DNA of 64,000 nucleotides from the NCBI GenBank assembly GCA_028713005.1, contig JAQTPC010000004.1, positions 2,745-66,744 of the forward strand. The letters are read 5' to 3'. Position 1 is the first letter of the stretch; each line of letters begins with the position of its first letter. The notes under the pieces are model-generated. The model made no database searches. It was not told the origin of the DNA and saw nothing but the letters and a program-made list of their open reading frames with translations. This document shows, piece after piece, positions 1 through 64,000 of this stretch. Made by a program: the position numbers and the translations under genes. This DNA comes from Minisyncoccota bacterium. Lineage in GTDB: Bacteria > Patescibacteriota > Minisyncoccia > Phycocordibacterales > PALSA-1337.

Positions 1-420
1 TTCTTTTGGTATGACTGACCAATCGAGCAGAACTTCATTGAGTGGAACAGGGATATATTTACGCGCTTCGATGGCAACAACTTCACCAAGTTGTTTTTCT
101 GGTACCGGAGGAACAGTGATAAACGTGATGAGACTCGATGAGAGCGGCAAAGCTGTTCCACACGAAAGCGTAGTCGTTTTTGCTTCACGCAAAATATCCT
201 TGACTGCCTCTATAGTCTTTTCTGTCTGAAGCGAAACTGCACGTCCAACTTCTATATTTGCATAAGGACCAAGAGCAAGCTCACCGTATGTCTCGAGGAC
301 TGCGCGACCGCGCTTTTTCTTGATCTGCACGATCTTTATCGCCGATGAACCAATATCAATACCCAAGACACTTGTCTCTTTTTTAAAAAATGAACCGAAA
401 AGCGAACTGAGAGATGCCAT
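1..420 (-). CDS. pilM: Type IV pilus assembly ATPase-like protein PilM (actin-like/FtsA fold), C-terminally truncated at window edge
   Basis: Manual reverse translation from ATG at 420-418 gives MASLSSLFGSFFKKETSVLGIDIGSSAIKIVQIKKKRGRAVLETYGELALGPYA..., the typical PilM N-terminus (GIDIGS motif). The ORF stays open to nt 1. Confidence 0.6.
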   Translation of the reverse strand, partial: MASLSSLFGSFFKKETSVLGIDIGSSAIKIVQIKKKRGRAVLETYGELALGPYANIEVGRAVSLQTEKTIEAVKDILREAKTTTLSCGTALPLSSSLITFITVPPVPEKQLGEVVAIEARKYIPVPLNEVLLDWSVIPKE

Positions 421-515
421 ATCACTAGTGTACATTGAAAAGACAAAAGTGAAAAGTTGTTCTGATTGGATAAATCATTACAATAGTATGGCGTGCAGGC
501 GCATTTTTTATTTAC

Positions 516-1358
516 ATGAAAATATTCAACCTACTCTTTGAAACTATAATTGAGGCACTATTCCCTTTATCCGCAACTGAAAAGGAGCTTTTCTCATATC
601 CAATCACGGAAATTTCACAGATTCTACCTCCTGCACCGGATCACTCTGGCCTTGCAGTACCCTTACCTGAATGTACTTCTCTATTTGCATATAAGGACAA
701 GCGGGTTGAACAATTGATTTGGAATATTAAATATAAGAAGTCGAGGCGCGCTGTTGAGATTGGTGGGTATGCATTACATAGGAAATTAAATAGTATTGCA
801 GAGTCGTCTGGCCGTGAGTTTTCTCGGAACACGCCGTCAGAGCTTGCTAGCTCTGCGGCTAGTTCTCAGACGTCTACACGTCCTCCGAAATGTTCCTCGA
901 ATTCCTCACAGTCAGACGACCACCTAAACACCATATTTATTCTGCCAATACCAATCACAAAGCAGCGTCGACGAGAGCGTGGGTACAATCAGTGTGAGTT
1001 GTTAACGAATGAAATGAAACGATTGTACGAAAATGATTCAATAATCAATAATACAATGACCAATGTCCGTTTACTTTTTGAAAATGATTTACTTATTCGT
1101 ACTCATCATGATTCTAGACATACATTGAAAGGACGTACTGACAGAGTTGAGAGTGCAAAAGGAATTTTTGGAATAAATGAAAAAAAGTTAAGAGAGTTAG
1201 ATTTGAGATTTGAGAATGACAAAAAACAAACTATTGAAGATGTGTACGTGATTATCATCGATGATGTGATCACCACTGGTAGCACTATGAGAGAAGCAAT
1301 CGATACTATGAAAAAATCTGGGTTTATGAATGTGTCAGGGCTTTCGTTGGCGCACTAA
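516..1358 (+). CDS. comF: ComF-family phosphoribosyltransferase-domain competence protein, with Ser-rich low-complexity insert
   Basis: C-terminal PRTase signature VYVIIIDDVITTGSTMREA. The LPIPITKQRRRERGYNQCELL segment matches ComFC. Divergent from pilM. Confidence 0.7.
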   Translation: MKIFNLLFETIIEALFPLSATEKELFSYPITEISQILPPAPDHSGLAVPLPECTSLFAYKDKRVEQLIWNIKYKKSRRAVEIGGYALHRKLNSIAESSGREFSRNTPSELASSAASSQTSTRPPKCSSNSSQSDDHLNTIFILPIPITKQRRRERGYNQCELLTNEMKRLYENDSIINNTMTNVRLLFENDLLIRTHHDSRHTLKGRTDRVESAKGIFGINEKKLRELDLRFENDKKQTIEDVYVIIIDDVITTGSTMREAIDTMKKSGFMNVSGLSLAH

Positions 1359-2548
1359 ATGATCTTCACAAATCTCCTCTTGCCAATCTTCAAAATAGTT
1401 CCGCTCGCTGGCACATACGTTGGATCAGTTATCTTTTCATCTCTATCAGTTCTCACTGCAGTGTCAGTAACGAGACGTCGCCACTCTGTCTTTGATTCTA
1501 TGACACCAGCTTTGATGAGGACCTCGGCAAGCGTTGCACCGTCAAGCTTTATCTCGAGGATATCATCAGGCACACCCCCCTTTGCAAAGGTTGCTATGAA
1601 AGCCTCTTCTGCTGTAACAGACGCAGCCTCACCATGAATCCTTTTGACAATATCTTTTGCAATTAGTGCTTTTGCCATGCGTGGACCTTGAGCCATGATC
1701 ATATCTTTTTCACCCATAGGTATACGGGTGCAGTTCAGGAATAGTGGCTCGATCATCGGGTCAGGAAGAGACATAAGTGCTCCAAAAAGATCATTCGCGG
1801 ACTGATCGATGAAGACGCCAGTGCCATTTGACTTTGACATGAGCTGACCTGTCGCAGGGTTGGCGATAAGATTGAGGGCAATAACAAACTTTTCTTTATC
1901 TTTGAGCTTCTTCATGAGTGTGCGACCAGAAAGAGCGTTGAAGATCTGGTCGGTACCACAAAGCTCTGCATCGACATCCATAGCGACGCTGTCATACCCT
2001 TGCATGAGCGGATACATGAACTCATGAAGATGGATCGGTGAACCCTCTTTGAGACGTTTTTGGAACATGTCACGTTCTATCATCTGTTGGACCGTGAAGT
2101 TTGAAGAGAGACTGAGAACGTCTGCAAAAGAAAGTTTGGCGAGCCACTCTGAATTGTGACGGATGGTTGCAGGATTGGTCTTGTCATTGAAATCAATAAG
2201 CGGACTGATCTGTCTGACCCAATCAGCCATATTGCGAGTAACATCTTCTTCACTCAAAGCTTTTCTTGTTGATGCTTTATCAGGATCACCTATTCGTGCA
2301 GTAAAATCTCCGAACAAAATAATCACCTCATTACCCAACTGGCGAAGCTCTTCCATGAACATGATATTCTTTGCATGACCGAGATGTATAGCAGTATGAG
2401 TCGGATCAAGACCGAGATATATTTTTATCTTTTCACCAGCGAGTAATTTCTTCGTCAAGGCCTCCTTTGAAGGAAAAATATCCGTGACGGTGCCACGCGC
2501 AAAAAGTTCATCAATTCTTTTTTGGTCTACCTTATTCATAAAAGCCAT
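1355..2548 (-). CDS. tyrS: Tyrosyl-tRNA synthetase
   Basis: Class I aaRS HIGH motif (HLGH) and KMSKS-like LMSKS. The C-terminal S4-like domain and length fit TyrRS rather than TrpRS. Confidence 0.85.
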   Translation of the reverse strand: MAFMNKVDQKRIDELFARGTVTDIFPSKEALTKKLLAGEKIKIYLGLDPTHTAIHLGHAKNIMFMEELRQLGNEVIILFGDFTARIGDPDKASTRKALSEEDVTRNMADWVRQISPLIDFNDKTNPATIRHNSEWLAKLSFADVLSLSSNFTVQQMIERDMFQKRLKEGSPIHLHEFMYPLMQGYDSVAMDVDAELCGTDQIFNALSGRTLMKKLKDKEKFVIALNLIANPATGQLMSKSNGTGVFIDQSANDLFGALMSLPDPMIEPLFLNCTRIPMGEKDMIMAQGPRMAKALIAKDIVKRIHGEAASVTAEEAFIATFAKGGVPDDILEIKLDGATLAEVLIKAGVIESKTEWRRLVTDTAVRTDRDEKITDPTYVPASGTILKIGKRRFVKII

Positions 2549-2636
2549 ATTAGCATTATTTTCCTAAACAAAAAATACCTCCCGCCAATAGTTCGAGAGG
2601 TATTTTTATACCTTTTACAGCGTTGTAATTGTAGTG

Positions 2637-3269
2637 TTACACCGTAATAAAGAGGTCTTTCTTTGCACGACGAACCTTTTTGTACGATGCAGAGGCATCA
2701 TTTGTTGTATCACGATATCCAAGTGCCAATAAAACAACACTCTTTAATCCTTTTTCTTTGAGACCGAGAACCTCATCAAGTTTTGCAGGTTCAAATCCTT
2801 CCATAGGTGTTGAATCGACCTCTTCAGCTGCAGCGGCTACGAGACCTGTACCGAGAGCAATGTACGCTTGTTTTGATGCCCAGTTTATCTTCCCCGCAGC
2901 ATCCAAACTATTTACAGTACCCATAATGTATTGTTTGAATCCATCAAGTGCTTTGACATCCATGCCACGAGTATCAGCGACAAGCTTCATATAGTCATCG
3001 ACATTCTTTTCGGTGATATTGTCCCATGCTGCAAAGACGAGAAGATGTGAACTCTCTACTATCTGTGGCTGCATCCACGCAGTTGCCTGGATCTTTTTAC
3101 GAACTTCTGGATCAGTAATGACAAATACGTTATACGGAGTAAGACCATACGACGATGGAGCGAGACGGATTGCTTCCAAGATAGCATCGATCTTTTCTTG
3201 AGGAATACTTTGTCCATTCATTCTCTTTGTTGCATAACGCCATTCGAGCAGTTCTGTAAGTGTACTCAT
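2637..3269 (-). CDS. Nitroreductase-family NAD(P)H oxidoreductase
   Basis: N-terminal W-RYATKR motif, P-SSYGLTP and the overall length are typical of nitroreductase-fold proteins. Confidence 0.75.
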   Translation of the reverse strand: MSTLTELLEWRYATKRMNGQSIPQEKIDAILEAIRLAPSSYGLTPYNVFVITDPEVRKKIQATAWMQPQIVESSHLLVFAAWDNITEKNVDDYMKLVADTRGMDVKALDGFKQYIMGTVNSLDAAGKINWASKQAYIALGTGLVAAAAEEVDSTPMEGFEPAKLDEVLGLKEKGLKSVVLLALGYRDTTNDASASYKKVRRAKKDLFITV

Positions 3270-3403
3270 GTGTTTAAGTAAGTTTAATTATTTTGTTAAT
3301 TTGCTTAATATTTCTTAACGCTTTTTTAAGCTAGTCCACATATCTTACGCGCATTGCTTTACTTTGTAAAGTACTTTACATAGTACAGCACGCATGATAG
3401 CCT

Positions 3404-3742
3404 ATGTCTATGGCAACTACGTTATCTGCACGTAAAACTACTGCTTCATATATCCACTCAAAAAACACCTGCCCTGTCGCAGAAGTGGCTGAGCTTTTGT
3501 CAGATACGTGGACAATGCTCATCATCAGAGATTTACTCAATGCTCCAATGCGTTTTTGCGAACTTGAACGATCGCTCGAAGGCGTCAGCACGCGCACACT
3601 CACCCTCAAGCTCAAAAAACTGGTAACAGAAAAAATCATTTCAAAAGACGAAGAGTCTCACTTCTATTCCATAACTAAACAAGGTACACATCTTGGTGCA
3701 ATTGTTGATGCGATGAGAAATTACGGAAAAGAGTACCTGTAA
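3404..3742 (+). CDS. HxlR-family winged-helix transcriptional regulator
   Basis: CPVAEVAELLSDTWTMLIIRDLL...RFCELERSL matches the HxlR consensus. Divergently paired with a nitroreductase, a classic arrangement. Confidence 0.75.
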   Translation: MSMATTLSARKTTASYIHSKNTCPVAEVAELLSDTWTMLIIRDLLNAPMRFCELERSLEGVSTRTLTLKLKKLVTEKIISKDEESHFYSITKQGTHLGAIVDAMRNYGKEYL

Positions 3743-3744
3743 AC

Positions 3745-3778
3745 AAAAACCGCAAGGTTGAACCTTGCGGTTTTTTGA
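3745..3778. terminator. Bidirectional rho-independent terminator hairpin
   Basis: AAAACCGCAAGG-TTGAA-CCTTGCGGTTTT flanked by A/T runs, between convergent genes. Confidence 0.5.
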
Positions 3779-3787
3779 TTTTCTTTT

Positions 3788-4096
3788 TTACTGGGCAGGT
3801 GTGTGTGGATGATCGCCGTGATGAGTATGGCTCGTGCGCTTTTTGTGCCACTCTTTCACAAAGAAAACGATATATACTGCTTCGAGTAGACCCATCGTAT
3901 TCAAAAGAAGTATAGCGATGAACCACCACTTTTGATCGCGCTTTGCTGCTGTCCACAATGCATAACCCTTGAGAGCAATCAAAGCCATAAAAGCTACAGC
4001 GAGCAGTAAACTAAAAAATAGTGCTGGACCTTGTCCAAAGCCGTAAAACCACGGTGCACCCCACATATGACCATACGAAATTGATGAATTCATCAT
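3788..4096 (-). CDS. Small membrane protein (2-3 TM), His-rich C-terminus
   Basis: ORF with hydrophobic segments (FFSLLLAVAFMALIAL, WWFIAILLLNTMGLL). No recognisable family. Confidence 0.4.
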   Translation of the reverse strand: MMNSSISYGHMWGAPWFYGFGQGPALFFSLLLAVAFMALIALKGYALWTAAKRDQKWWFIAILLLNTMGLLEAVYIVFFVKEWHKKRTSHTHHGDHPHTPAQ

Positions 4097-4197
4097 AAAT
4101 ATAGAGATTAGCTAATATGCCTCTATTCTAGCATAGTTAAATGAGCAATAATCTGTTGTATAATAGTACGTATTAGCACCTAATTACATTCAAAATT

Positions 4198-4617
4198 ATG
4201 TTACCTATTAACTATGTAGCAGTCCTCGTCGCAGCAATTGTGGCCTTTATCATTGGTTTTCTCATGCATGGACCGGTTGCTGGCAAACTCTGGATGAAGC
4301 TTGCAAACATTCATCCTACGGGAAATGAAAAGTTCAAAGACATGATCCCTCAGATGCTCTGGAACTTGCTTGCAAACATTGTCACCGCATACGTTTTGGC
4401 AGTCGTCTATTTATTTGCATCTACCTCCCCTGTCATGGGTGGAGCGGGCGCTTGGAACGGTGTTGTCTGTGCATTCTGGGTATGGATCGGTTTTCTCGTT
4501 ACCAGTAGTTCTATCGAGGTCATCTGGATGGGACGTAGTGTCAAACTCTGGCTCTTTGAATGTGTCAGCTCACTCCTTGTCATGAGTGCTATGGGAGCAA
4601 TCATTGCAGCCTGGTAA
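4198..4617 (+). CDS. DUF1761-like integral membrane protein
   Basis: MLPINYVAVLVAAIVAFIIGFLMHGPVAGKLWM N-terminus resembles the DUF1761 family. Four predicted TM segments. Confidence 0.5.
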   Translation: MLPINYVAVLVAAIVAFIIGFLMHGPVAGKLWMKLANIHPTGNEKFKDMIPQMLWNLLANIVTAYVLAVVYLFASTSPVMGGAGAWNGVVCAFWVWIGFLVTSSSIEVIWMGRSVKLWLFECVSSLLVMSAMGAIIAAW

Positions 4618-4627
4618 TAGGTCGAAA

Positions 4628-5239
4628 TTATAGAGATTTAATACCAACACCTTTGTACATAAATCCCAAGGGCTTTGGACCTTGAGAGAATTTTTCTAGA
4701 TTCTGTATTTTAAAACCAGCATCACGGATAAGATGCTCAATATCTCTATTCAGATGACATCCGCCTGCGATACATTTTGAAATTGGAGTAAGTAAGTTTT
4801 GTATTCTCCAAATGAAAGTCTTTGGTGATTTTCCATGCTCAATGAAACAGAATTTTCCCCCAGGCTTCAGAACCCGGAACACTTCCTTAAGTGCGAGATC
4901 TGGGTGAGGAATAGTACACAATGTCCATGTTGAGACAACAAAATCAAGACTATTCTCAGGTAACGGAATATGTTCTGCTGAACCCAGAATCTGTTCTATA
5001 GGAAATGTAACAGCCTGAAGATTTTTATGTGCCATTTCATATAACTCTTTTGATGGATCAAGACCGTATAGTCTGGTGATACTTTTATAGTAAGGTAGAT
5101 TGAGCCCCGATCCAAAACCTATTTCAAGCCCAATACCAGACAACCCAGAAACAACATCGATTCTGTGTCGTTTAAAATCCTTACTCTGCATGACACAGTT
5201 AAGGTATATGGGTAAGATATATTTCTGATAAAGACTCAT
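4628..5239 (-). CDS. Class I SAM-dependent methyltransferase
   Basis: SAM-binding motif I GLEIGFGSG, motif post-I GLDPS, and LKPGGKFCFIEHG (Methyltransf_11-like). Confidence 0.75.
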   Translation of the reverse strand: MSLYQKYILPIYLNCVMQSKDFKRHRIDVVSGLSGIGLEIGFGSGLNLPYYKSITRLYGLDPSKELYEMAHKNLQAVTFPIEQILGSAEHIPLPENSLDFVVSTWTLCTIPHPDLALKEVFRVLKPGGKFCFIEHGKSPKTFIWRIQNLLTPISKCIAGGCHLNRDIEHLIRDAGFKIQNLEKFSQGPKPLGFMYKGVGIKSL

Positions 5240-5278
5240 GTTTAAATATATAAATCGTCTCCTGGATGCAGTACCTAG

Positions 5279-5365
5279 CGGAGAGAGTGGGATTCGAACC
5301 CACGGTTCCCGTAAGGGAACGGCGGTTTAGTAAACCGCTGCCTTAAACCACTCAGCCATCTCTCC
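5279..5365 (-). tRNA. Type-II (long variable arm) Ser-like tRNA; anticodon loop UUACUAA gives apparent anticodon ACU
   Basis: Reverse complement folds as acceptor GGAGAGA/TCTCTCC, D-arm, anticodon stem GCGGT/ACCGC, 18-nt variable arm, T-arm GTGGG-TTCGAAT-CCCAC and discriminator G. It aligns with E. coli tRNA-Ser. A34 is unusual. Confidence 0.6.
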
Positions 5366-5464
5366 AATCCTTTTATGGATGAAAATAGGTTAACACGAAT
5401 ATATTCTTTTGCAAAAAAAGTTTATTTTGATAAAAGCGTATTTTTATGCCAGAATGGCACGATT

Positions 5465-5551
5465 GGAACCGTGGTGGAGTGGTCTAACATACCTCTTTGC
5501 TAAAGAGGCAGGCCTTAACGGGCCTCGAGGGTTCGAATCCCTCCGGTTCCG
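5465..5551 (+). tRNA. tRNA-Ser (anticodon GCU)
   Basis: Acceptor GGAACCG/CGGTTCC, anticodon stem CCTCT/AGAGG with loop TTGCTAA, long variable arm, T-arm GAGGG-TTCGAAT-CCCTC, discriminator G. Confidence 0.8.
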
Positions 5552-5603
5552 CACACAATTTCTCGCTGAACCAAAAATCCTGTACATATCGTATAATACT
5601 CAT

Positions 5604-6026
5604 ATGACTAAAAATAAAAAGGCTGGCCTTACATTAGGCATCATAGTATTACTTATCTCATCTAGTGTGGCGTACTCACAATATCAGGAAAATCAGCCCC
5701 GCACATATCCAACATCAGCATCACGCGAGTCAATCAACCCGGGCACACAAACCAATTCATCAGCCAATAGTACAGATACATCAATCCTGAAAAAATACAC
5801 ACTCGCACACGTAGCAGCACATAACACCGAAACAAGTTGCTGGACCACTATCAATGGAGACGTCTATGATATTACTTCGTGGATTAGCCAACATCCAGGT
5901 GGCAAACAAGCCATCATCGGCCTCTGTGGTATCGATGGTTCAGATGCTTTCAATGGCCAACACGGTGGACAGCGACGTCCTGCGAGCGAGCTTGCTGGAT
6001 TCAAGATTGGTACACTTATAAAATAA
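5604..6026 (+). CDS. Secreted/membrane-anchored cytochrome b5-like heme/steroid-binding domain protein
   Basis: The start is trimmed to ATG 5604 (MTKNKK...) because the longer ORF overlaps the tRNA. The protein has an N-terminal hydrophobic anchor and an HPGG heme-binding motif (WISQHPGGKQAI). Confidence 0.55.
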   Translation: MTKNKKAGLTLGIIVLLISSSVAYSQYQENQPRTYPTSASRESINPGTQTNSSANSTDTSILKKYTLAHVAAHNTETSCWTTINGDVYDITSWISQHPGGKQAIIGLCGIDGSDAFNGQHGGQRRPASELAGFKIGTLIK

Positions 6027-6042
6027 TCTGTTACATACTGAC

Positions 6043-6459
6043 ATGAATACACTCAAATCATACATACCTCAACTCCCTTCTTTTGCACCAGTCGTACTTC
6101 GTCTTGGCATCGCAGGCGTTGTCATCTGGTTCGGAACCTCACAACTCTTGAGCCAAGCAATGTGGACTTCTTTTATACCAGATTGGGTCATATCACTCAC
6201 ACACCTATCAGCCACTACCCTCGTCTTCATAAATGGACTATTTGAAGTCGTTGCAGGTGGACTCGTAGCCCTCGGCTTTTGTGTACGACCACTTGCAACT
6301 CTTCTCTTCTTGCACATGATCGGCATCATCGCATCTGTCGGACTCAGCCCTATCGGCATCCGTGATATCGGTATTGCAACTGGACTCCTCTCTGTGGCAC
6401 TCTATGGGAACGACATACTCTCATGGAAATCACCCGCATCAACAAGTTCATCAGTATAG
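6043..6459 (+). CDS. DoxX-family membrane protein
   Basis: Four TM helices, with LRLGIAGVVIWFGTSQL typical of DoxX. Confidence 0.6.
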   Translation: MNTLKSYIPQLPSFAPVVLRLGIAGVVIWFGTSQLLSQAMWTSFIPDWVISLTHLSATTLVFINGLFEVVAGGLVALGFCVRPLATLLFLHMIGIIASVGLSPIGIRDIGIATGLLSVALYGNDILSWKSPASTSSSV

Positions 6460-7304
6460 TAGAAAAGTTCTATAGGGAAAATAAGCGCGGAATGCCGTGG
6501 CGTAGCGATACCAACGCATATTACGTTGTGGTCTCTGAGATCATGCTCCAACAAACACAGGTTCATCGTGTCACGAGTAAATTCGATTCATGGATCAAGA
6601 GATTCCCCAACTGGCACGCACTTGCTACGGCTTCAACAAAAGACGTGCTCGAAGAATGGTCAGGGTTGGGATATAACAGACGAGCGCTTTTCTTAAAAAG
6701 AATTGCCGAAGCTATTACAGATAATGGAAAGACAAAAGGCGTTCTCCCGAATACCATTGATGAACTGACTAAACTTCCCGGCATCGGACCAAATACCGCT
6801 GGCTCAATCCTCGCATTTGCATTCAATGTTCCCCGCCCTTTCATTGAAACCAATATCCGTTCAGTGTATATCCATCATTTCTTTGCTGAGATTGAAAAAG
6901 TAGAGGGTAAAAAAGCTTGTAAGAAGATCGACGATAAAGAAATATTTCCTCTCGTTGAGAAAAGTCTCACTCTTGTTACCAAAAAAGGTTTCTTCAAAGA
7001 CAACACTCGCGAATGGTACTGGGCATTGATGGACTATGGATCATTTTTAAAAAAGAATTTGCCAAACCCATCGCGACAAAGTGCACATCATGTAAAGCAA
7101 AAAGCTTTTAAAGGTTCGAATCGTGAGCTTCGTAGTAAGATTCTTAAACTTATTATGAAACAGGCTTCGACTCGTGAAATGGTTGAGAAACAATTAAAGA
7201 AGGAATCATATAAATGCACAAGGGGACGGATAGGAACAAATTTAGATGCTCTAGTAAGGGAGGGATTCATCATGAGCAATATAAATGTATATAGAATTAT
7301 ATAA
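6423..7304 (+). CDS. HhH-GPD base-excision DNA glycosylase (MutY/EndoIII-like, no Fe-S cluster or NUDIX domain)
   Basis: MPWR...YYVVVSEIMLQQTQV and LPGIGPNTAGSIL (HhH-GPD) are present. The C-terminus lacks the 4-Cys cluster. Confidence 0.7.
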   Translation: MEITRINKFISIVEKFYRENKRGMPWRSDTNAYYVVVSEIMLQQTQVHRVTSKFDSWIKRFPNWHALATASTKDVLEEWSGLGYNRRALFLKRIAEAITDNGKTKGVLPNTIDELTKLPGIGPNTAGSILAFAFNVPRPFIETNIRSVYIHHFFAEIEKVEGKKACKKIDDKEIFPLVEKSLTLVTKKGFFKDNTREWYWALMDYGSFLKKNLPNPSRQSAHHVKQKAFKGSNRELRSKILKLIMKQASTREMVEKQLKKESYKCTRGRIGTNLDALVREGFIMSNINVYRII

Positions 7305-7391
7305 CTAACGTATAAATTGGTTATTGATCATTGTTCATTGGTTATTTACGTCAACTATTCATTTTACATTTTTCACTGTAAACTTTACCTT

Positions 7392-9665
7392 ATGCCCGTC
7401 ATCACTCCCGAAATCACCGTATCTGAATATTTCCGCCTAACGCCCATACAAAAAGACGCCTTGAAAAAAATAGGTGTCATCACCCTTCGCGACCTCTTGT
7501 ATCATTTTCCCACTCGTTATGGTGATACCGCTGAAGCAAAAAATATTGAGACACTCAACAAAGGCGACACTGCTGTTATATTTGGAAGAATTACCAATCT
7601 CAAAGCAAGCAAAGGTTTCAAAACCAAGATGACTATGGCGACAGCAACAGTCGAAGACGAAACCGGCAAGATCCAGTGTGTCTGGTTCAACCAGCCGTAC
7701 CTCGCCAAGATGACACCTGAGGGAGCAATGGTTCGTATCGAAGGAAAAATTTCTCAGCGAAGAAATAAAAAAGAAACTTTAGACGTAACTTCAGGCAAGC
7801 TCGTCAAAGAAGAAACTGGTGTGCTCTACTTCTCCAACCCAAAAATCGAAGTCGTCGACAAGCTTCCTATCGGCGTTGGTGACTCCCTCTTTGGCGATGA
7901 TGGCGAAGCTCATACCCTCTACCCCGTATATCCCGAATCTCGCGGCATTACTTCAAGCTGGATGTACCATGCTATCCAAAAGCTCTTCAAGAGCGGCCTT
8001 ATCGACAATATGATCGACGTGCTCCCCGAACATCTCCTCGTCAAATATCATTTGCCGAGCCTCAAGACCGCACTCATCTGGATGCATACTCCACTCAAAC
8101 GCGAAGATGCGCTCTCGGCTCGCAAACGTTTTTCTTTTGAAGAAATATTCATTATCCAACTCGGCAAGCAACAAGCACGACGTGAATATGAAAAGCATCC
8201 TGCATTCGTCATAGAACCCGACGATGCCCATGTCCGCGAATTCATCAAACGTTTTCCTTTCACTGCCACTGAAGCACAAACCAGAGCGATTGAAATGATC
8301 CTGAGTGATATGCGTCGAGAATATGCCATGTCGCGCCTCCTCGAGGGTGACGTGGGTTCAGGTAAAACAGCTGTAGCCGCTTCTGCTGCATATGCCATCA
8401 TCACTTCACGTCCACCCAAAGTTCCACGTCTCGCTGGTTCAAATCCCAATCCTCTTGCAAAAGGTTTTGTTACAGCTGGGCAAGGAAATCTCCAAGTGGC
8501 ATATATGTGCCCAACTGAAATCCTCGCCACACAGCATTTCGAATCATTCATCCAATATTTTTCATACATGCCGATACAAATCGGCCTCATCACTGGTTCT
8601 GGTTGCCGTAAATTCCCTTCAAAGATAAATCCAAAAGGCTGGACTGACATATCTCGCGCTCAACTCCTCAAATGGGTCGAGAGTGGGGACATCCATGTTC
8701 TCATTGGTACCCATGCACTCATCCAAAAGTCAGTGAAGTTCAAGAACCTCGGCCTAGCCATCATCGATGAACAGCACCGTTTCGGTACTGCACAACGCGC
8801 CAAGCTCATTCGCAAAGACACTATCGCTCCACATCTCCTTTCAATGACCGCTACGCCAATACCACGCACGCTCGCTCTCACCATGTATGGTGACCTCGAC
8901 CTTACTCTCCTCGACCAATCCCCTGTCGGTCGCAAACAGATCATTACTGAACTCGTATTACCTAACGGTCGCGATGCAGTCTATGAAAAGATGCGCACTG
9001 AACTCCAATCCGGCAGGCAAGGTTATGTCATTTGTCCTCGCATCGACGAACCAGATCCTGACAAAGAACAAGCTCTCAATGCAAAGTCTGTTAAAGAAGA
9101 AGCCAAGCGTCTCCAGGCAAAAATATTCCCTGAATATGAGGTGGGTATCATGCACAGCAAAATGTCACCTCAAGAAAAAGATCGCGTCATGGGTCAGTTC
9201 AAGCGTGGTGAGGTCACCATACTCTGTGCTACCTCAGTAGTCGAAGTTGGCGTGAACGTACCCAATGCTACCGTCATCCTCATCGAAGGTGCTGAACGCT
9301 TTGGCCTCTCTCAACTCCATCAGTTGCGTGGTCGCGTCATGCGCAGTAGCCATCAGGCACACTGTTATGTCTTTACTGAAACCACATCAGAAAAATCAAT
9401 CGCTCGCCTCAAAGCTCTGCAAAATACCAAAAATGGTTTTGAACTTGCCGAACTCGACCTCATGGCTCGTGGTGCCGGCGAACTCTCTGGCATGCGTCAG
9501 TGGGGTGTTTCTGACATAGCAATGGAAGCTCTTAAAAATCTCAAGATGGTTGAAGCTGCTCGCGAAGAAGCAGGACGACTCATCATCGAAGATATCACTC
9601 TATCGAAATATCCTGAGCTCAAAAAAGAAGTGGCTTCGAAAAAGATTGAGACGCATTTTGAGTAA
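7392..9665 (+). CDS. recG: ATP-dependent DNA helicase RecG
   Basis: N-terminal wedge domain (LTPIQKDALKKIGVITLRDLLYHFPTRY), Walker A GDVGSGKT, DEQHRFG, and the full helicase C-terminus. A ~25-aa insert follows Walker A. The start is taken at an internal Met of the long ORF. Confidence 0.85.
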   Translation: MPVITPEITVSEYFRLTPIQKDALKKIGVITLRDLLYHFPTRYGDTAEAKNIETLNKGDTAVIFGRITNLKASKGFKTKMTMATATVEDETGKIQCVWFNQPYLAKMTPEGAMVRIEGKISQRRNKKETLDVTSGKLVKEETGVLYFSNPKIEVVDKLPIGVGDSLFGDDGEAHTLYPVYPESRGITSSWMYHAIQKLFKSGLIDNMIDVLPEHLLVKYHLPSLKTALIWMHTPLKREDALSARKRFSFEEIFIIQLGKQQARREYEKHPAFVIEPDDAHVREFIKRFPFTATEAQTRAIEMILSDMRREYAMSRLLEGDVGSGKTAVAASAAYAIITSRPPKVPRLAGSNPNPLAKGFVTAGQGNLQVAYMCPTEILATQHFESFIQYFSYMPIQIGLITGSGCRKFPSKINPKGWTDISRAQLLKWVESGDIHVLIGTHALIQKSVKFKNLGLAIIDEQHRFGTAQRAKLIRKDTIAPHLLSMTATPIPRTLALTMYGDLDLTLLDQSPVGRKQIITELVLPNGRDAVYEKMRTELQSGRQGYVICPRIDEPDPDKEQALNAKSVKEEAKRLQAKIFPEYEVGIMHSKMSPQEKDRVMGQFKRGEVTILCATSVVEVGVNVPNATVILIEGAERFGLSQLHQLRGRVMRSSHQAHCYVFTETTSEKSIARLKALQNTKNGFELAELDLMARGAGELSGMRQWGVSDIAMEALKNLKMVEAAREEAGRLIIEDITLSKYPELKKEVASKKIETHFE

Positions 9666-9750
9666 TGATTGACAGCATTTTCTGATTTATGTATTGTAAA
9701 TTCAGAGATACAGTAAACGAAACAAACCAATACAGAAAGGAATATCCTTT

Positions 9751-10167
9751 ATGAACACGCTTCCGTCCTTTGATAAAGCTCGGGGATCAATCAAGATCCA
9801 GCTCTTGGTCTTCATGCCCATCCTGATCCTCATCGCTGTCATGCAGACGATATGGTCACCTGCGGAAACAGATGACCCCATCGCACCAACGATACCCGGC
9901 GCGGCCCCCGCAAACCAGCTCGGAGCTTCTTTTCCAAATCAACTGATCGTGCTCGAATCTACAAATAAGAGCCAGCCCCGGACTGCTTATCTGTGGAATA
10001 GCGACCTCCAGATTTTGACCCTCGTCAGCCCGCAGAACAAAATTCCTGACGGTGAGGCACTGCATGCGGTTCAAACCTACAGGTATACCCGCACGAACTA
10101 TCCTCGGGCTGAATACACACTCATCCCGCGTATCAAACCGACGAACGCAGCACCAATCACACCCTAA
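9751..10167 (+). CDS. Hypothetical protein with N-terminal TM/signal; GC-rich relative to surroundings
   Basis: ORF only. Its composition differs from the flanking genes. Confidence 0.3.
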   Translation: MNTLPSFDKARGSIKIQLLVFMPILILIAVMQTIWSPAETDDPIAPTIPGAAPANQLGASFPNQLIVLESTNKSQPRTAYLWNSDLQILTLVSPQNKIPDGEALHAVQTYRYTRTNYPRAEYTLIPRIKPTNAAPITP

Positions 10168-10338
10168 GTTCAGCATCAAAAACTCCACTGAAACAATCGT
10201 TTCTTTGGGGTTTTATTTTTAAATAATAAAGTTTCGAAGGTCTTGACATATATCAAAAAGAGAGTAGCTTTTATATCTGGAGGTTCATCGGCGCACGGTG
10301 CGCAGAGAAACCAAAAAACATTGAAATAGGAGTAGCAC

Positions 10339-11010
10339 ATGAAAAACAGAAAATCCCGACCCGCCGGCACAAATCCCAACTATCGTTTGGGAAGAACCAA
10401 CGGGCACCACATGCAAATCCCCCGTTTGGATTTCCCGCGGATCAAGCTCGGCTCGAACAAATACTGGCCAGCAATCAGTCGCCGGATTCGTTCGCGAATC
10501 AAATCAATCAAGAATAGCACGCAGCGCTCATTGGCTGAGCAAGGTCGCAAAAATGCTGACCTCGTCGTGTCGAAATTGAACCGGGCAAACGTAAACCTGC
10601 TCCATCTCATCGGCCACACAAATGGCTTCATGATGAATATTGAGCGTTACACCGAACACCATTTCGAAAAACTGTGCAGCAAGAAGGAGTTGCAGCACAT
10701 TTCAGTTCGAAATGCTGACGTGCATACCGTGTTTGTCATCGAACGTTTTGGCGACATTCAAACATCAGGCACCATTTGCATCTCACTCATGGACATGCAA
10801 ATCGTGCTCACTCGACAAGAATGGTCTGACCGATTCCAAACGATGTATCACCGATTGCTCACAGCCGGTGAGCTGCGTTTCATTGATCAACCTTCCATTC
10901 TGGAAAAGCTCGACAAACTCAGGACCCCAAATATGATCTTTATGGAACTGCAGATACGAATCACGATTCAAGAAATCGAACGTCGCGAACGTGAAATCTG
11001 CTCAACTTAA
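10339..11010 (+). CDS. Hypothetical protein (orphan), GC-rich segment
   Basis: ORF only. A TTGACA-containing promoter-like sequence and a GCGCAC-G-GTGCGC palindrome lie upstream. Confidence 0.3.
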   Translation: MKNRKSRPAGTNPNYRLGRTNGHHMQIPRLDFPRIKLGSNKYWPAISRRIRSRIKSIKNSTQRSLAEQGRKNADLVVSKLNRANVNLLHLIGHTNGFMMNIERYTEHHFEKLCSKKELQHISVRNADVHTVFVIERFGDIQTSGTICISLMDMQIVLTRQEWSDRFQTMYHRLLTAGELRFIDQPSILEKLDKLRTPNMIFMELQIRITIQEIERREREICST

Positions 11011-11164
11011 TTATCTGTCTATCAACCCAACGCACGTGCGTTGGGTTTTTATTTTTACACGCAAGCCAATAATACATCTATTTGTCCGCCCTCCTGGATT
11101 CGTGTCTCCATCGACACGCTCCACTGAGCGCCAATGACCCCAGAGGGCTTTTAGTGATTGATTG

Positions 11165-11238
11165 TCCGCCCTCTTGGATTCGAACCAAGGACCCCAGAGG
11201 TATAAGCTCTGTGCTCTAACCAACTGAGCTAAGGGCGG
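11165..11238 (-). tRNA. tRNA-Ile-like with anticodon UAU (loop CUUAUAC)
   Basis: Reverse complement CCGCCCT-TA-GCTC-AGTTGGTTA-GAGC-A-CAGAG-CTTATAC-CTCTG-GGGTC-CTTGG-TTCGAAT-CCAAG-AGGGCGG-A forms a canonical cloverleaf. Confidence 0.7.
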
Positions 11239-11378
11239 ATTTGCCTCAGCTGTTTAACTAACCAAAACAGCTAAGGGCGGTGTTGGTTCAATCATCATAA
11301 TGTAAACCGACCAGAGAAACAACTGTAAAATATAGAAAGAAAAGAGCCCTAGAAAATCCAGAGCTCTTCGTGGAATAA

Positions 11379-11762
11379 CTATACTGAAATGAGCGGCGCA
11401 CGCAAAGAATTTTCTGGTGGCTCGAAAAGCTTCTGCGGACGAAGACACTCGACTAATTCTTGTCTAACTGCCAAAATCTTTCCTGAAAGACCGCTCGATT
11501 GCAGTGATGCTACAAAAACGAGGAGGGTAAACTCGTTCGGCAACTCCAAGACTTTTCCGGCTTTAATAAAATCTTTTTCAGACTGCGACCGAAAGCCAGT
11601 AACATCTTTAGCTACTGAACATAACGGATGGAATACCGAAACATCTTCACATACCAGCTCAATCTTGGAGCACAGATGCAACTCTCCTGAGGGCATCAAT
11701 CTACATTCCCAGCGATACTTAACCATGTCTCGGCAACAAGTAAAGAAATATGGAATTCTCAT
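11379..11762 (-). CDS. Hypothetical protein (weak call)
   Basis: ORFs overlap on both strands here. The minus-strand ORF has the more protein-like composition. No homology recognised. Confidence 0.2.
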   Translation of the reverse strand: MRIPYFFTCCRDMVKYRWECRLMPSGELHLCSKIELVCEDVSVFHPLCSVAKDVTGFRSQSEKDFIKAGKVLELPNEFTLLVFVASLQSSGLSGKILAVRQELVECLRPQKLFEPPENSLRAPLISV

Positions 11763-11821
11763 AAAGATCCTTTTGTTGATTGTTTAATGAAATCCTACTC
11801 CACTTACATAAACAGTCAAGG

Positions 11822-11852
11822 CAACAAAAAGCCACCCTACGGTGGTCTTTTT
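11822..11852. terminator. Bidirectional terminator downstream of ftsH
   Basis: AAAAAGCCACCCTACGGTGGTCTTTTT hairpin with flanking A/T runs. Confidence 0.5.
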
Positions 11853-11863
11853 AAATTTCCTAT

Positions 11864-13786
11864 TTAGACAACCTTTGCTTCCCTTTTGAGCGGGATACCC
11901 TGCGCAACGATGATTTTTTCATATTCTTCACGCTCGATTGTCTCTGTCTCAATGAGGCGCTTTGAAACTGCTTCAAAAGCCTTTTTGTGCTCTGCGAGCG
12001 TCGCAATCGCACGTTCACGAGCTTCAGTCATAATCTTTGAAACTTCACTATCGATCTCACTAGCAACTTTCTCTGAATATTCACGCTCAGCAACACCCAT
12101 TCCAAACATGACACGGCCTTGGGCACTCTCGAGAGCGATTGGGCCGATCTTATCTGACATGCCATACCGAGTGACCATATCGCGCGCGAGAGCAGTTGAG
12201 ACTTGGAGATCGTTCGATGCACCAGTAGTGATATCACCGAAGACCATTTTCTCTGCAACATATCCACCGAGTGACATAGCAATATCATCAAGGAACTCAT
12301 TGCGAGACTGGAGCTTACGTTCTTCAAAAGGCAATTTCAATGTATACCCTGCAGCACGACCACGAGAGATAATAGATATCTTGTGCACAGGATCAGCATG
12401 CGGAAGTACCGATGCGACGATAGCGTGACCAGCTTCGTGATATGCAGTAATCTCTTTTTCCTTTGGTGAGAGAACGTGACTCTTGCGCTCAGGACCGAGC
12501 ATAACTTTTTCGATAGAGCGGATGAGATCGAACTGACCGATCGTCTTTCTCTCTTCACGAGCAGCGAGGATAGCTGCTTCATTCATGAGACTAGCGAGAT
12601 CAGCACCAGAGAATCCTGGTGTACGTTCAGCGACTACTTTGAGATTGAAGTCCTCTGCAAACTGCTTTTTCTTTGAGTGCACGGTGAGGATAGCCTCGCG
12701 ATCAGCACGATCAGGAAGATCAATGGTTACGCGGCGATCAAAACGGCCTGGACGGAGGAGCGCAGGGTCAAGCACATCAGGACGATTTGTTGCAGCCATA
12801 ACTATGACTTTTTGATTCTGTTCAAAGCCGTCCATCTCGACGAGGATCTGGTTCAATGTCTGTTCACGCTCATCGTTGCCACCACCCGTACCTGAGCCAC
12901 GTGCACGACCGACAGCGTCGATCTCATCGACAAATACAATAGCTGGAGCCGCTTGCTTTGCCATATGGAAGAGGTCGCGGACGCGAGAAGCACCAACACC
13001 GACGAACATCTCGACGAACTCTGAGCCAGAGATAGAGAAGAATGCCACTCCCGCCTCACCTGCCACTGCACGAGCAAGAAGTGTCTTACCTGTACCCGGT
13101 GCGCCCATGAGGAGCACGCCCTTTGGAATCTCTGCACCGATATCGATGAACTTTTTTGGATTTTTGAGGAAGTCGACGATCTCTGAGAGCTCTTGTTTTG
13201 CTTCTTTTGCACCAGCAACATCCTTGAATGTTACCTTCTGCTTTGTATCATCTGGGAGCGTGATACGCGCCTTTGACTGACCAAACGACATCGCTTGCAT
13301 ACCTGCGCCACGCATCTGACGAGAGAGCATCCAGATAAAGAGTGCGAGGAAAAGGAGAGGAATTATAAATGGTGCGAGCTGTCCTACCCAATACCAGAAG
13401 CCAGATGGCGAGATAACACTGATAGTTGTAGAACCGAGGTCGGCAGAAGTTACACCAAAACGACTCAAACTGTCAGTGAGAGAGGCGTCGGTCTCACGCT
13501 GGGTTGTTTTGACTGTCTTGTCTTTGTACTGTGCGACAACTTCAGTGTCCTGGATGGTGAGTGAAGTAACCAAACCTTTCTTTATATCCTGCGCGAGTGA
13601 AGAAAGTGGTACTGATGTGCCTGTTGTTGATTTGCCGGAAAACTCCGCATAAAGCGTCGTAATGATCAAAAATATGATAATGACTGTAGCGATTGAATTT
13701 AAGAAATTCATCTTTGGGAAACCCTTTCCCTTCTTGCCTTGAGGCGCATTTTGGCTGTTTTTCGGTGTATTATTTTGGGGATTCAT
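11864..13786 (-). CDS. ftsH: ATP-dependent zinc metalloprotease FtsH
   Basis: Walker [19 protein letters not shown] zinc motif, and N-terminal TM segments. Confidence 0.9.
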
Positions 13787-13984
13787 AGAGGTTGATTATA
13801 GCCTCAAATGAGGACATGTGACAACTCGTTGGCACGATGTCCGAGTGCAGAGGCTATATGAGCAAAGCGAATATAGCCTCAAGTGAGGATTTGTGGAAGC
13901 TCGCTTACATGTTGTAATAAGGTAAAGGAAATAAAAAGAGCGCACACTATCAAATGTAGTATGCGCCTTGAAAAGACAACCTCA

Positions 13985-14512
13985 TTAACGAGAACGAAAG
14001 ATGACTCGGAGAATTGGAAGCTGCTCCTCAAGCCGGATAAAGAAAATCCGGAAAAGACTAAACTTCCGAACGTAGTCGAGTTCATTAACCCGAACAACAC
14101 CACATCGCGGACAAGTTGCGATACACCAGCACTCATGCCAGCCATGGCTGTGTAGATCATTTTGAGAACGATCAGTCGAATACTCCGGTGTCCCGAAGAG
14201 TATCCGCATGAACGGCGCCCGAGCGATGAACCAGCCAGCAGAACGAGCGTGTTTGATCCGCAACAACGGATCAGTTTCCCGAAGAGTGACCGATCGTCCA
14301 ACGCGCCATTCGCGTTCACGCTTCGATCCGCATGTAGGGCATTTCTTGGATGTTTTTCCTTCGATCTTGGTCGGTTCGGGTGGCAACTGTGTCGCCCGTT
14401 GACGATGATGCATTCGACTAGCTGCTGCCAGCGATTTCTTCAATGTATTATCGGAGACCATAAATAAGCCTCCCCTCTTTCTGGTGTGAACCAGATGAAC
14501 CAACGCCTCCAC
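13985..14512 (-). CDS. Hypothetical Cys-containing protein (two CPxCG motifs) in GC-rich patch; may be non-coding
   Basis: KCPTCGS...CPRCG lie 75 aa apart. ORFs overlap on both strands, and the DNA contains internal repeats (tcccgaagagt x2, atccgcatg x2). Confidence 0.2.
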   Translation of the reverse strand: MEALVHLVHTRKRGGLFMVSDNTLKKSLAAASRMHHRQRATQLPPEPTKIEGKTSKKCPTCGSKREREWRVGRSVTLRETDPLLRIKHARSAGWFIARAPFMRILFGTPEYSTDRSQNDLHSHGWHECWCIATCPRCGVVRVNELDYVRKFSLFRIFFIRLEEQLPILRVIFRSR

Positions 14513-14635
14513 GTGTGGTTATAATGTTCATAGTTTTTTGATGTAAATGTATCTAACTCCAAAATATAAATTACCACATGGAATGGTTATAGTCAATAAA
14601 AGAAAACACCGACTAAAGCCGGCTTTTTTAATGTG

Positions 14636-14999
14636 TGGAGATGGGCGGAATTGAACCGCCGTGCAATCGAAGTTCGTCGAGCGACTCTACGGTGATAGAA
14701 TCCTTTGAAGTTTAATGACTATGCTAACAAAGAAAACAAAGCACATAGTCACGATCTCATTGTTTCAGGAGATAGAGTGAGAAGCTCTATCTACCCTACA
14801 TCCAAGTTATTACGCCTTGCTTACTGTTAGGATCCCAGTGAGTAGACGGCCTCGTTAGACGAGAGCGAATTGAAAGTCTTTGACTCCAAAAAATGGAGAA
14901 ACAATAGATTTTGCAATTGGGTTTTCCAGCGGATTTACGAGTCACTGGTGCTCGCACCGCACGAACGAAAACTGTCGATTGTCGATGCCTTGCATCCCC
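14636..14999 (-). ncRNA. ssrA: tmRNA (SsrA)
   Basis: 5' GGGGATGCAAGGCATCGACAATCGACAG and 3' ...GGCGG-TTCAATT-CCGCC-CATCTCC-A. The acceptor stem GGGGAUG/CAUCUCC carries the G3:U70 alanine identity pair. It lies adjacent to smpB. The candidate tag frame GCA AAA ... GCU CUC GUC UAA runs from RNA nt 86. Confidence 0.8.
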
Positions 15000-15098
15000 G
15001 AATTTTGCACCTCAAAATTCGTGCCAAAAGACTTTTTATTGCGCGAGCAATTAAAAGTTTTTGGCCAGAATCACAGAGGTTAGTGGTATACTTAGTTT

Positions 15099-15539
15099 TC
15101 AACGATCCTTCATAGCCCTACCCATTTCCCTATCATCCTCACGTTTCTTTGTCGTCTCTCTCTTATCATACTTCTTTTTTCCTTTGACGACAGCGACCGT
15201 GACCTTGATAAGGTTGTTTTTAAGATACATTGAAATCGGCACTACTGTCAATCCCTTACTGACATCTGCAATTTGAGCGATCTCTTTCTTTCTCATGATC
15301 AAGCGGCGGTGACGACGAGGCTCATAGTCTTTAGGTGTATTTTTCTCCTGATATGGAGAAATGAGCATGCCCTGAATGAATGCTTCACCACCCTTTACCA
15401 ACACATATGCTCCATCGAGCGAACCACGCTTTGCTCTAAGCGACTTTACTTCAAAACCGAGTAGCTCGATACCTGCCTCGTATTTCTCGAGGATCTCGTA
15501 TTCAAAATGGGCTTTGCGATAATCAATCAAAACTGCCAT
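15099..15539 (-). CDS. smpB: SsrA-binding protein SmpB
   Basis: YEAGIELLGFEVKSLRAKRGSLDGAYV...ISPY...RRHRRLIMRKKEI matches the SmpB consensus. Confidence 0.85.
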   Translation of the reverse strand: MAVLIDYRKAHFEYEILEKYEAGIELLGFEVKSLRAKRGSLDGAYVLVKGGEAFIQGMLISPYQEKNTPKDYEPRRHRRLIMRKKEIAQIADVSKGLTVVPISMYLKNNLIKVTVAVVKGKKKYDKRETTKKREDDREMGRAMKDR

Positions 15540-15565
15540 AGTGGAAGTATAGTATACTTTTACCT

Positions 15566-16645
15566 ATGAATCACGAAACAACCTGGAACCTCTATTCATC
15601 AAACGAAGAAGCATGGGCAGCTATGCTCGCCGACTGCGCACAAGCAAAAGAAAGCATCGTCCTCGAACAATACATCTTTGTGGCGGACGACTTCGGCAAA
15701 AAGCTCATAGACATCTGCACCGAACGTGCGGCCCAGGGTGTCAAAGTCCGTTTCCTCTGGGATGCAGCTGGCAGTTTCACTCTCTGGGGTTCAAATATTG
15801 CCGAAGATCTCAAAAAGAAAGGTATTGAACTTATCTTCTGGAAGACACTTATCCCTGACTATTCAAAGATAGAAAATTTTCGTGCATGGTTCTTCCGCAA
15901 TCACCGCCGTACCCTCGTCATCGATGAACGCATCGGCTATACAGGCAGTATGTGCGTCTACGAACCAATGAAAAGTTGGCGTGATACGAACCTCCGTCTC
16001 GAAGGGTCAGTTGTGGAAGAGATGAGGAATGCATTTGATCGCATGTGGGCTCGGGCCACTCGTGCACAAGCCATGCCTGAACGTATCCATGTTCGTAACC
16101 ATGAATTCCGCTACATCACCAACTATCCTGCCCCCCGCAGACGTCATATATACACAGAACTCATCGAAGCTGTCCGTTCAGCGCGCAAATATATCTATAT
16201 TACCAATCCTTATTTTGTACCGACACGCCGGCTCGTGCGCATCTTTCGTTTGGCAGCACAACGTGGTGTCGATGTACGCATCATCATCCCAGAAAATTCA
16301 AACTATTACGCTGTGGACCTCGGGGCGCGATCATATTTCAATACCTTGCTCTCTTCAGGAGTACGTATATTTCTATATTCTGGGAATATGATCCATGCAA
16401 AGACTGCAGTCATTGATGGTGAATGGGCAACAGTCGGCAGCATGAACCTCGATCGTGTGAGCCTGCTCTACAACTTTGAAGCGAACATCGTCAGTCGCAA
16501 TGGGCGATTTGCAGAGGAGCTCGCCGCGCTCTTTGTGCGTGATATGCACGATTCCAAAGAAGTCTTGTACGAGGAATGGAAGAAAAGATTCTTCATCGAA
16601 AAGATACCTGAAAAGCTGATCACTCTCGTCCGAAAGTTTTTATAA
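15566..16645 (+). CDS. Phospholipase D / cardiolipin synthase-family protein (one degenerate and one canonical HKD motif)
   Basis: Second motif HAKTAVIDGEWATVGSMNLD. First motif is H-R-R-TLVIDERIGYTGSM. Confidence 0.7.
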   Translation: MNHETTWNLYSSNEEAWAAMLADCAQAKESIVLEQYIFVADDFGKKLIDICTERAAQGVKVRFLWDAAGSFTLWGSNIAEDLKKKGIELIFWKTLIPDYSKIENFRAWFFRNHRRTLVIDERIGYTGSMCVYEPMKSWRDTNLRLEGSVVEEMRNAFDRMWARATRAQAMPERIHVRNHEFRYITNYPAPRRRHIYTELIEAVRSARKYIYITNPYFVPTRRLVRIFRLAAQRGVDVRIIIPENSNYYAVDLGARSYFNTLLSSGVRIFLYSGNMIHAKTAVIDGEWATVGSMNLDRVSLLYNFEANIVSRNGRFAEELAALFVRDMHDSKEVLYEEWKKRFFIEKIPEKLITLVRKFL

Positions 16646-16682
16646 AATAAAAAACCACCTTACATAAGGTGGTTTTTTATTT
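16646..16682. terminator. Bidirectional terminator
   Basis: AAAAACCACCTTACATAAGGTGGTTTTTT. Confidence 0.5.
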
Positions 16683-16691
16683 TTACAAATT

Positions 16692-17471
16692 TTATTGTAC
16701 CGCTACTCCTTTTACGATCTGACCGGTCTCATCGATGATTCCTTTCTGGCGAGATGCGCTACACGTATAGAATTCGCTGGTCGACTTGTTATATGCCATC
16801 ACCTGACCCTTGCCGCCAACGCCGAGGTTGAAGTTTGACTGAACGCATGGTGAGCTGCCTGCACAAAGCGACGCTGGCGCATATGCCCAAGCACTATAGC
16901 CTGCTGTACCGGTCTTCAAGTGCGTATTATCGCCACAGGTGTGACTATCGTCACTGGTGATACCTGTTGTTCTCCATGTACAAGCCTCTTTACCGAGACA
17001 GATGCGTATAACGTGGCTACGACAGTAATATTCGATGGTATCACCGCCACCACTTGAGCCCCAGTCATTGATGTTACCGTCTGAAACTGTTCCCATTCTG
17101 CCATCACTACCACACTCTTGAGCAGCTGCACTTGGAGCTGACCATTTTACTTTTCCAGTACTGTCAGCAGCAGTGAGAAAATATCCTGCTGAAACTACTG
17201 AATTTGAAGTACTTGTTGAAACGATGAGGTTTGGTGCAATCAAGTTACCGACAACACCGAGACCACCGTCAATCTGAAGTGAATCTAATTTTTCTTGGAT
17301 GGTGGTATTACCATTGAATCCAACATTGATAGGTGCGAGAACGTTATTTGAAGGTGGGTTAGCTGGAGCATTGGTCCAGTTTGCAGCTGCAGCAACAAGA
17401 GCTGAAGCGCCGAGGAATCCACCAATAATGAGACTTGAAGCTGCGAGCACTGATTGACGAGTAAGTTTCAT
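16692..17471 (-). CDS. Secreted Cys-rich hypothetical protein (signal peptide)
   Basis: N-terminal signal/TM (LAASSLIIGGFLGASALVAAAA). Multiple Cys residues and a Gly/Ser-rich composition. No family recognised. Confidence 0.45.
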   Translation of the reverse strand: MKLTRQSVLAASSLIIGGFLGASALVAAAANWTNAPANPPSNNVLAPINVGFNGNTTIQEKLDSLQIDGGLGVVGNLIAPNLIVSTSTSNSVVSAGYFLTAADSTGKVKWSAPSAAAQECGSDGRMGTVSDGNINDWGSSGGGDTIEYYCRSHVIRICLGKEACTWRTTGITSDDSHTCGDNTHLKTGTAGYSAWAYAPASLCAGSSPCVQSNFNLGVGGKGQVMAYNKSTSEFYTCSASRQKGIIDETGQIVKGVAVQ

Positions 17472-17643
17472 AAATAAATAATTTAATATGCGATTAATAG
17501 CAACAATGAATATGCATATATTATACCCTATAAAAATGACTTGGAATAGAAACCTGTTGATAAATAGTGAATAGCCGAGGCCTACCCTCGGTGATACTTG
17601 CAGAAACGTCTACTTATATGCTATAACTATAGCCTGTAATCTA

Positions 17644-18150
17644 TTGATGAAAGCACGTATAAATCACCAAATAAAAGCGCCAGAACTGCGCGTTATCACA
17701 GCCGAAGGTGAAAACCTGGGTGTAATATCGACAGACAAGGCATTGGCAGAGGCCAAGGCTCGCGGATTTGATCTCATCGAGATCTCTCCGAACGCTGTAC
17801 CTCCTGTTGCCAAGATTATGGATTATGGCAAGTATCAGTACGATGAAAAAAAGAAAGAGAAGGTCGCCAAGGCTCGTACCCAGATTAGTGAACTCAAAAG
17901 TGTTCAGGTCAAGATAGGTACTGGCGAACATGACCTCGAACTCAAGGCAAAGAAGGCTTCTGAGTGGCTCGCCGAAGGAAACCGTGTCAAAGTTGACCTC
18001 TACCTCGTCGGACGATCAAAGTTCATGGATCTCAACTTCCTCAAGGAACGCCTCGAACGCATCTTGAAACTCATCACTGTCGAATACAAGATTGCCCAGG
18101 AGCCAGTCAAAGGACCAAAAGGTCTCACTGTCTATCTTGAAAAGAAATAA
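17644..18150 (+). CDS. infC: Translation initiation factor IF-3
   Basis: INHQIKAPELRVITAEGENLGVIS...ARGFDLIEISPNA...YGKYQYDEKKK matches the IF-3 consensus. It heads the infC-rpmI-rplT operon. Confidence 0.85.
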   Translation: MMKARINHQIKAPELRVITAEGENLGVISTDKALAEAKARGFDLIEISPNAVPPVAKIMDYGKYQYDEKKKEKVAKARTQISELKSVQVKIGTGEHDLELKAKKASEWLAEGNRVKVDLYLVGRSKFMDLNFLKERLERILKLITVEYKIAQEPVKGPKGLTVYLEKK

Positions 18151-18177
18151 TCACTTTTAATTTTAACTTTTAATACC

Positions 18178-18375
18178 ATGTCTACAACAAAAACAAATAA
18201 ATCATACTTGAAGCGCATCAAGGTTACCAAGAACGGTAAACTTATCGCTCGCAAGCCTGGACAAAACCACTACAATGCAAAGGAGCGCAGTGGAACGAGC
18301 ACAAGCAAGCGCCGCACACAGGTCATCATGATGGATAACAAAGCTCGCAGTCGTTTCCTTTCAACCAGTTTCTAA
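18178..18375 (+). CDS. rpmI: 50S ribosomal protein L35
   Basis: 65 aa, basic, KTNKSYLKRIKVTKNGK...NHYN pattern, positioned between infC and rplT. Confidence 0.75.
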   Translation: MSTTKTNKSYLKRIKVTKNGKLIARKPGQNHYNAKERSGTSTSKRRTQVIMMDNKARSRFLSTSF

Positions 18376-18419
18376 GCTTCCCTATTTATTCCCTTTATTT
18401 AATTACTTAATCTACTACT

Positions 18420-18770
18420 ATGGTACGTGTCAAAAAAGGTGTCAATGCATTAAAGAATCGCCGCAATATCCTCAAGCAGACAAAGGGTTTCCGTTTCCGC
18501 CGTTCAACAAATGAAAAGGCAGCTATCGAAGCTCTCCAGCACGCTGGTGCCTATGCCTTCGCTCACCGTCGTGACAAGAAGGGCGACATGCGCCGTCTCT
18601 GGAACGTCAAGATCAACGCTGGCCTCCGTGCTATCGATGCAAAGCTCTCATACAGCAAGTGGATGGGTGCAGCAAAGAAGGCTGGTATTCTCCTCGACCG
18701 CAAGGCTCTCGCTCACCTCGCTGAGTTCAAGCCAGAAACATTTAAGAGGGTTGTAACAAGTATAAAATAA
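18420..18770 (+). CDS. rplT: 50S ribosomal protein L20
   Basis: MVRVKKGVNALKNRRNILKQTKGF...LWNVKINAG matches L20. Confidence 0.9.
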   Translation: MVRVKKGVNALKNRRNILKQTKGFRFRRSTNEKAAIEALQHAGAYAFAHRRDKKGDMRRLWNVKINAGLRAIDAKLSYSKWMGAAKKAGILLDRKALAHLAEFKPETFKRVVTSIK

Positions 18771-18839
18771 TACTCAAATTATCCAATTACCAATGATGCA
18801 ATGATCAATAAAGGTCATTGCATCAATGATAATTGATCA

Positions 18840-20213
18840 TTAAACTGTATATTCTTTCATCCTCTCCGGCACTATTGCCTTCACATTGAGCTCGTCATTC
18901 AGACGCTGTGCGAGATGCATAGACGCTCCAGGTTCACCCATGACGACAAAAACTTCCTTGAGCTTATTTGTTCCCGTAGAAACAAACTCCACCAGATGAT
19001 CACCATCCTTATGAGCCGAGTAACCATACAGAGTTTCGATATGAGCCTTAACCTCGATCTTCTGACCGTGAATAGTGACCTTCTTTCCCCCATCAGCGAG
19101 CTCACGGCCGAGTGAACCTGACGCTTGATAGCCGACGAGAAGGATCGTACTCTTTGGATCAGTGAGAAAATGCTGTTCATGCCCGATGACACGTCCGCCA
19201 ACTGACATACCTGAACCTGCGAGGATGATTTTTGCACCATTCAAATGATCGATACCCTGAGACTCACGCTGTGACTCGACAAAAGTGAGATGCGGAAATG
19301 AAAAGACATCATCACCACCATTGATCTGCTTTTGAGCAGCTTCATTGAAAAACTCCGTACTTGCACGATATATAGCAGTAGCCTTCTCCCCCATCGGTGA
19401 GTCGAGAAATACGGGTACAGATGGAATCTTCTTATCTTTAACCAGATTATTTAATTCATACAAAAGTACCTGCGTACGATCTATAGAGAATGCGGGGATG
19501 ACGAGTGTACCACCACGTGCAAGAGTCTCAGTGATGACATGAGTGAATTCTTCCAAACGATTTTCACGAGTGTTGTGATTGCGATCGCCATAGACACTTT
19601 CCATGATGAGATAATCAACATCACCAACTGGCTCTGTATCACGGAGGAGCGGTGCTGGTGAATTGCCCAAATCACCAGTAAAAAGTATTTTCTTACCCTG
19701 ACCATTAGAATCTTTCACACTGAACTCAAACATGCTTGACCCAAGAATATGTCCTGCATCTTTGAGGAACACTGAAACACCTGGCGTCAGTTCAAACTTT
19801 TCATGATAGGCGATATTTTTCCAAAGTGGAAAGACCTGAGCAACATCATCGACGGTATAGAGTGGCTCAAGACCATTCTGTTCCGCTTCCATTGTGAGAA
19901 TATTGACCGCATCATTTAAAACAAGCAGAGCAAGCTCTTGCGTTTCAGGTGTTGAATAAATCACGCCCTTAAAGCCTTCTTTAACGAGCTTTGGGATACG
20001 TCCGACGTGATCGAGATGGGCATGCGTGATCATGAGAATATCGATCGATGAAGCCTCATAGCCAAATGGCTCGTAGTTCTGTTGTTGAGCCACTCTCTCT
20101 CCTTGGACCATACCACAATCAACGAGGATTCTTTTACCTCCAGCTTCAAAAAGAAAGTTTGCACCCGTTACTGTTCCTACGCCTGTGCAGAATGTGATTT
20201 TGTTTGGATTCAT
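18840..20213 (-). CDS. MBL-fold beta-CASP family ribonuclease/hydrolase
   Basis: HAHLDH metallo-beta-lactamase motif and the ILVDCG N-terminus. Its 457-aa length and C-terminal region are consistent with beta-CASP RNA-metabolising enzymes. Confidence 0.7.
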   Translation of the reverse strand: MNPNKITFCTGVGTVTGANFLFEAGGKRILVDCGMVQGERVAQQQNYEPFGYEASSIDILMITHAHLDHVGRIPKLVKEGFKGVIYSTPETQELALLVLNDAVNILTMEAEQNGLEPLYTVDDVAQVFPLWKNIAYHEKFELTPGVSVFLKDAGHILGSSMFEFSVKDSNGQGKKILFTGDLGNSPAPLLRDTEPVGDVDYLIMESVYGDRNHNTRENRLEEFTHVITETLARGGTLVIPAFSIDRTQVLLYELNNLVKDKKIPSVPVFLDSPMGEKATAIYRASTEFFNEAAQKQINGGDDVFSFPHLTFVESQRESQGIDHLNGAKIILAGSGMSVGGRVIGHEQHFLTDPKSTILLVGYQASGSLGRELADGGKKVTIHGQKIEVKAHIETLYGYSAHKDGDHLVEFVSTGTNKLKEVFVVMGEPGASMHLAQRLNDELNVKAIVPERMKEYTV

Positions 20214-20324
20214 ATAAACATTGTAAACGGTAAACAGTAATCGGTCTACCTGCGCAGACAGGTAAACAGAGCCATAAAGTAAAATACCTTCCCATCAGCA
20301 GATGAAAAGATATTTTACTAAGGA

Positions 20325-20450
20325 TTGCGAGAGTCAGACCTAGATATTCTAGGTGGGAGGTCTATCGCTGACATGCCTAAGCATAAGCGAATGCTAGCTT
20401 CAAGAGCCAATCGACTACCCGTTGAAAAGTTTAGGGTTTAACTCTCGCAA
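20325..20450. ncRNA. Candidate structured RNA element closed by perfect 10-bp helix (TTGCGAGAGT / ACTCTCGCAA)
   Basis: Seen in sequence. It lies within a 360-bp intergenic region. Internal hairpins include GACCTAGATATTCTAGGT and AGCAT-AAGCGA-ATGCT. The strand is undetermined. Confidence 0.25.
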
Positions 20451-20572
20451 CCTGAATTCATTGTATTCTTCTCACAGAGTAATGCAAGTGTGAATATTAT
20501 GTTACACCATTTACTTTGACAAAAAACAAAATAGATACTGCACTCGAGCTTTATTTACCTCGCTAAAATAAT

Positions 20573-21220
20573 TTACTCAAAAATACCGTCCATATGTGCA
20601 CTATACAAAACCTTTTCTTGTATAAGAATATAATCAATCAATTCGTCTTTTGAGAACCAGAGATCAATCTCTGAACGAGCTTCATCAACTGAACCAGATG
20701 AGTGGACGAGGTTACGGATCGAACGGTCCTCTGCATCAGAAAATTCATATGAATCAAGGACGAAATCGCCACGAATCGTACCGACATCTGAACTGAGTGG
20801 TTCAGTGCTACCTGTAATCTTGCGGACGATAGCAACTGCATGCAAACCCTGCCAAACCATAGCAATAACTGGCCCGGAAGTCATATATTTTGAGAGACGG
20901 TGAAGGATATGCTCACCCATTTTCACCGGATCATGAAATTTGATATTGAGCTTATGCGCTGTAGCATGAGCAATAAATTTTGCACCGGTTTTACTGACCC
21001 ACTCTGGATCGTTCATATAGTGCTTTTCTACAAGTTCTTTTGTCGGACGTACAAACTTGAGACCGACAAGCTTGAGACCGAGTCGCTCATAACGCTGGAC
21101 AACCTCTCCAATGAGCGTTCGCTGGATAGCATCTGGTTTTATAAGAACAAGAGTACGCTCGCGCTTGGGATGCATGTGATCGATTTTTGTATGTGTAGTC
21201 ATGAAGACATTGTAACGCAC
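20573..21220 (-). CDS. ndk: Nucleoside diphosphate kinase (with internal insertion and N-terminal extension)
   Basis: ERTLVLIKPDAIQRTLIGEV...NLVHSSGSVDEARSEIDLWF. The true start may be the internal Met (MHPKRE, about 21175). Confidence 0.8.
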   Translation of the reverse strand: MRYNVFMTTHTKIDHMHPKRERTLVLIKPDAIQRTLIGEVVQRYERLGLKLVGLKFVRPTKELVEKHYMNDPEWVSKTGAKFIAHATAHKLNIKFHDPVKMGEHILHRLSKYMTSGPVIAMVWQGLHAVAIVRKITGSTEPLSSDVGTIRGDFVLDSYEFSDAEDRSIRNLVHSSGSVDEARSEIDLWFSKDELIDYILIQEKVLYSAHMDGIFE

Positions 21221-21224
21221 TCCC

Positions 21225-21992
21225 TTAGGCCGTCAAAATCTCAGCATCTCCTTTTGTGATAAGCACGGTATGTTCAAAATGTGCGCTCGGACTGCCGTCA
21301 ACAGTTTTGTATGTATATCCGTCGAGATCAAGCTCAACATGTCTGTCACCGAGGTTGAAGATAGGTTCGATAGCGATGACCATGCCCGGTTTCAAAAGCG
21401 GACCTTTACCCTCTTCACCATAGTTGGGTATGAAAGGATCTTCGTGCACATGATACCCGACGCCATGACCAGCGAGCTCTTCGACGATGCCGAACTTCGC
21501 AGAAATACCAATGCGCTCGATAGCACTACTGATATCACCCACTTTCTTTCCCCCTTTGGCAGCCTTTATACCGGCCAAGAGCGCTTCTTTTGTCTTTGAG
21601 AGGAGTAATGTTCGTTCAGGAGTGACATTACCCACGGCAACCGTCACCGCAGCATCAGTGATGAGTCCTTTGTGAACCAGTCCGAGGTCGAGGGTGACGA
21701 TATCACCTTCCATGAGCACCTTATCATCTTCATTTGGAATACCGTGAACCACTTCATCATTTATCGAGAGACAGAGCGCCGCAGGAAATGGCCGATCAGC
21801 ACCAACGGGAGTGTAATTCAAAAAAGCCGCAGTATCACCACCCTCAGCGATCAATTCTCTCGTATAGTTTTCAAGATCGCGCGCATGCACGCCAGGTTTA
21901 ACCATGCTGGCCAGTTGACGCAAAATAGCCCCATGGCGGCGTCCACCTTCACGGAGAATAGCTATATCTTCCTTGGTCTTTATCTTGATCAT
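21225..21992 (-). CDS. map: Methionine aminopeptidase type I
   Basis: Metal ligands lie in a conserved context (DIVTLDLG, HGVGYHVHE, IEP). Confidence 0.85.
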   Translation of the reverse strand: MIKIKTKEDIAILREGGRRHGAILRQLASMVKPGVHARDLENYTRELIAEGGDTAAFLNYTPVGADRPFPAALCLSINDEVVHGIPNEDDKVLMEGDIVTLDLGLVHKGLITDAAVTVAVGNVTPERTLLLSKTKEALLAGIKAAKGGKKVGDISSAIERIGISAKFGIVEELAGHGVGYHVHEDPFIPNYGEEGKGPLLKPGMVIAIEPIFNLGDRHVELDLDGYTYKTVDGSPSAHFEHTVLITKGDAEILTA

Positions 21993-22031
21993 AGGAGCAG
22001 TCTACAAGGAAAAGCAGGCTACGGCAAATGA

Positions 22032-22625
22032 TTATTTGAGACCAAGTCTGTTCACGATGTCAGCGTGGATATCCTCGATTTTACCGATACCATTTATATC
22101 GAGGAAATCATATCTCTTGTTATTTCTAAAGAAATCGATCGACGGCTTCATGTCCTGCTCAAAACCGCTGAGGCGATTTTTGATGCCCTCATGTGTATCA
22201 TCTGCACGACCACGAGCAAGGAGACGATTGGTTGCTTCTTCATCATGGATATCGAGATATACGACCCAACACTTAGTGATGCCGTAAAAATCAAAAACAG
22301 AGTCGAGAGCGATAGCTTCAGGGAGTCTACGTGATGTGCCATCGAGGACCATAGACATACCTTTTTCATATGTATCAATGAAAACTTTTGACCAATTATA
22401 TATAGCGAGGAACGAGGGCTGGAATCCACCAGATGCCTGGATCTTATGAGCAAGCTGTTGAGTAAATGACGGTCCCTCAATGAATTTACGGAGCTCCTTG
22501 CCAGTTTCAACAGTAAAGATTTTGTGCGTTGGATCTTTTTGCTTGAGCACTTCTAACAGAAGAGATACTTGTGTACCCTTTCCGCTCCCTGATCTGCCAA
22601 CGAAGATAAATGCTTGTGGTTCCAT
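22032..22625 (-). CDS. adk: Adenylate kinase-family P-loop nucleotide kinase
   Basis: Walker A GRSGSGKGTQ, in the adk position next to map at the spc-operon end. Confidence 0.7.
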   Translation of the reverse strand: MEPQAFIFVGRSGSGKGTQVSLLLEVLKQKDPTHKIFTVETGKELRKFIEGPSFTQQLAHKIQASGGFQPSFLAIYNWSKVFIDTYEKGMSMVLDGTSRRLPEAIALDSVFDFYGITKCWVVYLDIHDEEATNRLLARGRADDTHEGIKNRLSGFEQDMKPSIDFFRNNKRYDFLDINGIGKIEDIHADIVNRLGLK

Positions 22626-22861
22626 ATGTATTAAATTAATTAGCCACAGTATAGCAGATGAGCTTCATTTACCTAAATCATACTCATTGACTGAAAAACT
22701 ACCCGTAGTGTATGCTTACGGTACAACAAAATAGTTATTCAGAGTGTGGCGAGAGAACTAGCTCAATGACCCACCAGCAACTCTTCGAAAGAAGTAAGTG
22801 CTCAATCTAGCCCGAAAGGGAAAGATGCTATATCTCGTATTAAAACGATATAAGAATAGTA

Positions 22862-22892
22862 TACGCTTTCCATTCGGAAGGCGTTTTGTTTT
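22862..22892 (+). terminator. Leader-embedded terminator/attenuator hairpin just upstream of the PLP-enzyme gene
   Basis: CGCTTTCC-ATTC-GGAAGGCG followed by TTTTGTTTT. Upstream hairpins with GAAA tetraloops are present. Confidence 0.4.
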
Positions 22893-24134
22893 ATGGTTCG
22901 AAGCCATATTTATTATGTAACATATATAACTATGTCTACAAAAACAAAAGACTCTTTTGAAAACAAGAGTCGGTTCGGGTTCGGAACATTAGCAATCCAT
23001 GCTGGCGAAACACCAGATGCAGAAACAGGTGCAGTTGCTCCAGTTATCGTCAGATCGAAAACCTTTGCCCAAAAACGTTTTGGCAAGGAGAGCGAATATC
23101 AGTATTCACGTGGTAAAAATCCCACGCGCGACAAGCTCATAGAGAAATTAGAAGCGCTCGAAGGTGGTGGTACCGCAACTGTATTCGGTTCAGGATTGGC
23201 AGCTGAGGCGGCATTCTTTCTCACTCTCTCCCCTGGTGATCATGTCCTTCTTTGTCAGGAGGTATATGGAGGAACATTTAGATTACTCGATGGCTTTCTT
23301 TCCCGTTTTGGTATTACTTACGATTTCGCTGATTTTTCTGCAGAAGAATCTATTTGGAAGGGCATAAAGCCAAATACCAAGTACCTCTTCGTAGAAACGC
23401 CGACCAATCCCTCTCTCCATATCATCGACCTTGCGCTTGTTGCGAAAGTATCAAAGAAAGCCTGTATACCGTTCGTTGTTGATGCCACATTCTCTCCTCC
23501 GTGCACCACCAAAGCATTTGAGTACGGCGCTGAGACCGTCATCCATAGTCTGAGCAAATATATCGCTGGACATAATGACATACTCGGCGGTGCTGTTATA
23601 ACGAAAAATACGAAATTAGCTGAGCGCATAAATTTTCTTCATCGAACGCTCGGAGCAGTTCTCTCTCCTGATGAGTGCTATCGGGTACTCCAAGGAGTGA
23701 AGACACTTGAGCTTCGTTGGAAGAGAGTAAGTGAAACGGCATTGACTGTCGCCCAATTCCTCAAAAAACAGAAAGTGATCACAAAGGTTTTTTATCCCGG
23801 CCTACTTTCACATGCTCAACATTCAATAGCTAAAAAACAACATCAAAATGGCTTCGGTGGCGTAGTTTCTTTTGAGCTACGCGAGCATAGTTTCAAAAAA
23901 CTAAAGAAATTTGTCGACACAGTTCGCGCCCATAGCCCTATCATCTATGGCGAAAGCCTCGCTAGTCCAGAAACAATCCTCGCATATCCTCCACTCATGA
24001 GCCATAAGAGTCTACCGAAAAATGTACGCGAATCACTTGGCATCACTGATGGATTCTTTCGGCTATCGGTTGGCTTTGAGGATGTAAAAGATATCTTGGA
24101 GGGATTGAGGAAAGGGCTTGCTGTACTTAATTAA
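22893..24134 (+). CDS. Cys/Met-metabolism PLP-dependent enzyme (cystathionine gamma-synthase / beta-lyase / methionine gamma-lyase family)
   Basis: HAGE..., YSRGKNPTRDKLIE, and the PLP-lysine motif HSLSKYIAGHNDILGG. The start may instead be ATG 22932. Confidence 0.8.
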   Translation: MVRSHIYYVTYITMSTKTKDSFENKSRFGFGTLAIHAGETPDAETGAVAPVIVRSKTFAQKRFGKESEYQYSRGKNPTRDKLIEKLEALEGGGTATVFGSGLAAEAAFFLTLSPGDHVLLCQEVYGGTFRLLDGFLSRFGITYDFADFSAEESIWKGIKPNTKYLFVETPTNPSLHIIDLALVAKVSKKACIPFVVDATFSPPCTTKAFEYGAETVIHSLSKYIAGHNDILGGAVITKNTKLAERINFLHRTLGAVLSPDECYRVLQGVKTLELRWKRVSETALTVAQFLKKQKVITKVFYPGLLSHAQHSIAKKQHQNGFGGVVSFELREHSFKKLKKFVDTVRAHSPIIYGESLASPETILAYPPLMSHKSLPKNVRESLGITDGFFRLSVGFEDVKDILEGLRKGLAVLN

Positions 24135-24165
24135 TATATTAAATAACACAACTAATATTAAACGT

Positions 24166-24200
24166 GACGCAAAAATCTCAAGGCTAAACCTTGAGATTTT
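24166..24200. terminator. Bidirectional terminator between convergent genes
   Basis: AAAATCTCAAGG-CTAAA-CCTTGAGATTTT. Confidence 0.5.
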
Positions 24201-24232
24201 CTGTTTACTATTTTCTGATTACTGTTTACTTC

Positions 24233-25504
24233 CTAGTACTCCCTCATACTTACCTGAGCATCGATCTTCTTGAGCAAATCAAGAACCACAGACACAACGA
24301 TCAAGAGAGATGTACCACCGATAGCGAGTGTCTGAACACCCGTGAGATGCTGCATCGTGAGTGGCAAGATAGCAACAACACCAAGGAAGACTGCACCGAC
24401 GAGAGTGATGCGAGTAACAATAGCTGCGAGATAGTCACGTGTATGGTCGCCAGGACGAACACCTGGGATGAATGCTCCACCCTGTTGGAGGTTCTGCGAG
24501 ATCATCGTTGGATCAAACGTAACTGCAGTATAGAAGTAGGTGAAGAGAACAACGAGGATAAAGTAGAAACTACCATAGACCCATGCATTGTTGAAGAATG
24601 TTGCAAATGATGAGGCATATGCTGCTACAACCGCATTTGAAGCGTGTGAGAGGAAGTTAGCGATAATCTGAGGAAACAAAAGGATAGAAAGGGCGAAGAT
24701 GATTGGGATAACACCTGCTTGGTTCAAGCGGAGTGGAAGATATGTTGAAACACCACCGTATACCTTATTGCCACGAACTTGCTTTGCATACGTAACTGGA
24801 ACTGAGCGTTCAGCCTCTGTAACAAAAACAACACCAGCGATAACGATAATAGCCACCGCAAGAACTGCAAGGTATACCGTGATCTGACTTGCATCGAATG
24901 TTGAAAGGAACTGGATTGTGCTCTTTGGCAAACTTGCAACGATACCTGCAAAAATAACAAGTGAAACGCCATTACCGATGCCGAACTCTGAGACGAGCTC
25001 ACCGATCCACATAAGGAGAATTGAACCAGCTGCAACCACAAGAACATTGATAGTAAGTTCAATACCTGTCACATGTGCGATGACATTTTGGTTTTCAAGA
25101 AGGATAATAAAACCGATAGCTTGGACGATAGCAAGTGGCACCGAAAGGAGACGTGAGTAGTTCGAGAGCTTCATGCGGCCAGCTTGTCCCTCTTCATGCA
25201 TGAGAGCCTTCCACTTTGGGAACATCATTGTGAGGAGTTGGATGATGATAGATGCAGTGATGAATGGTCCTACACCGAGCATAACAATAGAAAGGTTTGA
25301 AAGACCCCCACCTGAAAAGATGTTAAGAAAGCCAAAGAATTGACTTGATGAAAGAAGATTTGAAAGGTTAGCTACATCAACACCAGGAATTGGAATTGCA
25401 GCCAATAGACGAAATACGATAAGCGCACCAATAGTGAAGCCGATTCTCTTACGGAGAATTGGATCCTTGAGAGCTGTTGTGAATTTTTGCCAGAAGTTTT
25501 GCAT
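24233..25504 (-). CDS. secY: Preprotein translocase subunit SecY
   Basis: 10 TM helices, LRKRIGFTIGALIVFRL N-terminus, in the conserved position after rplO. Confidence 0.9.
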   Translation of the reverse strand: MQNFWQKFTTALKDPILRKRIGFTIGALIVFRLLAAIPIPGVDVANLSNLLSSSQFFGFLNIFSGGGLSNLSIVMLGVGPFITASIIIQLLTMMFPKWKALMHEEGQAGRMKLSNYSRLLSVPLAIVQAIGFIILLENQNVIAHVTGIELTINVLVVAAGSILLMWIGELVSEFGIGNGVSLVIFAGIVASLPKSTIQFLSTFDASQITVYLAVLAVAIIVIAGVVFVTEAERSVPVTYAKQVRGNKVYGGVSTYLPLRLNQAGVIPIIFALSILLFPQIIANFLSHASNAVVAAYASSFATFFNNAWVYGSFYFILVVLFTYFYTAVTFDPTMISQNLQQGGAFIPGVRPGDHTRDYLAAIVTRITLVGAVFLGVVAILPLTMQHLTGVQTLAIGGTSLLIVVSVVLDLLKKIDAQVSMREY

Positions 25505-25554
25505 GATATTTCGATTACTTACTTCTTAATGGTAACTCAACTAGTATATCCTAC

Positions 25555-26175
25555 TTATTCAGCCTTTGCTTTCTTTACTGGAGCTTTCTTTTCTTTTGCT
25601 GGAGATTTTTCTGTTTTTCCTTCTTCCTTCTTTGCTTTCTCCTTTTTGACAGCCTTCTTTGGCTCTACGACAACCTTTGGTGTACCTACAATACCAGCTG
25701 CACCGGTATTTTTTACAACAACCTTTGGTGTGATAGCAGTGACAGTGCCACCTGCCTTTTCTATCTTTTCTTTTGCACTTGCTGAAAATGCACAACCTGA
25801 AACTTTTACTGCTTTTGTGATCTCACCGTCACCGAGGATCTTGATAGGAGGGATATTTCCTGAGAATGTAGCAACTGCACCTTTTTCGACGAGAGTTGTA
25901 GGAGTGACCATGTCACCTGCATTGAAAATAGTCTCAATCAAGCTGACATTGATAGCCTTGAATGCTTCTTCGACAGCTTTGTGTGAATTGACACCACGAC
26001 CACGCAACTTTGGGAGACGCTTGATAATGTCACGCCATTCTGGACGGCGCTTGTTACCTGCACGAGCAGACTGACCCTTGCCACCACGGCCAGATGTCTT
26101 TCCACGCTTGCCACCACGGGCAACCGTCATGCGCTTCTTGTTCTTGTGGACTCGTTTAAGTTGATGGAATTGCAT
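25555..26175 (-). CDS. rplO: 50S ribosomal protein L15 with Lys/Ala-rich C-terminal extension
   Basis: L15 core (GRGGKGQSARAG...), followed by a ~60-aa KAEK-rich tail. Confidence 0.85.
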   Translation of the reverse strand: MQFHQLKRVHKNKKRMTVARGGKRGKTSGRGGKGQSARAGNKRRPEWRDIIKRLPKLRGRGVNSHKAVEEAFKAINVSLIETIFNAGDMVTPTTLVEKGAVATFSGNIPPIKILGDGEITKAVKVSGCAFSASAKEKIEKAGGTVTAITPKVVVKNTGAAGIVGTPKVVVEPKKAVKKEKAKKEEGKTEKSPAKEKKAPVKKAKAE

Positions 26176-26186
26176 AGTATTAAAAA

Positions 26187-26876
26187 TTATTTAGCAGCTA
26201 CCTTTGGTGCCTTGTTCTGGAGTGTACGGCGGTTGATCCTACTCAAGTTATCGAGAGCAAGGATGATAGCGCGAGCAATGTTCACCTTGTTCTTTGAACC
26301 AGACATGATCTTTGCACAGACATCTTTGATACCTGCGAGCTCGATAACAGTACGTGCTGAACTACCTGCAACGATACCACTACCACGAGCTGGGAATACC
26401 ATGATGCGAGCACTGCCAAACTTTGCTGAAGTAGCATGAGGGATAGTCATCTGCGCTGAAAGTGGAACTTTGACGAGATGCTTCTTTGCTTCGCGTGTGG
26501 CCTTTTCGATAGCGAGTGACGTGTCACCTGCTTTGCCGAGACCAACACCGACGCGGCCCTTGCGATCACCCGCAACGACAGCCACACTGAAACTATAACG
26601 ACGTCCACCTGATGAGACACGAGTAACACGGCGAATATCAATCATCTTTGCATCAAACTCTGGCTTAACACGCTCACGAGGCTCACTACCACGTCCTCCG
26701 GTACGTCCACCACGACCGCGAGTATCACTACTACTGCGAGCACCTGGTGTGCTTGCACGAGCAGAATCACGCATCTTGCGCCCTGGGGTGACTTTATTTG
26801 CAGCAGCAGGAACAGCTGTTGCTGAAACAACTGGTACTGGAGCTTGTGTATTAACCTGTGTGTCTTTGTCTTGCAT
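26187..26876 (-). CDS. rpsE: 30S ribosomal protein S5 with ~70-aa Arg/Gly-rich N-terminal extension
   Basis: S5 core RVTRVSSGGRRYSFSVAVVAGDRKGRVGVGLGKA. Directly adjacent to rplO, with no L30 between. Confidence 0.85.
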   Translation of the reverse strand: MQDKDTQVNTQAPVPVVSATAVPAAANKVTPGRKMRDSARASTPGARSSSDTRGRGGRTGGRGSEPRERVKPEFDAKMIDIRRVTRVSSGGRRYSFSVAVVAGDRKGRVGVGLGKAGDTSLAIEKATREAKKHLVKVPLSAQMTIPHATSAKFGSARIMVFPARGSGIVAGSSARTVIELAGIKDVCAKIMSGSKNKVNIARAIILALDNLSRINRRTLQNKAPKVAAK

Positions 26877-26890
26877 AGTAGTTATTAAAA

Positions 26891-27244
26891 TTAGAATTGA
26901 AGTCCTCCTTCACGAGCACCCTCAGCCACGATCTTGATCTTTCCGGCATAGAGGTAGCCTCCGCGATCAAAGACGACCTGAGTGATCTTTGCTGCAAGAG
27001 CTTTCTTTGCGATACCTGTACCGACTTCCTTTGCGCGATCTGCTGGACTCTTTGCCTTTACGTCCTTTGATGAAAAAGCGGCGAGAGTGTTGCCTTTTGT
27101 ATCATCGATGATCTGAGCGTAGATATAACGATGAGATTTGAAAACAGAGAGACGTGGGCGCTCTGATGTACCACTGATCTTGGCACGAGTACGCGCATGA
27201 CGGCGAGCAAATTTCTTGTTTTGAGTTTTGATAATTGATTTCAT
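26891..27244 (-). CDS. rplR: 50S ribosomal protein L18
   Basis: [18 protein letters not shown] pattern. Confidence 0.85.
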
Positions 27245-27259
27245 ATAAGTAAATTATGT

Positions 27260-27793
27260 TTATGCCGCCTTCTTACCCTGCTTTCTGCGGATAACTTCAT
27301 CAGAGTAACGGATACCCTTTCCGAGATATGGTTCAGGCTTCTTTGTAGCACGAGTAACTGCTGCGAACTGGCCCACAACTTCACAGTCAATACCTGAGAC
27401 GATGATGTTGGCCTTTTCTGTAGTTACCTTGAGGCCAGCAGGGATAGGAAGAGTGACCTGATGTGAGAAACCGACGTTGAGAACAAGGTTTGTACCTTTT
27501 ACATCAGCCTTGAAACCGATACCTTCAATAACAAGTCTCTTTTCATATGCTTTGTGAACACCAGCAATCATGTTACGGATGTGTGAAGCATACGTACCGA
27601 GCATAGCTGCAGCCTGGAGCGTGTTACGGTTCTTTGCGAGAACGATCTCACTGTTTGCAATAGTGACTGAAACATCATCACGGAGGTTTTTCTTGAGCTC
27701 GCCGAGAGGACCTTTGACAGACAAAACACCGTTAACAAAAGTAACTTCTGTCTTGGCTGGGATCACTATAGGTTTTTTGGCAATTCTTGACAT
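27260..27793 (-). CDS. rplF: 50S ribosomal protein L6
   Basis: MSRIAKKPIVIPAKTEVTF... Confidence 0.9.
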   Translation of the reverse strand: MSRIAKKPIVIPAKTEVTFVNGVLSVKGPLGELKKNLRDDVSVTIANSEIVLAKNRNTLQAAAMLGTYASHIRNMIAGVHKAYEKRLVIEGIGFKADVKGTNLVLNVGFSHQVTLPIPAGLKVTTEKANIIVSGIDCEVVGQFAAVTRATKKPEPYLGKGIRYSDEVIRRKQGKKAA

Positions 27794-27811
27794 AGTAGTA
27801 TTGAAATATTA

Positions 27812-28198
27812 TTACCAAATCTTAAAGAGGATTTCTCCGCCAAGTTTGAGCTTTTTTGCATCGACGTCAGTCATGATACCCTTTGAAGTAGTGAAGATGG
27901 TGTTACCAAAACCACTACGGAATGAGCGAATGTCTGCTGCTTTCTGATAAAGACGGCGTGATGGCTTTGAGATACGTTCTACACCGTTGATACGTGGTAC
28001 GCCATCAAAATAGACGAGACCAAGCTCAATCTCACGCTTTGTCTTACTCTTTTCTACAGAAGAGATATAGCCGGCCTTCTTGAGAACATGAGCAACATTC
28101 TCAGAGAGCTTCGATGCGATAACAGTGACTGATGCTTTCTTTGCATCACTGCTATTCTTGATACGTGTTATGAGGTCTGAAATAGGGTCTGTTACCAT
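27812..28198 (-). CDS. rpsH: 30S ribosomal protein S8
   Basis: [13 protein letters not shown] motif. Confidence 0.9.
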
Positions 28199-28377
28199 GA
28201 TGATTTCTTTATGCCTGGGATAATACCTTCATTGGCGAATTCACGGAAACAAATACGGCAGAGGTCAAAATCACGCATATAACCGTGCTTACGACCACAA
28301 CGGAAACAACGACGAACAACACGCGAAGCAAACTTCGGTGTTCTCTTTGAGCGTGCAATGACTGCTTTGGTTGCCAT
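28192..28377 (-). CDS. rpsN: 30S ribosomal protein S14 (zinc-binding type Z)
   Basis: 61 aa, [23 protein letters not shown] (C4 zinc ribbon). Confidence 0.85.
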
Positions 28378-28504
28378 AATTTGTATTAGGTAAAATGAGT
28401 GAAATTTTGAAAATAAAATTTCGATTGGTTAGCTTAGCCATTAATTTAGGCGTTTGCTTCCAATCACTGCCTCAGAACGAGCTTTTATTGAGGTAGGTAT
28501 GATA

Positions 28505-28547
28505 CTAGCAGATGATAGGAAATGAGTCAAATAAAAACCACCCTGCT
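28505..28547 (-). terminator. Rho-independent terminator after the NlpC/P60 gene
   Basis: Minus strand reads CCACCCCACTCATAGAGCAGGGTGG followed by TTTTTATTT. Confidence 0.5.
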
Positions 28548-28943
28548 CTATGAGTGGGGTGGCTGAGATGCTAATGCGTATATTTCGAGGAAATCAATTT
28601 TAGAAGTAACTGTCACTTTACATCCAAAAAACCGTGAACAATGTATCAACTCATTTGGCGAAGCAATTATAGCCATATGTGTCCAAATGAGATTTGAGGT
28701 ATTTGCTCTCCTTTTGAAAAACACACTATGACCAACTGGCATGAGATTAAACTCTTCCGGCGAGAGATGAAAATCTGTAGGCGGATACCCGGCATCAGTA
28801 AAAGCGGGCATTTCGATACCAGCTTCACGATACACTTCAATAACGAAATGAACGCAATGGAATGTATGCCAATCAAAAGGTTTTCCAAGATAGTTATGTG
28901 CAATTGTAACGATAGAGTTCGACAATGATGGTGAAAGAATCAT
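28548..28943 (-). CDS. NlpC/P60-family (papain-like) peptidase/amidase, small standalone
   Basis: The catalytic Cys context FHCVHFVIEVY and His context THMAII...ELIHCS are consistent with the C40 Cys-His-His architecture. Confidence 0.5.
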   Translation of the reverse strand: MILSPSLSNSIVTIAHNYLGKPFDWHTFHCVHFVIEVYREAGIEMPAFTDAGYPPTDFHLSPEEFNLMPVGHSVFFKRRANTSNLIWTHMAIIASPNELIHCSRFFGCKVTVTSKIDFLEIYALASQPPHS

Positions 28944-29137
28944 ACTTTCCTTTCTCTTTGATTATTTAATGAACAAAAAACCTGCCGATTAAGGCAGGTT
29001 TAGTACTTACACGCGTAAATACCTACCTGCCCTTAATGAGAGAAGCATAAACAAAACCTGACCACGTCTGAATGTGTTTATTTATAAGCATAGGTAGAAA
29101 TTATCACACAAATTACATATTTGCCAGGATTATTACT

Positions 29138-30220
29138 TTAGATATTAGTACTATTTAACGATGACGACATTATCTTACATGAAGCTGTAGATCCATCGTC
29201 AAACGCAACACCATCTCCGCTCACGGCAGCACTGTCATAACAATAACTTGAGCCAGAAGAATTTAAAACTGCAGAGATAGCATACGTCTCTCCTTCCGCA
29301 TAACAGGTAACAACATTTTTATCTTTTAACTGAACAAATACTGAAGCAAATGATGCGTCCGCAAACATTCCTTGTGAACAGCTTCGAGTCTTTGAATATG
29401 TATTATTATCTCCATAATAAACTTCTGCTTGAGTTCTTAACTGACTAAGCACTGTTCTGACTTGAGCATCTTGTCCTTTTTGGCGAGCAGAACTCAGTGC
29501 AACAAGTACAACCGATGACATGATACCGAATATTGCAATCATTGGGAGAATGCAAGCGATGATAATACCTACGACTAGACCAGCAGTATGAGGTTTAGCT
29601 GGATCTTTATATATCACAACACTATGTGCGAACATATCATGCAATCCTTGTTTCTTTGCCGTAAATCCAGCAATAATAAAACCGATACAAAGAATAATTT
29701 GAGAAACAAACTTGCCAAGAGTTTCGCGTAACAAAACTTTACCGAATGAAAGTTTTTCAAAGCTATCTGACTTAACAGTAATACCAACCAGCATTTTTCC
29801 AAGGGTCGCGCCGGAATAATATGTCATCAAAGTGAAATATGTCCATGTCAGAAGCAATGAGACAACATAAGATAATGCCCCGGCAGTCTGTGTAGCAGAT
29901 CCTGGGTTTTTTATTAAAATCAATCCTAAAAGAAACTGCGTCATGGCAATCGGTATAGCAATAATCAAGCTATCAACCATGATCGCGACAAATCTAACCC
30001 AAAAACCAGCATATTTTACATTTACAGGAGGAGTTGGAACAGTACCTGTAGGTGCAACTGGATTGTGAGCTGGCTGATTGAGTTCGAGAGTTGCAAAAGC
30101 ATCATTTACATCGACAAGATTCCATCCACCAGCACTTACGAGATTTTGTTGTATAGACTCTTTTGTTAAACCTTGTGCTATCTGTTGTTTGACGTACTCA
30201 AGCAATTGCGTATTTGCCAT
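29138..30220 (-). CDS. Membrane protein: conserved N-terminal helical domain + RDD-family domain + C-terminal type IV pilin-like region
   Basis: The N-terminus is paralogous to the next gene. RDD core runs RFVAIMVDS...YYSGATLGKMLVGITV. The C-terminal hydrophobic helix is followed by SSARQKGQDAQVRTVLSQLRTQAEVYYGDNNTY (pilin-like) and a Cys pair. Confidence 0.5.
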   Translation of the reverse strand: MANTQLLEYVKQQIAQGLTKESIQQNLVSAGGWNLVDVNDAFATLELNQPAHNPVAPTGTVPTPPVNVKYAGFWVRFVAIMVDSLIIAIPIAMTQFLLGLILIKNPGSATQTAGALSYVVSLLLTWTYFTLMTYYSGATLGKMLVGITVKSDSFEKLSFGKVLLRETLGKFVSQIILCIGFIIAGFTAKKQGLHDMFAHSVVIYKDPAKPHTAGLVVGIIIACILPMIAIFGIMSSVVLVALSSARQKGQDAQVRTVLSQLRTQAEVYYGDNNTYSKTRSCSQGMFADASFASVFVQLKDKNVVTCYAEGETYAISAVLNSSGSSYCYDSAAVSGDGVAFDDGSTASCKIMSSSLNSTNI

Positions 30221-30264
30221 AAAAATATATTAAGACTTGTAATTAGTGCCCTGATAATAGCACA

Positions 30265-31467
30265 TTATTTAAATGTAAAACTTGAGACAATACTCTCAGC
30301 ATCCTTTATCAAACTTAAGCCTCTATCTAGACTTGATTTGAATACAACACTGTATAGTGTGCCTCCATGCACTGCACTATATTGTAATATAGCCTCTCTT
30401 GCCGACTGATCTGAACCTGTACTGCTAACTGTAAAGGCTATCACAACCGCCTTTTCACCACTCAATGTACTTGAACTTACTTTACCCAATACTGCACCTG
30501 CAAATTCTGATTTTATAATCGTATCTACATTTTCAGAAGTGATGATTTGGTCAACCGAATCGATCAGTCCGGATGTATCAGGTATAGGTGTTATAGCAAC
30601 ACACATGATATAGCCTGAAGCAGAACTCGAGGCTTGCACACCCTGTCCCCCATTTGAGGTTACACTTGGTTTCCAACCTCTAGGTAGAGTAAACGAGTAC
30701 AATGCATTATCAACAATGCTCGATTTAGATTTTAAAGGAGATACCTGGGTATTCACTACTGGCACTTGACTGGTCTTTTTTGTAAACCTATCAGTAACTG
30801 ATTGAACTAGGTTTGGTTGGAAAAAATAAACATATGCACCAGCGCCGACAAAAGCACATATAATAAACACGAAAATCAAAATAAGAATACCTGAACGACG
30901 TGGTGAAGATGATTGCTGCGGAACAACAAACGCTTTTGATGCCACAGTTTGTGGCATCGAAGAAAAGCTTGGTGGTGGAGTAAATGTTCGTGGTGGTGTT
31001 GGAATTGGACTTGTCTGATATTGTTGAGCAAATGTTGCAGGTGGTGGCTTGGGAAAGCTAGCAATCGGTTGACTTGTCTGAACAGGATTTGATGGATACT
31101 GTGATACGGATGATACTGGTGGTTTTGGTGTTGAGATAGGTGTAGGAGTAATCTTGATTTCAATAGGTGGTTTAGGTGCGATCGGAGGTGCAGTGAATTG
31201 TGGTTTTGGAGCTATAACTGGCGTTGATACGGGCACAGAAACTACTGGTATTACTGGGGCTGGAGTTGTGGGCACAAAAACTTTTGGACTTATTGTCGCT
31301 GTTGGCGTTTGACTAGTAACTACACTATGACCGAGTGCTATAAACGCCTCTTTGATATCAACTGCACTCCAACCACCTTCCGCAATAAGTTTTTGTTGTA
31401 CAGCTTCTGCACTCGAACCATGTGCCAGTTTATATGAAATGTAATCAAGTAATTGTTTATTTGTCAT
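30265..31467 (-). CDS. Single-pass membrane protein with same N-terminal domain, Pro-rich linker and extracellular C-terminal domain
   Basis: MTNKQLLDYISYKLAHGSSAEAVQQKLIAEGGWSAVDIKEAF is about 50% identical to the N-terminus of 29138..30220. It has a PT-rich spacer and a TM segment ILILIFVFIICAFVGAGAYVYFF. Confidence 0.45.
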   Translation of the reverse strand: MTNKQLLDYISYKLAHGSSAEAVQQKLIAEGGWSAVDIKEAFIALGHSVVTSQTPTATISPKVFVPTTPAPVIPVVSVPVSTPVIAPKPQFTAPPIAPKPPIEIKITPTPISTPKPPVSSVSQYPSNPVQTSQPIASFPKPPPATFAQQYQTSPIPTPPRTFTPPPSFSSMPQTVASKAFVVPQQSSSPRRSGILILIFVFIICAFVGAGAYVYFFQPNLVQSVTDRFTKKTSQVPVVNTQVSPLKSKSSIVDNALYSFTLPRGWKPSVTSNGGQGVQASSSASGYIMCVAITPIPDTSGLIDSVDQIITSENVDTIIKSEFAGAVLGKVSSSTLSGEKAVVIAFTVSSTGSDQSAREAILQYSAVHGGTLYSVVFKSSLDRGLSLIKDAESIVSSFTFK

Positions 31468-31533
31468 AGGAATATACTAAATATACACAAAGTATATCCT
31501 AGTACTGACACAATAACAGCTCCCACCTGTTGA

Positions 31534-33378
31534 TTACAGAAATAACCTCACCAACCTGATCTCCTCAAAGGTGAAACTACTGCCGAGGATATTTTTGACC
31601 GGCGAAAGTGCTCTACCACCCCCCTCTTGCATGCCCACTGCATGAAACGCCATAGAAATCTTTTTGAAACGTGTAACGGGGAGTGCATCACGAAGATGTG
31701 AAATATTCCATGTAGGATCTTCTCTTTTCTCATGTTCTATATGATTGAGGATAGTATCAAAAGATAGACCGCGCTCCGTTGCTACTTCACGGACAGATTT
31801 TCCCATGTCGATGAGGCTGCGAGTCACCTCTGCAGTAGGTATCTTTGGTTTTTTACCTTTTCTGGTTCGTTTAACCGCCTTTGCTCGATCTGCAAAATCT
31901 TCATCAGACTCACCGTCTTCTTTTGTCACCGGATCAGGGCCAAGGAATTTCTTTTGTCGAACATTGAGATCATCAGCTGATAACCCCATAAAATGGGCTT
32001 GGGCTTTTTTTGATTGTTCACGAAAGTGCTTATCGAATTCATATGCTTCCGGATGGATATGCAGGGCCATATCATTGAGTCCTGCCAAGGTAAGGCCGAG
32101 GAGCGACCGTACACGCGAGAGCGCTACATAACCCATACCCTTCTCAAAAGAACGTGACAGGTCGATATGTGCAGCGTCGAGAGACATGCCCTGACTCTTA
32201 TGGATGGTTATAGCCCATGCGAGGCGTAGAGGATACTGTTCAATCTCAGCCAACGTCCTATCTCCCTCATCGACACGCCAGCTTTCGAGTGGTACATCTA
32301 TCTCTCTACCATCAAGCGTTTTGACGACGATACTGTCATAGGTACATTCAGCGACAATGCCACGTGTGCCGTTGGCATATCCAACTTCCCAATTATTTTT
32401 TACAAACATGACTTGTGCGCCAACTTTAAGCCTGAGAACCTCAGGCGCCAAGCAAGATTTCTTTAAACCTTCAATGAGCTTTTTGTTCCCGTGTGAAATC
32501 ATCTTATACTCCAAGAATCCCCCAGGAACTGCATTGAGCTCGCGATCATTTTCGGCATCAACATCGCTATTGTGAGAATAGAGTCGTGTTGCTTTTATGT
32601 TTTCAGTTAAAATCGTAGGAATTTCAATAGGAATATCTGTTTCGCTTTTCTTTTTAACTTCATCTTCATCACCGATAAAGACCACGTCTTCTTCAGAACC
32701 CATGTGCTCATCAGTTAAAAACTCTATGCCATCATCCTCTTTTTTATTACGAGAAATAATACGGCCATTTAATAAGTCCATCATATCTGTTGAGAGCGAC
32801 TGGGCACGAATACCATTTAAAATTCCAACATACTCCTTGTCCAACTGACGATGTTGCTCTTCGAGATAACAGACAACAAAGTTAGCCTCCTTCCAAGCCT
32901 TTGAATGATACGCGAAATACGCATCAGGCTCGCCCCCACGAGATATTGGAGGCAATTGGAAAAAATCTCCACACACCACAACCTGTAAGCCTCCGAATGG
33001 CGCGTCTGACTTACGAATCTTCTTCACGATTTCATTTATGAGATCCAAACGAAAATGATGGAGCATGGATATCTCATCGATGATAAGAACTTTGGCCGCT
33101 TCTATCTTTGTCTTTACATAACTCTTTTCTGATATTTCCTCGAGATCTTGTTCTGAGAGAGTGTCGCGTACGCCGACACCAGACCATGAGTGGATCGTGA
33201 CGCCGCCCATATGGGTCGCTGCGATACCAGTAGAAGCTGTGATACCAACGGGTATTTCTCGTTCACGTAAGCACTGTAGATATTCTCGAAGAACATAGGT
33301 TTTGCCGCTGCCCGCTGGTCCGGTCAGAAAAACGTTCGCTCCTGTTTTGAGGATATTTAATGCTTCAGCTTGGGTCAT
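31534..33378 (-). CDS. Pif1/RecD-family 5'-3' DNA helicase with C-terminal HTH-like extension
   Basis: Walker A GPAGSGKTY, Walker B LIIDEISM, the GDFFQLPPI motif, and C-terminal ITIHKSQGMSLD...YVALSRV. Confidence 0.75.
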   Translation of the reverse strand: MTQAEALNILKTGANVFLTGPAGSGKTYVLREYLQCLREREIPVGITASTGIAATHMGGVTIHSWSGVGVRDTLSEQDLEEISEKSYVKTKIEAAKVLIIDEISMLHHFRLDLINEIVKKIRKSDAPFGGLQVVVCGDFFQLPPISRGGEPDAYFAYHSKAWKEANFVVCYLEEQHRQLDKEYVGILNGIRAQSLSTDMMDLLNGRIISRNKKEDDGIEFLTDEHMGSEEDVVFIGDEDEVKKKSETDIPIEIPTILTENIKATRLYSHNSDVDAENDRELNAVPGGFLEYKMISHGNKKLIEGLKKSCLAPEVLRLKVGAQVMFVKNNWEVGYANGTRGIVAECTYDSIVVKTLDGREIDVPLESWRVDEGDRTLAEIEQYPLRLAWAITIHKSQGMSLDAAHIDLSRSFEKGMGYVALSRVRSLLGLTLAGLNDMALHIHPEAYEFDKHFREQSKKAQAHFMGLSADDLNVRQKKFLGPDPVTKEDGESDEDFADRAKAVKRTRKGKKPKIPTAEVTRSLIDMGKSVREVATERGLSFDTILNHIEHEKREDPTWNISHLRDALPVTRFKKISMAFHAVGMQEGGGRALSPVKNILGSSFTFEEIRLVRLFL

Positions 33379-33437
33379 GGGTGCTAGTATATCACCTCAA
33401 ATAAAAAATCCCGACACAACCTGTGTCGGGAGCGATA

Positions 33438-34607
33438 CTAGCAATTCTTCCAAAGCGAGCTCAGGCTCGGATTGCGTGCCAACGAATAATTTGAATAATC
33501 GAGATCATCCGTCACATCTCGCGATTTTCCGAGAAAATCCGGAAGCGAGACTTGGTCGTTCGCATCCGTCAGCTCGATCTCGAGCATAACCAACCCTTGA
33601 TGTAGGCCTAAGAATACATCCAGCTCAAAATACTGATCTTTGTAAACAAAGGTTTTACGAGTCTTTGTGACAGGACAGCAGTCGGGCTTGGCGAATCTCA
33701 GCAACCGAGTGAACTCTGAAGCAGTAATGATGCTTTCAGTTTCATAACGCCCGAAACTACCAGAAAATCCTGGCAGCGTCTTTTTGATCGTCCGATAGCA
33801 CGTCGTTATCCCGCGCCAGGTGCGCATGCGGATTCGTTCATCCCCTTCTGGAGTCTTGATGTAATACTGAACGATTGAGACGTTCTCGTGAGGAACCGAA
33901 ATCAGAGGCTCATTTTTAAGATGGAACTTCCGTTCAATCTCAATCGGCACTGGGATACCGAGAATATGAGTGATCGCTGCAACAGACTTCCGCACCTTAG
34001 TCTGCAGGTCGATGAAACCACCGTTACCATCTGTATTACTGATAACGACGAGATGAGGATGATGGATCCACGAACGTAACGTCCTTTCATCAAGCTCTTT
34101 CGCTTCCTCGACTGTTTCTCGGCGAGCAATGTTATTGGCGCATGTGTAAAGATGTGGCGCATCATATGCCAAACTGCGCAGATAGATGACGCCCTTATAC
34201 GGAACTTCCCCAAGCAAAGCGGCATCATAGCCCAACTTTTCGGCCATTTTAAAGAATACATCGGGTGAGATATAAGCCGAACCATCGAGACGACCTCGAT
34301 CGGTCAATATAACCTTGTGTTTTGCCTTGATACACTTCATCGCTTGGTGGTAGCGATATTCGCGTTCGACGGAAGCGAGAAGTATCTGCGTTTGGAAATC
34401 TTCTGGTGAACCGAAATCACCGAAAGAAAGCCCGTGAGTCGCAAATTCAGTTGCGATCTCAGGAACAACACAGGCATGAACCCCTTTGTCTTGAAGATGA
34501 CGGGTAGACTGCGCTAAGACGGTTGATTTTCCAGCACAAGCGCCACCTGTTTCAGCAATTGTCGTAATGTCACTTAATGCTAATGGATGAACGATTTGGT
34601 TGAGCAT
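33438..34607 (-). CDS. Fusion protein: AAA_28/NadR-like P-loop nucleotide kinase domain + CYTH (triphosphate tunnel metalloenzyme) domain
   Basis: N-terminal P-loop ETGGACAGKST, with a C-terminal domain opening on the CYTH hallmark EIERKF (ExExK). Confidence 0.55.
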   Translation of the reverse strand: MLNQIVHPLALSDITTIAETGGACAGKSTVLAQSTRHLQDKGVHACVVPEIATEFATHGLSFGDFGSPEDFQTQILLASVEREYRYHQAMKCIKAKHKVILTDRGRLDGSAYISPDVFFKMAEKLGYDAALLGEVPYKGVIYLRSLAYDAPHLYTCANNIARRETVEEAKELDERTLRSWIHHPHLVVISNTDGNGGFIDLQTKVRKSVAAITHILGIPVPIEIERKFHLKNEPLISVPHENVSIVQYYIKTPEGDERIRMRTWRGITTCYRTIKKTLPGFSGSFGRYETESIITASEFTRLLRFAKPDCCPVTKTRKTFVYKDQYFELDVFLGLHQGLVMLEIELTDANDQVSLPDFLGKSRDVTDDLDYSNYSLARNPSLSSLWKNC

Positions 34608-34705
34608 ACTACGATCCTTTCGTTGTGAGGGTTTATTTCAAAAAACTAAGACTGATCTGAGACTACTACAGCAGTACGTACCTGTAAACCCTGAACTTGA
34701 GAAAC

Positions 34706-34735
34706 AAAAAAACCACTCAAGGTGGTTTTTTCTTA
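34706..34735. terminator. Terminator after rplE
   Basis: AAAAAACCAC-TCAAG-GTGGTTTTTT. Confidence 0.5.
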
Positions 34736-34750
34736 CTTAAAAAAGTGAAA

Positions 34751-35323
34751 CTATTTCTTTCCTTTCTTGTCATCCTCCTTCTTGAGTGGGAGACCGAGGT
34801 ATTCGAGGAAACCGAGAGTCTGTGCTCTGTCACTTGAAGTTGTGACGAGAGTGATAGCAAGACCGAAAACATCCTTGAGGTCTTCATCTGATGTTTCTGG
34901 GAAGATAGTGTGCTCCTTGATACCGATCGTATAGTTGCCCATAGCGTCAACAGAGTTGCGTGAGAGACCGCGGAAGTCCTTTGTACGAGGGAGAGCGATG
35001 TTGATCAAACGATCCATGAAATCAAACATGCGTGGACCACGGAGAGTAATCTGATAACCGAGCGGATCGCCAACACGAGTCTTGAAAGTAGCGATGGCTT
35101 TCTTTGCGGCACGGGGAGCTGGCTTTTGACCAGTAATGCGTGCGAGACGCTCTGCAATGATCTCGATCTTTTTCTTATCCTTCACAGAACCGAAACTACT
35201 ACTGACAACCACCTTCTTGAGCTGTGGAGCCTGCATAGCGTTTTTGATATTCAACGTATCTTTGAGAGCTTTGAATGATTCTTTGTTGAGTTCGAGAACT
35301 GTTTTTTTGTGAGTAGTAGTCAT
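34751..35323 (-). CDS. rplE: 50S ribosomal protein L5
   Basis: L5 consensus throughout (PRMFDFMDRLINIALPR...). Confidence 0.9.
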   Translation of the reverse strand: MTTTHKKTVLELNKESFKALKDTLNIKNAMQAPQLKKVVVSSSFGSVKDKKKIEIIAERLARITGQKPAPRAAKKAIATFKTRVGDPLGYQITLRGPRMFDFMDRLINIALPRTKDFRGLSRNSVDAMGNYTIGIKEHTIFPETSDEDLKDVFGLAITLVTTSSDRAQTLGFLEYLGLPLKKEDDKKGKK

Positions 35324-35345
35324 GGCAATATATTAAAATGAAATG

Positions 35346-35564
35346 TTATTCAGTCTTTGCAACCTTTGAAGCATGCATAGGCATAGCACGGTCAACGATC
35401 TGACCCTTTGTTCCCTGCTTGCGAGACTTCTCGTGACGCTTCATCATGTTCATACCTTCGATGAGAACCTTTCCTGTAGCAGGAAAAGCCTTCATGACCT
35501 TACCTGTCTTGCCCTTGTCATCTCCTGAGAGTATTTTAACTGTGTCGCCTTTTTTGATATGCAT
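35346..35564 (-). CDS. rplX: 50S ribosomal protein L24
   Basis: MHIKKGDTVKILSGDDKGKTGKV (KOW motif). Confidence 0.85.
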   Translation of the reverse strand: MHIKKGDTVKILSGDDKGKTGKVMKAFPATGKVLIEGMNMMKRHEKSRKQGTKGQIVDRAMPMHASKVAKTE

Positions 35565-35575
35565 GGTAGTAGAAG

Positions 35576-35947
35576 TTATACGATTTCTGAAGCTTTTGAA
35601 GCGATAGTTTTGAAGCCAGCTTCTGCAATCTCACGTGGGATTGGGCCGAAGATACGTCCAGCGATAGGTTCTTTCTTGTCCTTTTCAATGATAACAACTG
35701 CGTTCTCATCAAAACGAATGTATGAACCGTCCTTTCTACGAGTAGCTTTGCGCTGACGAACAACAACAGCATGGAGAACATCCTTTTTCTTTACTGCCTT
35801 ACGAGGTTCTGCCTTTTGAACTGAGAGCACAACGACTTCACCAATCTCAGCATAACGTTTGTGAGATGCGCCGAGAACTTTGAAAATACGTCCGATCTTT
35901 GCACCAGAGTTATCAGCGATATTGACGATTGAGCGTGGTTGAATCAT
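35576..35947 (-). CDS. rplN: 50S ribosomal protein L14
   Basis: MIQPRSIVNIADNSGAK... Confidence 0.9.
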   Translation of the reverse strand: MIQPRSIVNIADNSGAKIGRIFKVLGASHKRYAEIGEVVVLSVQKAEPRKAVKKKDVLHAVVVRQRKATRRKDGSYIRFDENAVVIIEKDKKEPIAGRIFGPIPREIAEAGFKTIASKASEIV

Positions 35948-35964
35948 AGTAGTATATTAAAAAT

Positions 35965-36225
35965 TTAGGCAATAACCTTGAAAGATTTGTTCTTTGAGAT
36001 TGGACGGCACGCCTCGACTGTAGCTTTGTCACCTATCTTCTTTGTGTTACCGATATCTGAAGCCATAATCTTTGTTCTCTTGTTGATGAACTTCTGATAC
36101 TTTGGGTGTTTGACGAAGCGACTAACAACCACAACGACCGTGTCCTTCATTTTGTCAGAACTAACAACACCAGTGAATGTCTGGGGTGTGAGCTTCTTTT
36201 CTGCTGTTGTTGTAGTTGCTTTCAT
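35965..36225 (-). CDS. rpsQ: 30S ribosomal protein S17
   Basis: TFTGVVSSDKMKDTVVVVVSRFVKHPKYQK. Confidence 0.85.
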   Translation of the reverse strand: MKATTTTAEKKLTPQTFTGVVSSDKMKDTVVVVVSRFVKHPKYQKFINKRTKIMASDIGNTKKIGDKATVEACRPISKNKSFKVIA

Positions 36226-36266
36226 AAGAGTTGTGATATTACTTGAAATTAGGTGATTTGTCTAGT

Positions 36267-36467
36267 TTATGCTGTTTTCTGCGCATTCATTGCAGTCAAA
36301 ATGCGTGCGATATCCTTTCTGATTGACTTACCCTCTTTGACATTCTTTGCCTTTGCACCAGCTGTGCCAAAACGAAAGAGACGGAGAGCTTCACGCTTGT
36401 CCGCAACCATCTTTGCGAGGTCAGCATGTGTCTTGTGTGCGATGTCTTTATTGAGAGTAGATTTCAT
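36267..36467 (-). CDS. rpmC: 50S ribosomal protein L29
   Basis: Start trimmed to an internal Met (MKSTLNKD...). About 66 aa, positioned between rplP and rpsQ. Confidence 0.7.
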   Translation of the reverse strand: MKSTLNKDIAHKTHADLAKMVADKREALRLFRFGTAGAKAKNVKEGKSIRKDIARILTAMNAQKTA

Positions 36468-36486
36468 AATAGTATATATAAAGTAT

Positions 36487-36912
36487 TTAGATACGTGTGA
36501 CAACCTTTGTCTTCATAGGAAGCTTTGTGCCTGCCTTACGGAGAGCTTCGCGGGCAACCTCTGCATCAACACCGTCAATCTCGAACATGACACGTCCTGG
36601 CTTAACCTCACATACGAAGCCGACTGGTTCACCCTTTCCCTTTCCCATTTTTACTTCGGCAGGCTTTTGGGTATATGGACGATCTGGAAAAACGCGGACC
36701 CAGACCTTGCCAGACTTGGTAGCATAACGAGCCATAACTTTACGAGCTGATTCAATCTGGTTTGAAGTGATGCGGGCATACTTCATAGCCTTGAGACCGT
36801 ATGAGCCAAAAGAGACCTCGACGCCACGAGTTTCATTTTTTGCAGCTTCCTTAACGCTGTTCTTGCGTTTGGTGAACCACTTGCGGTGTTTTACTTTCTT
36901 AGGGAATAGCAT
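36487..36912 (-). CDS. rplP: 50S ribosomal protein L16
   Basis: MLFPKKVKHRKWF...GKGEPVGFVCEVKPGRVMFE. Confidence 0.9.
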   Translation of the reverse strand: MLFPKKVKHRKWFTKRKNSVKEAAKNETRGVEVSFGSYGLKAMKYARITSNQIESARKVMARYATKSGKVWVRVFPDRPYTQKPAEVKMGKGKGEPVGFVCEVKPGRVMFEIDGVDAEVAREALRKAGTKLPMKTKVVTRI

Positions 36913-36930
36913 GGTAGTAAATTAAATGAT

Positions 36931-37608
36931 TTATTTCTTTGCAGCGACGTCTTTTGCGAAGATTTCGCCCTTGTATATCCAAACTTTGATACCGATATCA
37001 CCATAGGTCATGTGAGCCTTTTCACGAGCAAAATCGATGTCAGCACGAAGTGTCTGGAGAGGAACCTGTCCCTTCTTGAGCTCTTCACTGCGAGCGATCT
37101 CAGCACCACCGAGGCGACCACCGAGGCGGATACGAATACCCTTTACCTCCTTGTTGGCCATCACCTTTTCAATTGTCTGCTTGAGCACACGACGGAATGG
37201 AAGGCGCTTTTCGAGAGCTTCAGCAATCATCATGCCAGTGATAGCGGCATTTGACTCTGGAGTACGGACTTCTTCAATATCAAGTTTGAGTTCCTGTGTT
37301 TTGAGGTCGATCTTTGCCTTGCGGATGAGAGTCATAACCTTTGCACGGAGCTTGACGATACCGTCACCAGACTTGCCGATGAGCATACCTGGACGTGATG
37401 TCTTAATGACAACACGGAGTACTTTTTGTGAACGTTCGATCTCAACACCACCTACATAAAATGTACGAAGTTCCTTCTGGAGGAATTCGCGGATGATAAC
37501 GTCAGTCTTGAGAGCTGTGCGGTATCCTTGATCTGTTCCAAACCAACGACCTTTCCAATCGCGGATGATACCAAGTCTATGAGAATAAGGGTGTACGGTG
37601 TGTGACAT
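36931..37608 (-). CDS. rpsC: 30S ribosomal protein S3
   Basis: HPYSHRLGIIRDWKGRWFG, KH domain. Confidence 0.9.
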   Translation of the reverse strand: MSHTVHPYSHRLGIIRDWKGRWFGTDQGYRTALKTDVIIREFLQKELRTFYVGGVEIERSQKVLRVVIKTSRPGMLIGKSGDGIVKLRAKVMTLIRKAKIDLKTQELKLDIEEVRTPESNAAITGMMIAEALEKRLPFRRVLKQTIEKVMANKEVKGIRIRLGGRLGGAEIARSEELKKGQVPLQTLRADIDFAREKAHMTYGDIGIKVWIYKGEIFAKDVAAKK

Positions 37609-37612
37609 ATGA

Positions 37613-37990
37613 TTATTTTTTAGCTGTAGCCTTCTTTACGGTCTTTTTCGACTTCTTTGCAACTCCTGGAGCAAGAACAACGAGGATATGACTTGTACGA
37701 AGTGCAATAGGGTGAGCTGAACCACGTGATACAGGCATTGAACGCTTCATGACAAAGCCCTGATCAACACGAATCTCTTTGACGATGAGTCCTTCTGGAC
37801 CGATCTTGAAATTGTGAGATGCGTTTGCAACAGCTGAGTCGATGAGGACTGAGATAGGGTGACGAGCCTTCTTTGCAGCAAAACCGAGGATAGTCTGTGC
37901 GTCTACAACACTCTTGCCGCGGATCATGTCAGCGACGACACGAACTTTACGAGGAGCGATGCGAGTATTTTTGAGTGAGGCAGTAATCAT
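37613..37990 (-). CDS. rplV: 50S ribosomal protein L22
   Basis: RIAPRKVRVVADMIRGKSVVDAQTILGF. Confidence 0.9.
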   Translation of the reverse strand: MITASLKNTRIAPRKVRVVADMIRGKSVVDAQTILGFAAKKARHPISVLIDSAVANASHNFKIGPEGLIVKEIRVDQGFVMKRSMPVSRGSAHPIALRTSHILVVLAPGVAKKSKKTVKKATAKK

Positions 37991-37999
37991 ATAAATGTA

Positions 38000-38347
38000 T
38001 TATTTCTTTGTAGCAGTAGTAGCGGCTTCCTTTGCTGATTTTGCAGCTGAAACTTCTGCTTCCTTTGCCTTGAGCTCAATCTCCTTTTGCATCTTACCAC
38101 CGTGACGTACGAACTTGCGTGTAGGTGAGAATTCACCGAGGCGGTGTCCAACCATATCCTCGGTGACTAGAACTTCAATATGAGCACGACCGTTGTGTAC
38201 GCCAAAAGTAAAACCGAGCATCTCAGGAGAGATCTGACTGCGACGTGACCATGTCTTGATAACGCCAGTAGTAGCAGGCTTTTTGCCAGCTATTTTCTTG
38301 AGGAGTCTTTCCTCGACATATGGACCTTTCTTGAGTGATCGTGCCAT
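38000..38347 (-). CDS. rpsS: 30S ribosomal protein S19 with Ala/Lys-rich C-terminal extension
   Basis: [19 protein letters not shown]...[27 protein letters not shown]. The start is taken at the internal Met of the longer ORF. Confidence 0.85.
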
Positions 38348-38548
38348 GGAATAAGTAAATGTAGAATTAAAAAAGCTCAAATGAGCGTGAGAGGTATAGT
38401 AGCAGAGCCAGATTTCGAAGTCAAGCATTTAGGGCTTATTTTCATAAATATTAGAAAATGTGGCGGACTTTCGTAGAGCTTTAATAGAAGTAAGATAATA
38501 AAAAACCGGACTTCCCTGTGAAGGAGGTCCGGGTGTGCGAAATGAAGA

Positions 38549-38908
38549 TTAATCATTGTAACTGAATTTTCCAAAGCACAAACATTCAGATGTAAAACCA
38601 ATATTAATTTGATCAAATGATACTCCAGCAAACTGCTTTCGCACACCTTGCAAAAAGTGTTCGAAAACACAGCCTGGTTGTAGTGGGTCCACTGGATGAT
38701 TGTTCAGTGGCGGTATTTGCTCGTCTGTGAGTGGTGCATGATAATCGCAGGGCTCAAAATATAGATAGTAGTTTTCAATGCGCATAGTTAAGGCACAAAA
38801 GTGATTACCCTTGTAACTCCTTTGAGCGAACTCGACGATTTCAAAAACTGTAGGCCCTGAATCAAGACCTACATATATTAACATCGGAAATTCTTCATCT
38901 GCATTCAT
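38549..38908 (-). CDS. Hypothetical protein (119 aa) inserted between rplB and rpsS
   Basis: ORF with natural-looking composition and no family recognised. The L2 terminator precedes it. Confidence 0.4.
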   Translation of the reverse strand: MNADEEFPMLIYVGLDSGPTVFEIVEFAQRSYKGNHFCALTMRIENYYLYFEPCDYHAPLTDEQIPPLNNHPVDPLQPGCVFEHFLQGVRKQFAGVSFDQINIGFTSECLCFGKFSYND

Positions 38909-39002
38909 ATCGAAATCCTTTCTGTTAAGGTTCCTTGGTTTAAGTCACTGTAATCTGGTACCAATATTAAGTCAAACACTCAGTAAGTGATTTTTCGAAA
39001 GC

Positions 39003-39040
39003 AAAAAACACCCTTTCGGGTGCCTTTTGCTTTTACCTTA
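39003..39040 (-). terminator. Rho-independent terminator immediately downstream of rplB
   Basis: Minus strand reads GCAAAAGGCACCC-GAAA-GGGTG-TTTTTTGCTTT. Confidence 0.55.
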
Positions 39041-39160
39041 AATTGACTGGGTTTTAACCAAGAAATTCTTTGGTGATAACTATCATCGTAACCTTTTCCA
39101 TAACTGCCTTCGTTACTTTGACAAAAATCTTGTGTAATCCATGAGCTACGTTTCTCATAA

Positions 39161-40012
39161 TTAGAGCTTTGTACTCTTCTTACCAACCTGACGGCGAGAA
39201 ACAATAAAGACGTTTGAGTATTTCTTTGGTGTACGTGTCTTCTGACCCTTACCTGCTGGCTTACCCCAACGTGTCTTGAGACGGCGGAGACCACGACCCT
39301 GACGCTGTTCACCACCACCGTATGGATGATCCACTGGGTTCTGAGCAGTACCACGAACTGTTGGGCGGATACCCATCCAGCGTGAGCGACCTGCTTTACC
39401 AATGTTAACAAGGCGATTTTCTTCATTTGAAACAGCACCGATACTTGCCCATGCATCTTCGTGAATCTTGCGAACTTCTGTTGAAGGCATCTTGATGTGA
39501 GTATAACCTGCATCATTAGCGATAACCTGAGCAAATGAGCCTGCTGAACGAACGAGCTTTGATCCTGAGCCTGGCTTTACTTCGATATTGAAAACGAAAG
39601 CGCCGACAGGGATCTTTTTGAGCGGGAGACGGTTACCTGTTGTAACAGGAGCGTTTTGACTTACGATAAAAGAATTACCTACTTTCATTGTCTTTGGGAG
39701 GAGAACGTAACGTTTCTCACCATCCTTGTATGCAACAAGACCAATATAACCCGTACGGAATGGATCGTATTCAATGGTCTTCACAGTTGCATTGATGTCC
39801 TTTTTGTCATACATGAAATCAATCTCGCGATAGAGTTTCTTGTGACCGCCACCCTGGTGACGAACTGTAATGCGACCATGCGCATTGCGTCCTACGTCAC
39901 GCTTGAAACCGTGAGTAAGAGGCTTATATGGTTCACTGACTGTGAGGTACTCCTTGAATGGGAGAACAGTCATGTGTCGACGTGATTTTGAGGTTGGGCG
40001 GAATGATTTCAT
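39161..40012 (-). CDS. rplB: 50S ribosomal protein L2
   Basis: L2 consensus (GGGHKKLYR, VRGTAQNPVDHPYGGGE). Confidence 0.9.
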   Translation of the reverse strand: MKSFRPTSKSRRHMTVLPFKEYLTVSEPYKPLTHGFKRDVGRNAHGRITVRHQGGGHKKLYREIDFMYDKKDINATVKTIEYDPFRTGYIGLVAYKDGEKRYVLLPKTMKVGNSFIVSQNAPVTTGNRLPLKKIPVGAFVFNIEVKPGSGSKLVRSAGSFAQVIANDAGYTHIKMPSTEVRKIHEDAWASIGAVSNEENRLVNIGKAGRSRWMGIRPTVRGTAQNPVDHPYGGGEQRQGRGLRRLKTRWGKPAGKGQKTRTPKKYSNVFIVSRRQVGKKSTKL

Positions 40013-40040
40013 GTTAATAAATTAAATAATTGAAAAATGA

Positions 40041-40442
40041 TTATACAAAGTCGATCTTATCCCCTTTCTTCAAGGTAACGACTGCTTTGCGCATACCAGA
40101 TACAACACCCTTCTTGCCACGAACAAAGACATTTTTTGAAGGAAGATTGACAACAGTCACTTTGACTGGAGTTACCTTATAAAGTACTTTGACTGCTTGA
40201 GCGATCGAAGGCTTGTTTGCACCTTTTGTAACAACGAACGTGTACACACCACCTTGACTGAGGATACCTGCCTTCTCTGTGATATGTGGACGAAGGATGA
40301 TAGACGCCGCTGACATTGGCGCAACATGTACCACAGCTGGAGCAACTGCAGTCGATTTCTTTTCAACAGCTTTCTTTGCAGCTGGTTTTACAGTCTTCTC
40401 TACTACTTCTGTCTTTGTCTTTTTTGAACCGAATATAGCCAT
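40041..40442 (-). CDS. rplW: 50S ribosomal protein L23 with N-terminal extension
   Basis: IILRPHITEKA...YTFVV...KVTVVN. Confidence 0.85.
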   Translation of the reverse strand: MAIFGSKKTKTEVVEKTVKPAAKKAVEKKSTAVAPAVVHVAPMSAASIILRPHITEKAGILSQGGVYTFVVTKGANKPSIAQAVKVLYKVTPVKVTVVNLPSKNVFVRGKKGVVSGMRKAVVTLKKGDKIDFV

Positions 40443-40451
40443 AATAGTAAA

Positions 40452-41120
40452 TTAAGCTTTTGTAACCTTAGCTGATAATGCCTTGAGTGAATTCTCAGGA
40501 TTGACGACGATAAGATATGAGTGATTCATCAAAGAAACTGGGTTAATGTTACGGAATTCTTCGATAGAAACATTGCCAAAGTTCTTGAAACTCTTGTCGA
40601 CAGCCTCTGTTCTCTTATCGAAAGCGATGAGTGCTGCGTTCTTTTTCTTTGTAGCAACTTTCTCAAAGCCCTTGATACCACCAAAAGCGGTAAGAATAGC
40701 ACGCGCATCCTTTGCCTTTGGCTTTGCAAGAGAAATAGCATCGACAAAGAGGATTTCACCATCTTTCCACTTGCGTGAGAGAACTGTGAGAAGAGCCTTA
40801 TCCTTGACCTTCTTGTTGATCTTGCGATCGAAATTCTGATCATTGCGTGGACCATGAGTAACACCACCACCAACCCAGATAGGTGAGCGTGATGAACCGT
40901 GACGAGCACGACCTGTACCTTTTTGCTTCCATGGCTTCTTGCCACCACCACGAACTTCACCACGTGTTTTTGTATGAGCGACGTTTGTGCGTGAATTTGA
41001 ATTCATAAGACGAACAACTTCGTGGACGAGGTCAGCATTCCATGGCATGTCAAAGATACCGACAGGAAGTTTGAACTTTCCTGCTTCTTTGCCTGTTTGA
41101 TTGTAGATTTTTGTTTCCAT
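40452..41120 (-). CDS. rplD: 50S ribosomal protein L4
   Basis: KPWKQKGTGRARHGSSRSPIWVGGGVTHGPR. Confidence 0.9.
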   Translation of the reverse strand: METKIYNQTGKEAGKFKLPVGIFDMPWNADLVHEVVRLMNSNSRTNVAHTKTRGEVRGGGKKPWKQKGTGRARHGSSRSPIWVGGGVTHGPRNDQNFDRKINKKVKDKALLTVLSRKWKDGEILFVDAISLAKPKAKDARAILTAFGGIKGFEKVATKKKNAALIAFDKRTEAVDKSFKNFGNVSIEEFRNINPVSLMNHSYLIVVNPENSLKALSAKVTKA

Positions 41121-41134
41121 GATGGTATAAATGA

Positions 41135-41740
41135 TTAACCTACGATCTCCACTAATGTACCTCTCTTTCCTGGGATTGCTCCAGCAACATACATGACATT
41201 TTCGTCTGCGTCAATGTGAGCGACCTTGAGGTTCTTGACTGTAATACGATCACTTCCCATACGGCCTGCCATGCGCATACCGACTGGAACACGAGTACGG
41301 AGACCGCCACCGATAGAACCTGGTTCACGTTCTGAGTGCTTTTGACCGTGTGAACGTGGTCCACCACCGAAACCATGGCGCTTAACAACACCTTGGAAGC
41401 CTTTACCTTTTGAAATAGCTGATACCGTGATGACATCCCCTACTGCAAATTGTGAAAGCTCTACTTTGTCGCCAGTCTTAACTACTGGAGCATCAACACG
41501 AAACTCTGCAACTGCTGCAAAATTACCCATATCCTTGAACTGGCCTTTTTGAGCCTTATTGATGCGTCCTGGATTGCGTGTACCTTCACCAATCTGGACA
41601 GCCTCATAGCCATCTACGTCCTTTGTTCGGACTTGAGTGACGACATTACCGCGTACCGTGACGAGAGTCACTGGTATAACAGCGCCAGAAGCGTCATATA
41701 TCTGGGCCATATTCAGTTTTCTTCCTAGAATGAATTTCAT
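41135..41740 (-). CDS. rplC: 50S ribosomal protein L3
   Basis: Start trimmed to MKFILGRKLNM. Contains KGKGFQGVVKRHGFGGGPRSHG. Confidence 0.85.
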   Translation of the reverse strand: MKFILGRKLNMAQIYDASGAVIPVTLVTVRGNVVTQVRTKDVDGYEAVQIGEGTRNPGRINKAQKGQFKDMGNFAAVAEFRVDAPVVKTGDKVELSQFAVGDVITVSAISKGKGFQGVVKRHGFGGGPRSHGQKHSEREPGSIGGGLRTRVPVGMRMAGRMGSDRITVKNLKVAHIDADENVMYVAGAIPGKRGTLVEIVG

Positions 41741-41747
41741 GTCAGTA

Positions 41748-41830
41748 TAATTAGTAATCGGTAAACAGTAATTAGTAATCAGAAAGAAGTCCAGCTTCTG
41801 TTTACTGATTACTATTCTCTGTTTACTTTT
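41748..41830. repeat. Cluster of GTAAACAG / TAATCAG direct and inverted repeats between rpsJ and rplC
   Basis: taatcggtaaacagtaattagtaatcag...ctgtttactgattact...ctgtttact; copies of the same motif occur at 20222-20270 and 24201-24230. Confidence 0.5.
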
Positions 41831-41834
41831 CAAG

Positions 41835-42224
41835 CTACATCATCTTTACGTCTATATTGACTCCAGATGGTAGACTCAAGTTCGTTAGGGCTTCGATAAC
41901 TTTTGGATTTGGGTTGATAATATCTATGAGACGCTTGTGAACACGCATTTCGAACTGTTCACGACTGTTCTTGTCGATGAATGATGAACGGTTAACGGTG
42001 TACTTTTTGATCTCTGTTGGGAGAGGTACTGGACCGTTGACTGTTACGTCATATCTCGAAGCGATATCCATGATCTGACGAAGTGAAGCGTCGAGGATCT
42101 TGTGCTCATAGGCACGAACACGGATGCGAAGATGAGAGACTTCCCCTTCTGCCTTAACCTTCTTTGCGCGAGGCGCAGCCTTGGTTGCAGGAGATTTCTT
42201 TGTTGTTTCTTTAGCGGTAGTCAT
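41835..42224 (-). CDS. rpsJ: 30S ribosomal protein S10 with Lys/Ala-rich N-terminal extension
   Basis: LRIRVRAYEHKILDAS...HKRLIDI. Confidence 0.85.
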   Translation of the reverse strand: MTTAKETTKKSPATKAAPRAKKVKAEGEVSHLRIRVRAYEHKILDASLRQIMDIASRYDVTVNGPVPLPTEIKKYTVNRSSFIDKNSREQFEMRVHKRLIDIINPNPKVIEALTNLSLPSGVNIDVKMM

Positions 42225-42249
42225 GATAATCAGTCTCTATAAAGAGGAT

Positions 42250-43440
<1,191 letters not shown>

Positions 43441-43600
43441 AGTATTATTTGTTTAGTGCTTTACCTTTTTACGTTTAGGCGTGATGCCAAACATCAAAAG
43501 ATAAAGATAAAGTTATTAATAGTTTATAAAACCGCCGGGTAGGCGAATAGGAAAGAGCATATCATATGTCTATAATATGTGCAAATATTCTACGCTTTAC

Positions 43601-45373
43601 CTAATACGATGGCGTAGGAGCACACGAGTAACCAGTTGGGCACGGAGGTAAACCTATTGTGAAGTAGGCATCACTATAATCGTACGCTTGCATGGTTACT
43701 CCTTTGTTGAGGGTCACGTAAAGCCGGTACAAGCCCGGTGCTGTAAAATATGGCAACGAAACATTGACTAACAAACTGAAATTTTTAATTCCAGGCGATG
43801 CTACATGCTGCGTTGACATAAGTGTCTGCTTATTCAACGAATCTACAGCGTAAACATATACAGTATCACCAATCAGAGCAGAATCCCCTGTTACATTTAG
43901 TGTAACTGTCTTGTATGTTGATGTTTGCCACTGCTCCCCACCGTTTGGCGAGATAATATTGATATCCGGTACATTTGATGTTTGAGTTGAACTAATCGTA
44001 AACACATTGTCGCTTGAGTCACAGTTAGTTGTGCCCGTCTCGCAAATTTGAACAGTATATTGTCCATCGGGCATTGTTTGTACTATTCCTGAATAATTGA
44101 GAGCGGTGCCTACATTCCAACTATATGAATTTTGGTTAATCGGGATATTCGTAGCTATAGTATATGGCGCATAGGCAATAGCTGGACAAAATTGAGTAGT
44201 ACACACAAATTTCTGCATAATCTTGAGATCGGCATATGTGGCACGGAAATAGTAAGGAGATGACCATGTTATGTTTTGCGTCGTTCCTCGCACCCATGCT
44301 TCCCCGCCATTTGGAGAGATAATTTTGAGTGATCCGGCCGTTGTTCCACTAGTTACAACTATAGTTGAAGTAGTTTGAACCTGCTGACCAGAACTATTCA
44401 TAACTATAACCGTAACTGTGTATGTCCCCGGATTTATATATGAATGTGTAAATGTAGTCATTTGAGAAAACGTTGCCAGAGGATCAGCTACGCCTGCAGG
44501 CACATAATATGATGGCTCATCGCCCCAGCGAATACGATAACTCAACGTACCATTCAAGGGATCTGTAGCGCGCACAGTCCATGTCCCTGTTTGTCCAACT
44601 GCGAGAGTAGTTGGCGCATCGACACCGTTTATTACTGGAGCGTTACCTGTAGTAACCGGGTTGGATGTAATCGTAAAGTTTGAATCACTTTCAGCACACG
44701 TTGATCCATCTGCTGGGCAAATTTGTACTTTATATTGACCTTCTGTGATAGCACTTGAATCAAGTGGACACGATGAATCATCAATTGATGTGAGACACCA
44801 ATTTGCTCGTGCTGTACCCACGTTCCACGAGTATGATTTTGCACTCAAATTAACTCCTTTTGCAATAGTAAGAGGCGCACGAACCATAACCATACATTTA
44901 ATAGGTTGCCCTGGTTGTGCGCAGGCTGGAGTTGGGAATACAAGTTTAATATCTCCTTTTTGAGCCAGAACATTCGCTGAACCACTCCAGGTAATGTTTT
45001 GTATAGTACCCTTTACCCATGTTTCGCCACCATTTGGAGAAGTTACCTTAAATGAAGCGTTGTTCGGATTGCTATGACCATTGATATAGCCACGCGTCAT
45101 CGGTCCAAAATATCCAAATGCAGGAAAGCCTAATGACAGTTGATAGCGTATTAACGCCAACTTTGTTTGTGAACCAAAATATCCTTTGACTGCAACACCT
45201 GAACTGACAGATGGAATATCAAAACCATTTGATATCAGCCATGTCTGAAGATTTGTAACATCTGACCCAGAACTACCAACTGATAGATCATTTGAAAAGA
45301 CGAAGTTCTGCGCATGAGCATTCGCAAAGACAACTGTACACGCAATGATAGTTAAGATAATGTATTTTTTCAT
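43601..45373 (-). CDS. Secreted surface protein: N-terminal peptidoglycan-binding-like domain + three SPNGGE-W beta-sandwich repeats
   Basis: Signal peptide, PG_binding_1-like GSSGSDVTNLQTWLISNGF...GYFGSQTKLAL, and three repeats containing SPNGGE(T/A/Q)W..G....ITW. Confidence 0.55.
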   Translation of the reverse strand: MKKYIILTIIACTVVFANAHAQNFVFSNDLSVGSSGSDVTNLQTWLISNGFDIPSVSSGVAVKGYFGSQTKLALIRYQLSLGFPAFGYFGPMTRGYINGHSNPNNASFKVTSPNGGETWVKGTIQNITWSGSANVLAQKGDIKLVFPTPACAQPGQPIKCMVMVRAPLTIAKGVNLSAKSYSWNVGTARANWCLTSIDDSSCPLDSSAITEGQYKVQICPADGSTCAESDSNFTITSNPVTTGNAPVINGVDAPTTLAVGQTGTWTVRATDPLNGTLSYRIRWGDEPSYYVPAGVADPLATFSQMTTFTHSYINPGTYTVTVIVMNSSGQQVQTTSTIVVTSGTTAGSLKIISPNGGEAWVRGTTQNITWSSPYYFRATYADLKIMQKFVCTTQFCPAIAYAPYTIATNIPINQNSYSWNVGTALNYSGIVQTMPDGQYTVQICETGTTNCDSSDNVFTISSTQTSNVPDINIISPNGGEQWQTSTYKTVTLNVTGDSALIGDTVYVYAVDSLNKQTLMSTQHVASPGIKNFSLLVNVSLPYFTAPGLYRLYVTLNKGVTMQAYDYSDAYFTIGLPPCPTGYSCAPTPSY

Positions 45374-45451
45374 ATATTAATGATGACGGATGAGATCTTT
45401 AATCCTTTCATGGTATAACAAAACCGACCAAACGTACATTTATATACGTAA

Positions 45452-45485
45452 AAGCCCGAAACATAGTGTTTCGGGCTTTTTTTGA
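45452..45485. terminator. Bidirectional terminator
   Basis: AAAAGCCCGAAACA-TAGTG-TTTCGGGCTTTTTTT. Confidence 0.5.
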
Positions 45486-45509
45486 TGTATATAAGTAATA
45501 TATATTGAA

Positions 45510-46061
45510 TTACATAATAGTTGTCGACGTAGATACTGGTGGAAGTGGCGGGTTCTCAACTTGAGGAGGCAATTTACGAGTACTTGTGGCTGTTTTATTC
45601 TTAATTTCTTCACGAATAATCTTGCCTACAGTTGATGTCCCCATCTGTGCGCCATTGATAAGCTTTCGTGCTATATCAAGCTTTTCTTGTGGAATAATCC
45701 CTGCTTTGAAAAGAATAGTGACGACTTGTTCAGGTGTGAGACGATGTTCCTGTTCCTTTTTTTCATCATCAAGCTTATCTTTCATCGGGCGTGTTGATGA
45801 CGCAAATGGCATCATCGGACGAGTACTACTACCTACATCTCTTCTCACTGATGTACTCGCAACTCTATCCTTCACTTCAACCTTAAATATATTGCCGAAG
45901 CCAAATCCTGGACGTCCCTGCTTAAAAACATCCCCTGCTGCAGCTTGCTGTTGTGTATATGCCATACCACTTGATACAGCCTCAAGTACAGCTGGATTTG
46001 TGAAGGTGAGAATCGAGAGACCGCCAAGAACAAGAACGTATTTGAAGTTTTTTCCAAACAT
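45510..46061 (-). CDS. Secreted hypothetical protein
   Basis: N-terminal signal peptide. No family recognised. Confidence 0.4.
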   Translation of the reverse strand: MFGKNFKYVLVLGGLSILTFTNPAVLEAVSSGMAYTQQQAAAGDVFKQGRPGFGFGNIFKVEVKDRVASTSVRRDVGSSTRPMMPFASSTRPMKDKLDDEKKEQEHRLTPEQVVTILFKAGIIPQEKLDIARKLINGAQMGTSTVGKIIREEIKNKTATSTRKLPPQVENPPLPPVSTSTTIM

Positions 46062-46074
46062 AGATAATAATTAA

Positions 46075-49000
46075 TTATTGATTAAATGAAGCCCCGAGCC
46101 AGTTGATATTTCCGACCGCATCCCACACTGCAGCAGATGGCATATTCTTTGTGACAGTAAAGTTGATTGTATTACTACTCTGCTTTTCTCCGTACACTTG
46201 GAGTGAATATACTCCTGGTGTTGCAAATGATGGCACTACCCCGACCACCTGAGTTCCACTAATTGATTTTGGCGTTATCTTTGTAGTGAAACCACCGACA
46301 GTCGCCTTGATCACTGAACCTGTAACAAAGCCATACCCAGTTATTGTGACCGTAGTTCCTGCAGGACCACTCGTTGGACTGATTGAGTTGATCGTAGGAA
46401 GGATGACTGGAGCAGGAGTTGAAACAGTTGGAGTCGTAGGATTACTAACTATAGTAGTAATTGTAGTCGCTGTTGGGATTGTCGCGGTCGGAGATGATCC
46501 TCCGCCTGAACTACCACCAGTTGACGTCACAGGTTGCGGTGAGTTTGTAAATCCAAGTGACACAACCTCTTTGTCAGACCCAAAACTACTTCCATTTGCG
46601 TCATACCCAGTAAGTACAAATGTTACATTTGGATTTGTCGACTGAATTGTTCCGTTATTATTTGCATCAACAGTCAACAAGAGAATATCTTGCGTTACAT
46701 CATAGTAGTAGCTTGAGTAATACGTCTGTACTGTATTACAAAGTTCTTTTTGATCCGGCGTTCGCATAGTTATCCCTGATGAACAAGTGATATCAAGAGC
46801 CCACTTTGATATATTTTTGTTATTTGCATCACCTTTTATCGCAGCCCAGATACCAACAGTTTGATTTCCATTACTATAAGTTGGGCTGACGAGTAGGTTA
46901 ACGAAAGGTGTGACTGGAGGTACAACTACTCCGCCCACAGTAACTTGTGCAGGTTCACTGACGCGACCGGCATTTACCACATATAGATTTACCTTTGTAC
47001 CTACCGGTAGATCTGATGGTGCAATTGCTCCAATAAGAGTGTCTCCGATTTGTGTTACCTGAGCGACATCTTTTCCGTTATAGGCAAAATATACAGTTGT
47101 ATCACCTTTATTTGCCATGGCAAAATTCTTACCTTCAATGAAGAAACTTTCTCCAGGATAAACAGTGAAGTCTTCTGCCGCTTTAGCTGAGACGCGTGTG
47201 ATGACTGGCTGAGCACTTGCTGGTGAATTCACAATCTGAAAATAACCACTTGTGCCCTGGACACTACCCCCTTTTGACCATGCATCGTAGACTTGGATCG
47301 CATATGTGCCGTTTGGAATAGATGCATCATACTTCCAATCAAATGTTCCTGTATTTGGTGCAGTTGCAACAATTGTTTTTGCAATTGAAGTGTTGTTTGC
47401 ACTAGGGTTTACAAGAACAATTCCCACCATGTGATCACCGAGACCTTTTGAATTCCATTTGATACGTGCGATAAGACCAGAATCTTTTGCTCCACTATTA
47501 TCAAGTACGTTTCCAGCTTGAGGATAAGTTACATTGATAGAACCTGTACTAATTCCTACATCTGGTGCAATTATCGTAAATGGCTTAGCACTTGCATCAG
47601 CTATTGCATTACCCTTATTTGTTGCCCATGAATGAAGAATTATTTTATATACTGGTTTATCGGTAACTGTAAGATCCATTGTTCCCTGCATTCTTGGGAT
47701 AGCCCAATCGTAAGAACCAGTATTTGGAATTGAATAAGCAATTATTTGTTCAGGTCTTTCCCCAGCTTCCGTACTGTATCTAATGTCAATTAACCCTATT
47801 TGCACATTTGCAGTTTCTGCAGCACCTGTACTCTTCCACTTGATAGTCACCTTACCATCACCTTTATTTGCATTAAGTACTTCACCACCGTTTAAATTCA
47901 ACAACTTAATTGATGAATTTTCATTTTTTGTCGATGAAGCAGTTGAGAAAAATTCTGAATACCCTATACCACTCACAGCAACTTGACCCTTTGCTCCATT
48001 ATTTACCTGACTGATAGCAAGCTGATACTTACTTGAAACAATTTTTGGTGTCCAACTATATACACATGAACCCTTACCAAGACCATAGCACTTCACTTGG
48101 TCTCTAGTGAGATTCTCAGCAATATTACCTTTTCCATAATCATTGAACTCTGTGATAGTAAAAGTAGAATCGTTTGCTACTTTATCTGAGAACCAGATCA
48201 CGTTGTACTTCTGACCAACCTTGAGTACATCACCTTTCTTTGGAGAGTAGAAACTGATTTTGATTGGATTAGTAGTTGTTGTCGTACCACCAGCAGCACA
48301 TGAAGCATTTAGTTTTTGAATTGTCAGTGGACCTACAAAACCATATGATGGCAATCCGACACTTGTTTGATACAACTTAACTGCCTCTAGTGTTTGAGGA
48401 CCAAAGTATCCGGTTATAAATTCTTTTGAAAGAAAACCGTTAGTAGCGAGAAACTGCTGGAGAGCGGTAACATCTGCACCAGTTGAACCAGTAGTCATAT
48501 TCAAACTGAATACGTAACAAGGTGTTCCTGTACTTCCACCTCCGCCGCCACCTCCAGTTGAAATTGGCGCTACAGTGATCGCGTCCTTATCAGAGCCAAC
48601 AGTAACGGAGTCCATCTGTGCTGTTACTGAAAGACCAATAAGATGTGATACTGAATCTTTGACCTTATAGCCAATATTCAATACATAACTATTGGCAGCT
48701 TGTAAAAGACCATTCGTTAAGACCTCACCGCAACTGCCACCTCCTTTTGTACTGACATCTATTTCTGAAGAATTACATGAGATTGTAAAAGTTACAGAAT
48801 TAAACTGCTGAGATGAAGAAATTGTGTAATCAAAAAACTGATATCCGTCCGTTGTGCCTTTTGATACGGAATTCAATGTGATACCAGATGTTGGTGGATA
48901 CGAGATGTTTGGATAATTTATATAAATCTGACCACCAGCACCAATCGTTTCAACATATATTTTGTTCTGAGAATTGGAGAACTTAAAATCTGCTGGCACC

Positions 49001-49380
49001 GCCCAACTTACGCCGTTTTGTCCTTTAAAAATAGGACTTACAGACGCGATGTCAGTCACTTTGACCCATTGTGACCCGACAAGATTATACAATGAGACAT
49101 TTACTGGATTTACTGTTCCAGACTCATACCAACTAATATTATACGTATTACCAGGCTGTACATTTGTAACTGACTGATTGCCTGAATACACTAAAACATT
49201 ATCAATCGAAACAACCGGCGTTGTCACCTGTGCCTGTGTCGACACTGTCGATATAAAGGCGATACTAAAAAGAATAACAAGAGAAAGTAAACTGAGTGTG
49301 ATTTCTTTTTCCAGGTGCTTGTACATAGATGTGATGGATGATTTTAATAATATTTTTAATACGAACATGTAACGAGACAA
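46075..49380 (-). CDS. Giant (1101 aa) secreted/cell-surface protein with PG-binding-like domain, poly-Gly linker and C-terminal IPT/TIG-like domain
   Basis: N-terminal TM/signal, GSTGADVTALQQFLATNGF...GYFGPQTLEAVKLYQ (PG_binding_1-like), GGGGGGGSTG, and C-terminal PTINSISPTSGPAGTTVTITGYGF (IPT/TIG-like). Confidence 0.55.
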   Translation of the reverse strand: MSRYMFVLKILLKSSITSMYKHLEKEITLSLLSLVILFSIAFISTVSTQAQVTTPVVSIDNVLVYSGNQSVTNVQPGNTYNISWYESGTVNPVNVSLYNLVGSQWVKVTDIASVSPIFKGQNGVSWAVPADFKFSNSQNKIYVETIGAGGQIYINYPNISYPPTSGITLNSVSKGTTDGYQFFDYTISSSQQFNSVTFTISCNSSEIDVSTKGGGSCGEVLTNGLLQAANSYVLNIGYKVKDSVSHLIGLSVTAQMDSVTVGSDKDAITVAPISTGGGGGGGSTGTPCYVFSLNMTTGSTGADVTALQQFLATNGFLSKEFITGYFGPQTLEAVKLYQTSVGLPSYGFVGPLTIQKLNASCAAGGTTTTTNPIKISFYSPKKGDVLKVGQKYNVIWFSDKVANDSTFTITEFNDYGKGNIAENLTRDQVKCYGLGKGSCVYSWTPKIVSSKYQLAISQVNNGAKGQVAVSGIGYSEFFSTASSTKNENSSIKLLNLNGGEVLNANKGDGKVTIKWKSTGAAETANVQIGLIDIRYSTEAGERPEQIIAYSIPNTGSYDWAIPRMQGTMDLTVTDKPVYKIILHSWATNKGNAIADASAKPFTIIAPDVGISTGSINVTYPQAGNVLDNSGAKDSGLIARIKWNSKGLGDHMVGIVLVNPSANNTSIAKTIVATAPNTGTFDWKYDASIPNGTYAIQVYDAWSKGGSVQGTSGYFQIVNSPASAQPVITRVSAKAAEDFTVYPGESFFIEGKNFAMANKGDTTVYFAYNGKDVAQVTQIGDTLIGAIAPSDLPVGTKVNLYVVNAGRVSEPAQVTVGGVVVPPVTPFVNLLVSPTYSNGNQTVGIWAAIKGDANNKNISKWALDITCSSGITMRTPDQKELCNTVQTYYSSYYYDVTQDILLLTVDANNNGTIQSTNPNVTFVLTGYDANGSSFGSDKEVVSLGFTNSPQPVTSTGGSSGGGSSPTATIPTATTITTIVSNPTTPTVSTPAPVILPTINSISPTSGPAGTTVTITGYGFVTGSVIKATVGGFTTKITPKSISGTQVVGVVPSFATPGVYSLQVYGEKQSSNTINFTVTKNMPSAAVWDAVGNINWLGASFNQ

Positions 49381-49470
49381 GCACGTGCCTGAATGGCACG
49401 TGCTTGGGTAGATAGGAACAGTATAGCGTGATTAAAGATTCACGCAAACTAAGTTATCCCCAATCGAGAT

Positions 49471-49905
49471 CTAATTTGCTGTTACTACAACTAGGTTTGA
49501 ACTTGGGTATAGACTCATCTGATTCCCCTTTGATATATAAGGGCGAACACTATATGAATATGTCATACCAGGAACTATCTTGGTATCTACGAATTTTGTA
49601 ACATTTGCTCCAACCTTCGCATACTGCGGTTGCAAAAGATAATTATCACCTGAGCCACGGAAGATCATGTAGCCGCTCTCCTTACTATTTGGGTCGGTCC
49701 ACACAAGCTCAAAAGTTGATGTGGATGTCTGCATTACAGAGATGATTTCAGGTGGAACAATACTACTGCCGGAAAAACCTTTTGCAGCAGCTAGATTTGA
49801 TTCATTGTTCTCTGTGGTCAGCGCAGGCGAACCAGACGTAAAATAGAACAAGGCGACGATAACAGCTATGACGATCACGATGAGCAAGATGTATATTTTT
49901 TTCAT
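49471..49905 (-). CDS. Small secreted fibronectin-III-like domain protein
   Basis: Start trimmed to MKKIYILLIVIV (signal anchor). Contains FELVWTDPN...GYMIFRGSG...YSYSVRPY. Confidence 0.4.
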   Translation of the reverse strand: MKKIYILLIVIVIAVIVALFYFTSGSPALTTENNESNLAAAKGFSGSSIVPPEIISVMQTSTSTFELVWTDPNSKESGYMIFRGSGDNYLLQPQYAKVGANVTKFVDTKIVPGMTYSYSVRPYISKGNQMSLYPSSNLVVVTAN

Positions 49906-49945
49906 ATAAATATGAAGACAATGATAATAGTCATAATGTAACACA

Positions 49946-49972
49946 AAAGCCGCCTGGTATCAGACGGCTTTT
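49946..49972. terminator. Terminator downstream of fusA
   Basis: AAAAGCCGCCTGGTATCAGACGGCTTTT. Confidence 0.5.
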
Positions 49973-49991
49973 GCACAGCCCATTTAGGCTA

Positions 49992-52157
49992 CTACTTCTT
50001 CTTCTCAATAATCTCAGTCTCAACGTTCTTTGGAACCACATCGTAGTGATCGAACTCCATCTGAGCACTTCCCTGACCTGAAGTCATAGAACGGAGATCA
50101 GTGGTATAACCGAACATTTCTGACAATGGAACCTTTGCGTGAATAGCGAGATTCATACCCTTTGGTTCTGAACCTTCGATGAGACCACGCTTTGATGAGA
50201 TAGAACCGATGACGTCACCCATGTATTTTTCTGGACAGACAACTTCGAGCTTCATGATAGGTTCGAGGATGACTGGCTTTGCGCGCTTACATGCAGCTTG
50301 GAAAGCGATAGATGCAGCGATCTTGTAGGCGATTTCTGATGAGTCGACATCGTGGTATGAACCATACGTCAATTCACATTCAATATTAACAAGTCTGAAT
50401 CCTGCGAGGATACCGCGATCCATAGCTTCATGAACACCCTTTTCAACAGCAGGAATGAACTCGCCAGGGATAGCGCCACCAGTGATAGAGTTGATGAAAC
50501 GGAAGTCATCGTAGTTACTAACGTTCTTTGGAACCTTCTCACCTTCTGGCCATGGCAACATCGGCTTGATGTTGAGTTTGACGTGACCATACTGACCTTT
50601 ACCACCAGTCTGTTTGACGTACTTCTCTTCAGCTTCAGCTTCACCGAGAATCGTTTCGCGATATGCCACTTGAGGCTTGCCAACATTTGCTTCGACGGTG
50701 AATTCACGCTTCATACGATCAACCATGATTTCAAGGTGGAGTTCTCCCATACCTGAGATGATTGTCTCACCTGTCTCTTGATTACTTGAGACACGGAATG
50801 TTGGATCTTCATTACCGAGCTTACGGAGAGCAAGACCCATTTTCTCTTGATCAGCCTTTGTCTTTGGTTCGATACGGAGAGAAATAACTGGTTCCATGAA
50901 TTTGATCTTTTCGAGGATGATAGGCTTTTCTTCATCACAGAACGTATGTGAAGTAAGTGCATCTTTGAGACCAACGGCTGCAGCGATCTCGCCTGCAAAA
51001 ACTTTCTTTACCTCTTCACGCTTGTCAGCTTGGAGGCGGACGATACGACCGAGGCGTTCTTTCTTGCCTGTTGTTGAGTTATAGATATATGTACCTGCTT
51101 CGATGGTACCTGAGTACACACGGAAGAATGTGAGCTGTCCGACGAATGGATCGTTCTGGAGTTTGAAAGCGAGAGCTGAGAAAGGTTCACTGTCATCAGC
51201 GTGACGTGCAATCTCTGCACCTGTGTTTGGGTCAATACCTTTGATCGCTGGCATATCGAGTGGTGATGGGAGATAGTCGACAACGGCGTCGAGTACGAGC
51301 TGAACACCAACGTTCTTGAGAGCTGAACCAGTAAACACTGGGAAGATCTTGTTTGCGATAACAGCCTTGCGACAAACTTTCTTGAAATCATCTATAGAGA
51401 TTTCTTTTCCGTCAAGGAAGTTCTGCATAGCAGCATCATCTGTTTCGACAACCTTTTCGATCATCTCTGCGCGATATTTCTTTGCATCTTCGAGCATATC
51501 AGCAGGAATTTCACTTTCGATGATATCGATACCCTTTTCACCTGAGAAGGTATACGCCTTCATACGGAGAAGGTCGACAACACCATGGTGATCTGCCTCT
51601 GTTCCAATAGGAAGCTGGAAACGGACGGCATTCTTATTCAAACGTTCAAGGATAGATTTGTATGACTTTTCGAATGATGCACCCATGCGATCCATCTTGT
51701 TGATGAAACAGAGACGTGGAACATTGGCTTCATCGGCGTAACGCCAATTTGTCTCTGACTGTGGCTCAACACCTGCCACACCGTCGAAGACCACAACCGC
51801 ACCGTCGAGCACGCGGAGAGAACGCTTCACTTCTACGGTGAAATCGATGTGTCCTGGTGTATCGATGATATTGAAACGAACTTTCTGTGAGACATCATCT
51901 TTTCCTGCAGCATCTTTGAGGCCACGTTGATATGTTGGGTTCCAGAAACACGTGATTGCAGCAGCAGTGATAGTGATACCACGTTCACGTTCCTGTTCCA
52001 TCCAGTCAGTAGTTGTTTCACCTGTGTGCACTTCACCGATCTTGTGGATCATACCGGTATAGTAAAGGATACGCTCTGATGTCGTAGTCTTACCAGCATC
52101 GATGTGGGCAATGATGCCGAAGTTTCGCATTCTCTCAAGTGGGTAATCGCGTTGCAT
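49992..52157 (-). CDS. fusA: Elongation factor G
   Basis: AHIDAGKTTTSERIL, DTPGHIDF, 721 aa. Confidence 0.95.
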   Translation of the reverse strand: MQRDYPLERMRNFGIIAHIDAGKTTTSERILYYTGMIHKIGEVHTGETTTDWMEQERERGITITAAAITCFWNPTYQRGLKDAAGKDDVSQKVRFNIIDTPGHIDFTVEVKRSLRVLDGAVVVFDGVAGVEPQSETNWRYADEANVPRLCFINKMDRMGASFEKSYKSILERLNKNAVRFQLPIGTEADHHGVVDLLRMKAYTFSGEKGIDIIESEIPADMLEDAKKYRAEMIEKVVETDDAAMQNFLDGKEISIDDFKKVCRKAVIANKIFPVFTGSALKNVGVQLVLDAVVDYLPSPLDMPAIKGIDPNTGAEIARHADDSEPFSALAFKLQNDPFVGQLTFFRVYSGTIEAGTYIYNSTTGKKERLGRIVRLQADKREEVKKVFAGEIAAAVGLKDALTSHTFCDEEKPIILEKIKFMEPVISLRIEPKTKADQEKMGLALRKLGNEDPTFRVSSNQETGETIISGMGELHLEIMVDRMKREFTVEANVGKPQVAYRETILGEAEAEEKYVKQTGGKGQYGHVKLNIKPMLPWPEGEKVPKNVSNYDDFRFINSITGGAIPGEFIPAVEKGVHEAMDRGILAGFRLVNIECELTYGSYHDVDSSEIAYKIAASIAFQAACKRAKPVILEPIMKLEVVCPEKYMGDVIGSISSKRGLIEGSEPKGMNLAIHAKVPLSEMFGYTTDLRSMTSGQGSAQMEFDHYDVVPKNVETEIIEKKK

Positions 52158-52357
52158 GTGTTTGTTTGATAATTGTCGGGCCGTTTATGATAAATGTGGC
52201 CTAAGAATTGATGATAAATTAAAAAAGCGAGTCGCCTTTAGTAAGGGATAATGTACAGGAAAAGGCTGAAATAATCAAATAGATGAGTGCCTGCAAATAA
52301 ACACCGTAATAGACCACCTCCTTCCCCGTCATTCTATATATGTAGTAAGATAATCAC

Positions 52358-52615
52358 ATGCAAACACTTATTCATGCAGACATATTCTTCTTTATTAGCA
52401 CAATCGCACTCGTTATTATCAGTATCGGCATAGTCATTGCACTCATCTTTATCATCTTGATCCTCAAAAATCTGCACCGACTCTCGGAAACAGTTCGTAC
52501 AGAAGCTGGACATATAGCAGAAGATATCGATGCTATGCGCGCAAAAGCTAAAGGTTTTAGTTGGGGCATAGCGTTCAAGATATTTAAAAGTCTTTTTACT
52601 AATAGAAATAAATAA
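52358..52615 (+). CDS. DUF948-like small membrane protein
   Basis: One N-terminal TM helix followed by a coiled-coil region. Paired with a YtxH-like gene. Confidence 0.45.
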   Translation: MQTLIHADIFFFISTIALVIISIGIVIALIFIILILKNLHRLSETVRTEAGHIAEDIDAMRAKAKGFSWGIAFKIFKSLFTNRNK

Positions 52616-52627
52616 TACTCATACATT

Positions 52628-53002
52628 ATGAATAAAATCCCTGAACACAAACACTCGCACGCTCTCGGTATCGGAGTTGGTATTGCTGCTTTGGCTGCTG
52701 CAGCCGCTGGAGCCTACTATCTCTATGGTTCTGATAAGTCAGCGAAAAATCGTAAACATGTCAAAAGCTGGATGCTCAAAATGAAAGCAGAGGTTATGGA
52801 TCATGTCGAAAACATGAAAGATCTTAGTCAAAATGCCTACAATAAAATTATAGACGAAGTCAGTGATAAGTACTCAAAGATAAAAGATATTGATACAGAC
52901 GAACTCAAGTCCCTCGCCGAACGAATGAAATCGCACTGGAAAGAAATTCAGGCTGACATCAGCGAAACAGTTGGCCCGGAAATTGAAAAGGTAATAAAAT
53001 AA
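52628..53002 (+). CDS. YtxH-like general-stress-type membrane protein
   Basis: N-terminal GIGVGIAALAAAAAGAYYL (GxxxG TM), followed by charged helical regions. Confidence 0.45.
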   Translation: MNKIPEHKHSHALGIGVGIAALAAAAAGAYYLYGSDKSAKNRKHVKSWMLKMKAEVMDHVENMKDLSQNAYNKIIDEVSDKYSKIKDIDTDELKSLAERMKSHWKEIQADISETVGPEIEKVIK

Positions 53003-53012
53003 ATATCTTAAG

Positions 53013-53042
53013 CAAACAAAAATCACCCCGCCGGGGTGATTT
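53013..53042. terminator. Bidirectional terminator
   Basis: AAAAATCACCCCGCCGGGGTGATTTTTG. Confidence 0.55.
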
Positions 53043-53078
53043 TTGTTTATCCTAATTAAATGAAAATACGAGATTCCA

Positions 53079-53549
53079 TTACCAAGCAAAGTGAGCAAAA
53101 GCCTTGTTGGCTTCAGCCATCTTATGAACGTTTTCACGTTTCTTGACTGCTTCACCTTCATTCTTTGAAGCGGCAATGATCTCATCAGCGAGCTTGAGGT
53201 GCATAGGCTTTCCCTTCTTGCCACGAGCAGCTTCAACGATCCATTTCATTGAGAGAGCATTTTTGCGCTCTGGACGAACTTCACGAGGAACCTGGTAGTT
53301 TGCACCACCGACACGACGTGAGCGAACTTCCATAGCTGGAGTAGTGTTCTTGAGAGCCAATTCGAAGACTTCGATTGGGTTCTCAACCTTTGCCATATCT
53401 TTGATCGCAGTCATACAATCATAGACGATTGTGCGTGCAACGTTCTTCTTACCCTCTTGCATGACGTAGTTGATGAACTTTGAGACTTTGAGAGAATCAA
53501 ACTGTGCATCTGGTCTAAGGTCGCGCTTTATATTTCTTTTTCTTCGCAT
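53079..53549 (-). CDS. rpsG: 30S ribosomal protein S7
   Basis: MRRKRNIKRDLRPDAQFDS... Confidence 0.9.
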   Translation of the reverse strand: MRRKRNIKRDLRPDAQFDSLKVSKFINYVMQEGKKNVARTIVYDCMTAIKDMAKVENPIEVFELALKNTTPAMEVRSRRVGGANYQVPREVRPERKNALSMKWIVEAARGKKGKPMHLKLADEIIAASKNEGEAVKKRENVHKMAEANKAFAHFAW

Positions 53550-53580
53550 AGTAGTATGTTAGTTAAATATTAGAGTGGTA

Positions 53581-54000
53581 TTAAGCCTTCGCTGCCTTTG
53601 GCTTCTTGTTACCATATTGACTGCGACCTTTGCGACGCTTTTCTACACCTGCTGCATCGAGCACGCCACGAACAACTGAATAACGGAGACCGACGTCTTT
53701 GACGCGACCACCACGGAGGAGAACAACTGAGTGTTCCTGGAGGTTGTGACCTTCACCTGGGACGTATGCGGTAACTTCGATACCATTTGAAAGGCGAACA
53801 CGAGCGATCTTGCGGATAGCTGAGTTAGGCTTCTTTGGTGTCTTTGTTGTTACTTTGACACATACACCACGCTTGAATGGCGCTGGATAAAATGATGGGC
53901 GGTTTTCAATACTGTTGAACGTACGAGTGAGTGCAATAGACTTACTCTTACGCTTGAAACTGACACGACCACGCTTTGTGAGCTGGTTAATTGTAGGCAT
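53581..54000 (-). CDS. rpsL: 30S ribosomal protein S12
   Basis: MPTINQL...[21 protein letters not shown]...[10 protein letters not shown]. Confidence 0.9.
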
Positions 54001-54056
54001 TAATATGCTTAGTTAAATTGTGGCAAACTGAATTCTTCACCGCTCAGAGCTTGAGT

Positions 54057-54074
54057 GTCCTTATATATAAGGAC
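54057..54074. promoter_or_regulatory. Perfect 18-bp palindrome GTCCTTATATATAAGGAC upstream of rpsL
   Basis: Seen in sequence. It lies about 57 bp upstream of the rpsL start, and a GCCCGGGGC palindrome follows. Confidence 0.35.
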
Positions 54075-54165
54075 TGCCCGGGGCGATTACTCACTTTGCC
54101 TTGATAATGTACCAATCTTTCAAGTTTTAGGACCCAAAAGACAGTGGAGGGACTATAACATAGAG

Positions 54166-54777
54166 CTAAAGGCCTGTAAACAACCTAAACACATACGGCA
54201 CGATCGGTGAGATAAACTGCCAAACAAATAACACAACAATAAGCACCCAGATAGGCGCATAAGCTTCGAGAAGATGACGAATGCGACCATATTGATCAGG
54301 TAATACAGTAAAAAGGAGCTTAGAACCATCAAGTGGTGGCAATGGGATGAGATTGAAAACGGCCAAAACAATATTGATGACTACTATATATGATGCTACA
54401 TCGACAAATGATGCTACCCCTGAGGTAACCGTCATGCTTGTTGCAATATAACGAATAATCAAACTGAAAATAAGTGCAATTGAAATATTGGAAGCTGGTC
54501 CCGCAAGAGCAATGAGGAACTCCCCTATCCTCCTGTTCTTGAGATTGTATGGGTTATAAGGAACAGGCTTCGCCCAACCAAAGGTAAAACCTGACAAAGA
54601 GGTAATGAGTGGAACAACAATAGAACCTATCGGATCAATATGTTTTATCGGGTTGAGGGTCAGTCTCCCCTGTAGACGTGCTGTTGGGTCACCGAGATAG
54701 TTGGCCATATAACCGTGAGCGACCTCATGGATAATAACTGAGAATATAAGGATGACAATTGAAATAAGTGTAATCAT
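54166..54777 (-). CDS. Site-2-protease (M50) family membrane zinc metalloprotease
   Basis: HEVAHG (HExxH) in the first TM region, polytopic, with an NLIPLPPLDG motif. Confidence 0.7.
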   Translation of the reverse strand: MITLISIVILIFSVIIHEVAHGYMANYLGDPTARLQGRLTLNPIKHIDPIGSIVVPLITSLSGFTFGWAKPVPYNPYNLKNRRIGEFLIALAGPASNISIALIFSLIIRYIATSMTVTSGVASFVDVASYIVVINIVLAVFNLIPLPPLDGSKLLFTVLPDQYGRIRHLLEAYAPIWVLIVVLFVWQFISPIVPYVFRLFTGL

Positions 54778-54857
54778 ATTGAGACTCTATTGTACCAGCA
54801 CTTGCAGAATATAGAAATAATGCTATGATGTCCGGACACAACTTTTAAACAAACTAT

Positions 54858-55103
54858 ATGGCCAGAATCTGTCAAATAACTAAAGTAGGATCAGTCGTCG
54901 GAGGACGATACTCAAACCGCACTCGTGCGACTCAGTTCAACCCATGCGGCAATATCCGCCGTTACCCAAATCTTCAGAAAAAGAAGATCTATGTTCCTGA
55001 ACTAAAGAAGTCATTCCCCCTCGTTGTTTCAGCTCGTGGACTCCGCACTATCCAGAAGAAAGGACCATTCAAAGCTCTCCGCGACGCAGGTATCATCAAA
55101 TAA
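54858..55103 (+). CDS. rpmB: 50S ribosomal protein L28
   Basis: MARICQITKV...YSNRTRATQF.P..., 81 aa and basic. Confidence 0.7.
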   Translation: MARICQITKVGSVVGGRYSNRTRATQFNPCGNIRRYPNLQKKKIYVPELKKSFPLVVSARGLRTIQKKGPFKALRDAGIIK

Positions 55104-55106
55104 CCA

Positions 55107-56021
55107 CTACCTAACCTCCACGGACTCTCCGTCAGAAAGCACCCTTATGGTGTTTTTTTGTTTTAAATTCAAGCGATGATCATCGAGAATCATATAAAGT
55201 GGGTCAACATTTTTAATCTTTGAAACACGGCTTGATATTTTACTTGAAGATTGGGCGCTTGTGATAGCCTGGGTATAGACAATAAACTCTGGCTGAACTG
55301 CATTCACTAAATCCAATGAGAGAGCGCTGGCTGATGCGCTATGTGGAATAATTAAAACATTTGCCATGGGCGAAGCTTTTGCAATAAACTTTTGTATCTT
55401 TGTACTTACATCCCCTATCAACAGGAAAGCTGTACGGCCATAAGTTATTTTTAAAACTAACTCAGGCACCGAAGCTTTTGAATAGCTAAATTGTTTTGAG
55501 GTTGTCGAATGCATCGACGCAACATCCTCGCTATCAAGAGCAGGAAAAAGAACATCTACCTTGAAATGAGAGTGCTCGATAGTATCCCCCATTTTTACTT
55601 CTTTAATAGGAATATGTGATGCACTGACTGTGTTCATAAATGTCTCGTAAATCTCATCTGTTGAGCTAGCTAAACCAAGACTTCTGGTTGTGATAGCAGG
55701 AATAATAATTGACCCCACCTTATATCTATTTATGACATCTATGAGTCCAGTAACATTATTTGCATCATCATTTGTAAGCACAACCATATCAATCCGTCTT
55801 GAATAGAAAGGGATGACTTTTGTTATATAGCGAATAGCATCACTATTTGCTCCGCCATTTATCAACACCCTTTCATCTTGGGGAGTACGAATAAAAATTG
55901 CTGGTTTACCTTTCGTATTAAAAACGTACAATTCAAAACGTAGAGGCACGACACTGATATGCCATATGTACGCACTGATACTGGCAACTATTACTATTGA
56001 TATAAGAAGATATTTGATCAT
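55107..56021 (-). CDS. ComEC/Rec2-related MBL-fold domain protein (stand-alone, N-terminal TM, degenerate metal motif)
   Basis: The KPAIFIRTPQDERVLINGGANSD...RIDMVVLTNDDANNVTGL pattern parallels the ComEC C-terminal lactamase_B domain. The HxHxDH motif is replaced by TNDDAN. Confidence 0.55.
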   Translation of the reverse strand: MIKYLLISIVIVASISAYIWHISVVPLRFELYVFNTKGKPAIFIRTPQDERVLINGGANSDAIRYITKVIPFYSRRIDMVVLTNDDANNVTGLIDVINRYKVGSIIIPAITTRSLGLASSTDEIYETFMNTVSASHIPIKEVKMGDTIEHSHFKVDVLFPALDSEDVASMHSTTSKQFSYSKASVPELVLKITYGRTAFLLIGDVSTKIQKFIAKASPMANVLIIPHSASASALSLDLVNAVQPEFIVYTQAITSAQSSSKISSRVSKIKNVDPLYMILDDHRLNLKQKNTIRVLSDGESVEVR

Positions 56022-56024
56022 CTG

Positions 56025-56039
56025 CTAGGTCCGACCTAG
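56025..56039. repeat. 15-bp perfect palindrome CTAGGTCCGACCTAG (copy 1)
   Basis: Seen in sequence. It lies 4 bp upstream of the start codon of 55107..56021. Confidence 0.8.
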
Positions 56040-56112
56040 ATGCAACAAGTAGATTAACAAGTCAAAATAAAATATATATAAAAAACATCTCAAGAATAGA
56101 TAAAGGTTTTTA

Positions 56113-56127
56113 CTAGGTCCGACCTAG
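56113..56127. repeat. 15-bp perfect palindrome CTAGGTCCGACCTAG (copy 2)
   Basis: Seen in sequence. It lies 44 bp upstream of the sod start. Confidence 0.8.
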
Positions 56128-56170
56128 CAAAAAATGGTAAAATAAACTTAATAATTAACTTAAAAAATAT

Positions 56171-56770
56171 ATGAAACTATACACAGCAAAAAAATTTGAA
56201 ATACCTACTCTCAAGGGCATATCTGCAAAGTCTATCGGTGAGCACATAAACCTTTATCTTGGCTATGTAAAAAACCTAAACCTTATTGATGAAAAGCGTC
56301 TTGAGTATAAAAAAGATCGTGAAGCAAATGCATATGTTTTAGGCGAACTCAGACGTAGACTTAGTTTTGAATACAATGGTATGCGTAACCATGAAGTATA
56401 TTTTTCTTCCCTTGAAGGTGGTCCAAAAGACATAGATCCAAGTGGAGATCTCAAAAAAGCTATTGAAACTGATTGTGGACCGTTCGATGAATTTCTTAGT
56501 GGATTCAAGTCTGTCGCATCAACTGTTCGTGGTATCGGTTGGATGGTGCTCTGGTATGACAAAAAAGATGATCGTTTGCTCACCTCATGGATAGATGAGC
56601 AACATTTGGGTCAACTCAATGGTTGCGACATGATACTTGCGATCGATATGTGGGAACACTCATACGTCGCTGATTATCAGCCATCAGGAAAGAAACAGTA
56701 CGTGGAAGACTATTTCGCCAACCTTAATTGGTCAGTGATTGAGGAGAATTTCAAGAGAGCAAAGAAGTAA
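56171..56770 (+). CDS. sod: Fe/Mn superoxide dismutase-family protein
   Basis: C-terminal DMWEHSYVADY (D-x-W-E-H-A-Y) and the overall SOD architecture. The N-terminal His pattern is partly divergent. Confidence 0.7.
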   Translation: MKLYTAKKFEIPTLKGISAKSIGEHINLYLGYVKNLNLIDEKRLEYKKDREANAYVLGELRRRLSFEYNGMRNHEVYFSSLEGGPKDIDPSGDLKKAIETDCGPFDEFLSGFKSVASTVRGIGWMVLWYDKKDDRLLTSWIDEQHLGQLNGCDMILAIDMWEHSYVADYQPSGKKQYVEDYFANLNWSVIEENFKRAKK

Positions 56771-56791
56771 GCCGGTCAATAATATCTATAT

Positions 56792-56832
56792 AATAAAAAA
56801 CCGTGTGCTGATAATTGGCACACGGTTTTGTT
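56792..56832. terminator. Bidirectional terminator
   Basis: AAAACCGTGTGC-TGATAATTG-GCACACGGTTTT. Confidence 0.5.
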
Positions 56833-56847
56833 TTTACTCAACAACTT

Positions 56848-57258
56848 TCAAATGAGGGGCATCCGACAGACCGGACAAACACGAAGCCCGCTACCGTCAG
56901 GTGAATCGAGCCCCGACGTTCCCCAGTTACACACCATGCACGTTTTGGGAATAATGGGCCCCGAACTTTTTTCCCCTTGCAATAACCGAGAAGCCCCGAT
57001 AATCATCCTGAAGGGATAGAGGATAATAGTAGGTGGAACATTATTCTTTTTAGCGACAGTAACGAACGCTGCCATTTGGTTTGCTTCGCGATTCGAGTCG
57101 TGAACCTGCAAGTTGTGACGTGCCTTAACCTCGCCAACAAGCTTCACGTGTCCGTAGCGCTTGCAGAGCAATTCGGCAATTTGAACATCAATCTCATCGA
57201 TATTGTGACGTTGCACTGCAATGAGAGTATGCGGATCTTCGGCAATAGTCTGACTCAT
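56848..57258 (-). CDS. Chorismate mutase (AroQ)-like domain protein with C-terminal CxxC...CxxC zinc-ribbon tail
   Basis: IDEIDVQIAELLCKRYGHVKLVGEVK resembles the AroQ helix 1. C-terminal CMVCNW...CPVCRMP. Confidence 0.4.
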   Translation of the reverse strand: MSQTIAEDPHTLIAVQRHNIDEIDVQIAELLCKRYGHVKLVGEVKARHNLQVHDSNREANQMAAFVTVAKKNNVPPTIILYPFRMIIGASRLLQGEKSSGPIIPKTCMVCNWGTSGLDSPDGSGLRVCPVCRMPLI

Positions 57259-57272
57259 AATTAGATATAGTT

Positions 57273-58703
57273 TTAAATGGTTCCAGTTGTTTCTGATGAA
57301 AAACTACTACTTAAGGTGAACTTAGTCAACAGTTTATACAATTTAAACTTAATCACGAAAAACACCACATAAAACCCAACTACCCACCAGCCTGAAAACT
57401 GCGGAAATGTCAGTGACGCATATGGCACTCGAGCAAAACTCTCAACAATGAACAGTTCATACGTGAGGAGAAGGTGTGCGCCCCACGCACATATTTGTGA
57501 AACAACTGAAGATATGAGACCGAGCGCACCGGTAAGGAAGACGGCAAGCATTGTAAGCGGTATAAATGGCAATACAAGAATATTTGCGACCACTCCTATG
57601 ATCGAGATCTGTCCCATCATATATAGTATAAAGGGTGAAACGAATATTTGAGTGGCGAACGTAGCAGCAAATATTCCACGCATACCGAACTTTTCTGGCA
57701 CAAAATAAAATACTTTTTCGAGCGGTGTTGCAAGAAGTATGAGTCCGAGCGTTGCCAGAAATGAAAGTTGAAATGAGGGATCATGCAGGAGAATTAGTGG
57801 ATTTTGTATGAGCATGAGGCAACCAGCAAATAGTAATGCTCGAGCTACATGATAATCTCTACGAATGATATTTGCCCCAAGTGCTATGCTCGCCATGAAA
57901 CAAGAACGCACCACAGTTGCGCCACCACCTACAAGTACGCCGAACAAAATCATACCGATACCTCCAATCACGATACCCCATAATCTAGGTAAGCGTGCGA
58001 GAAGTCGACGCAAAGCATCTGCAACTATGGTGATATTGAATCCTGAAAGTACTACGATATGAATGAGCCCAACAGTCCGAAAATCATTGAGTAAATCTTT
58101 TCCGAGGGCACTTTTTTCTCCGACCACTAGACCTGCGGCCAAAGCTGAATGTGGTTCACCAAGAGTTTGGTTTAGGTTATTTACAAAACTTCTTTTTATT
58201 TTATACAGTACTGAAGTTATCCATTGTGATACTCCTGCAACATTCGCATTCTCATTTGCATCGCTTATGACCTGTGCACTCTTTATCTCGTAAAAAATAT
58301 CTTCTTTTGCAAGATACCCTTTGTAGTCAAAAGCTCGACCTGTATTACTTTTAAAATTAAATGGCGCGGACAGATTACCTGAAAAATAAATCTGATCCGC
58401 ATAATGAAACCGGGGATATAATTTTGTTTTCATTCGAATCAAAATATTTCCGGAACATGTTTCAACCTTTGCAGTATCATCTATAGATGAACTTAATTGA
58501 TCCAAAGAAATATTCTGCGCTTTCACTACAAGCACCTGGCCACTCTCAGAAAATGAAGGATCTTTCACTATAGTTCCATATCCATAAACAGTATGTTTTA
58601 AACAGGAACCAATATCAGAAATATATTGGTGTAGTGATAACGATACTCGAAGTCCTGCAAGACCAATAATGATTGTCCAAAATATAATAACTCGTTTATT
58701 CAC
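57273..58703 (-). CDS. comEC: ComEC/Rec2 competence channel protein (DUF4131 + competence domain), lacking the C-terminal MBL domain
   Basis: Polytopic. GLIHIVVLSGFNITIV...FQLSFLATLGLILL matches the ComEC competence domain. Confidence 0.75.
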   Translation of the reverse strand: MNKRVIIFWTIIIGLAGLRVSLSLHQYISDIGSCLKHTVYGYGTIVKDPSFSESGQVLVVKAQNISLDQLSSSIDDTAKVETCSGNILIRMKTKLYPRFHYADQIYFSGNLSAPFNFKSNTGRAFDYKGYLAKEDIFYEIKSAQVISDANENANVAGVSQWITSVLYKIKRSFVNNLNQTLGEPHSALAAGLVVGEKSALGKDLLNDFRTVGLIHIVVLSGFNITIVADALRRLLARLPRLWGIVIGGIGMILFGVLVGGGATVVRSCFMASIALGANIIRRDYHVARALLFAGCLMLIQNPLILLHDPSFQLSFLATLGLILLATPLEKVFYFVPEKFGMRGIFAATFATQIFVSPFILYMMGQISIIGVVANILVLPFIPLTMLAVFLTGALGLISSVVSQICAWGAHLLLTYELFIVESFARVPYASLTFPQFSGWWVVGFYVVFFVIKFKLYKLLTKFTLSSSFSSETTGTI

Positions 58704-58773
58704 AACGAGTCATAGTACAACTGCAAAATAAATTTTTGATGAAATAATAATCAAGAACCGATGAAGGAATTTC

Positions 58774-58788
58774 CTAGGTCCGACCTAG
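58774..58788. repeat. 15-bp perfect palindrome CTAGGTCCGACCTAG (copy 3)
   Basis: Seen in sequence. It overlaps the rnhA stop codon and lies 71 bp upstream of the comEC start. Confidence 0.8.
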
Positions 58789-59504
58789 AAGGCGCTGAAC
58801 TCGCGAATAATACTCGCCTCATCTTCTCTGCTCAATGATTTTCTGTAACGTGTACCTTTTACGCCCTTTACCCTCTTTTCACACTCTGCCCATGTCTTAT
58901 GTGTCTCGATAACTCCGCCAACCATACTGATATATGAATAGGCTTTTGCGCTCGACTTTAATGAACTCGATTTTTTCTTTTTTAAATCCGCTTCATTATG
59001 TGAAACATTAAGAATATCAGGTAGATCATATTGAGAGAGTGCTCCTTTGTAGAGTTTAGTATCCTGTCCATCAGCAAAGCTTGTTGCTATATGATCACAA
59101 CGTTCATTGCCGAGGATGCCGATATGACCGCCGACATATTTCCATTCAACTTTTCTACCTGCAACACATGCATCCAGTCTCATCCAAAGATCTTTGTTGA
59201 GTACATCTTCTTTTGCTTTGGTGATCCACTTATTTTTCTTCCAGCCATGGATCCATTTGGTGATGCCATTGATCACATATGACGAGTCAGTGTGAACTAA
59301 AATATGAGAATCTTTTGCTGTAGATGAGATACCCTCAACACATGCCGTGAGTTCCATTCTGTTATTTGTCGTATGTTTTTCATCTCCACCTAGTTCGTTA
59401 ACCTGATCACCCGCAACTACAACAGATCCCCATCCCCCAGGACCAGGATTGCCTCTCGATGAGCCATCGGTAAAGATCGTTATTTTTGTTTCAGTGTTAT
59501 TCAT
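58785..59504 (-). CDS. rnhA: Ribonuclease HI with C-terminal hybrid-binding (Cauli_VI-like) domain
   Basis: DGSSRGNPGPGGWG, the TNNRMEL and HTDSSYVING motifs, and a C-terminal YSYISMVGGVIETHKTWAECEKRVKGVKGTRYRKSLSREDEA resembling the RNase H1 dsRHbd. Confidence 0.8.
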   Translation of the reverse strand: MNNTETKITIFTDGSSRGNPGPGGWGSVVVAGDQVNELGGDEKHTTNNRMELTACVEGISSTAKDSHILVHTDSSYVINGITKWIHGWKKNKWITKAKEDVLNKDLWMRLDACVAGRKVEWKYVGGHIGILGNERCDHIATSFADGQDTKLYKGALSQYDLPDILNVSHNEADLKKKKSSSLKSSAKAYSYISMVGGVIETHKTWAECEKRVKGVKGTRYRKSLSREDEASIIREFSAF

Positions 59505-59596
59505 GGGTATTGCTTATGGGTACTATTTTAGCATATCAGTATTAGGTAAATAAAAAGCGCACCAACCGGAGCTGGTGCGTTGTGATTAAGAAACTA

Positions 59597-60220
59597 TCAG
59601 TGATTTTTAGTGTCACTAGACGGAGATCCTGTGCGCCTAGAGATAAGTAGCAACTGTTCAATCGCATCTGAGCGCAGTCTGGCTACGCTCGCGATCATTG
59701 ATTCACGACTCGAAATAGAACCTTTCGTCCATTCATCAATAGCTGACCAAAAGACAATGCTAAAATCTTCCGCCGGCTTGACGACGGCATAGAATTCGTC
59801 ATCCTTGCCACTCAAGGAATTAATCTCAGACTTCCAACAATCAAAATAGGATTCTTCGTGAGGTGACACTGGACGAAACCAGGACCGTTGAAAATACCAA
59901 AGACCATATGTCCCACCCATCTCCGAAAGCTTGAGAAGAAATTGTTCAATGTAGATATGGTCAACCTTTCCATCTAAGCTTCTTCCTGAATTGACCAGGA
60001 TTGGAAAAGCAAAAACTCGATCCTTCACCGAAAAACTTAATGGTGCACGAATCGCACCATCGTAAAATCTCAAGTGACGGTTGACCCCTTCAATCTCCAC
60101 CGTAGGATTATTTAATATGCTGATATATTCCCGAAACGGTTTAAACGGAAGCACCTTGAGGTGAGGACGAATCATTTCACCGGCTTTTTCTAATGAGAAC
60201 TTGGACGTATCCTTACTCAT
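59597..60220 (-). CDS. Hypothetical protein
   Basis: ORF with natural-looking composition. No family recognised. Confidence 0.4.
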   Translation of the reverse strand: MSKDTSKFSLEKAGEMIRPHLKVLPFKPFREYISILNNPTVEIEGVNRHLRFYDGAIRAPLSFSVKDRVFAFPILVNSGRSLDGKVDHIYIEQFLLKLSEMGGTYGLWYFQRSWFRPVSPHEESYFDCWKSEINSLSGKDDEFYAVVKPAEDFSIVFWSAIDEWTKGSISSRESMIASVARLRSDAIEQLLLISRRTGSPSSDTKNH

Positions 60221-60335
60221 AACTTTATTCTTTCTCTTTTATTTGTTTGTGATGTTCATCATGGTTATCGAGGCGTACCCCTCAAACCAGAACCTGTTCA
60301 CAGACTACTCTTTTGAAAAGATAAGTCAAACCACC

Positions 60336-62156
60336 TTAAACAATATCAACAATCCTCAATCGCAACTCGGTCCTTCCTGCAAAGAGTGACTTCTCGATTG
60401 AAGCAATGAGATCGATGGGTTTACCAGGCACAAAATCTTTTACCCATTGTTCATTCGCCCCAAAGAAAGAAATAGCAGGAATCTTTTGACCATTTGATTT
60501 GGCAAAGCTTACTTCGACATGCTCTTTTGTTTTACCAAATATCTTGAGCGCAACGGGGGCAACTTTCTTGAAGAGAAAAACGGGCTTTGGATTATCCATG
60601 CCAAAAGGAGCGAGCTTGGCAATGTCGTTATACAAAGTCCAATTCAACTCATCCATCGAAAGTTCCATGTCGATCATTTCATCATCTGATAAAGTATTCA
60701 TTCCTCGTGACTCCTGATTTGTTTCTTGTATCTTGGTTTTTGTATCTTGGATTTTCTTCTGTGCTTCATTCAAATGCGTATCAAGGAAATGCACCTGCTC
60801 TTTGGTTACTTCAAATCCGCCCGAATGCTTGTGTCCTCCGTATTTAATGAAGACTCCTTCTGGCACACCGCGCATAATCTCGACAACGCTCGATACTCCC
60901 TCTGAACGACATGATCCTTTGAGCATACCGTCGCCATCACGGCCCCAGAGAAAAACAGGACGTCTCAATTGTTCTGCACACGTATTTGCGACAAGCCCGA
61001 GGAGTGATGGTCGCCATTCTGGATTACCGAGAACAATCGCAGCTGGAAGCAGTGACTCATCAGCACCATATCGATCATGCAAAATCTTTTTTATCTCTTT
61101 CGAGAGTGCTGCAACTACGCCTTTGCGTTCATTATTAATAGTATCCAAATGATCAGCGTATGTTCGTGCATCTTCGTCAGTTTGTGCTGACAATAGACTA
61201 AACGCATCCATTGGCAAACCCATGCGAGAAGCCGCATTGATACGTGGTGTGATCATGAAACCAATATCATCTTCAGTGAGATGCTTCTGGGGAATTTTTA
61301 GTTTTTCCAAAAGTCGTATGAGGCCTTTGCGGGGACTTTGACGCAAGACATTCAGTCCATAGTATGCAAAAACTCTATTCTCCCCTTTGAGAGAAACCAT
61401 ATCAGAAAGCGTAGCAATGCCGACCATATCAAGTAACCATTTTTCATGTCCTTCTTTCCAACCATTTTTTAAAATTGTTTGCGTTTCATTCGCGTCATTC
61501 GCATGCATTTGTAATTTGCATCGCTCTTTCTCTTTCTTTATAACCGCTTGAATAAGCTTGTACGCCACCCCAGACCCACAAAGATTCTTGTCCGGATACA
61601 GACAATCATTTTGTTTATGATCAATGATAGCGAAAGCGGGTGGCAAGAACGCCGGCGGTTCATGATGATCGGTAATGATAACTTCTATCCCCTTCTCAAC
61701 AGCACGCTCAACAGGTTTCACATCAGTGATGCCACAATCGAGAGTAATGAGTAGTTTCACTCCTTCACCGGCAAGTTGTTCAATCGCTTCAAGATTGAGT
61801 CCGAACCCTTCATTATGGCGATGCGGAATATATATAGAAAAATTCTTGTACCCAATACGTGTAAAAAAATCATTCCAAATGACAGCACCAGGGATGCCAT
61901 CAGCATCATAGTCTGAGTACACTGCTATACGTTCATCCTTTTGTATCGCGGTGATAATTCGTAAAGCGGATTTTTCCGCATCTTTCAAAAGAAAAGGATC
62001 ATGAGTGTGTAAATCATAGTCAGGTAAAATGAAAGCTTGAGCATCGGCAGCATCAGTAAAACCACGATGAAAGAGTATGTGCGAGAGTACCGGAGAAAAA
62101 GCGGCAAGCTTTGTCTGCTCGTCGTTGGTGATACTGCGTCGGATAGCGTACGGCAT
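60336..62156 (-). CDS. recJ: Single-stranded-DNA-specific exonuclease RecJ
   Basis: DHH motifs (YSDYDADGIPG, ITDHHEPP) and a DHHA1-like region. Confidence 0.85.
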   Translation of the reverse strand: MPYAIRRSITNDEQTKLAAFSPVLSHILFHRGFTDAADAQAFILPDYDLHTHDPFLLKDAEKSALRIITAIQKDERIAVYSDYDADGIPGAVIWNDFFTRIGYKNFSIYIPHRHNEGFGLNLEAIEQLAGEGVKLLITLDCGITDVKPVERAVEKGIEVIITDHHEPPAFLPPAFAIIDHKQNDCLYPDKNLCGSGVAYKLIQAVIKKEKERCKLQMHANDANETQTILKNGWKEGHEKWLLDMVGIATLSDMVSLKGENRVFAYYGLNVLRQSPRKGLIRLLEKLKIPQKHLTEDDIGFMITPRINAASRMGLPMDAFSLLSAQTDEDARTYADHLDTINNERKGVVAALSKEIKKILHDRYGADESLLPAAIVLGNPEWRPSLLGLVANTCAEQLRRPVFLWGRDGDGMLKGSCRSEGVSSVVEIMRGVPEGVFIKYGGHKHSGGFEVTKEQVHFLDTHLNEAQKKIQDTKTKIQETNQESRGMNTLSDDEMIDMELSMDELNWTLYNDIAKLAPFGMDNPKPVFLFKKVAPVALKIFGKTKEHVEVSFAKSNGQKIPAISFFGANEQWVKDFVPGKPIDLIASIEKSLFAGRTELRLRIVDIV

Positions 62157-62241
62157 AGAAAAAAGTATAGCATGTAGGTTTTTTTCACCGCATTGACGAA
62201 GCGTGATTTAATGCGTCATTTATTTGACAAATGGATAAAAA

Positions 62242-62784
62242 GTGTTATGTTTTCTGCTGGATTACTTATTTATGAACATTCCCATAACATATCGCGGAGG
62301 GTCAAAGGAGGCCCAACCGCATATCACTCAAGCCATTGAAGCACTGCCATCACATTGGAGTGAGGCAGTTCCCCCTCGGACAAGCATCGAGATCGTATCG
62401 CGCGAGCGACTACCCCATGTCGAAAATACGTGGGGCAAAACAAGCACTGTGCCGCGCTTTTGGTTTGTTAAGATGGTGAGCACTGAGCAGTTCCAGCCCA
62501 TCCGTATTTGCATCTGTCTACAGAAGATGCCGGATAAAGAGTATGCGCGTCTTTTCAAACGCGACATCCTCACAGGTATTCTGCTCAGCACCTTTACTCA
62601 AAAGCACATATACAATACCGTCAAAGAAACGCTCGACGAGTGGGTGCCTATGCGATATCAGATGGGTGCAGTAGTTGCAGAAGATCTCGCCTCATTGATC
62701 CTTGATCCCGAAGCTAACCCTCGCCTCGAACGCTTCGATAAAGAGCTGACAAAAAAGCTCAGAGAGCTTATTGCGGCAACGTAA
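62242..62784 (+). CDS. Hypothetical protein
   Basis: ORF only. Confidence 0.35.
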   Translation: MLCFLLDYLFMNIPITYRGGSKEAQPHITQAIEALPSHWSEAVPPRTSIEIVSRERLPHVENTWGKTSTVPRFWFVKMVSTEQFQPIRICICLQKMPDKEYARLFKRDILTGILLSTFTQKHIYNTVKETLDEWVPMRYQMGAVVAEDLASLILDPEANPRLERFDKELTKKLRELIAAT

Positions 62785-62856
62785 TTACAGACAGTCTTCA
62801 TCATTTGGTGAAGACTGTTTTTTATTTTGTTAATTTTCTTATGTTAAAATAACCCT

Positions 62857-63231
62857 ATGAATATAACTGATGACAACTGCATCTTCTGTAAAATAGTCAA
62901 AAAAGAAATTCCAGCGCATATAGTCTATGAGGACGATTCTTTTCTTGCTTTTCTTGATATCCGCCCTATATCTCCGGGACATACGCTCATTATTCCGAAA
63001 GATCATTACCGTTGGGTATGGGATGTACCTGAGCTTGGCTCGTATTTTGAAGTTGCGGGAAAGATTGCAAAGGCACAACAAAAATCATTTGGACAACAGA
63101 TGGTGCAGAGCAAAATCATTGGCGAAGAAGTACCTCATGCTCATATCTGGATATACCCTGCCGAAGGGACACCTGGTGACAAAAAAGATTTTGAGGCGAA
63201 TGCGGAAAAAATTCGAGATTATTTGAAATAA
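62857..63231 (+). CDS. HIT-family (histidine triad) nucleotide hydrolase
   Basis: CIFCKIV...AFLDIRPISPGHTLIIPKDH and the histidine triad HAHIWI. Confidence 0.8.
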   Translation: MNITDDNCIFCKIVKKEIPAHIVYEDDSFLAFLDIRPISPGHTLIIPKDHYRWVWDVPELGSYFEVAGKIAKAQQKSFGQQMVQSKIIGEEVPHAHIWIYPAEGTPGDKKDFEANAEKIRDYLK

Positions 63232-63235
63232 AAAG

Positions 63236-63262
63236 CACCCATACACGGGTGCTTTTTATTTA
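63236..63262. terminator. Bidirectional terminator
   Basis: AAAAGCACCCATACACGGGTGCTTTTTATTT. Confidence 0.5.
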
Positions 63263-64000
63263 AGCCTTACTATCATTTAGGGCTTCAATACCAGGCAGAG
63301 TTCCTTGGGCTAGAAAATCAAGCATTGCTCCACCGCCCGTTGAAACAAAAGTAAACTTATCTTCTATGCCAAGTTTCGATATCGCTGACAATGTATCCCC
63401 TCCTCCAATCATTGATGTAGCACCGGCAGTCGTTCGTTCAGCCACCATCTCAGCGAGTTTAATTGTCGCCTCAGTAAATCCTTTTTAAAAAAGACCAAGG
63501 GGTCCGTTCCAGAGTATGAACTGGGCACTATCGATCCTTTTCTTTAGCTCAACCATGGTCTTTGGTCCTGCATCATATATTGCATCAAAATTTCCGACTT
63601 CGCTTGCACCTTTGACTGAATGATCCTGAATAATTACATCAGCAGGAATACTTACTTGAGCCTGACTGACTACGCTCGATATATTCATGTCACCTTTTGA
63701 AACCTTCGACATGCCAACATTGAATCCTTTTGCTTTGAGGGCGTCATTGGCCAGCGCGCCACCAATGAAGATCGTATCCGCGGTCTGCAAAAACTTATGT
63801 ATCAGAGGAAGTTTGGTATCAAATTTTGCACCACCAAGGATAAAGAGGAATGGGTGAGCGGGATTGAACGCTGCGCTCAGGTTCTCTACTTCTTTCTGAA
63901 GCTGAAGACCTGCATAACTCGGCAAAAACTGCGTGATAGCACATACAGATGCATGTTCGCGATGTGAGACCGAAAAAGCATCATTTACATATATATCTGC
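63260..64000 (-). pseudogene. pgk: Phosphoglycerate kinase interrupted by a single in-frame TAA (63485-63487); 5' end beyond window
   Basis: The two ORFs (63485..63925 and 63260..63448) are in the same frame. The translation across reads ...WNGPLGLF*KGFTEATIKLAEMVAERTTAGATSMIGGGDT, and upstream YVNDAFSVSHREHAS matches PGK. The stop sits at the conserved Glu codon position. Confidence 0.55.

What the first reader, a model, noticed from the sequence alone, without database searches (positions are those of the whole stretch)
29138..31467. Tandem paralogous membrane proteins sharing a ~45-aa N-terminal domain; one combines RDD and a type-IV-pilin-like C-terminus
The two N-termini are clearly homologous: MANTQLLEYVKQQIAQGLTKESIQQNLVSAGGWNLVDVNDAF versus MTNKQLLDYISYKLAHGSSAEAVQQKLIAEGGWSAVDIKEAF. 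Their C-terminal parts have diverged completely. One continues as an RDD domain followed by a hydrophobic helix and a pilin-like ARQKGQDAQ...LRTQAEVYYGDNNTY segment with a Cys pair. The other continues as a Pro/Thr-rich spacer, one TM segment and an extracellular domain. A pilin-like module embedded internally, rather than after a prepilin leader, is unusual. The pair may be a surface/adhesion module of the inserted cassette.
Basis: seen in the sequence. Interest (0 to 1): 0.6.

Follow-up and report, generated by a model that had tools for sequence, protein, structure and literature searches.

The report
Membrane-tethered pilin protein, split in two
Two neighbouring membrane-protein genes of an ultra-small (CPR/Patescibacteria) bacterium are the two halves of a protein that relatives make as one chain: a small cytoplasmic three-helix domain, an RDD membrane domain, a real type IV pilin domain buried in the middle of the chain, and a PsbP-like outer domain. 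None of these combinations appears in the literature searched.

Summary
ORF A (29138-30220, minus strand, 360 aa) and ORF B (30265-31467, minus strand, 400 aa) share a 45-residue N-terminal domain (44% identity, E=2e-12).

**ORF A** is N-domain + RDD (Pfam 85.9 bits) + a genuine type IV pilin module.
- The pilin module aligns in register with about 70 canonical CPR prepilins, starting at their Gly(-1), and with solved PilA, geopilin and GspG structures.
- It follows 218 residues instead of a short leader.
- None of 59 family members has Glu5.

**ORF B** is N-domain + a disordered Pro/Thr linker + one TM helix + a PsbP/Mog1-fold domain (Foldseek E=1e-9).

The C-terminal parts did not diverge from each other. 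They are different modules. Relatives of 500-545 aa carry N-domain, RDD, pilin and PsbP-like modules in one chain, in one case at the same L5-PIF1-...-S14 ribosomal-operon slot. A+B is therefore a split version.

RDD-pilin fusions recur in Saccharibacteria and in Magnetococcales, where a zinc ribbon replaces the N-domain.

The N-domain matches at least 5,515 protein clusters. These include cytoplasmic tail repeats of giant Woesearchaeota surface proteins. It is absent from Pfam and NCBIfam.

The most likely reading is a non-polymerising, membrane-tethered pilin/PsbP ectodomain complex. Its function is unknown. I rate it a new variant of known kinds, of moderate interest.

The parts
29138..30220 (-). 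ORF A, 360 aa: N-domain + RDD + internal type IV pilin module. It is 100% identical to the NCBI entry 'RDD family protein [Candidatus Pacebacteria bacterium]'.
30083..30220 (-). A residues 1-46: three-helix N-domain (helices 4-15, 20-29, 35-46). W33 is invariant. Y9, G17, L27, D37 and F42 are nearly invariant.
29609..30013 (-). A residues 70-204: RDD membrane domain. R76, D83 and D195 are invariant in 52 family members. Inferred topology is N-in/C-in.
29171..29581 (-). A residues 214-350: degenerate type IV pilin module. G218 corresponds to pilin position -1, I219 to +1, C223 to +5 (no Glu5), G232 to +14 and R246 to +28. The alpha1 helix spans 212-272, followed by a five-stranded sheet with four conserved Cys.
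30265..31467 (-). ORF B, 400 aa: N-domain + Pro/Thr-rich disordered linker + one TM helix + PsbP/Mog1-fold domain. NCBI annotates it as a hypothetical protein (PHG25_01850).
31330..31467 (-). B residues 1-46: second copy of the three-helix N-domain.
30898..31329 (-). B residues 47-190: Pro/Thr/Ser-rich linker with low pLDDT and no secondary structure. Inferred to be cytoplasmic.
   Evidence: topology is inferred
30826..30888 (-). B residues 194-214: single TM helix, preceded by the basic residues RR.
30268..30735 (-). B residues 245-400: PsbP/Mog1-fold ectodomain. It is homologous to the C-terminal module of the long fused RDD-pilin proteins.
28978..29001 (-). Terminator-like hairpin (9-bp stem plus T run) 137 nt after the stop codon of A. 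Together with the hairpin at 33409-33431 upstream of PIF1, it suggests a PIF1-B-A transcription unit.
   Evidence: a consensus scan only

Best explanation
A and B are the two halves of a modular envelope protein of CPR bacteria.

**Full form.** In relatives the full form is one chain of four modules: a cytoplasmic three-helix N-domain, an RDD membrane domain, a type IV pilin module and a PsbP/Mog1-fold module.

**ORF A.** The N-domain sits in the cytoplasm. The RDD domain enters and leaves the membrane on the cytoplasmic side. The pilin alpha1-N helix then crosses the membrane outward and displays the disulfide-bonded pilin head outside the cell. The pilin part descends from an ordinary CPR pilin. 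It has lost the short polar leader, the FTLIE motif and Glu5. It is therefore most likely not cut off and not polymerised into a pilus. It would serve as a permanently tethered stalk and ectodomain.

[quoted passage not shown] The two proteins should therefore work side by side on the outer face of the membrane. They would form a binding or sensing unit coupled to the RDD intramembrane site. The shared N-domain would dock both chains to each other or to a common cytoplasmic partner.

**What is shown and what is inferred.** Shown: the homologies, the architecture, the fused/split relationship, the synteny, and the loss of pilin processing and assembly motifs. Inferred: the topology, the absence of cleavage, a physical A-B interaction, and the biological role.
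For: **The pilin module is real and in register**
- PDB hits are all pilins or pseudopilins, always pairing profile position 20 with mature residue 6.
- About 70 canonical CPR prepilins align from their Gly(-1) to A's G218 at 30-40% identity over 110-130 residues.
- The AF2 model shows a 61-residue helix plus a sheet, with pLDDT above 90.

**Processing and assembly motifs are lost** (59 family members)
- Position +5 is Glu in none of them.
- Positions -2 to -4 are hydrophobic rather than polar or basic.
- The zinc-ribbon branch (L013-L015) and Magnetococcales P0092 lack Gly(-1) in register altogether.

**The alpha1-N helix is used as a tether**
- In P0054 and P0058 the alpha1-N helix joins RDD directly to the PsbP-like domain, with no pilin head.

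**A and B are a split form**
- Proteins of 504-544 aa carry N-domain, RDD, pilin and PsbP-like modules in one chain.
- B residues 216-400 hit that C-terminal module with E from 1e-14 to 3e-32.
- The fused P0005 lies in the same L5-PIF1-...-S14 gap.
- The A/B pair is conserved in L004.
- A second PsbP_2 subtype is likewise fused in L013 and encoded by the adjacent gene in L007.

**Topology**
- RDD relatives have N-terminal zinc ribbons. Some have a C-terminal FHA domain with no TM helix in between.
- In giant proteins the N-domain repeats lie after the last TM helix, and some of these proteins have a hydrophobic N-terminal segment consistent with a signal peptide.
- B's single TM helix places the N-domain on the opposite side from the PsbP-like domain.

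**RDD is under selection**
- R76, D83 and D195 are invariant.
- RDD has been reported to hold a cytoplasm-facing intramembrane binding site (PMC12419801).
Against: - Gly at -1 is kept in 41/59 members, and a small residue (G, A or S) in 54/59. A second Gly (G214, 43/59) follows a polar KPHTA stretch. Cleavage by prepilin peptidase therefore cannot be excluded from sequence.
- Positions 6-28 of alpha1-N are almost identical to those of real pilins. This could mean the module still interacts with pilins or the pilus machinery.
- No direct evidence shows that A binds B. A B homologue occurs without an adjacent A in L001.
- No function can be assigned to the N-domain, the RDD domain or the PsbP-like domain.
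Confidence: 0.5

Rival explanations
1. A is a prepilin with a giant leader. Prepilin peptidase cuts after G218 (or G214). The N-domain and RDD part stays in the membrane. The released Glu5-less pilin primes or caps a type IV pilus. In the fused relatives this pilin carries the PsbP-like module at the pilus tip as an adhesin. In this genome, B would supply that module separately.
For: - A small residue occupies -1 in 54/59 members, and G214 is conserved in 43/59.
- Tip-capping minor pilins characteristically lack Glu5, and filaments grow from tip to base (PMC10191384).
- Pilins with C-terminally grafted modules are widespread and thought to be tip-exposed (PMC8179133).
- Some family members lie near T4P genes. 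L008 is 2.5 kb from a PilM...PilB...PilT cluster, L009 is near an N_methyl pilin, and L091 is near a T2SSE ATPase.
Against: - The whole FTLIE motif is replaced, not only Glu5.
- Residues -2 to -4 are hydrophobic, so G218 would be buried in the bilayer rather than at the interface.
- The zinc-ribbon/Saccharibacteria and Magnetococcales fusions have no Gly at -1.
- Head-less variants (P0054, P0058) cannot be pilins.
- The RDD signature residues are invariant, which is unexpected for a disposable leader.
- B has an ordinary TM anchor and could not reach a pilus tip.
Confidence: 0.2
2. A is a tethered pilin mimic that docks into the type IV pilus machinery or the membrane pilin pool through its pilin-like alpha1-N helix. 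It would act as an anchor, terminator or regulator of pilus assembly, with RDD and the N-domain providing the control input.
For: - Positions 6-28 of alpha1-N (consensus LPxIAIxGILSSVVLVSLNxAR) are conserved across Paceibacteria and Saccharibacteria. They nearly match those of genuine pilins. B's plain TM anchor has no such conservation.
- RDD-pilin fusion recurs with a different pilin type in Magnetococcales (Pfam Pilin, 43.6 bits).
- Some family members lie loosely near T4P genes.
Against: - Without Glu5 and without a free N-terminus, the known subunit-subunit salt bridge cannot form (PMC10191384).
- The genes sit most consistently in ribosomal-protein operons, not in T4P loci.
- The pilin head is dispensable in some members.
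Confidence: 0.12
3. A and B are functionally unrelated neighbours. The shared N-domain is just a very common, generic N-terminal module of CPR membrane proteins. The adjacency reflects a tolerant insertion spot in the ribosomal operon.
For: - The N-domain heads thousands of unrelated membrane proteins.
- The L5-S14 gap holds different cargo in relatives, for example PemK+FolC in L001 and MFS in L090.
- A B homologue exists without an adjacent A.
Against: - B's ectodomain is specifically the one fused to RDD-pilin in at least 19 relatives.
- The fused gene occupies the same locus.
- An independent PsbP_2 subtype shows the same fused and adjacent pattern.
Confidence: 0.1

Closest known systems
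Canonical type IV (major-like) pilins of CPR/Patescibacteria, for example the 135-180 aa prepilins at L016-L089 and the Saccharibacteria T4P pilins (PMC11623550)
   Same: - The whole mature-pilin region is homologous in register: G(-1), P/G pattern, GILSSVVLVSLNSARxKGxDA, AExYY, and a beta-sheet head with conserved Cys.
- Identity is 30-40% over 110-130 residues.
   Different: - A's module begins at residue 219, after an N-domain and an RDD domain, rather than after a 5-25 residue basic leader.
- FTLIE is replaced by IIIAC or similar, and Glu5 is absent in 59/59 members.
- It is probably neither cleaved nor polymerised.
Modular pilins (S. sanguinis PilB/PilC type; Raynaud et al. 2021, PMC8179133)
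   Same: In the fused relatives a pilin module carries a C-terminally grafted non-pilin module, here a PsbP-like domain.
   Different: [quoted passage not shown] Here the pilin is internal and lacks that motif, so such surveys would miss it.
- In the window the grafted module is on a separate protein.
RDD family (PF06271): B. subtilis SppI/YteJ, Halobacillus andaensis RDD, VanZ-RDD fusions
   Same: - Pfam score is 85.9 bits and R/D/D are invariant.
- A small cytoplasmic N-terminal adaptor occupies the same slot, zinc ribbon or GYF_2 in other bacteria and the N-domain here.
   Different: - No described RDD protein carries a pilin or PsbP-like ectodomain.
- The proposed functions (Na+/H+ antiport, PMC5996927; SppA inhibition, PMC7568657; a cytoplasm-facing intramembrane site, PMC12419801) do not explain this architecture.
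Magnetococcales 'RDD family protein' P0092 and the Saccharibacteria/bin-281 proteins at L013-L015
   Same: - Same core architecture: cytoplasmic small domain + RDD + internal pilin lacking Gly(-1)/Glu5.
- L013 also carries a PsbP_2 domain, and L015 has a C-terminal extension that got no Pfam PsbP hit.
   Different: - The N-terminal module is a zinc ribbon, not the three-helix N-domain.
- P0092 carries a T4a-type pilin (Pfam Pilin PF00114).
- They are single chains, not split.
PsbP/Mog1-fold proteins (cyanobacterial PsbP 2xb3; bacterial DcrB, LpqN, Apa/MTC28, Eag chaperones)
   Same: The fold of B residues 250-400 matches: Foldseek E=1e-9, TM-score 0.76 to 2xb3. The related domain in P0016 passes the Pfam PsbP cut-off (26.2 bits).
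   Different: - There is no photosystem context.
- B itself is just under the Pfam cut-off (22.3 against 23.5 bits).
- It is anchored by an N-terminal TM helix and carries a cytoplasmic N-domain.
Small three-helix repeat modules: RecX repeats (PF21982) and the phage TP-J34 Ltp HTH-like repeats (4eqq)
   Same: - The N-domain is a 45-residue three-helix bundle.
- Tandem-repeat versions of it give summed RecX_HTH1 scores (48 bits in P0126) and weak NCBIfam RecX hits.
- Ltp superposes over 40 residues at 1.6-1.7 Å with 30% identity.
   Different: - No single N-domain copy reaches significance against any Pfam or NCBIfam model.
- The profile search of PDB finds only de novo designed helical proteins.
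- Ltp is extracellular, whereas the N-domain is inferred to be cytoplasmic.

Membership tests
Type IV pilin / type 4 filament subunit | [quoted passage not shown] | tested here: not met
   - The module starts at residue 219 of 360, after an N-domain and an RDD domain.
- Gly is kept at -1 in 41/59 members, but residues -2 to -4 are hydrophobic.
- The sister branches L013-L015 and P0092 have no Gly at -1.
Type IV pilin / type 4 filament subunit | Hydrophobic alpha1-N with conserved Glu5 | tested here: not met
   The hydrophobic helix, G14 (54/59) and R28 (57/59) are present. Position +5 is A, C, V, F, S, T, M or I and never Glu (0/59).
Type IV pilin / type 4 filament subunit | Sequence homology to pilins over the mature region, in register | tested here: met
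   - PDB search: single sequence E=0.003. The family profile gives 8e-7 (PilA 6xxd), 1.4e-6 (geopilin) and 2.4e-5 (GspG).
- tblastn to about 70 canonical CPR prepilins gives E from 1e-9 to 1e-20, starting at Gly(-1).
Type IV pilin / type 4 filament subunit | Lollipop fold: a long alpha1 helix packed on a 4-5 stranded antiparallel sheet, with a C-terminal disulfide | tested here: inconclusive
   - AF2 gives helix 212-272 plus five strands with pLDDT above 90, and four Cys are conserved.
Type IV pilin / type 4 filament subunit | Cleavage and N-methylation by prepilin peptidase, and polymerisation by the T4P machinery | not testable with these tools
   This needs biochemistry. There are no T4P genes and no canonical prepilin in the 64-kb window.
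RDD family (PF06271) | Pfam score above the gathering threshold, and conserved Arg/Asp/Asp | tested here: met
   The score is 85.9 bits against 24.1, covering residues 70-198. R76, D83 and D195 are invariant in 52 sequences.
PsbP / Mog1 superfamily (ORF B C-terminal domain) | Pfam PsbP or PsbP_2 score above the gathering threshold | tested here: not met
   B scores 22.3 bits against a cut-off of 23.5. The homologous domain in P0016 scores 26.2 bits.
PsbP / Mog1 superfamily (ORF B C-terminal domain) | Alpha/beta sandwich fold superposable on PsbP | tested here: met
   Foldseek against PDB gives 2xb3 at E=1.1e-9 and TM-score (target) 0.76, with 43 hits at E<=1e-3. All are PsbP, Mog1, DcrB, LpqN or Eag-type. 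Model pLDDT is about 90 for residues 250-400.
RecX-type three-helix repeat (N-domain) | A significant match of a single domain copy to RecX_HTH models | tested here: inconclusive
   - A and B give no hit at E<=1.
- Only multi-repeat archaeal proteins reach the summed score, with no stretch passing on its own.
- The PDB profile search finds no RecX.
Mobile genetic cassette | Flanking repeats, a recombinase, and variable presence at the site | tested here: not met
   - There are no significant flanking direct or inverted repeats and no integrase in 28000-35500.
- PIF1 plus a B homologue or the fused gene is conserved at this slot in related genomes, with some variable cargo.

The most novel reading that the evidence does not exclude
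Two linked readings remain open.

1. RDD-pilin proteins are a previously unrecognised class of type 4 filament component. One possibility is a prepilin with a 218-residue polytopic 'leader', processed to give a Glu5-less, adhesin-bearing tip subunit. The other is a membrane-anchored pilin that nucleates or anchors CPR pili. Either would tie pilus biogenesis to an RDD membrane sensor.
2. The 45-residue N-domain is a CPR/DPANN-wide cytoplasmic adaptor. It would connect many surface proteins, including giant archaeal adhesins, to one common intracellular partner. That would be a shared cell-biological device of ultra-small episymbionts.
Probability: 0.2. Interest if true: 0.8.

Novelty: new variant of a known kind. 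Interest (0 to 1): 0.55.

Why it matters
**Pili and episymbiosis.** Type IV pili are the best-supported attachment and host-recognition devices of CPR/Patescibacteria. A conserved family carries a bona fide pilin domain welded behind a polytopic RDD domain and often extended by a PsbP-like domain. Motif-based pilin surveys require an N-terminal class III signal, so they miss this family. It shows that pilin folds are reused as tethered ectodomains, or else that prepilin processing is more flexible than assumed.

**RDD function.** The recurrence of RDD-pilin fusion in Paceibacteria, Saccharibacteria and Magnetococcales gives the enigmatic RDD domain a concrete, testable extracellular partner.

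**The split pair.** The fused and split (Rosetta-stone) relationship predicts an A-B complex that can be tested directly.

**A new domain family.** The N-domain matches at least 5,515 clusters, is absent from Pfam and NCBIfam, and is shared by CPR bacteria and DPANN archaea. It merits a domain-family description.

Tried and rejected
- **Third database search wasted.** The third homologous-protein search, with the N-domain profile, returned only 7 short proteins. The word-index candidate step is unsuited to a 47-residue profile.
- Only the six-sequence A7 worked. Whether phages carry the N-domain was therefore not tested.
- **N-domain against PDB.** Two profile searches gave only de novo designed helical proteins and chance hits. 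NCBIfam gave nothing for A or B. UBA, Cation_ATPase_N, RepB_primase_C and similar hits were single, inconsistent matches and were rejected.
- **Taxonomy.** Cluster look-ups gave few names.
- **Literature.** Searches for RDD+pilin+Patescibacteria and for RDD-family papers found no description of this architecture.
- **Ideas considered and rejected.**
  - A recent tandem duplication: the DNA matches at only about 55% of aligned columns.
  - A mobile cassette.
  - An extracellular N-domain by analogy with Ltp: contradicted by the topology of the giant proteins, the zinc-ribbon equivalence and B's single TM helix.
Full report
**1. Observation**

The window carries two co-oriented minus-strand ORFs exactly at the reported coordinates: A (29138-30220, 360 aa) and B (30265-31467, 400 aa). 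BLASTP of A against B finds one significant segment, residues 1-45 of both. It has 20/45 identities, 32/45 positives and no gaps, with E=2e-12. Everything else is noise. An HMM built from the two N-termini finds no further copy among the 439 ORFs of at least 40 aa in the window. At the DNA level the two N-domain regions match at only about 55% of aligned columns, so the duplication is old.

**2. Context**

The window is a CPR (Paceibacteria-like) ribosomal-protein and translation-factor region. The order is EF-G, EF-Tu, S10, L3, L4, L23, L2, S19 ... L14, L5, then S14, S8, L6, L18, S5, L15, SecY. A is 100% identical to an NCBI 'RDD family protein [Candidatus Pacebacteria bacterium]'. B is identical to 'hypothetical protein PHG25_01850' on the same 74-kb MAG contig.

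The gap between L5 (34751-35323) and S14 (28192-28377) holds five genes:
- an AAA_28-CYTH protein
- a PIF1-type helicase with a C-terminal HTH_40 domain
- B
- A
- a weak NlpC/P60-like ORF

Terminator-like hairpins lie before PIF1 (33409-33431) and after A (28978-29001). This suggests a PIF1-B-A transcription unit. No flanking repeats or recombinase mark a mobile element.

Related genomes keep the same slot occupied:
- L5-PIF1-B homologue-PemK-FolC-S14 (L001)
- PIF1-B homologue-A homologue-S14 (L004)
- L5-...-PIF1-MFS-[544-aa fused protein]-S14 (L090)

**3. ORF A**

*RDD.* Pfam RDD covers residues 70-198 (85.9 bits against a cut-off of 24.1). R76, D83 and D195 are invariant in a 52-sequence family alignment.

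*Pilin homology.* The region after RDD is a true pilin module.
- phmmer against PDB aligns A residues 224-286 with residues 6-68 of mature Thermus PilA (6xxd, E=0.003), and with geopilin and GspG.
- A 25-sequence family profile improves these to 8e-7, 1.4e-6 and 2.4e-5. Profile position 20 always pairs with mature residue 6.
- A scan of one genome per GTDB species with the pilin part returned 80 loci. About 70 encode ordinary prepilins of 135-180 aa with a short basic leader and G|FTLIELLVVIAIIGILSSVVLVSLNSAR. The tblastn alignments begin at query residue 14, which is A's G218 and corresponds to pilin position -1. They run 110-130 residues at 30-40% identity.

So G218 is position -1, I219 is +1, C223 is +5, G232 is +14 and R246 is +28.

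*Model.* The AF2 model has mean pLDDT 88.6. It shows three short helices (4-15, 20-29, 35-46), the RDD helices, a 61-residue helix (212-272) and a five-stranded sheet.

*Column statistics.* Across 59 family members:
- Position +5 is never Glu.
- Position -1 is G in 41, A in 9 and S in 4.
- Positions -2 to -4 are hydrophobic (I, V, L).
- G214 is conserved in 43/59, making a GxxxG motif.
- Four Cys are conserved.

**4. ORF B**

AF2 gives the same three-helix N-domain (pLDDT about 90), a disordered Pro/Thr/Ser-rich stretch (46-190), a TM helix (194-214) and a well-predicted alpha/beta domain (250-400). Foldseek against PDB matches that domain to cyanobacterial PsbP (2xb3, E=1.1e-9, TM-score 0.76). 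It also matches plant PsbP, Mog1, DcrB, LpqN, Apa/MTC28 and Eag chaperones. Pfam PsbP is just below threshold for B (22.3 against 23.5 bits). B has only four clear homologues in 5.8 billion proteins.

**5. A and B are a split form of one protein**

About 70 clusters share A's RDD+pilin architecture, and about 30 of them also carry the N-domain. Members of 504-544 aa continue after the pilin head into a PsbP-like domain.

B's residues 216-400 hit exactly this C-terminal module in 19 such proteins, with E from 1e-14 to 3e-32 within the session set. The best non-B hits are close relatives of A (P0003, P0006). One fused protein (P0005) occupies the same L5-PIF1-...-S14 slot.

A second PsbP_2 subtype shows the same pattern. 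It is fused in a zinc-ribbon-RDD-pilin-PsbP_2 protein (L013). It is also encoded by the adjacent gene next to a Taylorbacteria RDD-pilin gene that likewise sits inside a ribosomal operon (L007).

Because B lies upstream of A, the pair is not a simple in-place fission. It is more likely a duplication with complementary loss, or a reshuffle.

In P0054 and P0058 the pilin head is missing, and the alpha1-N helix links RDD directly to the PsbP-like domain.

**6. Breadth of the RDD-pilin architecture**

Saccharibacteria and 'bin-281' genomes encode zinc-ribbon + RDD + pilin proteins without Gly at -1. One of them (L013) also carries a PsbP_2 domain. A Magnetococcales protein (P0092) is zinc ribbon + RDD + Pfam Pilin (PF00114, 43.6 bits against a cut-off of 22). 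It too has neither Gly(-1) nor Glu5 in register. RDD fused to an internal, motif-degenerate pilin is therefore recurrent. It is probably of independent origin in Proteobacteria.

**7. The N-domain**

A 28-sequence profile searched against 1.84 billion representative proteins gave 5,515 clusters at E<=1e-3 and 661 at E<=1e-10. In the best 138:
- It almost always occupies residues 1-45 and is followed by one or more hydrophobic segments starting near residue 60-100.
- It heads RDD proteins, DUF2157, UPF0259 and many unannotated single-pass and polytopic proteins.
- In giant proteins of 600-3,400 aa it forms 3-13 tandem repeats after the last TM helix. Several of these have a hydrophobic N-terminal segment consistent with a signal peptide. 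The ones scanned have Ig, cadherin or PKD-like ectodomains.

Two of these giants are named Woesearchaeota proteins, and one N-terminal example is from Patescibacteria.

No Pfam or NCBIfam model covers a single copy. Only repeat proteins accumulate weak RecX three-helix scores. The PDB profile search finds only de novo designed helical proteins. Foldseek superposes the domain on the phage Ltp repeat over 40 residues at 1.6-1.7 Å, but at E about 3. I treat it as an undescribed three-helix module.

**8. Topology (inferred)**

- RDD relatives carry N-terminal zinc ribbons. Some carry a C-terminal FHA domain with no intervening TM helix. RDD therefore begins and ends in the cytoplasm.
- The pilin alpha1-N helix then runs from inside to outside, as in ordinary prepilins. 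This places the Cys-rich head outside.
- In the fused relatives no TM helix separates the pilin head from the PsbP-like domain, so both are outside.
- B's single TM helix then places its N-domain inside. This matches the position of the giant-protein tail repeats.

**9. Mechanism**

The best-supported model (confidence about 0.5) is a tethered, non-polymerising pilin-fold ectodomain on an RDD membrane domain. It works with the PsbP-like ectodomain, in cis in relatives and in trans here. The shared cytoplasmic N-domain would act as a docking or association module.

Supporting points:
- Complete loss of FTLIE and Glu5. Glu5 normally forms the inter-subunit salt bridge (PMC10191384).
- Hydrophobic residues before Gly(-1).
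- Sister branches without Gly(-1).
- Head-less variants.
- Invariant RDD signature residues.

RDD itself is of unknown role. It is reported to have a cytoplasm-facing intramembrane site (PMC12419801), to inhibit SppA in B. subtilis (PMC7568657), and to act as a cation/proton antiporter in one halophile (PMC5996927).

The main rival (about 0.2) is that prepilin peptidase does cut at G218 or G214. This would release a Glu5-less subunit of the kind that caps pilus tips, with the PsbP-like module as a grafted adhesin, as in modular pilins (PMC8179133). Sequence alone cannot exclude this.

Two weaker rivals are a tethered pilin mimic that regulates the T4P machinery (about 0.12) and functionally unrelated neighbours (about 0.1).

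**10. Novelty**

Full-text searches found no description of RDD-pilin proteins. JGI's automatic names ('RDD family membrane protein YckC/pseudopilin PulG') show that both halves are detectable but have gone unremarked. Surveys of modular pilins required an N-terminal pilin motif and would miss these.

RDD, pilins and PsbP-like domains are all known. The new elements are:
- the internal, leaderless, Glu5-less pilin behind a polytopic domain
- its fused and split partnership with a PsbP-like domain
- the very widespread CPR/DPANN N-domain

I rate it a new variant of known kinds, with interest 0.55.

Noticed in passing
window 29609-30013 (A residues 70-204, RDD domain): The RDD membrane domain of the AF2 model best matches the TM domains of the peroxisomal Pex2/Pex10/Pex12 retrotranslocon (7t92 chains A-C; Foldseek probability 0.97-0.99, E 0.05-0.1). 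Weak Pfam Pex2_Pex12 hits recur in several family members. This may be a remote RDD-Pex2/12 relationship.
   Followed up: no
L004:4378-4620, L090:8643-8885, L091:8590-8832, L009:9104-9349: A conserved 80-aa two-TM protein (MxILDTIIQ...KKKKxKKWG...WGLVNI...KQ) is encoded immediately downstream of the RDD-pilin gene in four loci. It is absent from the window, where a terminator and an NlpC/P60-like ORF follow A.
   Followed up: partly
window 31534-33378 (minus strand): A PIF1-family helicase with a C-terminal HTH_40 domain sits between ribosomal protein genes L5 and S14. It is conserved at that position in several related Paceibacteria (L001, L002, L004, L090). This is an odd permanent resident of the ribosomal operon.
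   Followed up: partly
window 33438-34607 (minus strand): A 389-aa fusion of an AAA_28 P-loop NTPase/kinase domain with a CYTH (triphosphate tunnel) domain lies directly after L5 and is followed by a strong terminator-like hairpin (33409-33431). It is not present at this slot in the related loci examined.
   Followed up: no
window 43601-49944 (minus strand): The EF-G/EF-Tu junction is also interrupted by four genes:
- a 157-aa fn3 protein
- a 1,101-aa protein with PG_binding_1, a Kre9/KNH Ig-like domain and TIG
- a 183-aa ORF
- a 590-aa PG_binding_1 + PKD protein

Surface-protein genes are therefore embedded in the translation operons at more than one place.
   Followed up: partly
P0126, P0129, P0138, P0146, P0189, P0226 (proteins): Giant proteins of 1,000-3,400 aa end in one TM helix followed by tandem N-domain repeats. 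P0126 and P0138 are named Woesearchaeota. The ones scanned carry Ig, cadherin or PKD-like ectodomains. The repeats count up to 13 matched stretches in the database search and 3-6 at the stricter local threshold. The same 45-residue module is therefore shared by CPR bacteria and DPANN archaea.
   Followed up: partly
P0092 (Magnetococcales, NCBI 'RDD family protein'): This protein is zinc ribbon + RDD + a Pfam-significant T4a Pilin domain (residues 234-347, 43.6 bits) in a proteobacterium. The pilin is internal and lacks Gly(-1) and Glu5. It looks like an independent RDD-pilin fusion outside CPR.
   Followed up: partly
P0054, P0058, P0086 (family members): Architectural variants exist. In P0054 and P0058 the pilin head is deleted, and only the alpha1-N helix links RDD to the PsbP-like domain. 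P0086 (553 aa) has N-domain + RDD and a weak thioredoxin-like C-terminus (20 bits).
   Followed up: partly
window 30207-30233, 31454-31480, 35310-35336: The start regions of A, B and the L5 gene share a 27-nt motif on the coding strand (TTAATATAT..(T/C)(T/C)TATG(G/A)CAAATA...) at 74-78% identity. It spans the start codon and the AT-rich upstream sequence, and may be a common translation-initiation or promoter context.
   Followed up: no
window 28548-28943 (minus strand): A 131-aa ORF has only weak NlpC/P60 similarity (17.4 bits, below the cut-off) and no obvious signal peptide. It sits between A and S14 and has its own terminator-like hairpin (28538-28557). The related locus L004 has two small TM proteins at this position instead.
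   Followed up: no

Follow-up and report, generated by a model that had tools for sequence, protein, structure and literature searches.

A nucleoside-kinase-like domain joined to a triphosphate tunnel domain in one protein of a Patescibacteria genome

Described kinase and triphosphate tunnel proteins

The closest analogue of the protein described here is the plant pair TTM1/2, a known fusion of a P-loop kinase with a triphosphate tunnel metalloenzyme (TTM) domain (PMC9582702). Arabidopsis TTM1/TTM2 (PDB 7Z67) combine in one chain a P-loop small-molecule kinase at the N terminus and a CYTH/TTM domain after it, as does the fusion protein of the window, by which we mean the whole 64,000-nucleotide stretch of DNA that was analysed. 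The developmental role of AtTTM2 needs both modules, and the tunnel domain of AtTTM1 has lost its catalytic activity and apparently acts as a regulator of the kinase (PMC9582702). However, the plant kinase is of the uridine-cytidine-kinase/PRK type (PF00485), whereas that of the window fusion is AAA_28, with no PF00485 match at E 0.1 or better in a Pfam search. AtTTM1 has lost the metal-binding glutamates that the AAA_28-CYTH family keeps, and the plant proteins have a C-terminal transmembrane anchor, whereas the window protein ends about 10 residues past its CYTH domain. Whole-chain comparison to 7Z67 in Foldseek gave a TM of 0.25 with 9% identity, which indicates a different packing of the domains. 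TTM1/2 have been described as confined to Viridiplantae and Amoebozoa, and the plant and AAA_28-CYTH fusions probably arose independently.

Three other described systems share one of the two halves. NeuTTM (NE1496 of Nitrosomonas europaea, PDB 2FBL/3TYP) is a stand-alone, specific inorganic triphosphatase of ~150 aa with a catalytic dyad of Tyr-28 and Lys-52 (PMC3440374). In comparison, the AAA_28-CYTH family has an extra invariant arginine before the RxR motif and a covalently attached kinase. YgiF-type CYTH-CHAD and other multidomain CYTH proteins likewise hold the tunnel in a two-domain protein, with a link to tri/polyphosphate metabolism, but the partner of YgiF-type proteins is CHAD rather than a kinase. 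NadR combines an HTH_3 domain, an NMN adenylyltransferase (NMNAT) and an AAA_28 ribosylnicotinamide kinase (RNK), whereas the fusion places CYTH after the kinase and, by Pfam, neither an HTH nor an NMNAT/nucleotidyltransferase domain was found in the window protein. Whether inorganic triphosphate (PPPi) is present in cells, and why specific PPPases exist, are open questions in the cited literature (PMC3440374), and the roles of inorganic triphosphate and of bacterial CYTH enzymes remain puzzles. An intact NeuTTM-like tunnel joined to an intact nucleoside/nucleotide-kinase-like domain offers a tractable place to seek a natural substrate pair.

The two domains and their conserved residues

The reading frame noticed in a preliminary description of this DNA is real and its coordinates are exact. 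The encoded protein is identical to MDD5165261.1, labelled 'AAA family ATPase', from a Candidatus Paceibacterota MAG (exact match P0001). Comparison with a sister gene of 88% identity (contig L086) gave a dN/dS of ~0.04, and the gene is under strong purifying selection. The features of the protein are as follows.

33438..34607, minus strand: coding sequence of the AAA_28-CYTH fusion, ATG start, 389 aa (ORF list)
33963..34568, minus strand: N-terminal P-loop kinase-like domain, AAA_28, of the NadR-RNK / thymidylate kinase (TMPK) / deoxynucleoside kinase (dNK) fold, residues ~14-215
34521..34550, minus strand: Walker A / P-loop, T-GGACAGKST, residues 20-29 (read from the sequence)
34293..34301, minus strand: D103-R104-G105 motif at the end of strand 3 (conservation counts)
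34113..34148, minus strand: putative LID segment, Y154-TCANNIARRET-165 (conservation counts)
33924..33959, minus strand: highly conserved inter-domain junction, G217-IPVPIEIERKF-228
33474..33944, minus strand: C-terminal CYTH / triphosphate tunnel metalloenzyme domain, NeuTTM-like, residues 222-378
33927..33941, minus strand: ExExK signature of the CYTH superfamily, E223-I-E225-R-K227
33822..33836, minus strand: RxRxR of the tunnel wall, R258-I-R260-M-R262 (NeuTTM alignment and PMC8233210)
33573..33581, minus strand: ExE metal-binding motif of the last barrel strands, E343-I-E345 (rule of PMC8233210)

Profile searches returned Pfam matches above chance for both halves, and a nucleoside-kinase-like domain is thus joined to a triphosphate tunnel domain in one protein. 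The N-terminal half matches AAA_28 (PF13521) over residues 18-190 (E 5.3e-13, 49.9 bits, gathering cut-off 27), as do all 34 sequences of the family profile, which bears out the NadR-like P-loop kinase identity and the Walker A motif first proposed for it. Across a conservation set of 168 sequences, the P-loop consensus is GGPCAGK[TS]T, with G21, G22, G26 and K27 invariant and position 23 occupied by Pro in 167/168 and by Ala in the window protein alone. One family member carries a LAGLIDADG intein inserted at the P-loop; inteins favour conserved sites in important proteins. D103 and R104 are present in 168/168 sequences and G105 in 165. Thymidylate kinases have a DR[YH] motif and dNKs an ERS motif, of which D103-R104-G105 would be the positional counterpart, judging by the profile alignment range and the textbook TMPK motifs. 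In the putative LID segment, assigned from the kinase fold, Y154, R162 and E164 are invariant and N159 nearly so.

Assignment to a particular kinase family is less clear-cut. The N-terminal half also matches TMPKs in profile comparison, yet the dTMP kinase model TIGR00041 scores 15.4 bits on the window protein, far under its cut-off of 83.25, and the thymidylate kinase model PF02223 gives a weak match in 9/34 family members. Direct comparison with E. coli NadR (hhalign) is limited to 25 aligned columns of the P-loop (43% probability), and TMPK and dNK reach structural scores equal to that of NadR-RNK.

The C-terminal half opens with EIERKF (residues 223-228), as originally read, and its CYTH identity stands: Pfam CYTH (PF01928) matches residues 222-362 (E 1e-5, 25.9 bits, cut-off 23.2), and NeuTTM (PDB 3TYP/2FBL) is matched at E 2e-6 by the single sequence and E 3e-18 by the family profile. 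The domain has the eight-stranded beta-barrel tunnel of CYTH proteins, with basic residues on one side and acidic ones on the other. The ExExK signature is not a coincidence, as the entire tunnel residue set is conserved: E223 in 164/168, E225 in 167 and K227 in 159 sequences; R258 in all 168, R260 in 167 and R262 in 166; and E343 in 167. E345 is kept in 141/168 and otherwise replaced by Lys (23) or Arg (4); the 27 sequences with a basic residue in place of this Glu may differ in their chemistry. The NeuTTM dyad of Tyr-28 and Lys-52 aligns to Y249 (168/168) and K275 (166/168). The conserved active-site set comprises K27, D103-R104, R162 and E164 in the kinase half and E223/E225/K227, R258/R260/R262, K275, E291, K315/R317, E328/D330 and E343 in the TTM half, and in both halves the predicted catalytic residues hardly vary across the 168 sequences.

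Motif rules for separating TTM classes from cyclases have been set out by Vogt et al. 2021 (PMC8233210). The cyclase HF motif preceding ExExK (HFxxxxExExK) is absent, its positions being occupied by G217 and I218 (E/I/V/L across the family), and the cyclase pattern at RxR/ExE, a small residue for the first Arg of RxR and ExA for ExE, is not found either, with R260 kept in 167/168 sequences and no Ala among the residues at E345. In the alignment to NeuTTM, R258 takes the position of the Trp that stacks on the thiazole in thiamine triphosphatases (PMC8233210), and the aromatic residue of their W/YxRxR motif is Arg in 168/168. With HF missing and the gate-keeper Arg and the last Glu of ExE retained, the CYTH half is classed by these motifs as a hydrolase-type TTM, a predicted two-metal triphosphate hydrolase rather than a cyclase or a thiamine triphosphatase. 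At the junction, G217, P219 and P221 are kept in 158, 165 and 166 of 168 sequences, and the AlphaFold2 model of both domains has a pLDDT of 89.5 and a pTM of 0.89; together these suggest a fixed domain arrangement.

Family distribution and genomic neighbourhood

The fusion had been described as unusual, which does not hold. Clustered at 50% identity, proteins of this two-domain architecture form at least 570 groups, with at least 560 matching stretches in a one-genome-per-species set and at least 531 in metagenomes, IMG already names members 'CYTH domain-containing protein/predicted ATPase', and the plant TTM1/2 fusion was known. More than 500 species genomes carry it, from Patescibacteria, Bacteroidales, Clostridia, one actinobacterium and one DPANN archaeon, and the family tree follows taxonomy in three clades (CPR, 31; Bacteroidales, 48; Firmicutes, 89). 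On this sequence evidence the family is common and vertically inherited across several bacterial phyla; it persists in Patescibacteria despite their reduced genomes and is frequent among gut Bacteroidales and Clostridia. No characterised AAA_28-CYTH member was found in the literature searched. A published PF01928 similarity network has CHAD and PRK as its only multidomain clusters and misses the architecture, perhaps because just 21/34 family members pass the Pfam CYTH model at E 0.01. The fusion is absent from Southlakia epibionticum, the Tn-seq strain considered as a source of essentiality data. A phage origin was considered and rejected: a phage collection held stand-alone CYTH genes and no full-length fusion, and IMG/VR yielded 27 relatives among 2.9 million contigs, many of them at contig ends or on contigs >250 kb. 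An apparent 'split' AAA and CYTH pair on a Paracoccus plasmid (H17) was also discarded, its ParA-like ATPase being unrelated to the N-terminal domain and the tblastn extension spurious.

Around the fusion gene, the following features were identified.

31534..33378, minus strand: helicase gene, PIF1 + 2B + HTH_40 (Pfam), 614 aa; context, outside the fusion unit
33409..33431, minus strand: strong intrinsic-terminator-like hairpin (terminator scan)
34706..34730, minus strand: weaker terminator-like hairpin, AAAAACCAC-cttga-GTGGTTTTTTT (read by eye)

The fusion gene does lie directly beside the Pif1 helicase gene, 59 bp upstream of it, within a ~6.2 kb block that splits the ribosomal protein operon, with rplE on one side and rpsN on the other. 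No flanking direct or inverted repeats or composition shift were found and no integrase was seen by Pfam among the five genes, and a mobile cassette was rejected. The stronger hairpin (10-bp stem with 6 GC pairs, then TTTTTTATTT) lies between the fusion stop codon and the Pif1 start codon and is conserved in the sister contig; the weaker one, which the terminator scan did not call, is upstream of the fusion gene and directly follows the stop codon of rplE. These terminator-like hairpins on both sides would set the fusion gene apart as stand-alone.

Nor is the helicase context a functional clue. A survey of gene neighbourhoods (tblastn with the window helicase) found a PIF1-like gene, PIF1+HTH_40, in the retrieved flanks of 3/167 other loci, at 2.4 kb in L001 and adjacent in L132 and L133, which are Bacteroidales-type, probably of one lineage, and have sdh/frd-like upstream genes as in L004. 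By a rough order-of-magnitude estimate this adjacency is at about chance frequency, and in the 88% identical sister contig the start of an ORF6N-like gene lies downstream in place of PIF1, so functional linkage to Pif1 was rejected. No neighbour is conserved across the whole family, and the CPR and Bacteroidales loci sampled have no conserved partner gene. PADLOC-DB 2.0 matched 0 defence families on the window protein.

A distinct arrangement is seen in the Firmicutes, where ~35/89 members carry an XRE helix-turn-helix (HTH) domain, in the order HTH-kinase-CYTH, and are paired either with an untyped S component of an ECF transporter or with an unknown protein, "X". Protein X has a C-terminal tail, KKKGFFxKLFGKK, that suggests binding to membranes. 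The S component adjoins the fusion gene in 9/89 Firmicutes loci, on the same strand, 19-272 bp away and in both gene orders, and the fusion genes beside it bear the N-terminal XRE HTH; the link occurs in 0/78 CPR and Bacteroidales loci. As it is limited to the HTH-bearing Firmicutes branch, it need not hold for the CPR protein of the window. E. coli NadR also has HTH_3 and AAA_28 domains, and the HTH-bearing relatives, like the window protein, have no NMNAT domain. Against NCBIfam models the S component scored under the RibU and FolT cut-offs, and it had no PDB sequence match. A riboswitch was rejected as a clue to the ligand: none was found in ten ECF-S-linked loci, and the sole riboswitch of the window, a SAM riboswitch at 22732-22830, is far from the fusion gene. 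PADLOC gave only generic HTH models on the HTH variant and no match for X or the S component, and a defence role, negative for these two and for the core protein, was rejected. Some loci of the HTH form hold mobile or defence-like genes (TnpV, NikA, RelB, AAA_21+RloB). These HTH-bearing variants, with their ECF-S and X partners, provide genetic handles on the family.

Proposed function and alternative readings

We propose, with a probability of about 0.5, that the fusion is a stand-alone bifunctional small-molecule kinase and tri/short-polyphosphatase of salvage or phosphate metabolism, vertically inherited and of housekeeping type. The N-terminal half would be an ATP-using P-loop phosphotransferase, its acceptor most likely a salvaged small molecule that resembles a nucleoside or a vitamin. 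The C-terminal half would be a NeuTTM-type two-metal tunnel hydrolase, whose most likely substrates are inorganic triphosphate, polyphosphate of very short length or a small by-product cleaved at its triphosphate end. With a rigid and conserved linker between them, the two would probably carry out linked steps of one salvage or phosphate-handling pathway. The salvage reading draws on the Firmicutes loci beside an ECF S component, whose fusion genes are HTH-bearing like NadR. A more speculative extension, to which we give a low probability, is that the kinase-TTM core is an unrecognised salvage route in which an imported compound is phosphorylated and a triphosphate obligatorily cleared by the tunnel, the HTH form acting as an enzyme/repressor of the NadR/BirA type. 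If so, the compound would be nucleoside- or vitamin-like and the triphosphate PPPi or a triphosphorylated intermediate, HTH-kinase-CYTH would control a new ECF S-component specificity and protein X, and the window protein would represent the same system reduced to its enzymatic core, kept even in minimal genomes.

The strongest alternative, possible though clearly less probable than the bifunctional enzyme, is a regulated kinase, in which the tunnel would mainly be a sensor or autoinhibitor gating the kinase on triphosphate, polyphosphate or a phosphorylated ligand, as has been proposed for Arabidopsis TTM1/2, with any hydrolysis acting as a timer and not as a step of metabolism. By analogy with AtTTM1, whose TTM domain projects into the substrate site of the kinase and holds the enzyme in an inactive state (PMC9582702), such a role for the tunnel retains some weight: the domain order is the same, Foldseek aligns 7z67 over both domains, the linker is conserved and rigid with a high pTM, and the HTH-bearing Firmicutes variant implies a ligand-responsive protein. 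However, all tunnel catalytic acids and bases, including the NeuTTM Tyr/Lys dyad, are conserved here, unlike in AtTTM1, and the poor superposition on the plant protein noted above argues against a shared packing.

Less probable again is a phosphotransferase linked to polyphosphate (polyP) or PPPi in the manner of PPK2/PPK3, whose TMPK-like domain would transfer phosphate between nucleotides and the PPPi or short polyP bound in the tunnel, or a tunnel acting as a VTC-like polymerase. PPK2 is a P-loop kinase and PPK3 are exapted thymidylate kinases, both acting on polyP (PMC12995831), which accords with the TMPK matches of the N-terminal half, and Paracoccus NeuTTM-type CYTH genes are located with CHAD and pst/pho genes. 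In three Lachnospiraceae loci that are close relatives of one another, the fusion gene is followed by a VTC-domain gene and by downstream genes that co-occur with it. We also consider it improbable that the fusion is a true orthologue of NadR-RNK, a specific nicotinamide-riboside kinase for NAD salvage to which CYTH is accessory, given the P-loop-only alignment to E. coli NadR, the equal structural scores of TMPK and dNK and the missing NMNAT domain; PnuC is absent from the 25 families that adjacent genes matched most often, the transporter linked to the fusion being an ECF S component.

Finally, the early suggestion that the fusion serves to synthesise or break down a phosphorylated nucleotide signal, here extended to a possible part in a mobile or defence cassette with Pif1, is very unlikely: CYTH does take in class IV adenylyl cyclases, the gene sits in a variable block beside Pif1 (a helicase that recurs in the three loci above) and some HTH-form loci hold the mobile or defence-like genes listed, but the motif rules place the CYTH half among two-metal triphosphate hydrolases and so leave a signalling role unsupported, the PADLOC searches were empty for the core protein and X, the tree tracks taxonomy, phage and viral collections gave the sparse results described, and the Pif1 adjacency is near chance, gone in the sister contig and broken by the terminator-like hairpins. 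On the reading that we favour, the fusion is not a cyclase, a thiamine triphosphatase or a defence gene and has no functional tie to the adjacent helicase; in the window we see an ordinary representative of a large family that databases already list, and its helicase context is incidental.

Domain identity and predicted chemistry

The fusion protein joins an AAA_28 P-loop kinase-like domain to a CYTH triphosphate-tunnel domain. GenBank lists the identical protein, from a Candidatus Paceibacterota MAG, simply as 'AAA family ATPase'.

The fusion gene and its motifs
33438-34607, minus strand: fusion CDS, ORF with ATG start, 389 aa
Residues 20-29, N-terminal half: Walker A, T-GGACAGKST
Residues 223-228, start of the CYTH half: EIERKF (ExExK)

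Both motifs lie where the preliminary description had located them, and its two domain assignments proved correct. Pfam assigns residues 18-190 to AAA_28 (E 5.3e-13, 49.9 bits against a cut-off of 27) and residues 222-362 to CYTH (E 1e-5, 25.9 bits against 23.2). With the single protein as query, a PDB sequence search returned the inorganic triphosphatase of Nitrosomonas europaea, NeuTTM (3TYP/2FBL, E 2e-6), and nothing else; a 34-member family profile strengthens this match to E 3e-18. Given these scores and a confident AlphaFold2 model from the family alignment (pLDDT 89.5, pTM 0.89), the ExExK is not a chance occurrence. The same profile also matches thymidylate kinases across the N-terminal 100 residues (E ~0.003). 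Purifying selection on the gene is strong (dN/dS ~0.04 against the 88%-identical gene of a sister contig, L086).

Across 168 sequences, invariant or near-invariant residues of the kinase half comprise Walker A G21/G22/G26/K27, E50, D103-R104-G105, Y154, R162 and E164, and those of the CYTH half E223/E225/K227, Q247/Y249, R258/R260/R262, K275, E291, K315/R317, E328/D330 and E343. Y249/K275 align with Tyr-28/Lys-52, the proposed catalytic dyad of NeuTTM (PMC3440374). CYTH function was classed by the three motif rules of Vogt et al. 2021 (PMC8233210 section 10), in which cyclases carry HF four residues ahead of ExExK, a small residue for the first Arg of RxR and ExA for ExE, and thiamine triphosphatases carry W/YxRxR. 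The AAA_28-CYTH family has G-[EIVL] at the HF position, RxRxR and ExE (its second Glu replaced by Lys/Arg in 27 of the 168 sequences), so that by these motifs its tunnel is predicted to be of the two-metal hydrolase type. The P-loop Lys, DRx motif and Arg-bearing segment at the kinase LID position of the N half point, from fold and motifs, to a phosphotransferase and not a bare NTPase. The junction G-x-P-x-P-x-E-x-E-R-K is conserved across the family, which together with the high pTM suggests that the two domains may be held in a fixed arrangement.

We propose, at roughly even odds, that the protein is a stand-alone bifunctional enzyme. Its N half would be an ATP-dependent kinase for a salvaged nucleoside- or vitamin-like acceptor, its C half a NeuTTM-type hydrolase of inorganic triphosphate, very short polyphosphate or a triphosphorylated by-product, and the two activities would be linked within one pathway. 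One main alternative is a phosphotransferase linked to polyphosphate or PPPi (PMC12995831). Another is suggested by plant TTM1/2, already known as fusions of a P-loop kinase to a TTM domain (PMC9582702): the tunnel might serve as a sensor or autoinhibitory module, as in AtTTM1. However, the AtTTM1 tunnel is dead, whereas the catalytic residues of the fusion family are fully conserved; the domain packing also differs (TM 0.25 to 7Z67). The plant kinase is of PRK/UCK type and not AAA_28, and according to published descriptions the plant family occurs in Viridiplantae and Amoebozoa alone. A true NR kinase is also among the main alternatives; hhalign against NadR aligns the P-loop only.

Size and distribution of the family

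The preliminary description had regarded the fusion as unusual; instead, it defines a large unnamed family and is not rare. An indexed search returned 125 full-length relatives of the same architecture, some named 'CYTH domain-containing protein/predicted ATPase' in IMG, and among 1.84 billion cluster representatives phmmer found 5364 matches at E <=1e-3 and 570 at E <=1e-30, the best 150 being nearly all 355-400 aa and aligned end to end. A one-genome-per-species collection contains at least 560 stretches with a relative, and the hosts there include Nomura-, Sungii-, Lloyd-, Niyogi- and Saccharibacteria and Paceibacterota among the Patescibacteria (CPR) and, beyond them, Bacteroidales, many Clostridia, Erysipelotrichaceae, Bacilli and one Nanoarchaeia MAG. 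A metagenome scan added at least 531 relatives, and the actinobacterium Miltoncostaea has one on a chromid. In a neighbour-joining tree, 168 members fall into three clades, with 31 in CPR, 48 in Bacteroidales and 89 in Firmicutes, and descent is mostly vertical. One member (P0259, L171:1432-4032) carries a LAGLIDADG homing-endonuclease intein at the kinase P-loop.

Full-text literature on CYTH with AAA_28, NadR or CPR yielded nothing relevant, and the published PF01928 similarity network has multidomain clusters solely with CHAD and PRK, an omission that may be explained by the fact that only 21 of 34 family members match Pfam's CYTH model at E 0.01. The family is thus real, widespread and uncharacterised, yet already visible in databases, and the window member is an ordinary one.

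Genomic context in the window

The ribosomal protein operon is interrupted by a ~6.2 kb block that contains the fusion gene and separates rplE (34751-35323) from rpsN (28192-28377).

Other features of the block
33409-33431: strong terminator-like hairpin (terminator scan), between the fusion gene and the helicase start at 33378
31534-33378, minus strand: PIF1+2B+HTH_40 helicase (Pfam)
30265-31467, minus strand: 400-aa Pro-rich protein, weak PsbP-like C-terminus
29138-30220, minus strand: 360-aa RDD-family membrane protein
28548-28943, minus strand: 131-aa NlpC/P60-like protein

The Pif1 helicase does adjoin the fusion gene in this block, as the preliminary description had noted, but its value as a functional clue did not hold. 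The block shows neither flanking repeats nor a composition shift, a weaker hairpin read by eye follows the rplE stop codon, and the fusion gene looks monocistronic. In L086, rplE, the fusion gene and the same terminator are followed by the start of an ORF6N-like gene instead of Pif1, so the site directly downstream of the fusion gene is variable. Among 167 related loci, the fetched flanks of only three hold a PIF1-like gene (L001, at 2.4 kb; L132 and L133, adjoining, in Bacteroidales-type context), by rough estimate about chance level. The last of the main alternatives is a role in a phosphorylated nucleotide signal, as the preliminary description had suggested, or in defence. PADLOC gave no match to the fusion protein; the phage collection contained solely stand-alone CYTH genes and no full-length fusion, and IMG/VR only 27 relatives among 2.9 million contigs. 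On all these grounds, the helicase and 'cassette' context is incidental.

Other observations in the window and sister contig
38549-38908, minus strand: 119-aa ORF between rplB and rpsS, a second break in the ribosomal protein operon
L086:3766-4107: 113-aa gene at the same place, no Pfam match
22732-22830, plus strand: SAM (S-box) riboswitch, scoring 50.6 bits (gathering score 44.4)
5278-5365, minus strand, and 5465-5552, plus strand: divergent tRNA-Ser pair, one called with anticodon ACT (unusual), the other with GCT
11164-11238, minus strand: tRNA-Ile(TAT)
14633-14999, minus strand: tmRNA, tag AKSIVSPFFGVKDFQFALV

Neighbours in other lineages

Neither a clustering of every ORF from 85 loci nor a Pfam census covering 132 immediate neighbours identified a family-wide partner, and the sampled CPR and Bacteroidales loci have no conserved partner. 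Two lineage-restricted links stand out. Nine of the 89 Firmicutes-clade loci, and none of 78 CPR and Bacteroidales loci, have an ECF-transporter S component adjoining the fusion gene (same strand, 19-272 bp, both gene orders). This component matches PF07155/PF12822 but scores below the cut-offs of the riboflavin- and folate-specific families, and the fusion proteins of the nine loci share just 58-77% identity. All partnered fusion genes encode a form of ~435 aa with an XRE/Cro-C1 HTH fused in frame at the N-terminus (HTH_3 + AAA_28 + CYTH); this form, found in ~35 Firmicutes loci, may be an enzyme/repressor. E. coli NadR (HTH_3 + NMNAT + AAA_28) works with the PnuC transporter and has the HTH_3 and AAA_28 domains in common with the HTH form; by analogy, the Firmicutes form, beside an ECF S component gene, may repeat this enzyme-plus-regulator logic beside a vitamin transporter gene.

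A protein of ~200-215 aa (X; ~200 clusters, gut Clostridia) is encoded beside the HTH form in all nine X loci checked. It lacks Pfam, PDB and PADLOC matches; its fold is confidently predicted with no structural match, and its disordered tail ends KKKGFFxKLFGKK. In three closely related Lachnospiraceae loci the fusion gene is followed by a VTC-domain gene and co-occurring downstream genes, whose products are a predicted membrane protein of 223 aa and a large protein rich in Gly and Pro.

ECF S component genes beside the HTH form
L036:4233-4775
L040:7102-7662
L043:1601-2116
L077:3478-3891
L080:5234-5782
L092:1253-1768
L102:176-703

HTH form, and X genes 6-23 bp downstream of it
L170: HTH form 87-1391; X 1402-2040
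L172: HTH form 2656-3987; X 4001-4630
L173: HTH form 2322-3632; X 3638-4264
L174: HTH form 2678-3985; X 4001-4531
L047: X 4759-5400
L112: X 1675-2316

VTC-domain (polyphosphate-polymerase-like TTM) genes directly downstream of the fusion gene
L051:7309-8019
L074:7178-7924
L076:7221-7940

Stand-alone NeuTTM-type CYTH genes are tied to phosphate and polyphosphate genes on the Paracoccus marcusii plasmid pCP157_03 (L168, 1-6701), in the order pstB-phoU-phoB ... CHAD protein - ParA-like ATPase - NeuTTM-like CYTH - NUDIX - second CYTH. They also occur in phages with genomes of ~227-349 kb (Xanthomonas phages PhiXhv-12/15/16, H9-H11; H7/H8; a Vibrio phage, H15), annotated 'inorganic triphosphatase' or 'CYTH domain protein'.

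Follow-up and report, generated by a model that had tools for sequence, protein, structure and literature searches.

Organization of the rplB-rpsS spacer

The window analyzed here is a 64,000-nt stretch of contig JAQTPC010000004.1 from a Minisyncoccota bacterium. On its minus strand, 813 nt separate rplB (39161-40012) from the ATG of rpsS at 38347. The initial annotation had described a break between these two genes that contains a hairpin with a U-tract and a 119-aa ORF, and all of these elements are indeed present on the minus strand. In the direction of transcription, the features are:

39161..40012, minus strand: rplB (uL2), a 283-aa ORF and the last ribosomal gene of the predicted upstream transcription unit
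39054..39158, minus strand: orf34, 34 codons (MRNVAHGLHKIFVKV...), unannotated; starts 2 nt after the rplB stop codon
38992..39033, minus strand: T1, a hairpin with a U-rich tail, intrinsic-terminator-like; would close the rpsJ...rplB-orf34 unit
38947..38975, minus strand: promoter-like site TTGACT-N17-TACAGT about 67 nt 5' of the ORF119 ATG; a consensus match only
38549..38908, minus strand: ORF119, 119 aa, of a small lineage-restricted protein family
38500..38532, minus strand: T2, a hairpin with a U-tract after ORF119; part of the conserved right flank
38396..38424, minus strand: predicted rpsS promoter of sigma-70-type consensus, TTGACT-N17-TACTAT, with an extended -10 TG
38369..38386, minus strand: rpsS leader hairpin GCUC-AUUU-GAGC followed by U6; starts 9 nt after the -10 hexamer
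38000..38347, minus strand: rpsS (uS19), which heads the predicted downstream unit rpsS-rplV-rpsC-rplP...

A longer reading of rpsS from 38428 (142-aa ORF) was rejected as an over-extension running across the predicted promoter; the true start is the ATG at 38347. The L2 protein of the window is 62-98% identical to that of 80 related loci, its S19 is 66-99% identical to that of related loci, and the rplB homologues carry the Pfam Ribosomal_L2 assignment.

The T1 hairpin (39033-38998) has the sequence AAAAGCAAAAGGCACCC-GAAA-GGGUGUUUUUUGCUUU. It was returned as an inverted repeat in a repeat search and has a minimum free energy of -24.4 kcal/mol (z = -4.5), with equally good folds in 0/200 shuffles. 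Its position is kept in four related loci (L001, L081, L084 and L090), where the stem sequences differ yet remain complementary. The initial annotation had placed this hairpin at 39003-39040, immediately downstream of rplB; the coordinates hold up, but the hairpin starts 125 nt 3' of the rplB stop codon, with orf34 in between. For T2 (hairpin at 38532-38506) the minimum free energy is -15.9 kcal/mol (z = -3.5), and since homology to the DNA of L001, a locus with other cargo, begins again at 38537, this element is common to the window and L001. In both T1 and T2, a GC-rich stem-loop runs directly into a U-tract on the strand that is transcribed. ORF119, which has a Shine-Dalgarno-like GAAAGGA 7 nt upstream, is monocistronic between them. 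With two such hairpins and two promoter-like sites in the spacer, the S10 genes of the window do not form a contiguous operon.

A consensus promoter scan of the window alone gave 14 sites, with 17.9 expected in shuffles and hence no enrichment, and it is therefore cross-species conservation alone that carries the argument for these signals. The 29-mer of the predicted rpsS promoter is identical in L001, L081-84, L090-91 and L096, and a promoter-like site lies 62-92 nt upstream of the relatives of ORF119 in 7/9 rplB-linked loci with sufficient upstream sequence. The same arrangement was independently assembled from JGI, ENA and Logan samples.

A break between rplB and rpsS across the class

In E. 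coli and most bacteria, the S10 operon runs rpsJ-rplC-rplD-rplW-rplB-rpsS-rplV-rpsC-rplP-rpmC-rpsQ behind an L4-controlled leader. The array is a textbook example of operon conservation and a phylogenetic marker set, and its contiguity is taken for granted by the pipelines that bin and annotate uncultured CPR bacteria. The genes for L2 and S19 in particular are almost universally adjacent in bacteria generally; the initial annotation had appealed to this rule, which stands at that level but fails in the class studied here. Our comparison used the loci of 80 related species, and because these were picked by L2 similarity, the claim is limited to this class.

The rplB-to-rpsS gap in the related species has a median of 828 bp and ranges from 46 bp to more than 4 kb. 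It exceeds 300 bp at 38/56 loci, and a further 13 loci have 4 kb and no rpsS. The other S10 junctions have median gaps of about 14-70 bp; gaps over 300 bp number 0-1 at five of them and 11/54 at rpsJ-to-rplC. Variability is concentrated at the rplB-rpsS interval relative to the neighbouring intervals. In 51/78 related loci, a hairpin with a T-tract occurs no more than 150 nt past the end of rplB (controls, 3/75 and 3/75). A sigma-70-like promoter is predicted in the 200 nt preceding rpsS in 46/56 related species; the regions upstream of rplB and rplV, taken as controls, gave 0/75 and 0/53 (0/128 in total). Both elements persist where the gap is only 46-163 bp, and because these terminator-then-promoter signals are also present in short-gap species, the boundary appears to be older than its cargo, which would place ORF119 in a pre-existing inter-operon slot.

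These data support a physical break of the S10 operon between rplB and rpsS, with a predicted transcriptional break at the same place; that the predicted signals actually terminate and initiate transcription we infer from their sequences. A search of a limited literature collection found no description of this break. Comparing the region across relatives, a check proposed in the initial annotation, thus returned a break common across the lineage with variable cargo, and the accompanying idea of an independent insertion peculiar to the window had to be given up, the terminator-then-promoter boundary being common to the 80 related species.

Variable cargo in the slot

Between the boundary signals lie genes for, among others, a histidine kinase, DUF3298, a DAG kinase, PemK/MazF and an amino-acid kinase, as well as aminotransferase and Orn/DAP decarboxylase genes. 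The contents differ at nearly every locus (97/131 gap ORFs of at least 90 aa are singletons), and with Pfam families that span from HisKA/HATPase to PemK, the same core flanks enclose different accessory genes. Homology across the spacer ends at sharp boundaries, at 39115 and 38537 between the window and L001 and at 39054 and 38510 between the window and L084. A search of the spacer for marks of mobile elements, in the form of flanking direct or inverted repeats, found none. An 11-nt inverted repeat (38532-42 / 38637-47) was set aside, being at about chance level and not conserved in L084.

ORF119 belongs to a small lineage-restricted family

A word-indexed homologue search returned ORF119 itself as the sole match. 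Such a search would falsely suggest an ORFan, so exhaustive phmmer was needed. Together with profile searches, it recovered about 20 homologues (E = 1e-8 to a best of 5.6e-21) of 104-131 aa and 30-53% identity, all from Paceibacteria-type CPR genomes. Four long repeat proteins in the phmmer list (P0002, P0005, P0013 and P0014) were discarded as composition or repeat artefacts, and two more profile searches for the family added few or no members. The ORF is thus not the unrecognised orphan it had been taken for, and conservation, whose lack had been named beforehand as grounds for dismissing it, is found across this family. Homologues at least 37% identical with readable context all lie directly after rplB; in P0017, P0019, P0010, P0018, L092-94 and L096 the gene is directly 3' of rplB on the same strand. 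The most divergent members, P0012 and P0015, are elsewhere, at the sites MetRS-TatD / small ORF and FtsH / RecG. Only about 13 distinct contexts were recovered, and the neighbours differ at every locus.

The family shares the motifs FAQ..YKG.HFCAL, F.PC.Y, (V)FEHFLQSVR and G.SF. As the initial annotation had remarked of the ORF at 38549-38908, there are multiple Cys and His residues, namely five Cys (positions 38, 54, 80, 109 and 111) and four His (36, 57, 71 and 84); among them only H84 is invariant in the family, with C54 nearly so. The isoelectric point ranges from 4.5 to 9.7, with a net charge of -10 for the window copy, and the alleles fall into two classes that differ by an LLxNN insertion before S97. 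An internal duplication of the N- and C-terminal halves of ORF119 is weakly supported (hhalign E = 0.024). Two AlphaFold models are concordant (pLDDT 84; pTM 0.78 and 0.75), and neither of these confident models found a match in Foldseek. ORF119 matched no family in Pfam, NCBIfam, PHROGs or PADLOC, and a scan of the 15 family members with the E cutoff relaxed to 10 produced no consistent match, one member having a non-significant match to an immunity-protein family (E = 0.12). The GC content of ORF119 (0.389, the 15th percentile of window segments) is unremarkable and thus offers no compositional hint of a foreign origin.

Judged by these homologues, ORF119 is a genuine gene, albeit an accessory one, and its family is small and confined to this lineage. 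Our tentative best guess for its product is a cytoplasmic protein of the immunity or anti-defence kind that binds a partner. Contact would be made by the polar residues that are invariant on one face of helix 2 (E83-H84-Q87-R90), together with Y56, C54 and Q29, and the remaining surface would diversify while this face stays fixed. Small hypervariable immunity or anti-defence proteins of conflict loci are likewise of about 110 aa, cytoplasmic, variable in surface and charge, patchily distributed and found in a variable slot. However, the locus has no cognate toxin or defence gene nearby and the protein no sequence or fold match to any such family, and the resemblance is circumstantial. Our next guess, a doubtful one, is a small enzyme that uses the same invariant residues.

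Alleles of the ORF119 family do not track their hosts

Family distance is not positively correlated with rplB distance (Mantel r = -0.28, vs 0.73 for the rplW control), and some of the most different alleles are found in the closest hosts. L090 and L096, for example, have rplB 98.6% identical and family proteins 33.9% identical; for L093 and L094 the figures are 78% and 59.5%. The closest species representative to the window, L001 (rplB 98%), lacks the family gene, and searches of the 80 species-representative loci by tblastn and HMM found no members. When the window is compared with L084, amino-acid identity is 87.5% for an ordinary gene (AAA_28-CYTH) and 42% for ORF119, and third-position identity is 52.9% and 32.5%, respectively. 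Saturation of synonymous sites makes dN/dS uninformative for the family. It should be noted that even ordinary genes approach saturation at their synonymous sites when these genomes are compared (orf34 pS 0.55-0.86), and that saturated dS in ORF119 alone is no proof of replacement; the case for replacement rests on incongruence and on the third-position contrast. That the alleles do not follow the host phylogeny points to exchange of the cassette, most likely as a swapping of alleles between lineages by homologous recombination in the conserved ribosomal flanks, a mechanism that the incongruence and the sharp homology breaks suggest.

Vertical inheritance in place, with very fast evolution under relaxed or diversifying selection and no allele exchange, would suit the constant position of the gene, the promoter-like site and 5'-UTR that are partly alike between the window and L084, and the general near-saturation of synonymous sites in these genomes. 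We nevertheless find it improbable, as family distance would then be expected to rise with host distance in the manner of rplW, and as the third-position contrast within one genome pair, the sharp homology boundaries and the two allele classes also count against it.

Other readings of ORF119

If ORF119 were a lineage-specific ribosome-associated or operon-regulatory protein, its position would reflect its function; one can imagine, for instance, a novel accessory component of the ribosome or a protein that autoregulates the rpsS unit. CPR ribosomes lack several proteins or have altered versions of them (PMC9297842), which agrees with such a role, and so does the position and orientation within the ribosomal cluster that members at least 37% identical share. 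However, the gene is absent from L001, L002-L008 and L014, in which L2 is 87-98% identical, and family members are 31-52% identical where L2 and S19 are 88-98%. Moreover, charge is not conserved (pI 4.5 to 9.7), ORF119 is insulated by its own predicted promoter and by predicted terminators on both sides, and the distant members lie outside ribosomal clusters. We regard a ribosomal role as quite improbable.

Free-standing homing endonucleases typically insert between two highly conserved genes, and a MazF/PemK toxin occupies the rplB-rpsS slot in L049, L052 and L054; both could speak for the cassette as what is left of a mobile or selfish element aimed at the conserved rplB/rpsS sequence, whether an IS fragment, a toxin-antitoxin module or a free-standing homing endonuclease. 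Such an origin seems very unlikely, given that nuclease, transposase, integrase and toxin-antitoxin matches are absent from the 15 members even at E = 10, that no member has a Pfam match to a homing-endonuclease domain (LAGLIDADG, GIY-YIG, HNH or His-Cys box), and that flanking direct or inverted repeats are lacking. Nor does the gene look like half of a type II toxin-antitoxin pair: it is monocistronic, stands alone without a partner gene, and has neighbours that differ in every locus. A search for viral or phage relatives of ORF119 found none.

Finally, the reading of ORF119 as spurious and of the region as a merely expanded intergenic spacer, to which the empty Pfam, NCBIfam, PHROGs and PADLOC searches and the self-match of the word-indexed search might lend colour, is practically untenable, already refuted by some 20 homologues that remain conserved as proteins even where their DNA can no longer be aligned, and opposed by the conserved motifs, the confident structure models, the Shine-Dalgarno-like sequence and the promoter-like site.

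orf34 and the rpsS leader hairpin

orf34 and a covarying hairpin in the rpsS leader are further new elements of the locus. The predicted orf34 product is basic (pI about 10) and hydrophobic. Its reading frame is kept in L001, L081-84, L090-92 and L096, with a pN/pS of 0.14-0.40 and variable sites by codon position of 16/8/29 of 32. It is not called in any protein collection and has no match in Pfam, NCBIfam, PHROGs or PADLOC.

Of 50 distinct rpsS leaders, 44 carry a GC hairpin that begins 4-9 nt past the -10 hexamer and runs into a U-tract, vs 1.0 +/- 1.0 in shuffles, and these hairpins show 25 different stem sequences (covarying). This census with shuffles was used in place of RNAalifold, which on a MAFFT alignment of the leaders gave no pairs because the hairpins were misaligned. 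Rfam gave no match at the gathering threshold in the window and, with E relaxed to 1, no relevant hit in 38300-39250.

Discussion

We think it likely that the S10 operon is split into two units here, with a slot at the operon edge that acts as a hotspot for cargo and an ORF119 cassette that is exchanged between lineages. In this Paceibacteria-type CPR class, the classical operon would comprise two transcription units. The first, rpsJ-rplC-rplD-rplW-rplB (here with a coupled orf34), would end at an intrinsic terminator, and the second would begin at a sigma-70-type promoter, with a small leader hairpin directly behind it and rpsS next. The DNA from terminator to promoter amounts to an operon edge, so that genes can land there without polar damage; the slot may in this way have turned into a hotspot whose contents change from species to species. 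In the window it would hold one self-contained cassette of promoter, Shine-Dalgarno sequence, ORF119 and terminator, with alleles far more diverged than the surrounding genome that may be swapped through recombination in the ribosomal flanks.

The arrangement keeps the genes and the gene order of the canonical S10 operon, with the other junctions tight (medians 14-70 bp), but rplB and rpsS are set apart by a predicted terminator, a stretch of spacer or cargo from 46 bp to over 4 kb long, and a predicted promoter. The rpsS leader hairpin has no relation to the S10 leader and no match in Rfam. As with insertions between the classical ribosomal operons, accessory genes gather at unit boundaries and the order within units is kept; here, however, the boundary lies within the classical S10 operon, and a new operon edge has thus been created in this lineage. 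New genes seldom integrate inside operons but rather at their edges, and many hotspots have no mobile elements, with recombination seen at the flanking core genes (PMC5635113). Our slot resembles the core-gene-flanked hotspots of horizontal transfer (Oliveira, Touchon, Cury, Rocha 2017, PMC5635113) in having the same core pair with different accessory genes per genome, no recognisable mobile element, signs of exchange via the flanks and cargo at an operon edge. It differs from them in lying inside an otherwise single, extremely conserved ribosomal operon and in extending across species of a whole class instead of strains of one species, and recombination is here deduced from incongruence.

A class-wide break that collects unrelated genes indicates that even the S10 array can gain a new operon edge, and that ultra-small genomes without obvious mobile elements still possess a defined site of gene turnover. 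The rplB-rpsS slot would be a good place to seek host-interaction or defence genes in uncultured organisms. As the rpsS unit has a predicted promoter of its own and a conserved hairpin in its leader, ribosomal-protein expression must presumably be coordinated differently here. A bolder and distinctly speculative reading takes the L2-S19 junction, which ranks among the most conserved gene adjacencies, as a dedicated and insulated landing pad in the order terminator, slot, terminator, promoter and 5'-terminal hairpin. Species would trade accessory genes through it by recombination in the nearly invariant flanks; ORF119 would be a conflict protein with a fold absent from solved structures, its new hypervariable family active in inter-microbial or phage conflict, orf34 a new basic microprotein coupled to L2, and the leader hairpin a new regulatory or stabilising element for the mRNA of ribosomal proteins. 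The locus also yields two unannotated or uncharacterised products, ORF119 and orf34, the latter of which (39158-39054) had been overlooked in the initial annotation.

Anatomy of the rplB-rpsS spacer

In this candidate-phyla-radiation bacterium the ribosomal cluster is encoded by the minus strand, in the order tuf, rpsJ, rplC, rplD, rplW, rplB, rpsS, rplV, rpsC, rplP and onward, with a spacer of 813 nt between rplB and rpsS. The initial annotation had described a hairpin with a U-tract and a 119-aa ORF (here ORF119) in that spacer, and both are present on the minus strand; the observation is thus confirmed, and its interpretation is partly supported. The hairpin (T1) had been placed immediately after rplB, a position that in fact belongs to a 34-codon ORF (orf34):

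39161-40012, minus strand: rplB, the S10-array gene before the spacer
39158-39054, minus strand: orf34, 34 codons, starting 2 nt past the rplB stop
39033-38998, minus strand: T1, a 16-bp hairpin followed by a U-rich tail (MFE -24.4 kcal/mol, z = -4.5)
38975-38947, minus strand: promoter-like TTGACT-N17-TACAGT 5' of ORF119, a consensus match
38908-38549, minus strand: ORF119, with an SD-like GAAAGGA upstream
38532-38506, minus strand: T2, a second hairpin with a U6 tract (MFE -15.9 kcal/mol, z = -3.5)
38424-38396, minus strand: rpsS promoter TTGACT-N17-TACTAT with an extended -10 TG, a consensus match
38386-38369, minus strand: rpsS leader hairpin, small, GCUC-AUUU-GAGC-U6

We place the rpsS start at ATG 38347, a conserved methionine. 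A 142-aa rpsS ORF from 38428 (38000-38428, minus strand) was rejected as an over-extension by 27 codons that crosses the gene's own promoter; the public gene call in a related locus, L084 (4203-4631, 142 aa), carries the same over-extension. A perfect 11-nt inverted repeat (38532-38542 and 38637-38647) pairs a site just past the ORF119 stop with the conserved GVRK codons; it is roughly at chance level (about 0.1 expected) and has no counterpart in L084.

Based on these signals we can present a rough proposal for how the locus works. T1 would terminate the upstream unit, ORF119 would be transcribed alone from its own promoter and end at T2, T2 would protect the rpsS promoter against read-through, and rpsS would head an independent transcription unit.

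A class-wide break in the S10 array

Among 80 species representatives (L2, the rplB product, 62-98% identical to that of the window; labelled Paceibacterota, Taylorbacteria, Kaiserbacteria, Nomurabacteria, Parcubacteria and similar), rplB and rpsS stand 46 to 3750 bp apart (median about 830 bp; 15 loci at 200 bp or less, 17 at 200-1000 bp and 24 above 1 kb), and in 13 further loci rpsS is not within 4 kb of rplB. This spread is specific to the junction: five other S10 junctions have medians of 14-27 bp, with none or one above 300 bp, the rplD-rplW estimate being crude and coming out negative. The only other variable junction, and a weaker one, is rpsJ-rplC (about 41741-41834 in the window), with a median of about 70 bp and 11 of 54 species above 300 bp, up to 1.7 kb.

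Of 78 loci, 51 have a hairpin with a T-tract in the first 150 nt past rplB, compared with 3 of 75 in each of two control windows, and 46 of 56 have the promoter pattern TTGAC(T/A)-N16-18-TAnnnT in the 200 nt before rpsS, compared with 0 of 75 upstream of rplB and 0 of 53 upstream of rplV. Since both signals are found even where the gap is only 46-163 bp, the terminator-promoter boundary is older than the cargo that it encloses. Their presence across related species also removes the earlier notion of an independent insertion in this genome: the break belongs to the class and is not peculiar to the window genome. We found no description of it in the searchable literature.

As a general rule, new genes integrate at operon edges and not inside operons, and many hotspots are free of mobile elements and have recombination in the core genes beside them (PMC5635113). 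The rplB-rpsS slot agrees with this rule; it is a turnover slot between core genes, lying at an operon edge that was newly created within the S10 array, and in the window it holds an uncharacterised, fast-diverging protein family. Its cargo in related loci is heterogeneous (histidine kinase, DUF3298, diacylglycerol kinase, PemK/MazF toxin and many unknowns), and 97 of 131 gap ORFs of at least 90 aa are without a relative in the other gaps. Six close relatives (L003-L008) have a HisKA/HATPase_c histidine kinase in the slot, on the opposite strand and adjoining rpsS (e.g. L003 2676-3518, minus strand), and in L094 the ORF119 homologue is followed by a longer membrane histidine kinase (3787-5520).

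The rpsS leader hairpin and orf34

In 44 of 50 distinct rpsS leaders a GC-rich hairpin with a U-tract begins 4-9 nt past the -10 hexamer, at the predicted mRNA 5' end (shuffles, 1.0 +/- 1.0). The stems take 25 different forms, e.g. GCUC/GAGC, CCCGC/GCGGG, CGCGC/GCGCG and GACCC/GGGUU, and match no Rfam family. The hairpin may be a new ribosomal-protein leader element, with mRNA stabilisation, transcription attenuation or a block to read-through as candidate roles. Among 23 promoter-like sites in the window, the only other one with such a hairpin is upstream of fusA (EF-G, 49992-52157), where TTGATT-N17-TACATT is followed 10 nt later by AAAGGCG-ACU-CGCUUUU and a U-rich tail (52217-52278, minus strand).

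The unannotated orf34 (MRNVAHGLHKIFVKVTKAVMEKVTMIVITKEFLG) is called in no protein collection and is kept as an ORF in all nine distinct genomes with L2 at least 93% identical to that of the window. It bears a signature of purifying selection (pN/pS 0.14-0.40; variable sites by codon position 16/8/29 of 32), and its product is basic and hydrophobic (pI 10-11.7). T1 always follows it, with stems that differ in sequence yet remain complementary. We suggest that orf34 may encode an L2-coupled microprotein.

The ORF119 family

In public records ORF119 is hypothetical protein PHG25_01910 of a Candidatus Pacebacteria MAG. It has no match in Pfam, PHROGs, NCBIfam or PADLOC, and a word-indexed homologue search returned only its own sequence. 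Exhaustive phmmer against 1.84 billion representatives yielded ten small homologues (104-131 aa, 30-53% identity, E down to 5.6e-21), along with four long repeat proteins that were discarded as artefacts, and profile and metagenome searches brought the family to about 20 members. ORF119 is therefore not the orphan it had been taken for; with conserved motifs across a family, the reading of the region as an expanded empty spacer fails, and ORF119 is a real gene.

The family alignment has two invariant residues, H84 and R90, and Q29, F37, C54, Y56, E83, F85, L86, Q87 and F98 are at least 90% conserved. FAQ..YKG.HFCAL, F.PC.Y and (V)FEHFLQSVR make up the core motifs. Both termini and the 57-79 linker vary, as does charge (pI 4.5 to 9.7; net charge -10 in the window copy). 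The multiple Cys and His residues pointed out initially are there, and only H84 and C54 among them are conserved, which makes a structural metal site unlikely.

Every member at least 37% identical to ORF119 with readable context sits immediately downstream of rplB and shares its strand (P0017, P0019, P0010, P0018 and metagenome loci L092, L093, L094 and L096), the P0017 arrangement being seen in three independent assemblies (JGI, ENA, Logan). A promoter-like site stands 62-92 nt before the ATG in 7 of the 9 rplB-linked loci with enough upstream sequence. As in the window, the family gene is the sole gene before rpsS in L084 and L081-83; in L085 it comes after another 126-aa ORF, and in L090/91, L094 and L096 1-3 kb of unrelated genes separate it from rpsS, including a 709-aa protein, a membrane histidine kinase with an amino-acid kinase, and two 141-aa ORFs. 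Outside the slot are the two most divergent members, P0012 after MetRS-TatD and a 133-aa ORF and P0015 between FtsH and RecG, and no partner gene is conserved across family loci. Neither tblastn nor HMM found an ORF119 relative in the 80 representative loci, so we place the family gene in about half of the genomes of a clade with L2 at least 87% identical.

Divergence of alleles and hosts

Window and relatives are 85-92% similar in DNA over rplD-rplB-orf34 and again from T2 or the promoter through rpsS-rpsC, and similarity is lost sharply between 39115/39054 and 38537/38510. Family proteins are 31-52% identical where L2 is 88-98% and S19 (the rpsS product) 88-99% identical. Family identity shows no correlation with host distance in this small sample (Mantel r = -0.28; rplW control, 0.73): L090 and L096 have L2 98.6% identical and family proteins 33.9%, and L093 and L094 have 78% and 59.5%. 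Between the window and L084 the protein of an ordinary gene outside the ribosomal set, AAA_28-CYTH, is 87.5% identical and its third codon positions 52.9%, whereas ORF119 is at 42% and 32.5%, the latter about random. We thus disfavour rapid change in place and read the alleles as probably replaced by recombination in the conserved flanks, with the caveat that weakly expressed genes in these genomes are already close to saturated at their synonymous sites. In the nearest species, L001, which carries an aminotransferase and an Orn/DAP decarboxylase, the whole cargo appears to have been replaced through these flanks. The locus shows neither flanking repeats nor an integrase, an Rfam element or relatives in phages, and the GC content of ORF119 is unremarkable.

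Predicted structure and possible function

AlphaFold models built from the family alignment for ORF119 (pLDDT 84.3, pTM 0.78) and the distant P0012 (pLDDT 83.8, pTM 0.75) are concordant: beta-alpha-beta-beta, linker, beta-alpha(-beta-beta). E83, H84, Q87 and R90 fall on one face of predicted helix 2, and the models suggest that with Y56, C54 and Q29 they form one conserved site, for binding or catalysis, while the remaining surface diversifies. Given this putative site, the patchy presence, the variable charge and the turnover-slot location, our best guess, a tentative one, is a partner-binding accessory protein of immunity or anti-defence type. A small enzyme is a doubtful second guess, and a core ribosomal function is quite unlikely.

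Other features of the window

About 6.4 kb separates rplE (34751-35323) from rpsN/rpsH (28377-27812), and this interval (28200-34750, minus strand) is presumably the "first break" of the initial annotation. It holds an AAA_28+CYTH protein (33438-34607), whose gene has the corresponding position in L084, together with a helicase-like protein of 614 aa, two proteins that are membrane or Pro-rich, and a 131-aa ORF. Ahead of rpsN the interval closes with a hairpin and the promoter TTGACT-N17-TAGTAT (28530-28502). Ordinary Rfam matches are a SAM riboswitch (22732-22830, plus strand), immediately 5' of a 413-aa ORF (22893-24134), and a tmRNA gene (14633-14999, minus strand).
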